A stretch of 64,000 nt of DNA from Selaginella moellendorffii. Taxonomy: Eukaryota; Plantae; Lycopodiophyta. Positions 1 to 64,000 of the stretch are shown piece after piece; the first letter of the stretch is position 1; the number at the start of each line of letters is the position of its first letter. The translations under genes were made by a program, and so were the position numbers. The notes below the pieces were generated by a model. The model did not search any database. It was not told the origin of the DNA and worked only from the letters and a program-made list of their open reading frames with translations. Where the stretch lies: contig NW_003314371.1 in NCBI RefSeq assembly GCF_000143415.4, positions 472,788 to 536,787 of the forward strand, in the 5' to 3' direction.

Positions 1-291
1 GGAGAGAAGCCCCTAGGGTTAGGGTTCCACGACGGGCGCTACTATCTCTCTCCTCCATCGAGGTAAACCCAGGCGGCAGTGGAGGGGGAGATCGCCATGA
101 GATTTGCGCATCACGGCAGCAATGGAGGGGGAGACGCTGTCGGATTCCATTCCCAGGGAAAAGGGAGAAGCCTTTTGCGCGAGTTCTTGTGACGCCGGGG
201 AAGGGAGGAGAGAGAGGGCATGGGGTGATCGTTCGGTCATGCGGGGCAAGCAAGAACAGGAGGAGGAAGAACAGCGCCACGAGTGACGACA

Positions 292-2371
292 ATGGCGGGC
301 TCCTTGTCAATGTCCAAGACGGAGCAGATCATTGTCGAGTTTTTCGTCAAATGCCTCCACATCATTCTCGAGGCCAGGATCCCGTGCTCCTCCTCCAACT
401 CCTCGTCGCAGCCAGGTAGGGATTCGCCCTCTCCGGCCTCCTCCTCCTCCTCCAAGGACCGCTGGTTTAATCTGGTGCTTGGGGACTGCCCCGCGGCGCT
501 GGAGAGCGCGGAGCCCTGGAGGAGGGGCCCCGGAGATCATCCTCCCATGGTGGTGGACATTCTCCTGGATAGATCTTCCGGGGATCACAGGTTTCGTGGA
601 GGAGGAGGGCCGGGGACTCCGGACTCGTGGAGCGAAGGGGAGGTCGAGGACTCTTACGGGACAGTGCTCGAGAGATGGACGATCAGCCACGAGCGGTTTA
701 GCCAGCGACGCAGCGGGTCTAGCAGCAGCCACGCGCTAGAAGTTCCAGGGATTTACAAGCGCGCCACCATCCTCATGAGGACGCTCTACTGCTCGGTCCG
801 GACTCTCCCGGCCCATCGCCTCTTCCACCTCGCCACCTCGTCGTCGCAGAGCCGGAGCTTCAGCCTGGGTTTCAAGGTCTGGGCGTCGCCGCCACCATTG
901 CTCCCGGATGAAGCGGCCATGGAAGTTCGCGGCTTTGCTCCAGTGGAGACCCCGATGGGCCGGCTGGCCGTCTCGGTGGCGTACCGCCACACCACCGCCG
1001 TGACCGCGCTGGAGGTGACTCCCGCGATTCTTCCCAGGATCATCGCGGACTACGTTGGCAGCCCCACGACGGATCCTTTGCGGAGGCTGTCGGCGGACTC
1101 TTTCACGGGGTCGGTTCCTTGCGGGGGGATTTCTGGAAGGCGGGGAGTTCACGTTGTCTCCGTGCCAACTTCCGTGCCGAGCCCGCCATCCGGGATTGGA
1201 CGCCGCCACAGCTGGGGTGGCGGGCTCAACAAGCTCCAGTCGCCGACGCTTCTGCCACCTTCGTCACCATCTTTCGGCAGCTCGCCCTCCTCTCGCCAGC
1301 ACTCCCCGGTTGCTCCTCCGACTACCAGGACCAACCATAGCCAGCCGATTCCAATCTACGAGCAGCAGCAGCAGAGGTCGAGGCTCTCTCCGCCGAATCC
1401 CTCGCCGCCGGGGACGTGCCACTCGCTGGAGAGCAGCCTTGCCAGATACTTGCCGAGGCACTCCACCGCGCCGGTTAGCATCCCAAAGCCTTCGAGCGTC
1501 CGGGGCCTGCACGACAGGAGTGCGCTTCCTCCGCCAACTCCGAGGAGGAGCTTCGAGCAGCCACCTCAGCATGTCTACGCGAGCTCCAATCTCTCCGGTG
1601 CCCGAGGGGATGTGCCCCCACGGCTGTCGGCGTCGACGCTCGCAGAATCGATGCTGCTGATATCTCCTCCTCATCCATACCAATCGAGTCAGGTAAGCAT
1701 GTTTCTTACGGTTCTCTTTGTGCCGCTTGGCTGACTTTGTCCACTTAGGGAGATGAAGGGCCTCCCTCTGGTGTCAAGCGTTCCCTCTACGGCTCCCCTC
1801 GCGTCTCGCTGTCGAGATCGTCCAGCAAACTCCGTGACGACACGGACGACGAGGAATTCGCTTGTCCCTTCGCGGTGGACGAGGACGACGAGGAGCTCCA
1901 AAGCAGGTTTGTTTGGAGTGTTTGTTTTTCCGGATCTTTTCTCTGTCCTCACACTTTGTAACTATCAGAAGTCCCCGGACTCGACATACCAATGTCTTCG
2001 AAGCCTCCGGACCAAAGTCGCAGCATGCTGCGGTCGGCGCACTCGTGAGGCTTCTCAAATCAGCCCCGCCACTGCAGGGGCGATCGTGGTCACTAGCAGG
2101 AGGAGAGGTGGACATGGCAGCAGTGGCATCGCCCGAGGCGACACACCAGGTGGTAAGATCAAAGAGCCGTCCCATTCCAGGAGCAGTGCAGCAGCACAGG
2201 TATCAAGCAAGCGTGGCAGCGTATCAAGCACCGCATCATGTTTATCGACAGCAGCAGATGACCAAGAGCCTCAAGACAACGAGCGAAGCGCTGGAGGAGC
2301 TGGAGGTGTACAAGGATCTGCGCAAATTCATCCTGACCGAGCAAGGAAGTGTACAGGCAAGCAGACAATGA
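292..2371 (+). CDS. ATG13: Autophagy-related protein 13 (N-terminal HORMA domain, long S/P-rich disordered region), multi-exon
   Basis: ORF 283-1734 has KTEQIIVEFFVKCLHIILEARIP, DRWFNLVLGD, VLERW, YKRATILMRTLY..LPAHRLF and IIADYVGSPTTDPLRR. The C-terminal exon has AAVGALVRLLKSAPPL and ALEELEVYKDLR, typical of plant ATG13. GT-AG introns near 1693 and 1906. Confidence 0.9.
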
Positions 2372-2708
2372 ATTGTGTATATACAAAACAAGAAAAAAGT
2401 ACCAAGTTTGGACAACATTGATTTTTATTATAATTAAAATTCGATTGATCCATCGCTCGCATGGATCACAGATCCAAGCAAAGAATTTGCAAACTTGGAT
2501 TCTTGCATTGATAACTTGACAGAAAAAAAAAAAAAAAAAAAAACAAGGATTTTCATGGGACAATGGCTTTAGTCTCGTCGACAGGGTTTCGCTTTTGTGG
2601 TGCGATCAAACACAATGCCGCCTTGATCGCAAACAAGAGGCGAGTGTCTTTCAAGTTGCGGCTTTGCTTATTTCGTTTTTGCTTCGTCACTCCAGGCAAG
2701 TTTTGGCT

Positions 2709-4109
2709 ATGGCGAGTAGCAGTGACAGGATTGTGGATAGCCATTTGCACGTCTGGGCGTCAAAGAAAGAGGTTAAATTGTCGAGCTTGGAAACAGATAA
2801 GTAATGCTTGTTCATCAGGCACAAGAGTTTCCGTATTTTCCTGGCCAAGAACCCACAATCGATGGAAGCATTCAACTCCTTCTCGATGTCAGTTGTTTCT
2901 CTTTTCTTTCTTCTCTCTTGATCAAATGGGTGTTCCATGTCTCGGCTTTCAGAAGCTTTGTGAGGCTAACGTTGCTGGCGCTCTGATTGTCCAGCCCATC
3001 AACCACAAGTTTGATCACTCCTATGTAACAAGGTGATGTTCTTAGGATCTTTTTCTTCCAGAAGCACCAATGTGGAATCAGCAGTGTGCTGCAAAACCAC
3101 CCTGAGAAATTCGTTGGGTGCTGCTTGGGAAACCCCGAACAAGACGGGCGTGGCTTGGCAGAACTCGAACGCTTAGTTGAGCAAGTAAGTTGCTTCTTCC
3201 TTTTTCCTGCTTTTGCTACAAACTTTTGCCTCGCAGGATGGATACCGGGCTGTGCGCTTCAATCCATACTTGTGGCCGTCTGGAGAGAAGGCAAGCCTTT
3301 GACCAGAAAGCTTTTGTTTCAAACTCACTCTTTTCGTGCACAGATGACCAACGAAGTTGGCAAGCGAATGTTTGCAAAGGCCGGGCAGCTTGGCATACCG
3401 GTGGGATTTATGTGCTTCAAGGTAGACTTCACTTTAAAGATTTCGTGATCCTTGATCTTCTTTGTAAATGAATCAGGGACTCTCTCTTCACATAGAGGAG
3501 ATCGAGACATTGTGTTCTCTGTATCCATCGACCACTGTCTTGATTGATCACTTTGGCTTCTGCAAGCCGGCCGTGTGAGCTGCTCAAATTCGTAATCCAG
3601 CTCACTGTTGGCTTTACTCTTCTGTGTCGTGTTTCTAGCACCGAAGAGGAAGCTGCAACATGGAACTCGCTCCTGGGCCTCGCTCGATATCCACAGGTTT
3701 GCTTACACTATGTATAATCTTATGCACTTACACAAAAGAAAAAACTTCTTCACAGGTCTACGTCAAAGTGAGCGCATTCTTTCGAGTTTCGCGAGAGTCA
3801 TTCCCGTACAAGGATACTTGGACAATGCTGCGTCGGCTGCTGGATGTCTACGGTCCTAGCAGACTCATGTGGGGAAGGTAAGCAAGAAGTCACAAAAAAC
3901 GATCAGATTGACAGTCTTTCCTTTCGTGTGGCAGTGATTTTCCTTTTGTAAATCATGAGTGTGGATACAGTAACGCGGTAGGCATTCTACACGCTGCGTG
4001 TGATCACGGTACCGTGTCCCGAGACGAGCTGGAGTGGCTGCTCGGTAAGACGGCAAGGCAAGTCTTTGGAGGTGTTTGGGCGGGCAAGCAGCTGAAATGG
4101 TGTGATTGA
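2709..4109 (+). CDS. Amidohydrolase_2 family metal-dependent hydrolase, multi-exon
   Basis: Spliced translation gives IVDSHLHVW (HxH), ALIVQPINHKFDHSYV, AVRFNPYLWP, LIDHFGFC, VYVKVSAFFRVS and RLMWGSDFP. Stop TGA at 4107-4109. Confidence 0.85.
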
Positions 4110-4210
4110 GAATCGACACATTTCAAAGAACAACATGAAAACTTTTACACCTCGTTTACTATTATATCTCTCAGTGCTCACACACATCTATACATTCGCA
4201 CCATCTGTGC

Positions 4211-5471
4211 TCACGGTATTGGAACTGGTCCATCACCTGCACATTATCAGTCAGCAAAGCTTTAACACCGCATATCTGAAGACGTACCTGGTTTTGGCTC
4301 ATCACCGGGTTTTGGAAGTGGGCCTTTGCCTGGAGAAAAAGGAAATAAAGTAGGTAGAAAGCTGATAGAAAAGTGCAAACCTGGCCTGGGTTTGTTTCCA
4401 GGAAGTGGTTTGCCTCCAGGACGCGGTTCTGCACAAAATAAAAAGTTGGAAACCGGAAAGGGAAACAGAAAAGACCTGGCTTTGGTTCAGGCTTCGGATT
4501 CGGCCTTGCTCTTCCTGGTTTTGGCAATGGTTCGTGATGAATGAATCAGTCATTGAAAACATGCTATACAGACCTGGCTGTGGCAAAGGTTCGTCTCCTG
4601 GGTTTGGCTTTGGCTCGTCTCCTGGATTTGGCTTTGGCTCGTCTCCTGGGTTTGGCTTTGGCTCGTCTCCTGGGTTTGGCTTTGGCTCGTCTCCTGGGTT
4701 TGGCTTTGGCTCGTCTCCTGGGTTTGGCTTTGGTTCGTCTCCTGGGTTTGGCCTTGGTTCGCTCCCTGGCAGACGAACACAATGACAAACTTGCAAAAAA
4801 AGGAAGTGTGCAGACCTGGTTCATCCCCTGGGTTTGGCTTTGGCTCGTCTCCTGGGTTTGGCTTTGGTTCGTTCCCTGGCAGACAAATACAATGACAAGC
4901 TTGCAAGAATGAAGTGTGCGGACCTGGTTCATCCCCTGGGTTTGGCTTTGGCTCGTCTCCTGGGTTTGGCTTTGGCTCGTCTCCTGGATTTGGCTTTGGT
5001 AAAATGAAAGGAAGAAAAATGATGGTTGAGAAGAACTTGTAACCAACCTGGCTGCGGCTTTGGCTCATTTCCGGGCGATGGTAAAGGATCAGCTCCTGGA
5101 GTTAGCTTGGGTTCGTCTCCGGGTGCAGGCTTCGTCGGAACTGGTACACCACCTGAAAAAACGAAAGAAGAAAGCATCTGCGAGTGTTATATAATGCGCC
5201 ACTAAACAATACAAACGAAGTACCTGGTCTGTCAATCAGCTTGCGACCAACTGCGAGGAAAAGCTTGTAAACAAGAAAAGAAAAAGAGAAGAGAAAAATC
5301 TCAGTACTTGGATTCAGCTGGTTCGTACCGAGTGTTCCTCCCTCGGCCCGGTCTGACAAAATGGAAGAACCATAAGTTTCTGTGTGAGAAACCAGCGATA
5401 TCCTTACTCTTGGCTCCATTCAGGCTCGACAATGCGATGCACGCAAACGCCAACAAAACGAAGAACTTCAT
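4211..5471 (-). CDS. Secreted Pro-rich repeat protein with tandem GDEPKPNP units, about 10 small phase-1 exons
   Basis: Signal-peptide-like start MKFFVLLAFACIALSSLNGAK, then exons (N)RAEGGTL, VGRKLIDRP, GGVPVPTKPAPGDEP.., several GDEPKPNP exons, and a last exon GDGPVPIP* (TGA 4211-4213). Exons are bounded by AG/GT. Confidence 0.7.
4575..5000. repeat. 24-bp coding minisatellite (ctcctgggtttggctttggctcgt)n, including duplicated exon+intron units
   Basis: Directly visible tandem 24-mers. Intron segments near 4770-4815 and 4880-4925 are near copies of each other. Confidence 0.9.
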
Positions 5472-7082
5472 TCTTTTCGCGGCTACGGAGCGATTGATCG
5501 ATGATCTTATCTCCACTCGAGAGAAAGAGTGGGGTTTTTAAGCGCACCCCAAAAGTGATAGCGATGAGTGGTACATGGACTGCGTAACCACGCGCGCTGG
5601 ACTGTCGTATGCACCTAGTTGCTGAAAAGACCGAGCCACCTTAATAGGCAATGGCCGGCTTTTTTTTTTCCCATCTTTCTTTGTGCTGGAGTTGCCAGCT
5701 TCTGTTTTATGCAGATGTCGTGCTCAATGGAGAGTGGGCCGTCCGTCGAGAATTTTGGAAGCACAACAGGTACGACGAGATATGCCTGCCACTGGGGGAG
5801 ATTTACAAAATCGGTAAGGATTAATGATGCCCGTAGCACTACCAAAGTTAATTTACTTGGAGTGGGAAAGGATCAAACTCGAGTCGGCCACGAGAGACTT
5901 CTTGTCCGAGGTTCTCGACACGTAAAATGCCCGCTCTGGGCATCAAGCACACGGATCGCTCTCGACCTCAGGAAGGCTGCCTCCATAGCTACGCGCCACC
6001 ATCCCATGGTGCTATGATGAGAAAGATCAGAATAAATAAAAACAAAGTTAGTCATTTGCGCATCGTGTTGCCCTTGCAGCGTAGGTGGAGTGCATTTTTC
6101 TAAAGGATGCCGAGCTTTACGCGCTGGCCAGACACGCTCATAATGGTAAAATGGCGATGGGTTCTTTGGCATTTGCTTTTGGAGATAAAGCATCTTTATT
6201 TTTATTTGACATGAGGAAAGAAGCTCTTTTCATAGTTTGGGGTGAGAGAGGATCGAACTCTCGACTTGAGCATGCCTCTATAGCTATGACGCGCTGGCAA
6301 CCATGCTCAAATTGTTTCTGGCCAATTTGGGCATTTGCAAGAGAAGCTTGAACTCCCAACCTTGGTATAAATCAAAAGCTTTAAGATCTACACATATTGC
6401 ATTTGCAAAGTGTGTTGAGGAAAGCTTGAACTCCTCGAAATCTGTCAATAGTACGCATTTGGACAACCGCCCATTTTGATCCGGGATATCGTGCATGGAG
6501 TAATGTGTGCCTCGTGCATTTTGCTAAAATACACGGGTGAGAGAGGCTCAACTTCAAGGTCACTCAGATTTATCATGATGACGTTCTTCCACAAAAATCT
6601 AGAGGTGAGAGAGGATTGAACTTTCGACCTGGGGGGTGGGCATTTTGTCAATGACAAGTGACAAATACCTTTCTTTGGCATTTCCAGCTCGAACTTTCCT
6701 TTCTGGAGCTATTGTAACGATTCCGGAAACGTGTCCCTCGGATGTGAGCTTCGCATGGAGAAATTTCAATTGATTTGGAGAGCATCTTCCCATGTATACG
6801 TGACGTAGAAGAAAGCAAAAGCGAGTAGAGGTACAAGCGAAAGATCTTTTCTCGTGTTTGGCACGAGGCCAGGCCGCCTGACGCGATTGCGAATATGCCA
6901 CTGTTGACAACGGAGTTTCTAGCGGTGCTGGTTGCAGCATGGAGGATCCACGAACCCACAGTGATAAAGACAACCTCAGACAAAACCAGGTACTATAAAC
7001 TCTTCACACCTTCTCCATAGACGATCGATCTTTCGCGCGAGAAGCTTGTTCCGCAACAAGGGATCCAAGAAACCCATTGCAA

Positions 7083-8839
7083 ATGCGTCGCTCTTGCAGC
7101 CAGCAGTCCTTGAGCGATCTCTTAATTGGCGCCCCGGCTGTGGCCCTCTCCCCCCAGAAGAAATACAACGTTGCAAACGGGCGAAATGGCATACGAAGGC
7201 TGCGCAAGAACACCGTCGTCAAGATCCTGGCTCGTCTCAACAGGGCCTCGAGAAAACCTTCGCGCGGCTTTGCTCCCGCCTCCAGAAGATGTTCCTCCAC
7301 GCCCTCCGCGCCAAAAGTCGTGAGTATCGTCGAGAAAGTTCGAGTCCGAGCTGATCTTTCTTGTCTTCCCCAGTGCTTGGATGGATCTAAGAAAGATCAT
7401 CGAGACAAGCTGGTGCTACTGAATTTGCTTGCTGCGCTCTATGGCCTTGGAAACGTAATCTCCAAGTTCGTGGACGCAGGAGCAGCTCCAGCAACTTTAA
7501 ACTCGGCAGTCAAATACGCGTCGGCGTCGCTTGTGTTCCTTCCGTTTCTGATTCGAAGCCTCAAGAGCGACGATGGCGGCCACATTCGAGCTGGAGTGGA
7601 GCTTAGCTTGTGGACGTTTGTTCACAGCCTTCTCTCGAGTAGCAGCCCGAGAAGCACGGACATGAACGCGGCTTCACTGCTCTATGCATTGACGGTGAGC
7701 TCGATCGTAAAGAACGCGTAGGTTTTGATCTTCGTTTTACAGGTTGTTGGCATTCCCGTCATGCAGCTCTATGCCGGGGGATCAAGCAAAGTTACATGGC
7801 TGACTATCACGGCGGCTCTCCTCGGTAAGTTCGTGGTCTTCATGATCGTTTTGAGTTGGAATTGGCAACTTCTTTTCTTGTTAAAGTCGTTGACTTAGAA
7901 CTTTGGTCGTCCATGGCAGGCATGGGACTCCTGGAAGAAGAAGGAGCTGGATGGAAGGGAATTCTTCTACCACCGTGTGACAACACCTGGGCGATTGTCG
8001 AGGCATCCTTCTCCATCCTCCAGCTTCTTCGATCGGAGTCACTTGGAAGGAACCGAGACCCCGTGCGATTAAATGCGATTCAGCTGTCGCTTCTCTCGAT
8101 CCTCAACGCTGGAGTGGAGCTGAGCCACCTCAACTCCTGGACTAGTCTCGTGAGCGAAGCACAAACGCTACCGTGGTGTCCGCTGCTTTTCAGTGGCCTC
8201 GTCTGCGTCGGCCTGGGGAGTTTGCTGGAAATGCGAGGCCTTCGAGGAGTGCACGGCTCCACCATCGCCATGAGCAGCCTCATGATACCAGTTTGGGGAG
8301 CTTTCTTCTCGCTGCTAGAGCAGGGAAGATCCTCGCAGGAGATCGTCCTTCTCTCGGGGATGGTTCTCACGGTTGCCAGGCTTTCTAGCTTCTTCATGCA
8401 TGAACTGCTACACCATCGAGACGACGACGAGGAGGATAATAGCAACAGCCAGCAAAGTTCTCAAAAATCGGGGGTTAGAAACCATCTTCCAGTGATGATC
8501 TTATCGTGCCAGTTGAAGTATCCATACTACGTTAACCAGGCCCAGGCTCTTCTTGGAGATGTGGACTCGAGCATGAACTCCAGCCTAGAGCTACTGGAAA
8601 ACTCGAGCTTTCCCGATCACCAACAGCGAGAAATCTATCAAGTGAAGGCTTTGCATGATCATCTACTAGTAGGCGCATCCGATGGGATTCAAGGGAGTGG
8701 TCATGCTGACTACTCGCTTGTAGACACAACTGTTCATATCGTCACGAACTTTAACAACACCTTCGTCGCCTTGAGTGTGAGTACGCTCCAAACGTTGGCG
8801 AGCTGGGCAGACAGTACTCTCACGATTTTTGTAAGCTAG
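7083..8839 (+). CDS. EamA/DMT-like membrane transporter with a basic S/R-rich (transit-peptide-like) N-terminus; start uncertain
   Basis: Hydrophobic segments LVLLNLLAALYG, SAVKYASASLVFLPFL, AGVELSLW, PWCPLLFSGLVCVGLGSLLEMRGL and MIPVWGAFFS, over exons 7083-7693, 7744-7824 and ~7920-8839. Confidence 0.6.
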
Positions 8840-10648
8840 ATCTGTAGAAGTATGATGAAAAGAGCAAGGCTGCAATTGTAACGATGACGTAGGAGATGAT
8901 CACAAGCCTTCCGAACTCCTGTAAATGAAATACAAGACCATCCATTAGGTACCTGAAAGAATATCACCACCTTTGGATCTGGTGCTAGAATAGTTATAAC
9001 GAAGGATAGGAGGGTCATCAGCGATTGCAAGGCGCTTTGCACGCCACCAATTCTTCCTCTCTCTTGTTCTTCGACTGTGGACTGTGCATCACAAAAATGA
9101 GAGGAAAGCTAAGCGTTAAGTTCTTGCCTGCATGAGCTGGGTCACGGCCAGATCAAACATCCACAGACCCAGTCGAGAAGCTACGATTCCAGAGATAAGA
9201 AGCGATGTCGCGACGCTGGTCTTGTGGATCCAAACCGAGGCCACGCTCACCATCAAGCACAGCCACTGCACAAAGACGTTTTGAGAGAGTTCTTCCGGGA
9301 TGTTTTCTACAAGAGGGGCATTTACTTGAGTCGAGATGGCCCAAAGGCCTGCTTTGCCGGTTCCTTCCTTGGACTGGATAACTGGATACAAATATGTTGC
9401 TGCCACTCCTAAGAATGCTCCAAGGCCTCTTGCAACTCCAATTATGTGCGCTGGCACTCCCTTCCATGCCAATGCGGCAGTCATCACAAATCCAAAGCTG
9501 GGAGAAAAGATAGAAATATTGAAGAGGAAGTTTATTCGAACCTTAGAACTGTGCAGTGGAGGACTGCCAATGCCACCGCTGCTAGCACCACTTCTTGTCT
9601 GAAGTAGCTCGCCCATCCATCGATCATCGCAATACAAGCTCCCTTGACGAGTTGCGTGACACCGCTTAGAGCTCTAGGATCAAGTTTATCCTGGCATTTC
9701 TTGGATCTGGAGAGCTTCTGGAGCGCAGGGGCGCGGTGGTAGACGGTGGACAAAAGCCGATACTCCAGAGCGAGGCTCAAACCATTCCACGCGACAGTGG
9801 CGATCAAGCAAGGAATCGCCGAGAAGCTGCTCAGCCAGATCCCCACGAATGCGGGAGCCAGCATCTTGCAAACCAGATCGATCCGCTTCATCGCCGAGTT
9901 GATGCGCGTGAGGCTCTGCCCCGGAAGCTCGCCCAATGTCACAGCCCTGTGAAATCAAGAGACCGTTAAAAGAAATCCCAAATCCCTAGAAACAGAGGAC
10001 TCCGACCAGTCCCGCTCGAGCAGGATTCCCACCGCCAGCCCGCTGAGAATCCCCACGGCGCCCAGGGAATGGACAATTGCGATCGCGAGTTTCCTGCCCA
10101 ATGGCGGGATTGATCCCGGGATGAGCAGCGGCGACAGGGCAGTGGCGGACAAGGCGATGGACAGGTTTCGTGTCCCGATTCCAAGCCGGAGAAGCTGCGC
10201 ATGGTCACACAGAATTAGAGCAAAGAACGATCGCAAGAGTTCCGTGCGCTTGGCTTTGCTCGCCTTGATGTGGCTGATTTTGTCGACTGCGCTTCCAATG
10301 GCCGCGCCGAATGCCGACGTTGCGGCGGCCTGGACGAGGCCATACGCCGCGGTGAGGAGCAGAGAATTGGATCCCACTCTCATGAGCAGCAGAGCGACCA
10401 GGAAATCCCACATTCTGCGCAAAGAACTGGCATGATCAATCCGAGAAAGATGGGATCCTGAGAGCAATTTACCCGGCTCCCCATCGCCCCAAGAACTGAG
10501 CCGCGTACAAGAGCCTCAAATCCACCACCTCTTCCTCCTCTTCTGCTTCCTCTCCTCCAAATTGATCCAACGCCACGAGAAGCGTCTGAGAAGAATTAAA
10601 CTCCTCGCCACCATCGCCATCCCGACCGCAAAGCTCCCCGTCCACCAT
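8820..10648 (-). CDS. FPN1: Ferroportin / IREG (SLC40) metal efflux transporter, multi-exon
   Basis: LYAAQFLGRWGA|RMWDF, SLLLTAAYGLV, LTRINSAMKRIDLVCKMLAP, YFRQEVVLAAVALA..TVL|SFGFVMTAAL, SRLGLWMFDLAVTQLMQ, GGVQSALQS. Last exon EFGRLVIISY..LQKS* (TGA 8820-8822). Confidence 0.9.
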
Positions 10649-10729
10649 AGTGATGCTTGCAAATGCCTTGGATTTATCAAGCTTTCTAGCCACAGCCGAA
10701 GTATATATATACACGCACGCGCGCACAAG

Positions 10730-12365
10730 TCATTTAGTGCTGAAGTGGCCCTTGAGGAAAGCGATCATGTCGTTGTAGACGTCGTCCCGCGCTCGAGTGC
10801 TGAGGATGAAATCGAGGTGCGCGTAATCCTCCACGTATAGCACCTTGGGGTTGCAAGTGAGGAGCTCCAGTGTGTGTGCGACGTCTTTGGTGTCGGACAG
10901 GCAGTCCTTGCCACCGTAAGCCATCCACACCGGAAGGGCAGGAATGGTGGCGATGTCATACTTTGGAGGATGGAGCTGGCGGTAGTTTCGCAGATTTCCC
11001 ACCCAGCCATAGTCGAACCGCTCATACGTGCCCTTCCGGATCACTGACGAAGATCAAAGAGCTTTATCGCCAAGACAAGAGGAAGAAAGAGTACCGACTT
11101 TGTGCGAGGTGCTGCATGTTCTTGAGAGAGGTGGACTGTGGCTCGTACTGCAAGTAGTATGGAATTCTCGACACGTTGAAGCAACAGTTGGGACCTAGAA
11201 GGAAACCACGAAAATGTTTTGCCTGTCACAACGGGTTCACAGCTCGAGACCGGCTTACCAGTTATGGCCGCCAGAAGGTTTCCACAGTCCACTTCCGGAT
11301 CTGCGCAGGCCTTGTCAACGAGCTCCACGCCGATTTCGCTGGACAAGAAGCAGGACTTGATTGAGCAGGAAAGCAAATCAAATCAGAAGAACCTTACTTG
11401 TGAAGGTTGAATTCATACAAACCAACCGCATTGCAAATCTGTCAGTGGGAGCCGGATAAATCGAAACCATCTCCAGAGGTTGCAAGAAGCTACGTACCGC
11501 GTCAATGTAAAGAAATGCGGCAGTACGAATGAGCTTGGAGGTGATATGATCCAGGTACGTGATCGGGCTCAGGAATGCCGCACCAGATACCAGTCGAGAA
11601 GTTTTTGGTGATGTTAGCGCCGCCAGGCCTATGATGGTGCCCTGTGAAAACCGGAGAGATGAGGATCAATGTCAGCACAAGAAGAAACATACATCCCACA
11701 CCTGAGAATGGCCAACGTAAAACACTTCCGAAGATGTTGAGCTGTGAATAAACTCCAGTATTGCTGGGATGTCATACTCCGCGAGTTCGTCCCAAGACCA
11801 GTCCCAGTATTTCTGTGAATAATTTGTCAACAATCACACACACCAAATGAGGAGCACGCAAAGCCATGAGCAAGAACCTTATCGTGTATGGAGAGAGTTT
11901 CGTGACCCCGACTCCAATAAGTTCCACGGCCGTTGGAAACCCACACATCAAAGCCTTCATCTGCCAGGATAAAACCAAGTGATTGCGATGGTGGATTCAG
12001 AAACCAAGTATCACCCCCCTGGAAATCAGAAAATTCTTTTCAGAGATGATCTCCGAAACATGAAAAACTCTCAAACCTGGAGCAATCCATGCTGGAGCAA
12101 GACTGCCGGACGAGGAAGGGCACCACCCTTGCGAACTCCATAAGGGATGCGCTGGACAGCAACGTGGAATCCATCTAGAGTGGTCACCTGCGTCGATCGT
12201 GAAAGAGGAGTGACTAGATAAGATCATTACCTTGTGCTCGAGACAAGGATACCCAAATGGCCGCACGAAGACGCTGCACAAGCCAGCTCCTCGATCAAGC
12301 GAGGCAGAGGAAGGTAAGGAGAGACAGAGGAGCAGTGTGGCGGCGATTGCCCACATCCACTCCAT
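10730..12365 (-). CDS. Secreted triacylglycerol lipase (gastric/lysosomal acid lipase family, LIP1/LIP2-like), multi-exon
   Basis: Signal peptide, GYPCLEHKV, TLDGFHVAVQRIP, LLQHGLL, GFDVWVSNGRG, spliced GHSQG nucleophile motif, EPQSTSLKNMQHLAQ, GGKDCLSD, YAHLDFI. Confidence 0.88.
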
Positions 12366-12726
12366 ATCCAGCCCTCTGCCCTGCCGTGAATTTCAAACAT
12401 CCCTCTTCACAATATTTAAACCTTTAATATTCGACTGTGACTATTAGCATTACTGACAGGAGAACCAAGGTATGACAAGATCTATGTATGTACAAGATCA
12501 AAGTTGGTCAAGTGAAAGGTTCTGCGATTGCCTACTCCTTTTTTTCAGCATTCCTGCTAATTCTTTGCGGTTGATGTTTGGACAAATGTCACGAGGCGAC
12601 AAATTGTTGTCTCCTGGAGGAACTCGTCAGAGCTGTCCGCTTTCTCCAGCTTGCACCTTCCTGCCTCGATCTTGATCAGGGTTTCTAGATCCAAGAGAAG
12701 AAAGAAAAGCTATTTGATTAGCGAAC

Positions 12727-15125
12727 ATGGTGACTAAACTCATGAAAGCAAAACAGGTAAGCTCCTCCTCTCTCGTCCTCTGCTTTTGATTATCGTGGGC
12801 TCCAAGTTCCTGCAGAAGCGCATGAAGGAAAGCCCGTATTACATCGGGCACAACACTACGACCAAACGCGCAGAGATCTCTCCCTATTCGGTGGACGTGG
12901 AGGATATCTATGAGACCCTCTACGTAAAGCAGAATGGAGGAGGAACAGCTGATCACTCGCCATACATCGCCACCCATGAGGAGGGAGAAAACATCCCCGA
13001 CTTCATCCACATCAACCTGGAGAATGAAACTCCATCTCTACCCAAGCTGAGCAGGCAATACAGCACGAAGCAGCACTCGATCACGAATGCCTCGCAGGCT
13101 GCTAGTGACACTTTCGAGCGAGGGGGAGAAATCCACTCACGCTTCGAGCTCAGCATCGATCAGGCCGACGCCTCAAACTCTTCGTCCACCATCGGCAGAG
13201 CTCCACCAGTCTCGTCCGAGAGCTTTGAGGCTGTGTTTAGGCCGAGGAACAACGTCAGCCGGCTGCTCACGAGCTGTGCCATGAGCAGCACCCGGAATGC
13301 TCTCACCGTCTCGGGTGTGGCCGCGGCTTTCTACAACGGGGGATGGCTCCCTCCAGCTCCAGCACCCGATCATAACGTTCTTGGGATCAACGAGTTTATC
13401 GCCGAGGTGAGAGGCGAGATTGAGTCCGGATTGCCAGGACGCTCCTTGACTGTCGTCCTCGGCAGCTATTTCCCAGGTGATGGTTACACTTACGAGCTGG
13501 TTTTCTCTGTAGCTCTTCATTGTGGTTGTTTATCAGACCTGGATTCTGTGGTTTCAACGATTGCTTACGCTTACTTCCTTCACACCAAGCGAGAATCACA
13601 AAACCAATGCATTGTACCCGTCGTCAACATGAAGAGGAGTGATCTCCAAATCCACACGGAAATAGATTGGCTGTTTAAGGCAGTGCAGCTCGATGTCGAG
13701 TCCCTCGTTTTCTCGGATGAAGTGTGTTGTTGCCATCCTTTTTTATTTCCTTGATTTTTTATTCTTTTGTGTTGCCAGATTAGCTTAACGTATTACCATC
13801 GATTTGGTAATCTCAGGCTTGTCTTAGTGGATCATAACAAGCTCGAACCCGTCCATGAGGTACGTAATTTCAAAATATTTTATGTTTTGAATTTCAAGTT
13901 TGTCACGCAGAGCTTAGGTGATGTGATCGTTGAAACGCTTGAACACAGCATGGTACTATAGATAATTAACTGTACTACAAAACTAATATTCTTTTCACTT
14001 TTAGTTTCAGACAGAAAATAAGATCCCACAGGTGCTTCTGGCTTGATCTTTGTTTTTATTACAAAATGGTTTTGTGATTTCTGGCTTTTCTATCATATGA
14101 AAGGTTGGCTCGTTGTGCACTTTGGTCGCGGAGAAATTCGCCTCCGAGGCTCCCAAGCTTTTACAAGGAAGAGGTTTGAGTCGACTTTTGGTAATGAGCT
14201 ACAAATCCATGTCCGAGCTTTGTCTGATGGAAAAATGTGTGTAGCTCGCTGGAATTTTGATCGACACTTGCAACCTTGACTTGTCCATTGGCCAGTGCTC
14301 AAGCAGAGACGTCGCCATGGCAACTCTGCTCTTGAATGGGGCGGGACGCTATGGTCGCAATGGTTTCTTCAAAATGCGTAAGTATGCTTTACTTCCGTGC
14401 TCCTCCTCTCATGATGTTTCACTTCGTCTCGTCAGTCCGGAAGAGAGTATCAGATTTGTCCGTGTTGAGCCCCAGGGAGATTCTCAACAAACAGATCGAA
14501 GTCTGGACTTCGGCAGCAGGTTTGCATATGTTTGTCTATGTACTTGTTTGATCGGTTTCGATTCGTTCATGGCCTGCAGGTAGCTCGGGAAGAATAGCAA
14601 GGATCGGGATGTGCTCCATGGGCATTGCTTTGAGCAGGTTCCTCACTGTTGAAACGGGAGTTTCCGACGAGCTCGTCCACCTCCAAAGTAACTTTTTCGG
14701 TTCTTGTTCTTTTGGTTTCAAGGGTGACATGAAAACGTTCAACAGGATCCAAAAAACTTGACATCTTGCTGGTTCTTACGAGCTACTATGACAAATCCGA
14801 CAAGTTTAAGGTGCTGCTCTTCTTTTTTTTTTTTTTTTTTTTTTTTTGCAAGTATAAATAATCTCCTTGTGACCAGCGCGAGCTTCTCATAGCCACTGAG
14901 GGCGAAGGACTGCTCCAAACACTAGTCGAATCTTACAACACCGCAGCACTGCAGCTCCACCCGATGGATATCATAGGCAGGAAAAAAAAAATCTTTATTT
15001 TTTTGCTCTAACACTTCTGTCATGAAGGATTGGGGCCATACACAAAGGCGTTTTCGCAAGGAAATATCACCATTTCTGGAGCTCAAGTTCGTCACATCAC
15101 TAAAGGCCTTTTCAGCAGTTGCTGA
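12727..15125 (+). CDS. PRUNE/PPX1-like DHH-family exopolyphosphatase with long N-terminal extension, multi-exon
   Basis: DLDSVVSTIAYAY, IVPVVNMKRSDL, LVLVDHNKL, VGSLCTLVAE, AGILIDTCNL, LDILLVLTSYYD, RELLI. The inferred last exon ends KGLFSSC* at 15125. Confidence 0.8.
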
Positions 15126-17214
15126 GTTGAGTTTTTTGTGGATTCTTTCTAAAAGCTGATAAAGTTTCACTGAAATGAGATATGCATTTTTCCTTGTCGG
15201 CATCCATGTGCACAGGCTTCGCAAGCATCACGAGCGCAGCCGGGTTGCCAGGACTGAGCTTGAGAATCTCTTTTGCTGCTCTGTTTATCTGAGAAGAATC
15301 GGTAGAGCTCCTGAGCAGGGACATCCAGTCGAGCGCATCAGCCTCGTAAGGCATGCTCCACACGAGCTCCTCGGCCTCACGAAAGTATTTCGCTCGGGAA
15401 AGCAAGTCCACCATGCACGAGTAGTGCTGCTTGCTGGCTTCGAGGCCGTAGTCGAAGCTCATGGACGCAAAAAAAGACTTTCCAGAGTAGAGCTTGCCAT
15501 CGTGACTGCACGCAATGAGCACGGACGCAAAGCACGCGTCGTTGGGAGTATTCACCAAGTTGATCGAGCAAAAAATCCGCGGAGCTTCGCCCCAGCGGCC
15601 ACTATGGCAGTAGGCCGCGAGGAGAGATCCCCACGACACAACGTCGTCGCTCTCTGGCTTGCGATGGAACAGTCGACGAGCACTCGCGAGGTAGCCGAGC
15701 TGAGCGTAGGCCGCGAGCATCACGTTCCAGCACACAGTGTCCCGCTGGGGAATCACGTCGAAAACTTCTCTTGCCTCTCGGATCTGCCCGCTTCGAATGT
15801 AAGCCACGAGCAAGCAAGTCCACGAGACGATGTTTGGCTGCTCGCCACCGGGTATGGAATCCAGAACTCTCTTCGAATCGCGGGCATGGCCTTTGTTAGA
15901 GTACGCGGACAGAAGAGCTGTCCAGGAAACCAAGCTCCGCTCCGGCATCTCGGTGAAGGCCTTTCTAGCCTCCTCGATATGCCCTCTCCGGGCATACGCA
16001 TCCAGCCTCGTGTTCCATGAGACGAGGTCTCGCTCCGGCATCGCCGAAAACATGGCTTCCACGGCTTCCATCTCCACGTTTTCGCAGCGAGCAAGCGCCG
16101 CGACCATGGAGTTCCAGGACACAATGTTCCTCTGTGGCATTCGCCGGAACACGGCTCTTGCTCTCTCGATATGCCCGATCTGGGCATATCCACTCAGCAA
16201 GGAGTTCCAGGACACGAGATTACGCTCTATCATCTCATCAAATGTGAGCTCTAGAGCCTCAATAATTCCAGCCCGTGCATAGAGCGCTAGCATGCAATTG
16301 CCAGAGACTAGATCGTGGAAGGGCATTCGGGTGCTAAAGAAAATCTCAGCTTTGTGGTGGAGCGCGCTTTGGGAGTACGCTGCCAGCATAGAGTTCCAAG
16401 AGACGATGTCGCGCTCCTCCATTTCAGCGAATACACGAGCCGCCTTCTCGACTTCCCGTGCCTGAACAAATGCCGCAAGCAAAGAGTTCCACGAAACCAA
16501 ATCCCTCTCTGGCATCATCGTATAAAACATTATCACTGCTTGATCTATGCCTTTCGAGGAATACGCGGATAGAAGGCAATTCCACGAGAACATATTCCTT
16601 TCTGGCATTGTATCAAACACCTCCTTGGCCTCTTCCAAATGCCCAGACTGGGCAAGTGCCGAGACTATTAACGTTCCAGACACTAAGTCCCTTGATGGCA
16701 TTTCGTCATAGATTCTTTTGGCATCGAGAATCATCTTGCTTCCACAGTAAGCAGCTAGCATTGACGTCCATGAGACCATGTCCCTCATGGGCATCTCGTC
16801 AAATATTTTCTTTGCAGATTCAATGTGGCCGTTCTGGGCATAAGCAGAGAGCAGTGATGTCCACGACACCAAGTCATGCTCCGGACTTTGGACAAAAACC
16901 CTCCAAGCATCGACCAGTTGCCCATTCTTGAGGTAAGCATCCAGCATCAAGTACCAGGAGAAAGCATCTTTGGAATCGATGGAATCAAAAACTTGTCGTG
17001 CTAGAGCAGGACTTCCAACACGTCCGTACATGCGAATGAGCTTGTTGTGGATCCGAACGTCCACCGCAGTGTGGATTTTGCCAAGAGTGTGGCTACTGAT
17101 GTACTGGTGGATGTTCCTGGCATCGTCTAACCCATTGCAAGAATCGATGAGCTTGAAACACTCGTTCCTATTGAAGTTGCCACCCTTGATGAGCTCCACA
17201 CAAGTTCTACACAT
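15112..17214 (-). CDS. PLS-class pentatricopeptide repeat protein with E-domain-like C-terminus (intronless, 700 aa)
   Basis: Many 31-aa S-type repeats (..FDEMPERDLVSWNSLLxAY..), then FASVLIACSHDG and HYSCMVDLLSRA..EAEELV.SMPYE. Confidence 0.92.
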   Translation of the reverse strand: MCRTCVELIKGGNFNRNECFKLIDSCNGLDDARNIHQYISSHTLGKIHTAVDVRIHNKLIRMYGRVGSPALARQVFDSIDSKDAFSWYLMLDAYLKNGQLVDAWRVFVQSPEHDLVSWTSLLSAYAQNGHIESAKKIFDEMPMRDMVSWTSMLAAYCGSKMILDAKRIYDEMPSRDLVSGTLIVSALAQSGHLEEAKEVFDTMPERNMFSWNCLLSAYSSKGIDQAVIMFYTMMPERDLVSWNSLLAAFVQAREVEKAARVFAEMEERDIVSWNSMLAAYSQSALHHKAEIFFSTRMPFHDLVSGNCMLALYARAGIIEALELTFDEMIERNLVSWNSLLSGYAQIGHIERARAVFRRMPQRNIVSWNSMVAALARCENVEMEAVEAMFSAMPERDLVSWNTRLDAYARRGHIEEARKAFTEMPERSLVSWTALLSAYSNKGHARDSKRVLDSIPGGEQPNIVSWTCLLVAYIRSGQIREAREVFDVIPQRDTVCWNVMLAAYAQLGYLASARRLFHRKPESDDVVSWGSLLAAYCHSGRWGEAPRIFCSINLVNTPNDACFASVLIACSHDGKLYSGKSFFASMSFDYGLEASKQHYSCMVDLLSRAKYFREAEELVWSMPYEADALDWMSLLRSSTDSSQINRAAKEILKLSPGNPAALVMLAKPVHMDADKEKCISHFSETLSAFRKNPQKTQLSNC

Positions 17215-17272
17215 CAGAAAACTTGAAAGCTTTATTTCGGTTTGTGGATCTTATCATGCTTCATCGCAAGAT

Positions 17273-18355
17273 CTACAGAACAATCCAAATTCCATGACCA
17301 GACTCGCCATCATTCACTCCATAACGAGAACTAATGAAGTGGAACTTGAGGTTGTTTGGAACGCACAGCTTGAGGATCTGAAGGTAGCTCACAAGCTCGG
17401 CATTGCCAGAAGCCACAGCGTTCCTCATCACAACGTCGTAGTAATGCGTCACCTCGCGTTCCTTCTCCTGGATCATTGCACAGGTTCTGTCCACCGATTC
17501 CTGGAACGTGTTGATACTGGGATCCAAGAGCAACTGCAAGGACGCGATGCTTCTCAGTGGCTTTTTGGCGCGCAGCTCCGCGGGGAAGGAGATAACGTCG
17601 TTGACAAGGAGGACGTGATCGTTGATGGCGTTCTGGAGCGCCAGGTAGTCCCGCGACTCCAAATCGCTGTCTGGGAGCGCAATCTCCAGCGACATCTCGA
17701 TGAATGGGAAGCAGGGGAGGAGGAAGCAATCGAGCCTCCTGCGGGCCAAGTAGCTCTCGACCGTCGACGCCGATTGTGCTAGAGAAAGGACGCTCCGGTC
17801 CATGAAGGCAGCGTAGGCCTCCATCTGCGCGACCCAGTGCGCGTACACCCGGGGAGCCATGGATGATCGCAGGCGCGGAATGAGGTCCGCGCAGAACTCG
17901 AGCGATGGATGGACTGGATCGCGATGTGGGTGTGTCCCATGGAGGATGCCCTGGAAGGTCTCCAGGAACTCCTCCCGGGGGGCGCCACCGGGGGACTCGT
18001 CCTCGAGGAGATCATCCAGCATGGTTCCAAACCACGCGAACTTGCCGCAGAGGACGGCGCTTTCGGTGGATCCGCACAGCACGAGCATGCTCATGTAGAG
18101 CGGGATTCGCATGCGCTCCAGGGAGAGCTTTTGGGCATCGCTCATGCTGGGATTGATGAATGGGAATGCCCACTCGTTCGCGAGCTTGGCAACCAGCTTG
18201 TGGTCGGGATCCCAGGCGCTGGAGGGGATGGAGCAGCGAATGGGCGGCAAATAGAACCTCTTTAGCCCCAGGTGGTGTTCCATGGCGGGAATCTTCTCCA
18301 CAACAAATGCCATGACCATTAGGGGATCGTGGAGGAGGACATTTATAGTCACCAT
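17273..18355 (-). CDS. MTPSL: Microbial terpene synthase-like protein (MTPSL), copy 1, intact and intronless; true start probably a downstream ATG
   Basis: Single ~350-aa alpha-domain class I terpene synthase with DDLLED, NSE/DTE-like NDVISFPAE and C-terminal FHFISSRY. No plant-TPS beta/gamma domains. Confidence 0.9.
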   Translation of the reverse strand: MVTINVLLHDPLMVMAFVVEKIPAMEHHLGLKRFYLPPIRCSIPSSAWDPDHKLVAKLANEWAFPFINPSMSDAQKLSLERMRIPLYMSMLVLCGSTESAVLCGKFAWFGTMLDDLLEDESPGGAPREEFLETFQGILHGTHPHRDPVHPSLEFCADLIPRLRSSMAPRVYAHWVAQMEAYAAFMDRSVLSLAQSASTVESYLARRRLDCFLLPCFPFIEMSLEIALPDSDLESRDYLALQNAINDHVLLVNDVISFPAELRAKKPLRSIASLQLLLDPSINTFQESVDRTCAMIQEKEREVTHYYDVVMRNAVASGNAELVSYLQILKLCVPNNLKFHFISSRYGVNDGESGHGIWIVL

Positions 18356-18406
18356 GGCAAAGTTCGTTTCGAGAAATGCATAATGCAGTAGCTTTCACTT
18401 ACGTGG

Positions 18407-18568
18407 CTACCCCCTTGCCACGTTCATTCTTCGCTCTCTCTGGTACATGATGTTGTGACGCGCGCCAGGAAACCTGGTATGGGGTACCTTGTCCAGGATG
18501 AGCGCAAGAACAGCGTCCGGTAGGCTGTCAATGGTGGTGCCCTGAAGATGTGGACCTTGGACGTCCAT
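18407..18568 (-). pseudogene. F-box-like gene fragment inside a ~460 bp insertion (18360-18820) unique to duplicate copy 1
   Basis: Reverse strand reads MDVQGPHLQGTTIDSLPDAVLALILDKVP..*; LPDxxLxxIL is F-box-like. The flanks atggca|gacttt are contiguous in copy 2 (~24330). Confidence 0.5.
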
Positions 18569-18911
18569 CCGGTTAGAATTTCCCTAGCCATGATCCTTTA
18601 TCCTTTATCCTTTATAGCGTCGCTAAATATTAATTTGTCATGCTTAATCACGCCCAGCCCTAAATGGTTAACGATTAAATTTAAATGAGCTATAATTTAT
18701 AACTATAGCTTATACTTTTTGTGATCTTATTGAGAGAATTAACAATATACTAGAAAATCCAAATAAAAGGGGGTGCTGAATTGTGCATTCTACCCCACTG
18801 GACATTGCTAATGGAGTATCGACTTTGTACTGAATGCTTGAAAATTCTATCGCAGTGGCTGGAATATTGAAAGAAAAGTTTCATGCTCGTGTTTTCTCAC
18901 CCCTCATTGAG

Positions 18912-19720
18912 ATGGATCCCACACTTGGTGTCGTTGTAAGCTCTCTCCTCCTTTTTATCCTGGCCGTCGTGATAATCAGCTACAAATCCAGAGTGACTTC
19001 TCCACCAGGGCCATGGGGATTGCCCTTGATTGGCCACCTCCACTTGCTAGCGGGAATGCCATTCCACCAAGCGCTGCAATCCATGTCACACCATTGTGCG
19101 CCAGCCATGGGCAGGCGCTGGATTTGAGGAAGACCCTGTCGGTGTTCATATTCAACAGCATAACCGGCTCCATCATGAGCAAACGGTACCTCAGCCACGA
19201 GCAACTTCGTGCCTTGGTACTTGAGATGGCTTGACTGGAAGACTCCGGGATTGAGACGCCTTCATGCAAAGCTGGATAAGTTCTTGCAAATGGTTGTGGA
19301 AGAACACAAGAAGAGCACCCGAGAGAAGAAGGACTTCCTTGACATCCTGCTCAAGGCTTTCGGAGAGGAGGAAGCTTATGCAAAAGCTAATCTGTTGGTA
19401 CGTGCGTGAGGATGAAGGACAAGATAGTGCTTCTGATATTCACATTCTTTCTTTCAGGAATTGATGGTGGCAGGAACTGAAACTTCCGTCACTGGGACCG
19501 AGTGGCTCATGGCAGCTGATCCAGGAGCCCCGGATCCTGAAAAGAGCCCAGCCAGAGCCTCACAATGCCGTGAGCAACAGGCGGATGGTGCAAGAATCAG
19601 ACCTCTTCAAGCTCGGCTACCTCGACGCCATCATCAAGGAGTCACTCAGGCGCTACCCAATAGTCCCGATCCACATCCACGAGTGCCAAGGACAAGCTAC
19701 GACGTCCCAAAAGGAACCAT
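18912..19720 (+). pseudogene. Cytochrome P450 pseudogene, a deleted and truncated copy of the 24536-26110 gene
   Basis: PPGPWGLPLIGHLHLLA, VPWYLRWLDW, AGTETS and KESLRRYP remain, but with large internal deletions and frameshifts. The sequence switches into PRUNE at ~19721, before the heme motif. Confidence 0.88.
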
Positions 19721-21170
19721 CAGTGCAGCTCGATGTCGAGTCCCTTGTTTTCTTGGATGAAGTGTGTTGTTGCCATCCTTTTTTATTTCCTTGATTTTTT
19801 ATTCTTTTGTGTTGCCAGATTACCTTAACGTATTACCATCGATTTGGTAATCTCAGGCTTGTCTTAGTGGATCATAACAAGCTCGAACCCGTCCACGCGG
19901 TACTTAATTTCAAAATATTTTTATGTTTTGATTTTCAAGATTGTCGGGCAGAGCTTAAGTGATGTGATCGTAGAAACGCTTGAACACAGCATGGTACTAT
20001 AGATAATTAACTGTACTACGAAACTAATATTCTTCTCACTTTTACTTTCAGACTGAAAATAAGATCCCCCAGGTGCTTCTGGCTTGATCTTTGTTTTTAT
20101 TACAAAATGATTTCGCGATTTTTCTCTTTTCTATCATATGAAAGGTTGGCTCGTGCTGCACTTTGGTCGCGGAGAAATTCGCCTCCGAGGCTCCCAAGCT
20201 TTTACAAGAGGCTTGAGTCGACTTTTGGTAATGAGCTACAAATCCATGTCCGAGCTTTGTCTGATGGAAAAATGTGTATAGCTCGCTGGAATTTTGATCG
20301 ACACTTGCAACCTTGACTTGTCCATTGGCCAGTGCTCAAGCAGAGACGTCGCCATGGCAACTCTGCTTTTGAATGGGGCGGGACGCTATGATCGCAATGG
20401 TTTCTTCAAAATGCGTAAGTATGCTTTACTTCCGTGCTCCTCCTCTCATGATGTTTCACTTCGTCTCGTCAGTCCGGAAGAGAGTATCAGACTTGTCCGT
20501 GTTGAGCCCCAGGGAGATTCTCAACAAACAGATCGAAGTCTGGACTTCGGCAGCAGGTTTGCATATGTTTGTCTATGTACTTGTTTGATCGGTTTCGATT
20601 CGTTCATGGCCTGCAGGTAGCTCGGGAAGAATAGCAAGGATCGGGATGTGCTCCATGGGCATTGCTTTGAGCAGGTTCCTCACTGTTGAAACGGGAGTTT
20701 CCGACGAGTTCCTCCACCTCCAAAGTAAAAATTTCGGTTCTTCTTCTTTTGGTTTCAAGGATGACATGAAAACGTTCAACAGGATCCAAAAAACTTGACA
20801 TCTTGCTGCTTCTTACGAGCTACTATGACAAATCCGACAAGTTTAAGGTGCTGCTCTTTTTTTCTTTTTCTTTTTTTTTTTGCAAGTATAAATAATCTCC
20901 TTGTGACCAGCGCGAGCTTCTCATAGTCACTTAGGGCGAAGGACTGCTCCAAACACTAGTCGAATCTTACAACACCGCAGCACTGCAGCTCCACCCGATG
21001 GATTTCATAGGCAGGAAGAAAAAATTCTCTTTTTTTTGCACTAACACTTCTGTCATGCAGGATTGGGGCCATACACAAAGGCGTTTTCCCAAGGAAATAT
21101 CACCATTTCTGGAGCTCAAGTTCGTCACATCACTAAAGGCCTTTTCACGAGGCAGAGTTGAGTTTTTTGT
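19721..21170 (+). pseudogene. 5'-truncated duplicate of the PRUNE-like gene
   Basis: Near-identical to 13682-15140. It lacks the N-terminal exons and the DxD motif and carries small indels. Confidence 0.88.
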
Positions 21171-21171
21171 G

Positions 21172-23189
21172 AAGCGGAGCTTGGTTTCCTGGACAACTCT
21201 CCTGTCCGCGTACTCTAACAAAGGCCATGCCCGCGATTCGAAGAGAGTTCTGGATTCCATACCCGGTGGCGAGCAGCCAAACAGCGTCTTGTGGACTTGC
21301 TTGCTCGTGGCTTACATTCGAAGCGGGCAAATCCGAGAGGCAAAAGAAGTTTTCGACGTGATTCCCCAGCGAGACACCGTGTGCTGGAACGTGATGCTCG
21401 CGGCCTACGCTCAGCTCGGCTACCTCGCGAGTGCTCGTCGACTGTTCCATCGCAAGCCAGAGAGCGACGACGTTGTGTCGTGGGGATCTCTCCTCGCGGC
21501 CTACTGCCATAGTGGCCGCTGGGGCGAAGCTCCGCGGATTTTTTGCTCGATCAACTTGGTGAATACTCCCAACGACGCGTGCTTTGCGTCCGTGCTCATT
21601 GCGTGCAGTCACGATGGCAAGCTCTACTCTGGAAAGTCTTTTTTTGCGTCCATGAGCTTCGACTACGGGCTCAAAGCCAGCAAGCAGCACTACTCGTGCA
21701 TGGTGGACTTGCTTTCCTGAGCGAAATACTTTCGTGAGGCCGAGGAGCTCGTGTGGAGCATGCCTTACGAGGCTGATGCGCTCGACTGGATGTGCCTGCT
21801 CAGGAGCTCTACCGATTCTTCCCAGATAAACAGAGCAGCAAAAGAGATTCTCAAGCTCAGTCCTGGCAACCCGGCTGCGCTCGTGATGCTTGCGAAGCCT
21901 GTGCACATGGATGCCGACAAGGAAAAATGCATATCTCATTCCAGTGAAACTTTTATGAGCTTTTAACCTCCTCGATATGCCCTCTCCGGGCATACACATC
22001 AAGCCTCGTGTTCCAGGAGACGAGGATCGCCGTAAACATGGCTTCCACGGCTTCCATATCCACGTTTTCACAGCGACCAAGCGCCGCGACCATGGAGTTC
22101 CAGGACAAATGTTCCTCTGTGGCATTCGCCGGAACACGGCTCTTGCTTTCTCGATATGCCCGATCTGGGCATATCCACTCAACAAGGAGTTCCAGGACAC
22201 GAGATTACGCTCTATCATCTCATCAAATGTGACCTCTAGAGCCTCAATGATTCCAGCCCGTGCATAGAGCGCTAGCATGCAATTGCCAGAGACTAGATCG
22301 TGGAAGGGCATTCGAGTGCTAAAGAAAATCTCAGCTTTGTGGAGGTGCGCGCTTTGGGAGTACGCTGCCAGCATAGAGTTCCAAGAGAAGATGTCACGCT
22401 CCTCCATTTCAGCGAATACACGAGCCGCCTTCTCGACTTCCCGTGCCTGAACAAAGCAAAGAGTTCCACGAAACCAAATCCCTCTCTGGCATCATCGTAT
22501 AAAAATTTATCTCTGCTTGATCTATACCTTTCGAGGAATACGCGGATAGAAGGCAATTCCACGAGAACATATTCCTTTCTGGCATTGTATCAAATACATC
22601 CTTGGCCTCTTCCAAATGCCCACCCTGGGCAAGTGCCGAGACTATTAACGTTCCGGACACAATCCCTTGATGGCATTTCGTCGTAGATACTTTTGGCATC
22701 GAGAATCATCTTGCTTCTACAGTAAGCAGCTAGCATTGACGTCCATGAGACCATGTCCCTCATGGGCATCTCGTCAAATATTTTCTTTGCAAATTCAACC
22801 TGTCCGTTCTGGGCATAAGAAGAGAGCAGTGATGTCCACGACACCAAGTCATGCTCCAGACTTTGGACAAAAACCATCCAAGCATCGACTAGTTGCCCAT
22901 TCTTGAGGTAAGCATCCAGCATCAAGTACCAGGAGAAAGCATCTTTGGAATCGATGGAATCAAAAACTTTTCGCGCTAGAGCAGGACTTCCAACACGCCC
23001 GTCCATGCGAATGAGCTTGTTGTGGATCCGAACGTCCACCGCAGTGTGGACTTTGCCAAGAGTGTGGCCGCTGATGTGCTGGTGGATGTTCTTGGCATCG
23101 TCTAACCCATTGCAAGAATCGATGAGCTTGAAACACTCGTTCCTATTGAAGTTGCCACCCTTAATGAGCTCCACACAAGTTCTACACAT
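21172..23189 (-). pseudogene. PPR pseudogene (duplicate of 15112-17214) with frameshifts and an inverted 3' part (21172-21965 now on +)
   Basis: Fragment ORFs 22590-23189(-), 22409-22699(-) and 21145-22407(-). The C-terminal part reads on + (20998-21720, 21751-21966) with a premature TGA at 21718. Confidence 0.88.
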
Positions 23190-23247
23190 CAGAAAACTTG
23201 AAAGCTTTATTTCGGTTTGTGGATCTTATCATGCTTCATCGCAAGAT

Positions 23248-24294
23248 CTACAGAACAATCCAAATTCCATGACCAGACTCGCCATCATTCACTCCATAAC
23301 GAGAACTAATGAAGTGGAACTTGAGGTTGTTTGGAACGCACATCTTGAGGATCTCAAGGTAGCTCACAAGCTCGGCATTGCCAGAAGCCACAGCGTTCCT
23401 CATCACAACGTCGTAGTAATGCGTCACCTCGCGTTCCTTCTCCTGGATCATTGCACAGGTCCTGTCCACCGAGTCTTGGAACGTGTTGATGCTGGGATCC
23501 AAGAGCAACTGCAAGGACGCGATGCTTCTCAGTGGCTTTTTGGCGCGCAGCTCCGCGGGGAAGGAGATAACGTCGTTGACAAGGAGGACGTGATCGTTGA
23601 TGGCGTTCTGGAGCGCCAGGTAGTCCCGCGACTCCAAATCGCTGTCCGGGAGCGCAATCTCCAGCGACATCTCGATGAATGGGAAGCAGGGGAGGAGGAA
23701 GCAATCGAGCCTCCTGCGGGCCAAGTAGCTCTCGACCGTCGATGCCGATTGTGCTAGAGAAGGGACGCTCCGGTCCATGGAGGCAGCGTAGGCCTCCATC
23801 TGCGCGACCCAGTGCGCGTACACCCGGGGAGCCATGGATGATCGCAGGCGCGGAATGAGGTCGGCGCAGAACTCGAGCGATGGATGGACTGGATCGCGAT
23901 GTGGGTGCGTCCCGTGGAGGATGCCCTGGAAAGCCTCCAGGAACTCCTCCCGGGGGGCGCCACCGGGGGACTCGTCCTCGAGGAGATCATCCAGCATGGT
24001 TCCAAACCACGCGAACTTGCCGCAGAGGACGGCGCTCTCGGTGGATCCGCACGGCACGAGCATGCTCATGTAGAGCGGGATTCGCATGCGGTCCAGGGAG
24101 AGCTTTTGGGCATCGCTCATGCTGGGATTGATGAATGGGAATGCCCACTCGTTCGCGAGCTTGGCAACCAGCTTGTGGTCGGGATGCCAGGCGCTGGAGG
24201 GGATGGAGCAGCGAATGGGCGGCAAATAGAACCTCTTTAGCCCCAGGAGGTGTTCCATGGCGGGAATCTTCTCCACAACAAATGCCATGACCAT
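23248..24294 (-). CDS. MTPSL: Microbial terpene synthase-like protein (MTPSL), copy 2, intact and intronless
   Basis: 348-aa ORF with the same DDLLED / NDVISFPAE / SRY motifs. I counted 10 aa differences from copy 1. Confidence 0.9.
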   Translation of the reverse strand: MVMAFVVEKIPAMEHLLGLKRFYLPPIRCSIPSSAWHPDHKLVAKLANEWAFPFINPSMSDAQKLSLDRMRIPLYMSMLVPCGSTESAVLCGKFAWFGTMLDDLLEDESPGGAPREEFLEAFQGILHGTHPHRDPVHPSLEFCADLIPRLRSSMAPRVYAHWVAQMEAYAASMDRSVPSLAQSASTVESYLARRRLDCFLLPCFPFIEMSLEIALPDSDLESRDYLALQNAINDHVLLVNDVISFPAELRAKKPLRSIASLQLLLDPSINTFQDSVDRTCAMIQEKEREVTHYYDVVMRNAVASGNAELVSYLEILKMCVPNNLKFHFISSRYGVNDGESGHGIWIVL

Positions 24295-24535
24295 TAGGAG
24301 ATCGTGGAGGACATTTTATAGTCGCCATATGGCAGACTTTGGTGGGGTGATATCGAATGCTTGAAAATGCTATAGCAGTGGCTCGATTGTCATTGTACGT
24401 CCCAGACGAAACATAGGGCGGCGGGACTATTGAAAAATGAGTTTCATGCTCGTGTTTTCTCACCCCTCGTTGAAAAAACCGCAATCCATTGTATTTAAGA
24501 AGGTGGCAGTCCAGTGTTACTAGCAGAAAAGAGAG
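24295..24535. promoter_or_regulatory. Putative bidirectional promoter shared by MTPSL copy 2 and the P450
   Basis: 241 bp between divergent ORFs. TATAAAA on the - strand at 24314-24320 and TATTTAA on the + strand at 24492-24498. Confidence 0.5.
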
Positions 24536-26110
24536 ATGGATCTCACACTTAGTGTCGTTGTAAGCTCTCTCCTCCTCCTTTTTATCCTGGCCGTCGTGAT
24601 AATCAGCTACAAATCCAGAGTGACTTCTCCACCAGGGCCATGGGGATTGCCCTTGATTGGCCACCTCCACTTGCTAGCGAGAATGCCCCTCCACCGAGCG
24701 CTGCAATCCATGTCACAAAAGCACGGCCCCATTGTGTCCTTGAGCCTGGGAATGAGGCCAGCGATTCTCATATCAGCGCCAGCTCTGGCAAGAGAGCTCT
24801 TTACCTCGCAGGATGTGAATTTTCCATCCAAGCCATATACGAGTGTCTCAGAGCACATAGACTACAACTTTAGAAGCATCGGGACTGCCCCTTATGGCGA
24901 GTACTACAGCAGCATCCGGAAGCTGTGCCTGACGGAGCTCTTCACCGCCAGGAATATCGATTCGTTTTCATGGATTCGAAGAGAAGAGCTCTCGCATCTT
25001 TTGAGTGCAATTCTCAGCAGGGCCAGCCATGGGCAGGCGCTGGATTTGAGGAAGACCCTGTCGGTGTTCTCATTCAACAGCATAACCGGCGCCCTCATGA
25101 GCAAACGGTACCTCAGCCACGAGCATACCGGTGCGGCTAGCTCAAAGGAGGCCATGGAGTTCAAGAATTGGTTAATCGAAGTGTTGCAGCGTGTTATGGA
25201 GCCCTGTTTGAGCAACTTCGTGCCTTGGTACTTGAGATGGCTTGACTGGAAGACTCCTGGATTGAGACGCCTTCATGCAAAGGTGGATAAGTTCTTGCAA
25301 ATGGTTGTGGAAGAACACAAGAAGAGCACCCGAGAGCAGAAGGACTTCCTTGACATCCTGCTCAAGGCTTTCGGAGAGGAGGAAGCTTATGCAAAAGCTA
25401 ATCTGTTGGTACGTGTGTGAGGATGAAGAACAAGATAGTGCTTCTGATATTCATATTCTTTCTTTCAGGACTTGATGGTGGCAGGAACTGAAACTTCCGT
25501 CACTGGGACCGAGTGGCTTATGGCAGCAGTGATCCAGGAGCCCCGGATCCTGAAAAAAGCCCAGCAAGAGCTTCACGATGCCGTGGGCAACAGGCGGATG
25601 GTGCAAGAATCAGACCTCTCCAAGCTCGGCTACCTCGACGCCATCATCAAGGAGTCACTCAGGCGCTACCCAATAGTCCCGATCTACATCCGCGAGTGCC
25701 AAGGCCAAGCGTCAAAACTCGGGGGCTACGACGTCCCAAAAGGAACCATCGTGATCGTCAACTCGTGGGCGCTGGGAATGGACCCCGTGGTGTGGGAGAA
25801 TCCCACACAATTCTTGCCGGAACGCTTCCTTGCGAGGTCCATCGACATCAAAGGCCAGGACTTTGAACTCCTTCCATTTGGATCTGGGCGGAGGAGATGC
25901 CCAGGGATGCCCTTGGGCCTAAGAACCATGAAGCTGCTCGTGGCAAATCTCATACATGGCTTTGACTGGAGTGTGGAGCCTGGGAAGATCCAATCCATGG
26001 AGGATTGCTTCAAATCTACTTGCATCATGAAGCATCCATTGCAGCTAGTGGTTACTCCAAGGCTGCCGAAAGATGCCTACACTACCCAAATACATGATTT
26101 CTTCATATAA
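24536..26110 (+). CDS. Cytochrome P450, CYP71 clan (A-type), intact, one intron 25409-25468
   Basis: N-terminal membrane anchor, PPGPWGLPLIGHL hinge, I-helix AGTETS, KESLR (ExxR), PERF, heme FGSGRRRCPG. One phase-0 intron before the I-helix, as in CYP71-clan genes. Confidence 0.93.
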
Positions 26111-26289
26111 TAAGTTTTAATCTAGTAGTATATTAATATTAGTGTAGTGGAATTTTGGTAACTAATATTAGTGTAATAAATTTTAGTAATTGTTAGATTG
26201 ATTTGAACCTGCATATAAGCTAAGGTTTCTGGGCTAATTGATATATATATTTTTTATATTCCATTTTCATATCCCTAAGGAGTGTACCA

Positions 26290-29200
26290 TTGGTTCAATC
26301 ATTTCACGATGATTACCACATATCATTCTTAGGATAATGCTCAACATTTACGTGAGTTTCTCATGTGTCTCCAAAGGATGGTTGTGGAGTGGTACAATGG
26401 TTTGAGCACAGCCATTCGTGGGGATTGGAGTGTTCTCCCAAAAATCTTCAAATGCACATTTAGATATACTAACGATTGTGATGATGCCTTCCAACAATTG
26501 TGTTGTCTTTGTCAAGGGCTATCTGAGTCTGTGATGCAATTTAGCATTAGTTTTTGAAGCCTCTTGCTTCATGCAAAGTCAAATATATTAGAGCGGATTA
26601 ACTTAGAAATGTTATGGCTAGCACTTCATTAAGATTTTGTTGGACTTGTGCATGCACTTGCTCCAACCACCCTTGACGATGCTCTTCGCCTGGCACAATG
26701 TTATAAAACATTGCTTTTTCCACTTCTCGCTGCATGTCCTTTAGCTCCACTTCCTATGGGCAATGGTTCTATTTCAATAAAGGTTAATGTTGCTACTACT
26801 CAAGTCCAAGGACAAGTGCGAGGATGTGGTCGTGGCCGTGATGTTTGTTGCTAAGTGTGTGATGAAGTTGGTCACACTTATTGGTGTTGTCGGTGTTTTC
26901 CAAATTGGTGACTTCCATTTCCTGAATGGAGACTTTAGTGTCAATAATGTCCTATTGGTGTTACTATAGTGGAAGGTTTGGACACCAAGATGCATCTGGG
27001 AAACGAGGAGTCACCTGAGTAGTGGAAGAACCTTGCGTGAATAAGTTAATAACCCCTCCATCTTTCTTGCAAGAGTATCATCAAGGGGTTCACTTGGCAC
27101 CAGTTCATCTAGTGTTTACTTTCTAAGCTCGTTTTTATAACTAGAGGTCTTCTATTATTCTCTCCATATTAGTTGATACAGGTTTGAGTTTATCTTCTAT
27201 TGTTTGACCTGTTGCCACACGTTGCCATCTACATTTGCGTTGTGCAGCAGAGTCAGTTTTCATTCTTTATGGCAACGGCCGTACATATACATATGCACGG
27301 GATAAGGTGGATTTAGTTGTGGGTATGGGCAATTTCGAATTTGGGTTGCAGTCATTGTGGGTGGTGTCGAATCAAACTTTTGACTTCATCATTGGTATAG
27401 ATTGGTTGTAATATAATCATGCTAAGTGTGACTTTGAGGCTTCTCCCCCTTGTCTCATACTTCTTTATATTTCATTTATTCCTCTCGCTTTTGTACCTTT
27501 ACATCCCTTTGCTTCTACCTCTACTTCAATTACTTTTGTCTCCCTATTACTTCTTTCTATGTTTCCGTTTTGTTCCACTTTTCCCTTTTCCGATCCCTTT
27601 GACAATCTTTGTATTGCAGCGGTTGATCAACTCATAAAGGAGTATGCTGATCTTTTTGAATTTGACCTATCATCTGGGGCTAAGATTGCCACATGTCATC
27701 CGATTCTAACCAGGGATGCTTGTCTAATCAAAGTTCTTGTTTGTTATTAGTCACTTAAAGAGATCAAGATTTTGTGTACAAACGTCAAGGAGATGTTGGA
27801 AAAGGGTATTATTCTAAAGTCACGGAGTCCTTAGGCATGTGAACCTCATCTGGTGATAAAACTAGAAGGGAGTTTTCGTTTCTAAATCAACTATCACATT
27901 AAATGAAGTGACAATCCCGGATGTGTACCCTCTTCTTCACATTGTTGATTTTTTGGATCGTTTGGGAGAAGTCGTTGGTTCACCAAGCTAGATCTTGCTT
28001 CTGGGTATTGGCAAGTACTGATGGCTGAAGAAAATATTCCTAAGACTACTTTTTGTACATTGTTTGGTTTGTATGAGTTCTTGGTGATGTTGTTTAGTTT
28101 GAAAAATGCCTTAGCAACTTTTGAGGGGATGATGGATGAGGTTCTTTACGATATACCAGAGGTGACTGCTAACTTCATTAATGATATTTTGATCCACTCG
28201 AAGGGGATATAAGAAAAACACATCCATGATGTTTGTAAAGTGTTGGATTGGCTATGGGACATTGGTTTAATGCTGAAAAGGTTGAAGTGCGTGTTTGGGT
28301 CCAAAGACATGACTTATCTTGGGTACCATATTTCTCGTAAGGGTTTGCAAGTTGATCCTGACAAACTTGTGCTTTGAGACACAAATCCCTAAACCCCAAA
28401 GTGGAGCCAAAAGGGTGCCATGTGGTAGTGGCCGAAGCAAAAGCCAAACAAGCATAATACATTTGGACTAAAAGCTCCGACTTGAAAAGTCGAGAGTAGG
28501 AATGGAACTCCCAACAAAAGGCTCGAGGAATGAACTTGAAGCAAGCAATAAGTGAATCTTTAGAAAAAGGACACAAGAGGACCAACATATGATACGTGGA
28601 AGTGTCAAGATGGACCCGAGAGGGAGTCTAAAGAGTCCAAGATAGACCCAAGATGGAGTCCAAGATAGACCTGAGATGGACCCAAGATGGAGTCTGAGAT
28701 GGAACCGAGACTGAGATTGAGATTGAGATCGAGACCGAGACCGAGTCTGAGACCGAGACCAAAACCAAGTTCGAGACCAAGTCCGAGACCGAGACCGAGA
28801 CCAAGTCCGCGTCTGAGTCCGAGTTTGAGTCCGAGTCTGAGTGTGAGTGCGAATACTAATATAGGCTGTTGGGTGAAAGCCCAAAGCAATCGGTGCAAGG
28901 GGTTCTAAAAGTATAGTAGGGAGAGTGTGGGGGTTGGACCCCAGTGGAGCTAGTTTGGCCAGGAAAGGCCAATGTGACTCAGGAAGGCTATGCCCACATG
29001 TTGGGTGATGATATATCCATTGAGGAGTTCAAGGGTATAGTGAATACAGACTGACAAATGGGGTAGTTTGGTGAAGTGTTCAGAAGCCAACTCTAGTTCC
29101 CCCAGAAGATCAAATGGTCAATGCTCTCAATCCAAGCGTGGGTGGCACTACTTACTTGGATACCTAACATGGCTCAATAAAACCTTGTTCTAGCCCTATG

Positions 29201-30550
29201 GCTAGAGCACCCAAAGGTAGAAAATGGGGAGAGTACCCATGAGGCTCACGTAGGGCCACGGTGTTCTAAAATATTGTCCCAAAGTCCTAGACTGTGGAAA
29301 GGAAAAGGAACAATCCTCTAGGGTAGTGACAAAGGATACGGTCATATTATGAGGAAGTCCCATAGGACAATGGGACTTAATAGTCGGGCTTGTGGGCCTT
29401 GACCTAGTGGCAATGTTAGCAAGCATGGTCATAGACAAAAAGAAACTTGATAGGGACTGGAAAAGGGATATTGAGGAAGGCTGTTCCCCATGTCTGTGGG
29501 CATCCTAAAGATGCTAAAGAGTGGATCTGGAATGATTGCCTAGGAACAGATGACTTAGTCTTTGAGAGACAGGATTGTGATGTAGGTGGTGTTAAATCAC
29601 TACTGTGACAAAAGTGAATGGGTATAGCGTTAGCATAACGGGTTGATATATCGATAATACCTTTGGGTGTCAGTCATGGGATCGGACACATGGAGCACTT
29701 GGACCAAGTGCAAAGTTGACTTATATGGATGCCATTCTCAGGGCAAGTTCGGAAGAAGACTTATCGAGGTTGTGAGTGATACTCCTCCAAGTGGTCGGAG
29801 GTGTGATTGAGTGACTAAAATAGAATAAAAAATTTAGTCACTTACATGTGGCTATTGTAAAGTTTCATACTCTAAAGTGTGTGAATGATGTGTAATACTT
29901 TCTAAACAAGGTGTAGTATCTCAGTTGTTTTATGGATCATCTTTTTGATTGCACTCCACCGTTGCAAGCATTGCTAAAGTCATCAATGTCATCTTTCATT
30001 TGGTCTACAGACTGTGAGCGGGCATTTATGAATCTCAAAGAGCTATTGATGACTCCTCCGGTTTTGGCATATCCTAACTACGCTCAACTGTTCATTTTGC
30101 ACGTGGATGCTTCTGATATTGGTCTTGGAGGTGTGTTGATGCAAGAGAGTCTGAGTGTGCTTGGTCAGCGCTATCCCATTGCATACATCAACCGTATATT
30201 ACAACCAGCGGAGGTGAACTCCTCCATGATAAAGGAGTGTTTAGTAGTACTGTAGGGTTTTGAGAAACTTGATGCATATCTATATAATTCTCGGACATTA
30301 CTAAAAAGTGATCATGTTGCCATTACTTCATTATTAAAGCTGAAGAATTTAGTTGGTCAAGCTTCAGATATATGATTTTGATGTTGTTCATCACCCGGGA
30401 AGTTCTATGGCTGATGCTGACGCCATTTCTTGAGCTCCTCTTCCTTCTTCACTCTCTTCTCATGTTTCTGACGAGCCTATTGTTTTAGCATTTATGGATT
30501 TTCTAGACAAGGATTCTGTGCCATCGGCAGTTGTTGTATTTGACGTTTAG
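26290..30550 (+). mobile_element. Degenerate Ty3/gypsy retrotransposon internal region (gag-PR-RT-RNaseH); boundaries approximate
   Basis: Zn knuckle C*VCDEVGHTYWCC (~26850), protease ILVDTG (~27170), RT DLASGYWQV..KTTFCTLFGLYEF..FINDILI (~28000-28200), RNaseH FILHVDASDIGLGGVL (~30100). Many stops. Confidence 0.85.
28373..29846 (+). mobile_element. Solo LTR (family A) inserted into the gypsy RT
   Basis: Homologous to 41949-43588 in reverse and ends ..cttaCA. 5-bp target duplication tgtgc/tgtgg. The RT reading DPDKL|VAIVKF rejoins across it. Confidence 0.85.
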
Positions 30551-33385
30551 TGTCCACAAAGCCACACCAAGTATCCAAGTAGGTAGTGCCACCCACACTT
30601 GGACTAGGAGCATTTTCTCGGGGGAACTAGAGCCGGCTCTTGAACACTTCACCAAACTACCCTGCTTGTCAGTCCGTGTTCACTCTAGTCTTGGACTTCC
30701 TAGTGGGCAACTCATCACCCAACACTGGGTACAGCCTTTCTGGGCCAAATTGGCCTTTCCTGGCCAAACAAGCTCGACTATAGTCCTCCCCTTTACTATA
30801 CTTTTGGAGCTCACCAAACCCCTAGGGTCTGGGAGATGAACGCTTTGGGCTTTCACCCTCTCGGACTCGAACTCGGACTCAGACTCGGACTCGGACTTGG
30901 ACTTGGACTCAGACTCGGGCTCGGTCTTGGCCTCAGCCTCGGTCCCGGTCTCGTTCTCGACCTCAGACTCCATCTCGGGTCCTTCTCGGACTCCATCTCG
31001 GATTCCATCTCGGGTCCATCTCGGACTCCATCTCGGACTCCGTCTCGGTCCATCTTGGACTCCATCTCGGGTCCATCTCGGGTCCATCTCGGACTCCATC
31101 TCGGGTCCATCTCGGACTCCATCTCAGTCCATCTCGGACTCCATCTCAGACACTTCCATGTGTCATGTGTTGGTCCTTTTGGGTCCCTTTTTAGAGCCTC
31201 ACTTATTGCTCACTTTGTGCTCATTCCTCGAGCACTTTGTTGGGAGTTCCATTCCCGCTCTCGACTTTTCAAGTTAGAGCTTTTGGTCCAAACGTGTTAC
31301 GCTCGTTTGGCTTTCGCTTTGGCCACTACCATATGGCACCTTTCCGACTCCACTTTGGGCCTAGGGATTTTGTGTCTCACAACTCCACTACCCATAGACA
31401 AAGTTCGATGTCCTCATCGAACAGTAAACCCTTTTATAAAATAACACTCGCATGTATTACCATTTCCATCCTTGGCACCCAGCCAATATTTGTTTATGGT
31501 TTGACACCGAAGGCTCACCATGCCTTGTCCATCCTCTAAGGAGCATAGTCTCTCCAATATAGAGACTCACTCGACCACCTGGGGTGTTTTGATTCTTTTT
31601 ATTGGTTCAATTCTTGCTAAACCCGTTAGAGACACCCTCTCTGACTCAATTCCACAACTCATTCTAGAGTAGTCTCAGATTCCATTAACATAACCTTTGC
31701 ACTTTGGAACTTTTAATTTTGACTTCTTAGAGTCAATTTCCTAGCTATCTCCAACACCTTACGTTGCATATGGTGCAACTCCACTTCCCCATCCTAAGAA
31801 GTTCTTTACTTGAGGGCACCATCATCCTCTCTTCGATATCGTGCCACCTTTGGCACTAAGTTCCAGTTATTATAATTTGTGCTAGAGCTGCCCACGACTC
31901 TATCATTTGGCTACTTTACCGCTCCCTACCTTGGAGCTTCCACTTTTGCCAAATCGGAGCAATTGGGAATCCATTTTTGGAAACACATTGCCTTTCCCAC
32001 AATTCGTTAGCACCCAACACATTAATGCTCTTGGCCTAACTTTGTGTTTTGGATTCTTTCCCAGAATTCCTATAGCTCTTTACTTAGCCACTAGTCTTTC
32101 ACTCCTATCTTTGATTGCTGCACCTAATAATATCGGATCACTACCTCCATTCTTGAGGTATCCTTTCGGTTCCATAGTAAAAACTTTGCTTTGCTAAGTC
32201 TAGAGGGTGTTCACCCCTAGTATATCTTTTTAGGATTTTCTATTGTGGGCTCTATCCTTGGCCCAACTTGTGACATTCCCATGGGTCTCTTATAGAGACT
32301 ACTTTCCTCAGACTCACTATACCATTGCATGGACACAACTTATTTCCCTTAGGTGCTCTTCCCATTTGGTCATCTTGACTAAGCCACACCATCTTAAACA
32401 GTTTAAATTAACACTTTGAACCAAGAACTTCATTCTTTAACCAATTAAGGACCTTGTCCTTATTTAGCCACAAGATCACCTAATGATCTCACCTTGGCAC
32501 CTTAACAGAGTTGCCAATAGGTACTTGGTTTTTTAGACCTTCAAGTTGTTGATTATGACCCCGGGGGCATCCCCCACACTTGGTGGTGCACCCAAGCCAA
32601 CCCATCCGGCCAAGGGTCCATAGCCACTGAGACTAGGTGTCCCCATCTCATTCACCACATCCTTGGTGTCCTTCGTACCAAGGTGTTCAAGTTAGATATG
32701 CTGAGCCACACTAAGCAATATAACTGTGCATCACGACTTCGGAGTTTGCATCTTTCCCGTGATCCCAACTATAGTTGTTTACTACAATTACATTAACCCA
32801 TTTATTGCGTCAAACACTCATCTGGATCACATCCTCAACTCTCTGAGGAAACCCTCATACTATTCCCAAGATCCCAAAGTCGTTCCCTTACTGACCCTTT
32901 TCCATCCACCACATCGTGCACAAGTTCATGCAAGAACTCAAGTGGAGAGCTATGTGCTCTCGACATGCTACTCCTCAAGGATAGGTCCATGCCTAGGACT
33001 TTCCAATTCAAATACAAGTGGTGATATACTTGGCCACCAATAAGAGTTAGACTAAGGAACAGCTCTGATACTGTAGCGCACCTTATCTCTTTCCCCTTAA
33101 GCCAACTGGAAAAGGGGCAATTGCTTGATGAGAGAGCCCTTAGTGGCTATTTTATCCCCATTTATCCCCCAAGGTTCCAAGGATCCACGGTGATAGTATA
33201 TCCAAATCTCATCCCATGATCACATGCGCTACACTCACCCCCCCTTCAGAGATGTCAATGTCCTCATTGACTATTGACTAGCAACCCCTACTGAGCCAAG
33301 GGGAACCAACACCTCCATTTCCGCACTCAATCTACCAATCCTTCCATTGTGTAGACCAGCTATTCCATGTGAGGCAATTAGTCAT

Positions 33386-36300
33386 CAAAGCAACCAACAA
33401 TCACTTGTCTTGCCTTTCACAAGACCCAAACACTAACTCATGTCATTGAGTCATATACTTGTCCAACATGAACGTGATACCTTCGGTATAAGATAAAAGT
33501 TCATTGACAAGCACAAACTAAATAACCACTCGAATCCAACGCAACTGCAATAAGCTCACTAATGCATTTAGCCACTAGCTCTGAGCATGCCTTGAAGAGG
33601 CTAGCTATGCATGACCAACACTTAGCCGAAACTAAAGCGAAGACCATGAGATGGACTTATATCGGTACACAACCTCCTCATAGACAAAGCTACAGTATGG
33701 GTACCAACATCTCAAACTCAAACAACTAAGTTGGACATCACTATCCTCAGCCAAGGCGCAAAGCCACCAAGACCAAATCAAGATCAGTGAGAGCTAACTA
33801 CTCTCATAGAGTCTTACGAAATGCAAGGTGCAACCTGCCACCAAGCATAATGCTACAAAAGAAAGGCACAAGGGTCACCTTTCTAGAAAAGTGCAACGGC
33901 CACTTTTCTACACTAACTCCAGACTCTATCCAACTCAATTGCTTTAGCCCCAAAAGTTAGCATCCCTTTTGGGCTACATCATACAAACTACCTACTAAGA
34001 TCTAAGCCAACCGAAGTCAACTCCAACCCCTTTACTAGTTTGTATTGGCTTATGAAAACGGAATGGTTTTCGAGCAAAGTGACAACAGATCAGCCATTGG
34101 AAAAGTCTAAGAAAATTTGTGGAAAATTTTCCATTCTAGAGAAAGAATAACTCTCAGTCCAAGAATGCAAACTTTCAAGACTCAACCAACTTCCTCCTAC
34201 TAATAACTTCACATAGTTCACCTCAACACAAATTCTCATGACCCATAGTATGCTTAAGCCTCGAACATCTCTTTTTGCCCATACTTCTGACATCCAACAC
34301 CGACATCCGCAAAATGCAAAATGAACATCTAAAGCTTGATCACAAAGACCACATCTTTGGATATCCACATTGCACTAACACTCTTCTTCAACCACCTTCA
34401 AGATCCAATGTGAAGCTAAAACACTAACAAGAAAAAAAATGACATGGAAAATCAAGCTCTAAGAAAAATCCTCGTCACTTGAAATAATAATGCCACTTCT
34501 ACTAACACAAGTGTTAGTAATGTCAATGCCTCAACCTCACACCTTCTCTATCCAACAATCTACTCCAAGTGCTAACGGATCAACCAACAAGCCATAGCAA
34601 GTAAATGCTATAACTTGTTCCAACACCTTATGGGCAAACCCTCAAGGAACAAGGAACCAACTTAAGCTTAGCATAATGGTCCACCATTGAGAATCTAGTC
34701 AAAGCTACTACAATGCTACTACGTGCAAGTAGATTAGCTTCTCCATCAACCACTTTGGGGTTGATCATCGTTTAACCAAGCAACTTCGTAAACACATTGC
34801 TCATTATCACATGGATATGATATGGAAATCACAATGACTTGATCATCCATTGAGCAACACCACGAGTAATGTCTATGTCATTACTTCAAAAGTTTATGTG
34901 AGTATCAAGTGCAAACTCGATTCGACAAAATGCAACATAAATGCCACACTCTACCGATAGAGATTTACAACACTCAGCACCACTAACTTTTGTTCACAAC
35001 ATGGACAAACTCATGCCACTCTCTTTTCGACCAAACTCAATACTAATCCAACACCGAGCTACTCAAGGAGCAATAGCAAGGTTCCCCGGAAAAGAATTAA
35101 GCATTGTAACCCAAGTCTTTCTAATAGCAAGCTTAGACAAAATGGTTTACCACTTCACCGCTATCCATCCCACAACTCACCATTTGTAAGACCATCATCT
35201 CCAAAATGCATCAAGGTAGGGACTCTTGATTGCATGATGTGAACACGAGCAATAAGTTAACACCTCGTTGCAAATCATCTCTCCAAGACGAGAAGATGAT
35301 TTACGTGTTTGATCCTCCATCCCCGATGACTCTCTTTTCGGTTTCATCTTTGACCAAACCTCAAGCTTGCTTGTGTAAGGCACATTAGCAACTCAAGGTT
35401 ACACTTTGAGTTGGCAGGATCAATGTTAGCCTATCAGTGGTTCCATGAGTTGTTCCATGTACTGTGGGTAAAAGCAAACCTTCCCTGAGTTTGCTATGAG
35501 TGGCAAATAGGCTGGTCCGTAGCTGTTTAGCACGGCACTAGTGGATCCTTCCTAGGCATGATTACAAGTGAATCAATCAAGACTGTAGGGATGAATCTAT
35601 TGATTCAAGTAATCATTGCCGTGCTCTCTCATAAACTTTTCTTGGATTGGACTGAAGGCAGTGCGGAAGCAAGCTTGAGGTTTGGTCAAAGATGAAACCG
35701 AAAAGAGAGTCATCGGGGATGGAGGATCAAACACGTAAAAAAACTTAATCCCTCTTATGAGCCCAAACTCATTCTCAAAGAATATGGTACAAAAGGTAAC
35801 CAAAACCATACCTTAGGAACAAAGGTGAACCTCTTTGCACCAAACGTGTACCCACTCGGATCATCGTTTTCATCTCTGCGTATGCAACGAGACTAGTTGC
35901 CTAATCTCATTGAATAGTACTCGCTGAGAGTCATTCTCTGATACCAAATGTATAGTAGGGATAGTTGCTATCGGGGAACCTTGCTATTGCTCCTTGAGTA
36001 GCTCGGTGTTGGATTAGTGTTGAGTTTGGTCGAAAAGAGAGTGGCATGAGTTTGTCCATGTTGTGAACAAAAGTTAGTGGTGCTGAGTGTTGTAAATCTC
36101 TATCGGTAGAGTGTGGCATTTATGTTGCATTTTGTCGAATCGAGTTTGCACTTGATACTCACATAAACTTTTGAAGTAATGACATAGACATTACTCGTGG
36201 TGTTGCTCAATGGATGATCAAGTCATTGTGATTTCCATATCATATCCATGTGATAATGAGCAATGTGTTTACGAAGTTGCTTGGTTAAACGATGATCAAC

Positions 36301-37674
36301 CCCAAAGTGGTTGATGGAGAAGCTAATCTACTTGCATGTAGTAGCATTGTAGTAGCTTTGACTAGATTCTCAATGGTGGACCATTATGCTAAGCTTAAGT
36401 TGGTTCCTTGTTCCTTGAGGGTTTGCCCATAAGGTGTTGGAACAAATTATAGCATTTACTTGCTATGGCTTGTTGGTTGATCCGTTAGCACTTGGAGTAG
36501 ATTGTTGGATAGAGAAGGTGTGAGGTTGAGGCATTGACATTACTAACACTTGTGTTAGTGGAAGTGGCATTATTATTTCAAGTGACGAGGATTTTCCTTA
36601 GAGCTTGATTTTCCATGTCATTTTTTTTCTTGTTAGTGTTTTAGCTTCACATTGGATCTTGAAGGTGGTTGAAGAAGAGTGTTAATGCAATGTGGATATC
36701 CAAAGATGTGGTCTTTGTGATCAAGCTTTAGATGTTCATTTTGCATTTTGCGGATGTCGGTGTTAGATGTCAGAAGTATGGGCAAAAAGAGATGTTCGAG
36801 GCTTAAGCATACTATGGGTCATGAGAATTTGTGTTGAGGTGAACTATGTGAAGTTGTTAGTAGGAGGAAGTTGGTTGAGTCTTGAAAGTTTGCATTCTTG
36901 GACTGAGAGTTATTCTTTCTCTAGAATGGAAAATTTTCCACAAATTTTCTTAGACTTTTCCAATGGCTGATCTGTTGTCACTTTGCTCGAAAACCATTCC
37001 GTTTTCATAAGCCAATACAAACTAGTAAAGGGGTTGGAGTTGACTTCGGTTGGCTTAGATCTTAGTAGGTAGTTTGTATGATGCAGCCCAAAAGGGATGC
37101 TAACTTTTGGGGCTAAAGCAATTGAGTTGGATAGAGTCTGGAGTTAGTGTAGAAAAGTGGCCGTTGCACTTTTCTAGAAAGGTGACCCTTGTGCCTTTCT
37201 TTTGTAGCATTATGCTTGGTGGCAGGTTGCACCTTGCATTTCGTAAGACTCTATGAGAGTAGTTAGCTCTCACTGATCTTGATTTGGTCTTGGTGGCTTT
37301 GCGCCTTGGCTGAGGATGGTGATGTCCAACTTAGTTGTTTGAGTTTGAGATGTTGGTACCCATACTGTAGCTTTGTCTATGAGGAGGTTGTGTACCGATA
37401 TGAGTCCATCTCGTGGTCTTCGCTTTAGTTTCGGCTAAGTGTTGGTCATGCATAGCTAGCCTCTTCAAGGCATGCTCAGAGCTAGTGGCTAAATGCATTA
37501 GTGAGCTTATTGCAGTTGCGTTGGATTCGAGTGGTTATTTAGTTTGTGCTTGTCAATGAACTTTTATCTTATACCGAAGGTATCACGTTCATGTTGGACA
37601 AGTATATGACTCAATGACATGAGTTAGTGTTTGGGTCTTGTGAAAGGCAAGACAAGTGATTGTTGGTTGCTTTG
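33386..37674. repeat. Large inverted repeat: 1703-bp arms (33386-35088 / 35972-37674) with an 883-bp spacer holding a 73-bp inner IR (35300-35372 / 35667-35739)
   Basis: Arm ends are reverse complements. The ORF track shows the same peptides on opposite strands (34090-34368- vs 36767-36970+; 34941-35189+ vs 35931-36119-). Confidence 0.92.
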
Positions 37675-38121
37675 CAACTAGTGATTGCTTGTAGACTTTG
37701 TCAAGGGCTTTTGACATTTGCTTCATTCAATGAAGATTTATCAATGATGGGCTTGCCTTACCAAATGGGGTTGCGGAGGATCGTGTCGTTAAACTTACAT
37801 GGGTTTTCCATGTTGGCATGTCGACTCTACCTCTGTTGATATCATTTGGTTGCGTTTAGTTCATAGTGTTGGATTTCATTGAGTCTTGGACGTGGTGATT
37901 CACTCCTTGAGGAAGTGTTATCTGTAACTGAGTTTTGCTAAAGGATTGGTCTCGGTTAATAACTAAAGTATCTTCGACCTTGGTTAGCTTAGTTGCTAGA
38001 GAGCTTTGAGTGGTGATTCACTCGTGCTTTCTTCTAGCTTTGTTCTAGTGTTGATGGCATTGAGGTGATGCTTTGTCATTGATATTATTGATGTTGAGAT
38101 TCAGGTGAGATGATATATCTA

Positions 38122-38338
38122 TCCTTAGGATTGATATTGAGTTTCATTGCTCTCGATGAAGATAGTGTTGATGATTTGGCTATAGCTTTGTGTTATTAGC
38201 ATTCGTGCATTTGCTAGTTAGCAACTGTGTCCTTAGGATTGATATTGAGTTTCATTGCTCTCGATGAAGATAGTGTTGATGATTTGGCTATAGCTTTGTG
38301 TTATTAGCATTCGTGCATTTGCTAGTTAGCAACTGTGT
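38122..38338. repeat. 108-bp direct tandem duplication
   Basis: tccttaggattgatattgag...gcaactgtg occurs twice in tandem. Confidence 0.9.
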
Positions 38339-38536
38339 TGACGTTCAAATGAACTGAGTGGCAAGTTTGAGTTAGTTGTGTTCTAGATGAGATTATTTAG
38401 TAGAGGGTTGAGCTTCGACTTTTTCCTTGAAAAGTGATTCAGTCGTGAACTATGCTAACTCTACAAGTGGAAGAGTTAGTGATCAATATTGAAGTGATCA
38501 AATCCTTGTTAGATTTGAGTTGGGATATATTGATCC

Positions 38537-38731
38537 TGTAAGCTCCTGAGTTTGGACTTCCCGGGAGGTCACCCAACCCAGTACTATTCAAACCCAAGGA
38601 CGCTTAACTCCAACTATCCCAAGACCCTTAACCGATTGGAAAAGGGGGTGCACTCTTGTTCATGGGCCCTTTCCCTCTATATTTGAACCCCAACGGATCG
38701 TCTCTCAAGTCGTTCCCTTTGGTTGCTTATA
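38537..38731 (-). mobile_element. Cassandra-type TRIM solo LTR carrying a 5S rRNA internal promoter segment (38554-38609)
   Basis: 195 bp, ends TGTAAGC...GCTTATA, TSD GATCC. The reverse strand has AGTTAAGCGTCCTTGGGTTTGAATAGTACTGGGTTGGGTGACCTCCCGGGAAGTCC, matching the A-box to C-box region of plant 5S rRNA. Confidence 0.85.
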
Positions 38732-41700
38732 GATCCTTGATGATTCTTCTTGTGCTTGTTATGAAGTGAGTTACGTCTTGCTATAGATGGATTCATGGAG
38801 GATCGATTAGATGGTCACTTGTTGAGCATAGCTTCGTTATGCTTAGCTTCTGGGTTGATGCAGACATGCTCTTCATTAGCTTTGCATTATAAAGTTTAGC
38901 TTATGGATGTGTTGAGGAGGATATTGTGGGTTGTACCATGATTTCTTCTTTAGCATTGAAGTTAGTTCATGCGAGGCTTGTGATCATTATTAAGCAAGAC
39001 TTAGCTATAGGCTTCTTCGAGCTTTTGGTTCTTTGAGTTTTATACTCATTGTTCCATTTGTTAGGAGTTGTTGGGGAAGGCATTTTAGCTTGTTTGCTTC
39101 GATGTTGAAGTTGGTTTTTGCATCTAGCAATCATTGGTGATGATTGACTATCATCTAAGATAGTTGATTATCCTTGTCAAGGGTTTTGCTTGATTATTGT
39201 TGGTATAGAATGATTTGCTGTTCTTCGGAATAGTAGATTCTTTCTTAGAAGATGATTATGCATCTCTTTATTGATGGGATGATTGATGATCTTTCGTGAT
39301 AGTTAGTTATTCTTTTTGATGGCTTTTGGCTTTTCGCAATACCACATATTCTTTGTGGTTTGCTCTGGATTGGTCTTTTGGATTTGAGACATCAGTAGGA
39401 TGTTGCTGACACTTGCTTAGGCGACTTGAGTTCCTTGGTGTTGTTGGCTGGGATCTGTTCAGATTGACTAGTACGATAGTTGGCATTAACGAATGTTTGT
39501 TGGTCTTACCGCATTCATTCTGTTTTGTTAATTATTGCTCGAGTTAGTTCTGATAGATCAGGACGTTATTTCCTTCAGGTGATACATTTGCGAGCATTTT
39601 GCTTGCCAGTCAATGATACTTTGTGTTCTTTGAGTTTTCTTTGGTAAGTTGTTTGGCATTCTATCTGCAATCTTTGATAGTTAAGTTTCATCATTGAGTT
39701 TCCTTGATGATATACTTGCTATTGCATTTTGTTGGATGGTGCATTCTATGTTTTCCAATGATAGTGATCTTGGTGGTTCCTATACTATACTAGTTTATCA
39801 GATGATAACTTGCTTAGAATACTTTTGTGTTCTACTTTAAGATATAATCACTGATAATTAAGCTTCTAAGATATCATTGTTTCTGACTTTGATATTGTCC
39901 ATCTATTGATCTTTGAGTTTGGGCCAGTATAGGCAGACTGGCTTCGGCACTTCGTGTGCATGTTGAAATCTCTAGTCATGGGGTAGCTACTGTCGACTGG
40001 TCACATAACCCGCCTCTTTGTCAATGTTCCTTATTTCGTTAAAAGGGCGTGACCGTGTAAACAACTCTAACTGCCTGTTTACAGTAGTCTATCTAAACCT
40101 TACCGACGAGTTTGGTTTCTTTGCTCATGAGGGTTGGGGTCTCTGGCTTCTCTCTCTATGTTCCTGCGGGCAGGGCATATCACACTTTTGTAAGTTGGGT
40201 GACTCCCAGAGCAGCAAGGGTGGCTAACTCCGTTGGTCATTTCCTTGTCGGCGACGGCCAGAAGGTGTCTGAGCTGGTAGCGCATCCGCATTAGACAAAG
40301 AGGTTACCCCTAACTCATTTAAGTTGGTGCATTTCTCACATAGTGTGAGTACCGTGAACTTTTTCTGGAGTTGTTTCCTTGGCGGTATTCTAGACTCGAG
40401 TATGCATCGACGAGGACGTCGATCTTCCCTAGGGGGGGAGAGTGTCGCGCATGTGACTTCGGGTATCGAAAGTTACCTGTCGACTAGTCCTTACGGACAC
40501 TCTTACCTTACTGCCACGATGGCAGAAGGTCGGTATTGCTGGACCCTTTATTAGCCCCTCTTGTGCTAGTGGAGTTAACTGGGCATTTCGAGTGTACTTA
40601 GACCGGACGAGCATAAGGACGGAATTCCTACGTGTTATTAGCTAAGCATACTTAGCCCGGTAAGGAGTTCCCATCTCGTTTTGTCTTGCACTTGCTAGTG
40701 ACAAGAACCCTCGCGTATTGAGATTAGTCCCTCAATATCGCTACATGATAGCTTACCGTGCCTGCCAAACACCCTCGCTATCATGCCCTTTGTGTTAATC
40801 TCATTTCGGTCCCAAATGCTATTTATGGAAAGTGTCCAGATTTACTCATTTGGCATATCTACAGAATGTAGAGATCGGCCTGAACATAATGGTGTTCGTC
40901 CTGTGTCCAAATTCGCAATCTAGCGCCATTCCATATTTAGTAAGTTTCGAGCTTGTCCCAGAGACTAACTCCTGATACTAAGGGAGGCTTGGGGTGAAAG
41001 CCCAAAGCGTGTGTTCCTCAAGGGGGGGGGGGGGGGGGCTGTGGGGGGTTCCAAATGTATAGTAGGGATAGTGGGTAGGTCGGGCATGGCCAACCAACCT
41101 GAGGCATAGTCTAGCTCCCGCTTGCGTGCTTGTCCTTGTTCTGCGTCCGGCTTGGGTCTAAGCCCAAGTTCCATTCCATGCTAATTGGTGGAGTACCCAT
41201 GTCCTCGCGTTAGGCCACCGGTATGCCGAAATAGCGCCAAACTCCGTTTGGCTCCATTTTGCGTGCTAGTCCTGGCATTGGGATGCTGATTACTCTAGGA
41301 CTGTTCCAAGTCGCTCCGGGCTCCTGTCCCTTCGCTCCTTGGGCTTTATGCTCGGGAGTTGCTCCGTGGTTCGGTTCCGTCACTCCTTGGCTCCATGCTT
41401 GGGAGTTTGGCACCGTTCCTTTGTTCAGTGGCCCAAGGCCCTGAACCTCGGGTTCCTATGGACACGTGGCATGGACACGTGACATATTAAGGTAAATCAC
41501 CATAGGATAAAGGGTCAAAACCACGTGCGCATCCTTCCATTGTGTAGACCAGCTATTCCATGTGAGGCAATTAGTCATCCACCCGTACCGCAGTCCCACT
41601 GTGGATACCTTCGTCCGTGGATACTCCACACAAGAGGAAGGACGTACGCATGGATGCCCAATACGTACGATTTCAAATTTAGGGGTAGGAATATACCTTG

Positions 41701-43838
41701 CTCAAGGGTATATTATACTTTTAAGTAGCCACTAATCAATGGGAATCGAACCCGTGCCATTGGCTCTGATACCAACTGTAGCGCACCTTATCTCTCTCCC
41801 TTTAAGCCAACTGGAAAAGGGGCAATTGCTTGATGAAAGAGCCCTTAGTGGCTATTTTATCCCCATTTATCCCCCAAGGTTCCAAGGATCCACGGTGACA
41901 GTATATCCAAATCTCATCCCATGATCACATGCGCTACAGATACCAAGTTGTAAGCGACTAAATTTTCCATTCTACTTCAATTAGTTAACCACACTTCCAA
42001 CCACTTAGAGGAGTCTCACTCACAACCTCCATAGGTCCTATTTTGGACTTAGGGACTTGCTAGCCCCCAAGAATGGCATCCATGCCACTCAACCATTGCA
42101 CTTGGTCCAAGTGCTCCACGTGTCCAATCCGATGACTGACATCCCAAGGTACCATTGACATATCTGCCCGTTATGTTAAAGCCATGCCTATTCATCTTGG
42201 TCATATTGGTGGTTTGACACCATCTACATTACAGTCCCGTTTCTCAAAGATTAGGCCATCTGTCCATGAGTGATCATTCCAGATCCACTCCTTAGCATCC
42301 TTAGGATGCCTATAGACATAGGGAATAACCTTCCTCAACATCCCTTTTCCGGTCTCCACCAAGTCCCTTTCTGCCCATGGCCATGTTTGCCAACACTGCC
42401 ATTGGATAGAGGCTCACAAGCCCGACCACTAAGTCCCATGGTCCTCTGGGACTTCCTCACCACCCGACTGTATTCTTGGTCACTACACCAGAGGACTATT
42501 CCTCTTCCTTTCCACAGTCTGGGCCTTTGGGACAACATTTCGGAACACCGTAGCCTTACGCGAGCCTCGTGGGTACTTTCCCCGCCTTCTGCCTTTGGGT
42601 GCTCTAGCCGTGGGCTTAGAGTGAGGTTCCGTTAAGCCACACTAGGTATCCAAGTAGGTAGTGCCACCCACACTTGGACTAGGAGCATCGGCCAATCGAT
42701 CTCCCGGGGGAACTAGAGCCGGCTCTTGAACACTTCACCAAGCTACCCCACTTGTCGATCCGTGTTCACTCTAGTCTTGAACTTCCCAGTGGGCAACTCA
42801 TCACCCAACACTAGGTACAACTTTTTTGGGCCAAACTGGCCTTTCCTGGCCAAATTGGCTCCACTGCAATCCTCCCCCTTACTATACTTTTGGAGCTCAT
42901 CAAACCCCCCAAGGTTTGGGAGATGAACACTTTGGGCTTTCACCCTCTCAAACTCGAACTCGGACTCAGACTCAAACTTGGACTCAGACTCGGACTTGGA
43001 CTCGGACTCAGACTCGGCCTCAGCCTCGGTCTTGGTCTCGGTCCCGATCTCAGTCTCAGTCCCGGTCTCAGTCTCGGTCCCGGTCTCGGTCTCGACTCCA
43101 TCTCGGGTCCTTTTCGGACTCCATCTCGGATTCCATCTCGGGTCCATCTCAGACTCTGTCTCGGTCCATCTCGGACTCCATCTCAGACTCCATCTCGGGT
43201 CCATCTCGGACTCCATCTCAGGTCCATATCAGACTCCATCTCGGTCCATCTCGGACTCCATCTTAGGTCCATCTCGGACTCCATCTCGGGTCCATCTCGA
43301 ACTCCATCTTGATTCATTTCGAACTCCATCTCGGTCCATCTCGGACTCCATCTCAGACACTTTCACGTGTCATGTGTTAGTCCTTTTGGGTCCCTTTTTA
43401 AAGCTTCGCTTATTGCTCGCTTTGTGCTCATTCCTCAAGCACTTTGTTGGGAGTTCCACTCTTGCTCTCGACTTTTCAAATTAAAACTTTTGGTCTAAAC
43501 GTGTTACACTCGTTTGGCTTTTGCTTTGGCCACTATCATATGGCACCCTTCAGCCTCCACTTTGGGCTTAAGGATTTTGTGTCTCACATTACAGCATTGG
43601 TTAAGAGAGTTTAAAAATTATAAACAATAAAAATTGTTAGATAGTAAAGTATTCCAAAAAATGCAAGCATATTCTAAATATATCTGCCGGACTTTTTTTT
43701 GCCTACCTGAAATTTTTTATAACGGCTTTTAAAAAAGGAAACGCTAAAGACAGAGAGACCTGAGCGACTGAGGGTGTCGCATAGCTGGGATGTGCGATGG
43801 GAGTGATAAACCCAGCGAGAGCTTCGCTATGGAGCCCA

Positions 43839-45844
43839 TTAACGAGCAAGAGGGCTGGTGGTGGCGGTGATGTCCTGGAACACGCGAAGTCGCCGGCTCT
43901 GCTCCTGGAGCTGCTGCAATTGCTGCTGGAATGAAGAAGAGGTGGAAGAACTCGAGGGCGGTGGCCTCGGATCGTTGAGCCCCAGCCCCTTGGGACTCTG
44001 GATGAATCCTAGCTCGCCACCCAGGCACGACGCGGACGGCAGCAGCACCTGGAAAGGCTGGTGTTGACGACGATCATCGCTGGCTCCTCCGCTAAACAGC
44101 TGCTGCTTCACGGGAGACGAAGCAGCCGACTTGGAGATTCCCGGAGGTGGTCGTAGAGAAGCATTGCCAGGAGGAGCTGCTGCAACCAAAACTAGAGACT
44201 CATGGGTCCATCGATCAAAAGAAACTACAGGAGAAAGAAGCAGGAACTTTTCTTTACCTCCCAGATTGTCGAAGGACTCCAGCGAGAGGGATCTCCGAGC
44301 GGTGGCAGAGGGGCGTGGCGGCTTGCTGGGCGAAAACTTGAGGCTGTTGCTGCTCGTGTTGGTGGCCATGGCGCCAGAGTTAGAGTTCGAGTTTGCATTG
44401 ACGCACAGCAGCTCCAGCTTCTTCTTGAGCGCCTCCGCCGCAAGAAAATGGTGATCCTCCTGCTGCTGGGCGATGATGTTTACGTTGGCGTTCTCATCCG
44501 CATCGTCAACAAGATTATACTCTTCCTCCTCCTCCTCGTCGTAGTCCCAGGAATCGTACGTGGGCATCTGCTGGCTTCGCGGCTGGGTTTGCTGCTGCTG
44601 CTGCTGGAGGCGATGTTGGTGGATTTCAATCTCTTGCTTGAGCTTGGATTGAGCTTGGGGAGCGTGGGCAACAAGACGTAAAATGCCGGTGCTTGGCAAG
44701 TGCTGCGGCTGATGTTGCTGTCCTTGCTCCATCTCCGCCAGCATCTCCTGTGCGCGCTCGTAAGACTTAAGGTGCGAGTCGGCACCCCAACGAGCATCTG
44801 AGGATGCGGGCATCACGCTCTTGAGTAGCACTTTGGCCTCGTCCACGCGACCTTGCTTCATCAAGCAAATGCCCAGGTTACACATCTTGTTGTTGTCCGG
44901 TTCCATGGACAGAGCTTTCCTGCCAATGATCCACAGCTTATGATCAATCGATTCAATGGGATTGCCTACCTGTAGACTGCCTCCGCTGCGATGAAATCGG
45001 ATTGCTGCATGTACGCCCAGCCCAGATTCCCCTGCAAAGGACAAGATCGATCGATCGATCGATGAGAAAGAGCAAGAGCAAGAGCAAGAGCAAGAGCAAG
45101 AAGTTTCTTTCGCTGACCAGCAAGCGTGTGGCCTCCTGCTCGATGGAAACTTGGAACTTCTTGCCTTGCGAGCGCGCGGTCTTGGTCCGCTTGCCATTGA
45201 AGGCGAGGCCCGCGTAGATCAGCTGGAGCTTGTGCTTGAGGAGAGCGATCTGATCGTCCAGCCGGCCACACCTCTGGGAGAGAGAGAATCGCCCAAGTCA
45301 GCGATTTCATCGATCCATGTCCGAGAGACTGGATTTGGGGGAAAAAGGGGGCTTACCTTGTAGAGATCGAGGAGGACATTGTCCAGCGACTCCTGGGCTT
45401 GATCCGAGCAGCGCCCGCGCAGCGATTTGATGGCCTCGATCGCCTCCTCGGGCCGGTTCTGCTGCTTCATCACGATCGCCATGTCCTTGAGCGCGCTGTC
45501 CACGCGGTCGCCCGCATTGATCGCCGCCCAGAAGAGCGCGATGGCCTTGTCCGGCTCCTTGTCCACCAGCTGCCAAAAGGGGGTTCTCTCAGAGATGCGA
45601 TGCGAGACAGTGCGCGACCGATCGATCGATCGATCGGATGGAATTGGTCCCTTTCTTTTACCTGGACGTGCTTGGCGCGGACGTAGGGCGAGTCCCCCAG
45701 CGGCACCTTGTGGATGACGTGAAAGGAATCGGCGCGCGAGGGAGGGCGCTTGCCGGCGGCGACGAGCGGCTTGACCGGTGAGCAGGGCGCCGATTTGCTC
45801 ATCCTGGGATGCGGGGGAAGATTGCTGGAGCTGCTGTTCCACAT
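43839..45844 (-). CDS. TPR protein of the MS5/TDM1/POLLENLESS3 - SDI1 family, multi-exon
   Basis: FHVIHKVPLGDSPYVRAKHVQ|LVDKEPDKAIALFWAAINAGDRVDSALKDMA, QESLDNVLLDLYK, KTARSQGKKFQVS, LGNLGWAYMQ, PDNNKMCNLGICL, and C-terminal RRLRVFQDIT. Confidence 0.9.
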
Positions 45845-46196
45845 TCTCCTTTCCTCCGCGATCGCTGGAGCGCGCTAGCAGCTAGAAAATCGAGAGGAGC
45901 GAGAGCGGGAGGAGAGCGCGCGAGAGAAAGAAGAAGAAGGAGAGAGATTTTCTAACAGCCACAATCCGTGCTCTGCTGCCCGTTGGAGCACTTTAGGGCA
46001 AGCGCTCTCCCAACGGTCGAATCCTGGTGCGTACGGTATCGCGCGTACGGAGGGAGCGTACGGCGCGGTGGAGCATATTTGGAGAATTAGATCCGCTTGT
46101 TCTCCTCGCAAGTTGGATGGCTTCGTTCCAGACAAGAAAGAATTTTTCCAGTTGAATCACTGTGATTTTTGTTTGTTTGTTTTTTTCTTTCATGAG

Positions 46197-47327
46197 CTAC
46201 TTATTTGGTTCTTTGTTGCGAGAGAGCGAGTCGCGGATGAGAGTGTGCGTGAGCTCCTTGGGCAATCCCATGACGCTGTCAAGAGTTCCAATCTAGAAAA
46301 ACCAAAGCAAAGGCACGCTTTTGGTTTGGTGCTTGGATTCTTCAAACCGGAAATTCGTTTTACCATGGACTGGACAAATGGAGAGACGAGGGGATGCTCC
46401 ACCAGGAGGCCGCCGGCGGCATACAGGACCGACCCTTCCTTGATCTGAAACAACAAACGAGTAAAGTTTTGGAATCCTTGCCAAGCTCTCGGGAAGGCAA
46501 AGCAAAAGACAAATAGCTATTTACCAGATCGTCGATTACTTGCTCGGGAATAGGATGGAAGTAAATCTGCGAAGAAGAAACCAAGCTCGAGAAAGACCAA
46601 AAAAAAAAAGAAGCTTTGGTTTTCTTGCCTCGGCTTTGTCGATGCTACCATTGCTGACTCCAGTGGTCACATTTGTCACAAGCACGGCACTCACTGTGAT
46701 GGCTGGGTCTCGCGCGTAGCCTGCCAAAACAAAGCATGGAAGAATCACAAAGTGCAAACGAAGAACCACGTAAGAATGAATCTCAAGCTTACCAGCGATG
46801 AAGGTGCGAGCTTCGTCGCCATTCAATGGCTTCTCGCGCACAACACCTCCGTTCACCACGACCGGTATTTTCAAGAACGAGGGAGATTAGACAACGTTGT
46901 ACGAGCGACAGGAATAAGAACTCACCTGGTCCGCGGTGATGAGAAGAACTTCTTCGTCCGAAGTTTCGAGGCTTGTGATCCGTGGCAAGATAGCTTGAGC
47001 CTGCGAAAACCGCTGATGGTTGATGCGCGTGAACTTAAAGACGTCTCACCTTGGCGTGAGCAAGCGCCATGACCAGCTCTTCCGGAGTTTCTCTTCGAAT
47101 GGCACGCTCATCGATGTCCGCCGACTGGAAAAAGAAGAGTATGAGAAGGAAAAAGAAGAGAGAGAGGCTACCATCACAGTGAAGTTGTAACCCATCTCTC
47201 GAAGAACCGCTTGCCGCGTTTGTGAGGAAGAACCCAGTATGATCTACCAAAGGAAAATGGCGGTGGAACGCTTGTATATCGATCGAACACCGCATACCTT
47301 GACACTCCCGAGCTCTTCCAAGCCCAT
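46197..47327 (-). CDS. Maf-like nucleoside triphosphate pyrophosphatase, multi-exon
   Basis: IILGSSSQTRQAVLREMGY, SADIDERAIR, LLITADQVVV..VREKP, AGGLLVEHP, DSVMGLPK. Confidence 0.88.
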
Positions 47328-47364
47328 TCTTACACAAGTTTAGGGCACCCAGAGGCGCTGAGCC

Positions 47365-48423
47365 ATGGCTGAGGACGTTCGCTCCTACCTCGAGCCTTCA
47401 TACTGGTAAGCCGTTAGCAACTTTGGTGGATCATCATCCCTTGCAGGGACGAGAGGTTTTCCAGGGAGAGCCACTACGAGTGGTTCAAGGACTACTCCCA
47501 GTTCCAGCATTTGATCCACGCTCATTGCAGTGGCAAAAACGCAAAGGTACGTGTTTGGCTAAGCAAGGCGCTGGTTTCCTCACGTAGAGGAGGAGTTCAC
47601 ACTAGATTTTGGAACTTGGATGTGGCAACTCGCGCATGAGCGAAGATATGTACCGAGACGGCTTCACGGACATCACAGCGACTGATCTCTCGCCTGTGGC
47701 TGTGGAGAGCAAGCGACGGAGATGCTCCGACTTGAACTATGGTATTCTTCTCGGCATTTCTTCTTTTCAGCTTTGTCATTCTTGTCTCTCCAGGCATCAA
47801 AGTTCTTGTAGCTGATATCATGGACATGCCATTCAAGGACGCGAGCTTCGACGTTGTGATCGAGAAGGGAGTGATGGTATGATACAGAGATAGTGTTTGG
47901 CTTTTATATCGGATCAAAATCAAAGGAACAAACAGGATGTTCTCTTCGTGGACAGCGGGAGTCCCTGGGATCCAGAGCCCCAAACAAGAGCCCGAGTTGA
48001 CGCGACGCTCAAAGAGGTACACCGAGTTCTTGGAGCGAATGGTGTTTTCATCTCAATAGCATTTGGCCAGGCAAGAAAGACTTTGATCTTAGAGCTTCTA
48101 CTCTCTTTTTAACTCTTTGCCTTGACAGCCTCACTTTCGACGCCCCTTTTTCGAGGCCAGTGGCTTCGAGTGGTCCATGGAGTACTCAACCTTTGGAGAC
48201 TCGTTCCACTATTATTTTTATACGCTAAGAAAGGTTGTCTCTTTCCTCCCCGATCAATCTTTAAAACGCTCTAACATCGTTTCACCAGGGAATGGCCAGA
48301 AAGGTTTTGCCTCGAGACTCGATGGAAATCACAAGCATTGACATGGTGCAGGAGCAAATGGATGACGAAGATTATATCATGAGAACCATGATGGTCGATG
48401 ACGACAAAACCACGTCCAGTTGA
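47365..48423 (+). CDS. EEF1AKMT4/METTL13-N-like class I SAM methyltransferase, multi-exon
   Basis: YW|DERF..HYEWFKDY, ILELGCGNSRMS, FDVVIEKGVM|DVLFVDSGSPW, LKEVHRVL, FGQ|PHFRRP, TFGDSFHYYFY. Confidence 0.88.
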
Positions 48424-48439
48424 TCGATCATTCCAAATG

Positions 48440-48790
48440 TCCTCGAGGTCCGAAACACTCTCGCAGCCTATATCCCCATCGTGTAACTGGCATGCAGTGA
48501 AGGCCGTCCAGGCAACATTGTCGCATGGCGGGCCAAATCCTTGGCGAGCACCCACTCGCACCACACACCCCGCCGACCAGCACGCTGCTCTAGTGTGGCA
48601 GCACGCCAAAGTCGATGCAGCGCCATCCGGGGTCCAAATCGCCGCAGTGCTTGCAAGCGAGAAGAGCGCTCAAGAACGATGTCTCATAGGGCCAAACCGA
48701 CGTAGCAGCACGCTTGCAATCCCCACAGCTCGAGCACCACGCTATCATGGGGCACTGTGTCCAAGACTATCAAGCAACCGGAACGTCCGA
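48440..48790 (-). pseudogene. PPR 3' fragment, decayed paralog of 54452-56155
   Basis: Collinear with 54440-54830 but with deletions (..VAWTAFTACQLHDGDIG). Confidence 0.7.
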
Positions 48791-49749
48791 TCCTGGCAGT
48801 TCAGACGTTTCTTTCTGGCATTCTCACAAAGGTGGCCTCCGCTTCCAGAAGATAGATATATGCACAGGCGGTCCGTCTGGAGTCCGAGGTAGTGGACAAA
48901 ACGCCCGTGGTCGTGAAGATGCTGGCTGGAGCTGGATTCGTGGGCGATGCCAGGAACGTTTTTGAGAGCTGCAAGAGTTCGCGTAAGGATCCGGTGTCGT
49001 GATCAAGGCGTATGCACAGCATGGAAACATGGCGGAAGTTATCGATATTTTCCGGGGACCGTCACCTTAGTGAGTGCATTCTCATCGCTTGCAGCCGGGC
49101 CGGTTTGCTGGAGGAATCCATCTACCAGTTTGGATCTATGAGCTCGGATCACTGGCTCGCTGGGTGTAAGATCCACAGAACGAGCGAGGAAACTCTGAGA
49201 AGGATGGAGTCCCGGTCGGGCGGGCTGTGGAGACGAGGAAGAGGGTGCTCTCGTCTAACCGGGGCGGGAAGAGTGTCGTGCTCGTGGGATTGTTCGATCC
49301 GAGGCGAGCAAGCAGCAGATTGATCAGGATTCGCTCGTCATTCTCACCAGATGCCCGAAGATGAAGATCCAGCATCCGGTGGAAGACAAGAGTTGCTCCC
49401 CCGGAAGAGGTGTGACTATTTTCTCCGCCTGTGATCTCTTGTCCATGTGGATTGGATTGGCCAAAAAGAACACAAAGTTCCTCTTTGGGTTCCTTTAGAT
49501 TTGGAAGAAGAAATATTTGTCCACTACTGACGTACACTATCATCCGGAACAACAAGCCTGGTGGATTTAGCTCAAGGACGACGAGCTGCTGAACACTAGC
49601 ACCAAGAGCATCCCAAGAGAAGCTGTGGCGGAAGTGTGCGTCCAGGTACTCACAGCTGAGAAAGTCTAGCACTACTTTCGCTGAAGACCAAGTATCAAAG
49701 AGTGATGAAGCTAGAATCGAATGATCTACGATGGTTGCTGGCTCTAAAC

Positions 49750-50550
49750 ATTGGCCACGATCGAGCAAGCTCCAACCACGCTACTTCCATCACTACTTAG
49801 CAGCGAATCACCCGGCAAAGTCATCCAAGTCACAGGAGGCATCGCCCTAAAAACAAGAGAGGGGCTGGGGGTAGATCTGAGCATCTTTGGGGATGTCAAA
49901 GTTCTGCGAACGAGTACCTACGTGGTCCGTTGTGGAGATGGATCATGTGGCACTGTTGTTGATCCACAGAATACTTTCATGGTGACCATAGTGGGTGGGT
50001 TGTGGGGAAAGAGGTGAAAGTTTACCAGCAGGGGAACGAAGTAAAGATCATGTCCTAATCAGATTTGGTACTTCTCAAGTCTAATGGCCAAAGCATGCTT
50101 GCTCCAGTGGTTAACATTGAGGACCCAATCAGCCTATGTGGCATGAAATATATGTTAATTGGGTTATCAGGGCGAAATGCTAGTCTCCTTCCACGGGAAG
50201 GCATTCTCCAAGGCCACGCTCGCATGGATTCATTTATGATAGGTAAGCTCACTTTGCTTTCATTCTTTCTAATGTTATAGAACAAATGTAGGTTCGAGTG
50301 GGTCAAGCAAAGGTGACTCTGGTGGTGGTGTATTCGACATCAACAACCCCAGGATTTTATTGAATATTGGACACAGTCCCAGCATCACAGATGCGGTTCA
50401 AGATCGATAGCGGCATGGATAGTACCAGGTCAAGCAATCAAGGCACCATGATCACGCTCTTCTGTCTATTTATGTTCTATCTACGTTTGCTTTTTATTCA
50501 TAGTTATTCAGATTTTCTAGTGTGCTATGTTTACTTTTCAGCGTTGTAAT
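49750..50550 (+). pseudogene. Probable decayed trypsin-like serine protease gene
   Basis: CGTVV, DLVLLK, and, after a GT-AG intron at 50243-50291, GSSGSSKGDSGGGVFD (GDSGG at 50312-50326). The frame is broken near 50020-50060. Confidence 0.4.
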
Positions 50551-50685
50551 TGATTAAGTGTGCTGTCCTTCGTTTATTCACTTGGCTCGACCGGATGTGC
50601 CGGAGCCGCTCCAGCCGTTTCAAGTTAAACTTGCCTTGAATTTAGAGTTGCACGCTAGATTTGTTACGATTACCTGAAAGATGTC

Positions 50686-51567
50686 ATAGGGGAATCTGGG
50701 CTGGGCGTACACGGAGCATCGCTCGCTCGATGAATCGATTGATCATAAGCTGTGCATCATCAAACCGGACAACAACGAGATGTGTAACCTGGGCATCTGC
50801 TTGATCAAGCAATGTTGCGTGGACGAGGACAAAGTGCTACTCAAGAGCATAACGAAGGTATCCTCAGATAATCTCAGGGGCGTAGAATTGCATTTTAAGA
50901 CTTACGAAATAGCACAGGAGATGGAGAAAGGACAGCAACATCAGGCGTAACACTTGCCAAGCATTGGCATTTTGCGTCTTTGTGCCCACGCTCCCCAGCT
51001 CGAGCAAGAGATTGAAATCCCCTCCAGCAGCAAACCCAGCCGGAAAGCCAGCAGATGCCCACGTACGATTCCTGGGACTACGAAGAGGAGGAGGAGTATA
51101 ATCTTGATCTTGCGGTAGAGGCGCTCAAGAAGAAGCTGGAGCTGCTGTGCGTCAATGCAAACTCCAATGCCAAACAACAGCCTAAACTTCTCCGCCATCG
51201 CCAAAAGTTATTTCTTATTCATTCTCCTGATGGTCGATCGACCCATGATGGCTCTCGTTTTGGTTGCAGCAGCTCCTCGTGGCAATACTTCTCTACGACC
51301 ACCACCCGGAATCTCCAAGTCGGCGGCTTCCTCTCCCGTAAAGCAGCAGCTGCTTAGCGGAGGAGCTAGGGATGATCGCAAGGCCACCGCCCTCGAGTTC
51401 TTTCACCTCTTCGTCATTCCAGGAGCAATTGCAGCAGCTGCAGGAGCAGAACCGGCTACTTTGCGTGTTCCAGGACATCACCGCCACCACCAGCCCTCTT
51501 GCTCGTTAATGGGTTTATCGCTCCCATCAGCGATGCGACACCTCAGTCGCTCAGATCTGTGTCTTTA
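50686..51567 (+). pseudogene. Inverted, decayed duplicate of the 3' half of the MS5/SDI1-like gene
   Basis: GNLGWAY, PDNNEMCNLGICL, MPTYDSWDYEEEE, LKKKLELLCVNANS and LRVFQDITATTSPLAR, with deletions and frameshifts. Confidence 0.85.
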
Positions 51568-51822
51568 AAATTTGTAGCGATTCCTTCTTAAGCAAACGGA
51601 AATTGCCACAAATGCTCCACAATATCCTCGGCGTACATGAAGCCAGAACTTAAGATTGATTAAGAAAACTCTTGCCGTTCACATGTATGCAGAACATGCA
51701 GGATGGATCTCTTTCGTCCTTGGCTACGTAGAGCCTATTTTGCACAGTTGAAGCTCTTCCATGTTAATCTCGAAGTCCAAAATTTAGTTCAGTAACTATT
51801 CGCTTATCAAACGACCACCTTT

Positions 51823-52790
51823 CTATGCCATGGTAGGCCGATACTGTGCCACCGCCTGGAGTCGCCCTGGGTATTTTACTCGGTACCAGTCCTTCTTGTA
51901 GGCCTCCATGAAAAACACCGTGGCGTTGTCGATGGGGAGCCCATAGACACTACCATCCTCGTCTGTCCTGACAACAATCCCACTCACCCTGAGCTCCTTG
52001 GCCGAGTCCCATCTCACGATAATATCGCCCGTTTGGACACCAGGTACGATGCCAGCCGGTTCATTTGATAGGTAGAGCTTCTTGATGATCGCAGGGAGCT
52101 CAACTCCCCCAGCCCCATCCTGCGCCCGCCGCACAAAAACTGCCTCTTCGTTTTGAGGCCCACCCGGCATGAGGGGCACCCCAGGCAGTTTCAGCTGAAT
52201 CAGAAAAACAGCCAATCAGGGTGAATCAGGATTTTGAAGCAGCAGCTTACAGGTTCCAAGAGCTCAACAGCAGCCACCCAGGGGTGCACCAGGGAAACAA
52301 CTTCGCCTTTCACAGTCTGCCCATTGATCGTCACAGTAACTTCTTCGCCTTCCTTCCACACAATCGTGTCTTTGTAGCCCACAACGATGCACGTCGGTTG
52401 TGGGCTCAGTGCTAAGGTCGTATCAGGGAGTCCAATGAAGAGTGCAGTACCTTTATTGTCACAGGTGCCCACAAACCGCAGCAGATCCAATGCGCCAGGA
52501 GGCGGGTTCACAGCCGTCGTCACAGAGAAAGAACCAGATACTATGGAGGTCGTCATGGAGGAAGAACCAGATACCATGGAGGTCGTCATGGAGGAAGAAC
52601 CAGAAACCATAATCTTCATATGCGCCTCTATTTGCTGTGAAAGCTAATGAGGTTGTCATTCCCAATCGAAGCTATTTACTTACCTCAAGTTTCCTCTGCA
52701 TCTCATCCAGCCTCGCATCCAGATTCTTCCGCTGCATCTCATCCAGCTTCTTCCGCTGCATCTCATCCAGATTCTTCCGCTGCATCTGAA
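51823..52790 (-). CDS. Uncharacterised protein: coiled-coil repeats, S/T linker and divergent trypsin-like fold; start uncertain
   Basis: Spliced reading MQRKNLDEMQRKKLDE..KLE|LSQQIEAHMKIMVSGSSSMTTS..GTALFIG..|DLAVFLIQ..GVQTGDIIV..VSGIVV..YGLPID, with canonical splice sites. The fold assignment rests on motif spacing only. Confidence 0.45.
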
Positions 52791-52869
52791 AGCAGCAGCA
52801 ACCTGAAGGACAAGGCACGAGTTATAGGAACGCAAGGGCTCAGTTCCTGCAAGCTTCATACCGACAAAA

Positions 52870-53430
52870 CTTTAGGGCACCCCACCTAGAAATAGCAACT
52901 TGCGCTCATTGAGATTTTGGAACTTGCGCGCATGAGTACCAAGACGGCTTCACGGACATACATTGACTGATCTCTCGCCTGTGGGCAAGCGACGGAGATG
53001 CTCCGACTTGAATATGGTATTCTTCTCGGCATCAAAGTTCTTGTAGCTGATATCATGGACATGTCATTCAAGGACGCGAGCTTCGAGGTCGTGATCGGGT
53101 ATGATACAGAGACTTTTAAATCCGATCAAAATCAAAGGAAGGATGGGTTTCAAACAGGATGTTCTCTTCGTGGACAGCGGGAGTCCCACCCCAAGAGTTG
53201 GCGCGACACTCAAAGAGGTACACCGAGTTTGGTCAGGCAAGAAAGACTTTGCGTTCCACTATTATTTTTATACGATGAGAAAGGTTGTCCCTTTTCTCAA
53301 ACTTTAGAACGCAACGTTTCACCAGAGAAAGATTTCGAGACTCTCTGGAAAGCACAAGCATTGACATGGTGCAGGAGCAAAGAGATTACTTCATGACAAC
53401 CATGATGATCGACGACAAGAAAACCATTGA
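52870..53430 (+). pseudogene. Decayed copy of the EEF1AKMT4-like methyltransferase
   Basis: GIKVLVADIMDMSFKDASF, DVLFVDSG, ATLKEVHRV and FHYYFY, with deletions. Confidence 0.8.
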
Positions 53431-53627
53431 AAGAAGCTACTGGAGGCTTCACAGTAGGAAGAGGATTCACAGGAGGAGGGTTCGTAGCCGTCGTCACAGA
53501 GCCTGTCATTCCCAATTCAAGCTATTTACTTACCTCAAGTTTCCTCAGCATGTCATCCAGCTTCTGCTCAATCTTGCTCGCAAACAGCTCTGCACTCGTC
53601 TTGCTCGTAATTCACGCTAACAGCCTC

Positions 53628-54425
53628 AGGGCACCCAGAGCCGGTGAGCGATCGTAGCAACCTTGACGGATCATCTTCCTCACAGGGTTTCCAGACTCCA
53701 GCGTTTGATTCATGCTCACGGTACGAGTTCATTCACAGCGAGCGGATTATCTGGAAGGGAACTTGGATGTGGCAACTCGCGCACGATATGTACCAAGATG
53801 GCTTCACAGACATCACAGCGACTGATCTCTCGCCTGGAGCGGAAGCGACGGAATGCTCCGACTTGTGGCATTCCTGGCATCACATGCCACTCAAGGACGC
53901 GAGCTTCGACATTGTGATCGAGAAGGTAGGATACAAAGATAGTGTTTGGCTTTTAGATCGGATCAAAACTAAAGGAAGGATGGGTTTTAAAGAGGATGTT
54001 CAGCGGGAGTCCCTGAGATCCCGAGATGACGCGACGCTCAATGGGGTACACGGAGTTCTTGAAGCAATGATCTTTTCATCTCTATCGCATTTGGCAAGAT
54101 CGAAAACTTGGATCTTAGAGCTGCTCTCTTCTGACTCTTTGCCTTAAGCCTCACCTATTTCGAGGCCAGTGGCTTCGAATGGTCCATGGAGTACTCAACC
54201 TTTGGAGACTCGTTCCACTATTATTTTTATAAGCTAAGAAATGTTGTCTCTTTCCTCCCCGATCAAACTTTAAAACGCTCTAACATCAGGGAATGGCCAG
54301 AAAGGTTTTGCTTCGAGAGTCGACGGAAATCACAAGCAATGAGATGGTGCAGGAGCAAATGCATGACGAAGATTATCTCATGAGAACCATGATGATCAAC
54401 GACGACAGAACCACGTCCAGGTGAT
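53628..54425 (+). pseudogene. Second decayed copy of the EEF1AKMT4-like methyltransferase
   Basis: DMYQDGFTDITATDLSP, DASFDIVIEK and MEYSTFGDSFHYYFY, with frameshifts; the ATG is lost. Confidence 0.8.
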
Positions 54426-54451
54426 CGATCATTCCAAATGTCCTCAAAGTT

Positions 54452-56155
54452 TCAGAGTTTCTCTTGGGCTATATCCCCATCATGTAACTGGCATGCAGCC
54501 AGGAAGGCCGTCCAAGCAACATGGTCGCACGGCAAGCTCTGGGCCACATCCTTGGCGAGCTCCATCTCCCCGGACTTTGCGAGTAGCTCCAGCACGCAGC
54601 TGTAGTGTGGATTGCCTGGCAGCACTCCAAAGTCGAGGCTGGCGGAGACGAAGCAGCGCCATCCGGCATCCAAATCGCCGCAGTGTTTGAAAGCAAGAAG
54701 AGCGCTCAAGAACGATGTCTCATCGGGGACTTCTCCAGCCAAGACCATCTCGTGCCAAACCGACGTAGCAGCACCCTTACAATCCCCACAGCTCGAGCAC
54801 CACGCTATCATGGTGTTCCACGATACCAAGTTTCGGATGGGCATTCTGTCGAAGACTAGAACCAAGCGGTCGAGGTGACCGGCGCGTCCAAAAGCAGCGA
54901 TACTGGCAGTCCAGGCCGTGACGTTTCTTGCAGGCATTCTCGCAAAGGTGGCCTCCGCCTCCATAAGATGCCCATTGTAGATATAACCCGCTAAGAGGGC
55001 GTTCCAAGAGACCACGTCGGGAGCCTCTGTGGTATCAAACAATACCTTTGCTTGCTCGACATGCCTGGCTCGGGCATATGCTGTCAGCATTGAGTTTACG
55101 GTGACTGTAGTCCGTTCCGGCATAGTTTCAAACACACGGCTTGCCTCCTCAACTTTACCAGATTGGGAGTATACTTGCAAGAGCAAAGTCCATGACACCA
55201 CGTTAGTTTCTGGCATTTTCGTAAACAACATTTCTGTTGCTTTACAAAACCCATTTTCGGCAAATGCTCTAAGGAGTATGTTATATGACACTAAGTTTCT
55301 TACTGGCATTGTGCTAAACACGTTCATGCAAGAATCCAAATCACCACTAACTAAGTAACCACTTATCATGATGTTCCAGGACACTATATTTCTTTCGGCC
55401 ATGCTCTTGAACAACGCTTCTGACTTACGCATATCGAGGCTTTCGCCATATGTGGCAAGCAAGGAGTTACAAACCATGAGGTTTTGTACAGGCATATCCA
55501 AGGAAATCGCTAACACCATATCCACATCACGTACTTCAGACAGCGCTTGCATCAGTGTCGCGCAAGAAACCACGTCCCTCTCGGGCATTCTCGAAAAGAT
55601 TATCTTTGTTTGTTCAAGCTGCCCACTCAAGGCATATGCTGAAAGGAGAGCGTTCCAAGACACTAGATCGTGCTCAGCCATTTCGTCAAAGACATGCTTG
55701 GCTTGCTCCAGCTGACCATTATTTGCAAAACCCGTGATTTTTGTGTTCCATGAAAGAATGCTAAACTCCGGCATGCGCTGCGCTAACGCTTCCATTTCCG
55801 ACAGGTACCCGGAATTGGCATTTGCAAGCAGTATCACATTCCAAGCCACCACATTTGTCAGCGGCATCGCACCGAACAAGAGCATCGCCTCGTGAACGCA
55901 GCCACTGTGGGCATACGCAGCGAGGATGGCAGTCCATGAGAAAAGGTTTGGAACGCGAATGGAATCGAAGACCGCCCGAGCGTCGATGATGCTTCCACAT
56001 CGATCGTAGGTTCCTATGAGCAAGTTCGCCAGGAACTTCTCGTGCCGCAGTGCTGGGTTCTGGGAAATGCAACTGTGGATGCGTCTGGCATCCACCAAGT
56101 CACTGCATTTGTGGAGAAGGCTGGCCAGCTCGGGTCGGGATGTATTTGCCACCAT
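54452..56155 (-). CDS. PLS-class PPR protein (567 aa, intronless) with partial E domain
   Basis: Repeated ..MPERxVVSWNxLLxAY.. motifs, then PDETSFLSALLAFKHCG and HYSCVLELLAKSG. Confidence 0.9.
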   Translation of the reverse strand: MVANTSRPELASLLHKCSDLVDARRIHSCISQNPALRHEKFLANLLIGTYDRCGSIIDARAVFDSIRVPNLFSWTAILAAYAHSGCVHEAMLLFGAMPLTNVVAWNVILLANANSGYLSEMEALAQRMPEFSILSWNTKITGFANNGQLEQAKHVFDEMAEHDLVSWNALLSAYALSGQLEQTKIIFSRMPERDVVSCATLMQALSEVRDVDMVLAISLDMPVQNLMVCNSLLATYGESLDMRKSEALFKSMAERNIVSWNIMISGYLVSGDLDSCMNVFSTMPVRNLVSYNILLRAFAENGFCKATEMLFTKMPETNVVSWTLLLQVYSQSGKVEEASRVFETMPERTTVTVNSMLTAYARARHVEQAKVLFDTTEAPDVVSWNALLAGYIYNGHLMEAEATFARMPARNVTAWTASIAAFGRAGHLDRLVLVFDRMPIRNLVSWNTMIAWCSSCGDCKGAATSVWHEMVLAGEVPDETSFLSALLAFKHCGDLDAGWRCFVSASLDFGVLPGNPHYSCVLELLAKSGEMELAKDVAQSLPCDHVAWTAFLAACQLHDGDIAQEKL

Positions 56156-56275
56156 CTTTTCATGTTGCTTGGCTTGTGACTGATCATATCATGTTTATTT
56201 ATATGCTTTTGGCATCCGTGGCAGTGGGACTCTTGCCAGATGTCGCTACACAGATACGTACTTACATGGTTAAAG

Positions 56276-57000
56276 ATGATTGAAACTTTGTCAATGGACC
56301 TAACGATCGTGTTGTGCTCCTCAACTTTCATCATTCTCTTGGTTGTTTGGAGTTACAAGGTGTGCACAAATCTTCTACCAAGTCCATGGGGATCGGCACT
56401 TGCTCAGAGGAATATATTAAGTGGTGTTGTTTCAAGCCAGGAGCTAGTCAAGGAGCGCTTCACTTTGGTCAATTTTGTCCCTTGGTATTTGAGATGGCTG
56501 GTTGGTGGATTCCCCAGCACAAAGGTGTGCATGCAAAGCCAGACAAGTTCTTGTAAAAGATTGTGGACGAGCACAAAGGCAGCACCCGGGAATGCCTTCC
56601 TTGACACCACGCTCCTCTTCTTTGGTGAGGGAACACAAGGAAACTTGCATAGAAGTGTCAAAGTTTTTTGTGGGGTTTCTTTCAGGACATGTTTGCTGCC
56701 AGAACTGATTCATCTGTTGTTCCAAGCGAGTGGCTGCTGAAGCGGTACTGCAAAAGCCTCGGGGCTTAGCATGAGCTCAAGAGGAGCTTGACAGGGTTGT
56801 GGGAAATGCGAGAATTTTGAGAGAGTCAGATTTCTCCAAGCTGGAATACCTTGGAACAATCATCAAGGACACATTTACAATCCTTGGTGGCTATGAGATT
56901 CCCAAAGGAACCACAGCTTGCTGTTAATGTGTTGGCGGTGCAAATGGATCCCCACCCTATTTCTACCCAACCTTTGAGCCAAGACTTTTTGATCTCTGGC
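56276..57000 (+). pseudogene. Heavily deleted cytochrome P450 pseudogene, paralog of 58422-59959
   Basis: Membrane anchor, PSPWG, VSSQELVKE, NFVPWYLRWL, FFGEGTQG, KLEYL..IIK and GGYEIPKGT remnants. Confidence 0.75.
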
Positions 57001-57029
57001 TTTTGATTATTTACATCACCTACCATATG

Positions 57030-58100
57030 TGAATATAGTTTATTAAACCCTCTTAGGGTTTTAAAAGTTGATCATTTTAATTTAATATTTTTATATGTTA
57101 TTACTTTTAGCATGTGTTAGTAATTCTTTTATCCCTTTTTAGAGACTTGTTTATCAATTAGTTCATTTTAGTCTTTCAAATGCTTCTTTAAGTATTTCAT
57201 TTGTGCTTTAGATTTTTCAAACTAAAGCTTTTAGTTCAAACATATTACACTTATTTAAATTTTACCTCTCAACCATTTCTATAGGCCATATATTTAGTTT
57301 TACTTTGAGACTTAAAAATTTGTGTTTTACAGTTAAATGATTCCATTGATAAAGAATCTGTTAAAATTAAAAGATTGACAACTTACATAAAGTAGAAAGT
57401 AATATATATCATAATACATGATATTGACTTGGAGGCCATAAAGGGTAGTCAAAAAGTAAAGATCCTTTAGATTTAAATATCAAGAGATAAAATTAAAATA
57501 TAATACTTTATTATAAGTTGTTAAAGATATAAAATGTGATTAACATTGCATCCTTTAGTATAATACCTTTATACTATCTAAAGAATGTTTCCCCTTTTTA
57601 CCAAATCTATTTTAAAATAAAGGAGAAAGTTTTTTAGATACAAGGATAAAAAATTTGCATAAAGAATGCAAGGATAAAAGAAGTAACATTTAAGTTAAGA
57701 AAAGTTTGAGTAAAAGTAGAAATTAGCATAAAAGAAAATAAACTTCCAAAATAAAAATTAAAGTAAAATATACAAATTAAGTAAAATTTTAATGAAAATG
57801 CAAAGGTATTGCATCCTAAGTGATAATAAAGTGGTACATATGTGTTGTCTAGACCATGAATACAATTAAAATTATATTTTAATTAACATAGGATATAAAA
57901 CATGACATAAAGATGTATGAATGTTCTCTAGATTGAAGACAAAAGAATCTACACTAGAAAACAATAAAAACTGTTTAAAAGTATTATAGAAATTAATGAA
58001 TAATAAAGAGATCTTGGTTGTTACTATTATTTGAAGTAAAATTTCATTATAGCTCATAGTAAACCACTTAAAACAAAGCATCTCCAAACAAAGAATATTT
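57030..58100. other. Very AT-rich non-coding block of unknown origin
   Basis: Sharp composition shift, T-rich then A-rich. I could not support any ORF or terminal repeats. Confidence 0.3.
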
Positions 58101-58421
58101 TTGGCTCAATTTTTGCAAATATTCTATTGGATCAAACAAGTTACTAAATTCCTACAAACCCATTTGATTTTGTGGGCTAAGAACAAGGTACCACCTTTTT
58201 CTTGGCTTCAAAAGTTTCTAATGAACAAGTGGAAACTTCTGGCTAAGAATTGTGTGTGCTTTTGAAATAACAGCTCACTGGGTCCTTTGGAACTCTCATG
58301 TTATTGGAAGGACTCAATGTGGGCCAATCAAGGCGACTTAGACTGGTACAAGGTGGCTACTAACCATTCTCTGTAGTCCAATTTAAATAGTTGGGCACCA
58401 TTAACACAAGCACCCACAGAA

Positions 58422-59959
58422 ATGGATCTAGCACTTCTTGTGAGCTCTGCAGCTTTCATCACTCTCTTGGTCTTGTGGTTCTGGAAATCTTCCTCAAATC
58501 TTCCACCAGGTCCATGGGGATTGCCCCTGATTGGCCACTTACACTTGCTAGCAGGAATGCCCCCACACAGAGCATTCCAACGCATAGCCAAGAAGTATGG
58601 TCCTATTACTTCATTGAGGCTGGGAATGATCCCAACCGTGGTGATTTCCAGCCAAGAGCTTGCCAAGGAGATCTTCACCACACACGATCTAAATTTTGCT
58701 TCCAGGCCATACTTGGTTTTAGGTGACCACTTCAGCTATAACTTTTCTGGAATTGGAACCAGTCCCTATGGAGAGCTATGGCGAAACACCCGCAAGCTGT
58801 GTACAATGGAGCTCTTCACGGCCAAGTGTATTGACTCCTTCTCTTGGGTCAGAAGGGATGAGCTTTCTCGTACCTTGGAGTGGATTTTGAAGGACCATGG
58901 CGATGACAAACCTGTGGAGGTGAGAAAAGTGGCCAGTGTTTTCTCCTTCAACATCACATCACGAATTTTGATGAGCAAGAGGTACTTTGGTGATGAAAAC
59001 GTAGATGCCCATGCCATGGAATTCAAGGAGCTCAATGACAAAGTTCTTGAGCTGGCGATCAATCCCTGCATTAGCAACTTGGTGCCCTGGTACTTGAGAT
59101 GGCTGGACTGGCAGATTCCTCGCTACAAGCGAATCCATGCCAAGCAAGACGAGTTCTTGCAGAAGATTGTTGAGGAGCACAAGGAGACGACACGGGAATG
59201 CAAGGACTTCCTCGATATCATGCTCGACTTCTTTGGAGCAGGGACACAAGGGGAGACTTACGTAAAGGCGAATCTCATAGTAAGCTTTGCAAAACTTCTC
59301 CTTGATTGCTTATTTCTTATGCTACAAATGCCCAGGAGATGTTAATGGCTGGTACTGATACCATCACCACCGTGAGCGAGTGGCTCATGGGTGCAGTGAT
59401 GCACAATCCTCGAGTCATGGCCAAGCTCCACGAGGAGCTCGACAGTGTTGTGGGCAACACTCGGATGGTGCAAGAGTCGGACCTCCAAAAGCTCGAGTAC
59501 CTCCAGATTGTCCTCAAGGAATCACTCAGACGCTATCCTCCGGGAGCCTTACTCATACCGCGCATCTCAAGCCAAGCAGCAACCGTTGGCGGCTTTCACG
59601 TTCCAAAAGGGACCACTCTCCTGGTGAATGCATGGGCGATTGGAATGGATCCGGCAGTGTGGGAGAATCCCACACAATTCCACCCGGAGCGCTTCTTGGG
59701 GAGCTCCATCGATGTCAAAGGCCAAAACTTTGAGCTCCTCCCGTTTGGATCTGGGCGGAGACAGTGTCCGGGAATGGGCATGGGATTGCGATCAGTGGAG
59801 CTGCTCGTGGCAAATCTCATCCATGGCTTCGACTGGAGCTTTGTGCCTGGGACAACGCCGTCCATGGAAGATGTTTTCTTCACTACTGCGCAGCTCAAGA
59901 CCCCATTGCAAGCCATGGCGACTCCAAGGCTCCCCAAGGAGGTCTACATCAAAGTTTAG
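58422..59959 (+). CDS. Cytochrome P450, CYP71 clan, intact, one intron 59280-59335; paralog of 24536-26110
   Basis: PPGPWGLPLIGHLHLLA, WRNTRK (WxxxR), NLVPWYLRWLDW, AGTDT, KESLR, PERF, FGSGRRQCPG. Confidence 0.93.
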
Positions 59960-60235
59960 AGATCACTTAGTGGACTTTGCCACAAAGACTATTCTACTCG
60001 TATTAAATAGCTGGTTTTTCCATGTCTATATGCTCATATGTAGGCTTTTGGATTGCAGCAATATGTTTGTCAGATCCAAATTCCAAGGAGTCCTCAAAGC
60101 CTCGCTCGATCAATCCAAAAGAGTCTCCTTCTCATTTATGTACTAAGTAAGCATCTACAAAGGTTGGAAGAGATTTTCTTCCACTGTGAAAGAAAGGAGA
60201 CACCGATAAAAAGAGGCCCACGAAAGCTTTGCTTG

Positions 60236-62256
60236 TCACAGAGTGTAGCAGTCCAAGTGGTGATTATTCTGAGTGGCATTGCATGCTCGAGCTGGCCCAA
60301 AGATCAGCTCCACGCAAAAGTTTTGGCCGATTATCGATCGTCCGTTCCTAGTCACCTTGTCGAGATCGCCTTTGCCCAGCTGCCAAACATTCCAATCATC
60401 AGATCTAGCACTTTCTTTGCTTTTTGGCAGAGAATTCTAGCCTCTTTTGCTTACCTGCATCATGCTACCCGATATAAAGTAAGTGTTGAAGCAAAAGTAG
60501 AAGAGCCTTCCACCGTTTTTGTTGTAGAAAATCGCCCTCACATCGCCTGATACCTGGATTTGCAAGGTTTCATGTCAAAAAAGCCCTGGAAACGAACGAA
60601 AACGATGCCACTCACGCATATAGGCTTGTCGAAGTAATGGTCGAGGCAGTCCTTCTTCAAGAGGTTCGGCCTCTCCGTGTCCATCTGGACGACGAAGCGC
60701 GGTTGATTCTCCTTGCTCTTCTCATCGCCTTCCTTTGGGAGGAAGGATAAGTAGTAGCGTGGACTTACTGTGCGAACAAATCCTTTCTTCAACGGCTCGC
60801 ACAGCCCCGACGCAATCTCCACGGGAGACTTGTAGAGCTCTCCTGGCTCCTGCATCAAGTCAGTCCCGAGACGTGATTGCTTGGAGATAGTTGAGCACGA
60901 CGATAGATTGTTACGTACCTCTTGGATTTCCTTGATCGAAAACTTCACAGCATCCGTCGAATTTGTATCATACAGACGAATCCTTCGCAGTTCTCGGGGC
61001 TTTGGAGGTGGAATACGAACGTCCGGGACACCTCCATCGCTCGGAAAGACAAGGATTTTACTCCAGTAGCGAACATACCTTCGCTGGCTCGGGATCGTCA
61101 CCTGGAAAGCTCTAGCTGGTGAGTTTCGAGAAAAAAAGAAAAGAAAAGAAGAAAAGTCTAATGCCAGGCTTCTTACTCCTTGGTTATTATATGTGCGACG
61201 ACTCCCATACAACTGCAAAGCTTCCTCGGCTGGCATTCCTTTGTACACGAGATACGCGCAAACCATCAAGCCCGTCCGGCCTTTCCCAGCCTGTGCAGAC
61301 ACAAAGGCAGAAAATAATCAAACATGGAGAGCGTTTTGGTACGAGCAATGTAGCTGCCAAGCTACGAGACAAAATGCCAAACTCTGGAACAAAGTGGAAT
61401 ACAAAGTCTAAAATCTAGGCTTACTTTGCAGTGGATCACCGCCACGTTCCGAGGGTCCTGTAGAAGCCAATCCTCCACGCTCTCGCAGAAGAGCTGGATG
61501 AGCGACAGTGGCGGTACGTGCATATCGTCGAAGGGAAACGTCTCGACTCGGCCATGGAAGCTGCCGGGATCATAGCTGCATTCCACGCAGAGATTGTAAA
61601 CCTGGTGGAAGAAGAAAAACCCATCAGGAAAGGAAATCTATGATACCAAGTTGGAAGAGAGAAATGAAAAAGCTTACTTTGTAGTAAGATCCGTGCTTGA
61701 CGTCGAGCGCTCGCTGGACTTGCCACATAGGATTCCGATACATGGCGGTCATGTCCTCGGCGGGGAAGGACATGGCCACGAGTCTGTCCGTGATGTAGGA
61801 CATATCCAAGTTATAGCCCCCGAGAACAAGGCGGCGGCGCTCCTTGGAGACGAGGCTCCGGAGATAGTGCGACCCGGCAATGAATTCGATAAGCCTTCCT
61901 TTGAGGAATCCTCCATGGTTTGTCAATTGCCCGCCACCACCAGCAAGAGAGTGCTTGGCCCCCGTCGTGCCTTTGTTGTTCTTCCTCTTTTCCTTGTGCT
62001 TCCTCTCCCTACTATGGAGAATATCGAGACGAGAGAATCGCTACTTGTCCTTGGCGAGAGGCCCTGCTACATTGTTGCATCCCTGCTGCTTCCTGCCCGA
62101 TAGGAACGATTCCACGCACCCCTTCCTGAATTTGCACTTCCGGCCTTGCCCGATGCTAAGCGGCAGTGAGGGCGCCACTGGAACCGCGGCAACGGCGCTC
62201 ACAGCCACGGCCGCTGCCCAAGCGGGAGATCGCGGATCGATCTTGACGGATTCCAA
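60236..62256 (-). CDS. PTEN1: PTEN phosphatase (PTEN1-like), multi-exon; start codon not identified
   Basis: LRSLVSKERRRLVLGGYNLDMSYITDR..SFPAE..YRNP, YNLCVE, FPFDD, HCK|AGKGRTG active site, VTIPSQRRYV, and C2-like GDVRAIF..FCFNT. Confidence 0.88.
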
Positions 62257-62873
62257 GGCGGGCGGATGAGCGCTGCGGGAATTTGACCGCGCGGAGCACC
62301 AATGCGGCCGGCTTACATCCGATGCCGCGTGAAATTCGCGATAAGTGACCCCGATCTGAGCTCCCGATCGACGATCTAGCTAGCCTAGCGCCTCTCCTCT
62401 CCAATCGCTCCGAGGACGCACAGACACACAATCACGGACACCCAAATCCCTAGGTTGCTGCCAGCCGTTGATAGCATGCCCGGTTATCTAATGGCCACGA
62501 TAACAGCACTCCCCGTGGCCGTCCAATTTACAACGTACGGTCGCGATGCAAAGGCGGCCGTCCACGTGTCCTTTTTGCCACGTTGGATTTCCGGACGTTG
62601 CGTAACACACCATGTGTCCTTGGAGATTTGACTTTCTCCAAAAACCCAAAAACTCTCTCTCGCGTCCCTCGCTCTCACGAAGAAATACGCAAACAAAAAC
62701 ACGTCTTTTTTTACATTTTCATGTTCTGGGTCATGATCTTGGCGAAGTTTCGTAAGCTAGATAATTGCCAGCAAGGAGTTTGCTGCGTGATCACTACTGG
62801 ATGATGCGTGTCCCACATTGTCCGATTCGTGAATGCTGCGCTGCGCAAATTCCCTGTAGTGATTGCCGCAAAG

Positions 62874-63618
62874 CTAGCTTCCACGAGGAGCTGGAAAAAA
62901 AAAGAGAAGCGTTTGATTGATCACGCGAGCTTCTGGATGAAACTTTTGGAAATGGAATGGAAAGTTTTACGTACCTTGCGGCTTGGTCGTGGTGGTGGCT
63001 TTGGGATCCTCTTCGCTCTTGGGTGTTTTCTTCTCCGTGGAAGCTCCCCTGTTCTTGAGCTCCGGGATGCCCAGCTCCTCCGCGAGATCGCCCTTGACGC
63101 TCTCGTGGAAAGGATCCATGCCTTCCTCGCTGGCGGCGTGGCCGAACCCCTCCTCGACTGACCTCGTCGCGTACTTGTCCCCGTACGCTTCAAACATAAA
63201 CTCCCGGCTGCGAAAGAAAGGAATTTTTTTTTTTTTTACGATGATCAGCGAAGTTCTCATCACGAGGAAATAAATGCTTCGCTCATTAAAATCTTTGGCC
63301 TAAAAGCTCTCACGGGAAGAATGCACGATCACGGAATGCCTATCGAAATTTCGAGAAATGCCAGTACCTGGATTTGGCGCCTTCTTTCCCGGCCTCCAGC
63401 GGCTGCTGGTTAGATGGATTCACAGGCTGATGGAGATTGTGCTCCTTCTTCGTGCCCTCCCGCTGATCCATCGCCTTGCAGCAAACGAAGCTCCGGCCGC
63501 GCGAAGGAGGAGGAGGAGGAGCAAGAAAGATGAGCGGCGATGGAGGACGATAGATCGACGCCGCTACCGCCGAGCCGAAGACCTGCTGGCGAAGAAATGA
63601 GGCTGAGAAGGGCAACAT
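62874..63618 (-). CDS. Small hydrophilic uncharacterised plant protein with transit-peptide-like N-terminus; ends approximate
   Basis: Exons 63618-~63370 and ~63205-62975. The motif YGDKYATRSVEEGFG resembles a small plant protein family I recall but cannot name. Confidence 0.5.
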
Positions 63619-63719
63619 CGTGTTCTTCCCTCGATTGGGTTAGGGCTTACCTTGTATCGACGCGTGGCCTCCTGCATGGCCAACACGTGTCATGGAGAAG
63701 ATTCTGGGGTATATGCTGC

Positions 63720-63746
63720 TAGGGTTTTGGTAGGGTTTGCGGGAAA
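63720..63746 (+). promoter_or_regulatory. Two telo-boxes (TAGGGTTT) and an E2F site (GCGGGAAA = TTTCCCGC reversed) just upstream of RFC2
   Basis: Direct motif matches at 63720, 63731 and 63739-63746. Confidence 0.6.
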
Positions 63747-64000
63747 TGGCGTCCCGAGAGGAGTATGATCTTCCGTGGGTGGAGAAGTATCGCCCGCAGA
63801 AGCTCGCGGATGTGGTTGGGAACCAGGATGCGATCGGGAGGCTCCAGGTGATTGCTCGCGATGGCAACATGCCCAACCTCATCTTCTCGGTCAGTGAAAT
63901 GCGATCCCGATTGAAATGCTCGATTCTCAATCGCGTTTTGTGTGTGTCAAGGGTCCTCCCGGGATTGGGAAGACGACGTGCATTATGGCGATGGCTCACG
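63746..64000 (+). CDS. RFC2: Replication factor C small subunit (RFC2-like), 5' part; runs off the window
   Basis: PWVEKYRP..DVVGN..RLQVIARDGNMPNLIFS|GPPGIGKTT (Walker A). Confidence 0.9.
   Translation, partial: MASREEYDLPWVEKYRPQKLADVVGNQDAIGRLQVIARDGNMPNLIFSVSEMRSRLKCSILNRVLCVSRVLPGLGRRRALWRWLT

Follow-up and report, generated by a model that had tools for sequence, protein, structure and literature searches.

Does a microbial-type terpene synthase gene (MTPSL) that stands head to head with a cytochrome P450 gene in Selaginella moellendorffii, a spikemoss (lycophyte), form a two-step terpenoid pathway with this partner, or are the two genes neighbours by accident? TPS/CYP71-clan pairs are the core of angiosperm terpenoid gene clusters. 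MTPSLs, in turn, are a separate non-seed-plant family that is related to bacterial and fungal synthases. The pair was analysed in a window of 64,000 nucleotides, which is the whole stretch of DNA considered here. The features that bear on the question are as follows:

13681–19720 and 19721–~25745, no strand: two tandem 6.04-kb units (A and B), 95–98% identical.
15112–17214, minus strand: intact PPR gene (700 aa) of unit A, within the duplicated block.
17273–18319, minus strand: MTPSL-A, the intact MTPSL of tandem unit A, a paralogue with 97% amino acid identity to MTPSL-B; the ORF is extendable to 18355.
18912–19720, plus strand: CYP797B16, P450 pseudogene of unit A, interrupted at the duplication junction, with internal deletions and frameshifts.
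21127–23189, minus strand: PPR remnant of unit B, broken; 21173–21965 is inverted relative to unit A.
23248–24294, minus strand: MTPSL-B, microbial-type terpene synthase, intact, intronless, 348 aa (from PF19086 and the ORF).
24295–24535, no strand: divergent spacer of 241 bp with two back-to-back TATA-like boxes ~171 bp apart (from the sequence).
24536–25408, plus strand: CYP797B17 exon 1, which encodes the membrane anchor and the PPGP hinge in its 291 codons (from PF00067; 100% identical to XP_024520217.1).
25409–25468, plus strand: CYP797B17 intron, 60 nt, GT..AG, phase 0 (from the sequence; skipped by contigs of runs X1 and X7).
25469–26110, plus strand: CYP797B17 exon 2 with AGTETS, ESLR, PERF and FGSGRRRCPG, stop codon included (from PF00067, E 3.2e-56, and translation).
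56464–56912, plus strand: P450 pseudogene fragment upstream of CYP797B20 (from tblastn).
58422–59956, plus strand: CYP797B20, intact paralogue with no MTPSL adjoining, intron 59280–59326, 54–61% amino acid identity to CYP797B17.

The other genes that Pfam recognises in the window encode ATG13, an EamA transporter, PPR and TPR proteins, and the biosynthetic genes are of the MTPSL and P450 types only. An Rfam scan of the window gave no match. An MTPSL and a CYP797-like gene share one 1.44-Mb scaffold.

The first-pass annotation described the minus-strand gene as an intact and intronless MTPSL, and both properties are borne out. The open reading frame is intact and matches the full PF19086 profile (E 1.4e-22), which is the sole Pfam match of the protein. 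A gapless RNA contig of 1072 nt (23192–24263) shows that MTPSL-B is unspliced. The annotated model comprises 346 aa and starts at 24288, compared with 348 aa for the ORF. The motifs DDLLED (residues 101–106) and NDVISFPAE (240–248), together with Arg194 and the RY pair (Arg332-Tyr333), have aligned counterparts in S. moellendorffii MTPSL13 and MTPSL30 as well as in bacterial enzymes. The AF2 model of MTPSL-B (pLDDT 83.7, pTM 0.87) was compared with other structures by Foldseek, and its top matches are fungal and bacterial class I synthases that align over the whole length with a TM of ~0.8. The best matches among sequences of solved structures are Streptomyces VenA (1.5e-15) and caryolan-1-ol synthase. 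An exhaustive HMMER search with the MTPSL yielded 180 relatives; apart from the S. moellendorffii paralogues, those identified come from bacteria, except for two that belong to ferns or fern allies. The assignment as a microbial-type enzyme is supported by these results, as the protein exhibits a single α-domain class I fold that is nearer to bacterial and fungal synthases than to typical plant TPSs. The PPR and intron-bearing plant P450 genes at its flanks, its presence on two haplotype scaffolds and its transcription indicate a resident nuclear gene rather than contamination. All catalytic motifs are intact, and MTPSL-B is a candidate terpene synthase.

The plus-strand partner, previously read as an intact P450 of the CYP71 clan, fits this description. 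The gene encodes 504 aa between 24536 and 26110, and the splicing of its single intron is observed in RNA. The product is identical to RefSeq XP_024520217.1, and the name CYP797B17 is taken from UniProt. Its signature motifs (PPGP and the four listed for exon 2) are all present, and PF00067 is matched on both exons. The matches outside Selaginella belong to the CYP81, CYP93 and CYP736 families, which agrees with the CYP71 clan. Among solved structures, CYP76AH1 and CYP76AH3 are the closest, followed by CYP93C and CYP73A; that diterpene oxidases come first is mostly a result of which plant P450s were crystallised. In the tree, the MTPSL-adjacent P450s (CYP797B1, B2 and B17) form a separate, long-stem subclade of CYP797B.

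The region between the two genes had been described as a 241-bp spacer with a TATA-like motif facing each gene. The spacer is confirmed at 24295–24535, and both motifs are correctly oriented. TATAAAA (24314–24320, minus strand) lies on the MTPSL side, and TATTTAA (24492–24498, plus strand) lies on the P450 side. The window has 0.56 such motifs per kb, which corresponds to an expected 0.14 in 241 bp where two are seen, for a motif set that was picked after these two motifs had been seen. Both boxes are kept in the three pair copies that retain the P450 5´ end, and copy A has lost the P450-side box by deletion. The MTPSL-side box is located only 20–26 nt from the first ATG, which leaves the true start site and the start codon of the MTPSL uncertain. 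The layout is that of a bidirectional gene pair, with divergent orientation, a spacer below 1 kb and core promoter motifs on both sides.

Transcripts of the two genes co-occur in individual samples. The MTPSL transcript was found in RNA assemblies of three studies, and the P450 is spliced as predicted in two of them. Run X1 contains the full-length MTPSL-B contig together with spliced P450 contigs. Both genes were also found in run X7, where the P450 is spliced, and in run X6, where the P450 occurs in unspliced form only. The contigs leave 24264–24621 uncovered in all three runs (X1, X6 and X7), which argues against DNA carry-over. Each MTPSL contig shows 0–2 mismatches to MTPSL-B, and the other MTPSL copies differ at up to 20 positions. 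The contigs derive from the intact copies (MTPSL-B; CYP797B17/B1) and never from the truncated CYP797B2. These are assembled contigs selected at a likeness cut-off of 99%, and they report presence rather than expression level. In run X5, index words are present and no contig matches at 99%, and this run carries no weight either way. Word shares across the other runs suggest a partial discordance, in that the P450 comes with little MTPSL sequence in some and the reverse applies in others, which speaks against co-expression.

The reading that we favour is that of a genuine, expressed, divergent SmMTPSL and CYP797B17 pair that acts as a co-regulated synthase-then-oxidase unit, to which we assign a probability of roughly 0.45. 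The pair is a reasonable candidate for a two-step terpenoid pathway. We infer shared regulation, FPP as the substrate and action of the P450 on the MTPSL product, in the following manner. The core promoters, which are back to back and ~171 bp apart, would leave one short shared upstream region, and the two genes would tend to switch on together. The MTPSL lacks a transit peptide, and in the alignment its N-terminus coincides with the beginning of the bacterial enzymes; the protein would use a cytosolic prenyl diphosphate. This substrate, most likely FPP, would be ionised through the DDxxE/D and NSE metal sites to form a terpene (sesquiterpene) scaffold. CYP797B17, anchored in the ER, would then hydroxylate or further oxidise the scaffold.

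The pair has undergone block duplication on at least two occasions, after which redundant partners decayed. The earlier proposal that the other duplicate shows this arrangement too, which hence predates the duplication, stands with respect to the layout, since MTPSL-A lies on the minus strand and CYP797B16 lies on the plus strand, but the P450 of copy A is cut and decayed. The 6.04-kb unit ends inside P450 exon 2, and the copy A P450 therefore lacked the PERF and haem-binding motifs from its origin onwards. CYP797B16 later lost 284, 89, 63, 16 and 2 nt, with the TATA-like box among the losses. The distance from the MTPSL-A ATG (18319) to the CYP797B16 ATG is 592 bp. The ~400 extra bases in the copy A spacer were considered as an F-box fragment, which was rejected as there is no Pfam match. 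On the second haplotype, a frameshift disrupts the MTPSL of one pair (A´), and CYP797B2 in the other pair has a premature stop at codon ~459. Across the two haplotypes, one of the four pair copies is fully intact, and the remaining three each have one dead partner (CYP797B16, MTPSL-A´ of haplotype 2 or CYP797B2). In each haplotype, an intact MTPSL survives in one or more copies, as does an intact CYP797B1/17; the unrelated PPR gene is likewise kept in one copy, so this retention does not discriminate between the explanations. The dN/dS values are 0.29–0.50 for the MTPSL (0.29 for A vs B) and 0.32–0.43 for the P450, and both genes are under mild purifying selection.

The adjacency may instead be incidental. 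The MTPSL would then lie by chance among tandemly evolving CYP797B genes in a dynamic, TE-rich region, segmental duplications would have carried along whatever lay within them (PPR, MTPSL and part of a P450), the two genes would serve unrelated pathways, and the spacer would be short owing to the compactness of the genome. This explanation is a serious one, with odds somewhat short of even. The window contains CYP797B16, CYP797B17, a fragment and CYP797B20, and further CYP797B genes are located on the scaffold and in both haplotypes. The MTPSL thus sits among CYP797B genes, and a P450 neighbour is likelier by position alone, although the P450s that adjoin an MTPSL belong to a subclade of their own. 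The duplication unit carries the unrelated PPR gene and cuts the P450, and the partners decayed independently in three of the four pair copies. At nine loci that were compared, divergent spacers measure between 38 and 737 bp; such spacers are common in this compact genome, and 241 bp is therefore ordinary. The spacers of B and A´ diverge by 5%, compared with a synonymous divergence (dS) of 0.019 in the P450, and no special constraint on the spacer is visible, although the TATA-like boxes are conserved on both sides. Transcription of both genes in the same samples also argues against an accident of position.

Other MTPSL loci provide a further comparison. Six were sampled, and five of these have no P450 within 10 kb; the sixth has a P450 pseudogene in a tail-to-tail arrangement. 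If about 1% of genes are assumed to be P450s, ~0.1 P450 neighbour is expected per six loci (P(≥1) ~0.1), with ~0.5–0.8 cases genome-wide. A single neighbour among six loci is consistent with incidental adjacency. However, this second MTPSL-P450 adjacency (L003) occurs at the nearest MTPSL paralogue (41% identity), which speaks for a connection between the two families. The P450 at this locus is dead in both haplotypes, and its remnant forms a long branch in the tree with a weak placement near CYP797.

Shared control could also serve separate pathways. In such a case, the common promoter region would respond to one cue, for example defence or tissue, and the P450 would oxidise another substrate class. 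The divergent layout with ~171 bp between the core promoter motifs and the co-occurrence of the genes in RNA assemblies are equally expected here. The automatic names of CYP797B relatives also refer to phenylpropanoid-type families (CYP75, CYP81, CYP93 and CYP736; flavonoid 3´-monooxygenase-like at NCBI), but automatic P450 names are similarity labels and not tests of function. A search for functional literature on the CYP797 family (lycophyte, CYP71 clan) found none, and the nearest solved structures, mostly through crystallisation bias, are diterpene oxidases. We consider separate pathways under shared control unlikely. It is very improbable that the locus is an eroding relic whose intact copy in the haplotype shown is a last survivor with no current role, since transcripts, spliced ones included, derive from the intact copies, the dN/dS values fall well short of 1 and no catalytic motif is damaged, even though partners are pseudogenised in three of the four pair copies and the P450 of the nearest MTPSL paralogue is dead in both haplotypes.

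If CYP797B17 oxidises the MTPSL product, a scaffold-plus-oxidation pairing in lycophytes would have arisen independently of the TPS/CYP clusters of seed plants, native plant P450 metabolism would have incorporated a synthase family gained by horizontal transfer, and a first function would be assigned to the CYP797 family. On a broader scale, we tentatively propose, with somewhat less than an even chance of being right, that the lycophyte independently built a two-gene terpenoid module in which a horizontally acquired synthase and the CYP797B1/B2/B17 subclade are joined by a bidirectional promoter. Such a module would be the first plant MTPSL-P450 biosynthetic pair and a case of convergent TPS-P450 clustering outside seed plants. 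Should the pair prove otherwise, the locus teaches caution, as a gene that lies close to P450 genes can easily pass for a cluster member when the assembly is compact, duplicated and composed of two haplotypes.

The first-pass annotation knew of no characterised MTPSL-P450 cluster, and the literature likewise yielded no published plant case. Angiosperm examples of terpenoid clusters include the rice momilactone and phytocassane clusters and castor casbene synthase-CYP726A. As in these clusters, a class I terpene synthase adjoins a CYP71-clan P450 in S. moellendorffii, and the block is duplicated in tandem. The angiosperm synthases have a βα or γβα architecture, whereas the Selaginella enzyme is a single α-domain PF19086 protein. 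In addition, the Selaginella P450 belongs to the lycophyte-specific CYP797 family, and the pair is described at the level of genes and transcripts. Plant gene clusters consist of adjacent non-homologous biosynthetic genes and, by a common working definition, of at least three enzyme classes; the S. moellendorffii locus has the former, at a distance of 241 bp, and comprises only two enzyme classes. Terpene synthase-P450 operons and clusters are also present in bacteria and fungi, for example Streptomyces epi-isozizaene synthase-CYP170A1. Their synthases have the fold and motifs of the Selaginella enzyme, and they follow the principle of placing a synthase beside an oxidase. In contrast, the Selaginella P450 is a native plant, ER-anchored, CYP71-clan enzyme whose gene has a spliceosomal intron; the pairing was therefore assembled in the plant lineage and did not arrive together with the synthase gene.

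In Huperzia serrata, CYP781 P450s (CYP71-clan-type) are co-expressed with HsMTPSL1, a diterpene synthase that has been characterised (PMC13118282). Here too, a lycophyte MTPSL is associated with lycophyte-specific P450s that are proposed as tailoring enzymes, but the Huperzia link consists of co-expression without genomic adjacency and involves another P450 family. The closest published cases are Dictyostelium discoideum DdTPS8-CYP521A1 and Marchantia polymorpha MpMTPSL2-MpCPT5. In the former, a microbial-type terpene synthase and a P450 diverge from a bidirectional promoter, and the terpene made by the synthase is oxidised by the P450 (PMC6524965). Dictyostelium is an amoeba, and its P450 is of an unrelated clan; the function is demonstrated there, whereas in Selaginella it is proposed. 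In Marchantia, a non-seed-plant MTPSL is likewise head to head with its pathway partner across a short common promoter region, and this pair with its bidirectional promoter has been proven by knockouts, reporters and H3K27me3 data (10.64898/2026.07.16.738752). The Marchantia partner is an upstream prenyltransferase (NPP synthase), whereas the Selaginella partner is a P450 and thus a candidate downstream enzyme. If the Selaginella pair is such a unit, it would extend the Marchantia finding of an MTPSL mini-cluster with a bidirectional promoter to vascular plants.

The microbial-type terpene synthase-like gene MTPSL-B and the P450 gene CYP797B17 of Selaginella moellendorffii were confirmed as an intact pair diverging from a short spacer with a TATA-like motif for each gene, as the first-pass annotation had described.

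23248–24294, minus strand: MTPSL-B, ORF of 348 aa, covering the whole Pfam profile PF19086 (E 1.4e-22)
24295–24535: MTPSL-B/CYP797B17 spacer, 241 bp
24314–24320, minus strand: TATAAAA, TATA-like, MTPSL side of the spacer
24492–24498, plus strand: TATTTAA, TATA-like, P450 side of the spacer
24536–25408, plus strand: CYP797B17 exon 1, joined to exon 2 through a 60-nt intron (GT..AG, phase 0)
25469–26110, plus strand: CYP797B17 exon 2; the exons jointly encode a 504-aa P450

The P450 matches RefSeq XP_024520217.1 at 100% identity; CYP797B17 is the UniProt name for the original annotation model of this gene. Each of the two TATA-like motifs is oriented toward its gene, and 0.14 would be expected in the spacer from a background of 0.56 per kb across the window, for a motif set picked after the fact.

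Transcript contigs of four runs were aligned to 23000–26400 (3,401 letters) at 99% likeness. Contigs in runs X1 and X7, which come from different studies, omit exactly the predicted 60 nt with its GT..AG ends; both runs are therefore RNA and confirm the modelled splicing of the P450. A gapless 1072-nt contig of run X1 (23192–24263) spans nearly all of MTPSL-B, which is therefore intronless, as had been claimed, and large parts of the gene are also covered in runs X6 and X7. The interval 24264–24621 is free of contigs, as expected of two separate divergent transcripts. At diagnostic positions, the MTPSL contigs show 0–2 mismatches each to MTPSL-B, whereas over the longest contig (1072 nt) the other MTPSL copies differ at up to 17–20 positions. 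Among the P450 contigs, CYP797B17 and the near-identical CYP797B1 of the presumed other haplotype form a mosaic, and CYP797B2 is never matched. The mosaic points to expression of both intact genes, or to their merging by the assembler. The CYP797B1 letter occurs at window positions 24802, 25000, 25070, 25831 and 25837; within one contig, CYP797B17 letters stand at 9 of the 12 positions separating the two genes. Assembled contigs are not quantifiable and show presence, not co-expression. A comparison of the word shares of two run searches suggests that some runs contain mostly the P450 and others mostly the MTPSL. Both the gene pair and the divergent arrangement of its promoters are genuine, and the pair is expressed. 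The MTPSL-B RNA contig stops 56 nt past the stop codon in the window, whereas the RefSeq model of the other haplotype's MTPSL (L001 10001–11572) runs beyond the 348-aa ORF stop to 443 aa.

The microbial-type identity of the synthase is borne out by motifs and fold. MTPSL-B keeps all class I catalytic signatures (DDLLED 101–106, NDVISFPAE 240–248, sensor Arg194 and RY 332–333), which align with those of S. moellendorffii MTPSL13 and MTPSL30 and of Pseudomonas and Streptomyces synthases. Its AlphaFold model (pLDDT 83.7, pTM 0.87) superposes full-length on sesquiterpene and diterpene synthases from fungi and bacteria (TM ~0.8), and among solved sequences Streptomyces VenA is the closest (1.5e-15). 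The N-terminus lines up with the first residues of bacterial enzymes, leaving no room for a transit peptide, and the location is probably cytosolic. Sequence comparison places MTPSL-B in a small, divergent subclade of the MTPSLs, since an exhaustive HMMER search returned just 180 relatives and the ten looked up at the top of the list are all S. moellendorffii MTPSLs at most 41% identical to it, followed by bacterial enzymes. The translation of CYP797B17 contains PPGP, AGTETS, ESLR, PERF and FGSGRRRCPG. Its matches outside Selaginella (CYP81, CYP93 and CYP736) and the nearest solved structures (CYP76AH1, CYP76AH3, CYP93C and CYP73A) support the predicted CYP71-clan membership, in line with the earlier assignment. 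The searchable literature library yielded no mention of CYP797.

Copies of the pair occur in two tandem units and on a second scaffold.

13681–19720: tandem unit A, 6.04 kb
19721–~25745: tandem unit B, 6.04 kb
GL377576.1, pair A': PPR gene, frameshifted MTPSL (indels −21, +5, −10, +1, −10, +1) and intact 500-aa CYP797B1
GL377576.1, ~11 kb beyond A', pair B': CYP797B2 and, head to head with it at a distance of 305 bp, an intact MTPSL

The units are 95–98% identical, and each contains a PPR gene, an MTPSL and the 5' part of a P450. Because the junction lies inside P450 exon 2, CYP797B16 in unit A lacked the PERF and haem-binding region from the outset; subsequently it lost 284, 89, 63, 16 and 2 nt, a TATA-like box among them. 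The claim that unit A repeats the arrangement thus stands for the layout, which is older than the duplications, but not for an intact P450. The MTPSL-A/CYP797B16 spacer (18320–18911) holds ~400 extra bases absent from copy B and from A', with just fragments in B'; a short ORF within them has no Pfam match. The PPR gene and MTPSL are intact in unit A (PPR-A, 700 aa). In unit B the MTPSL and P450 are intact and PPR-B is broken by a ~790-nt inversion; the inverted segment (21173–21965) is 98% identical to its unit A counterpart (15150–15941).

The syntenic GL377576.1 region, ~97% identical to the window in both flanks, most probably represents the second of the two haplotypes in this assembly. 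CYP797B2 carries a premature stop that takes off ~41 C-terminal residues. Only one of the four pair copies across both haplotypes is fully intact. At least one good MTPSL and at least one good CYP797B1/17 are retained per haplotype; the PPR gene likewise keeps one copy, and retention is therefore no specific argument for joint function. The dN/dS values are 0.29–0.50 (MTPSL) and 0.32–0.43 (P450), with few substitutions underlying both. In the window, ~17 kb of low-GC repeat-rich sequence (26100–43600) separates CYP797B17 from a TPR gene (43839–45197), and the corresponding P450 on the other haplotype lies only ~2.5 kb from the same gene. Within this stretch lies an inverted repeat of 1703 nt whose arms (33386–35088/35972–37674) are 99% complementary. 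Rfam at gathering thresholds detected no RNA families anywhere in the window, 38537–38731 included.

We tentatively read MTPSL-B and CYP797B17 as a functional two-step module of scaffold plus oxidation (probability about 0.45). An almost equally probable alternative is that the adjacency is incidental among neighbouring P450 genes. MTPSL-B is surrounded by CYP797B members (B16, B17, a fragment at 56464–56912 and B20), with more on both scaffolds, and the 241-bp spacer is ordinary for this genome, as divergent spacers at nine fetched loci range from 38 to 737 bp. Five of six other sampled MTPSL loci have no P450 within 10 kb. At the sixth, the nearest MTPSL paralogue (XP_024534415.1, 41% identity), a dead P450 lies 313 bp downstream, tail to tail.

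L003 11393–12590, minus strand: dead CYP71-clan P450, frameshifted and without the haem Cys loop at the sequence level
L009 11360–12431, minus strand: same remnant on the second haplotype, from gene models

If P450s are assumed to make up roughly 1% of genes, the chance of one such match in six loci is ~0.1. Against incidental adjacency, however, the MTPSL-adjacent CYP797B1, CYP797B2 and CYP797B17 fall in their own long-stem subclade. Elsewhere in the window, a second PPR gene (54452–56155, minus strand; 33% identical to PPR-A) diverges from the P450 fragment and CYP797B20 (56464–59956, plus strand), resembling the duplicated units but with no MTPSL in between. Co-regulation without a common pathway and a decaying relic are, even jointly, improbable.

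The locus is a good, cheaply testable lead for a two-step module, not a demonstrated cluster. A literature search found no characterised plant MTPSL-P450 cluster, matching the initial impression that none was known. The closest precedents are three. The Marchantia MpMTPSL2-MpCPT5 pair has a proven bidirectional promoter, and its authors state that no such mini-cluster was previously reported in plants (10.64898/2026.07.16.738752). The others are the Dictyostelium DdTPS8-CYP521A1 pair (PMC6524965) and HsMTPSL1 of Huperzia, for which co-expression with CYP781 P450s was reported (PMC13118282).
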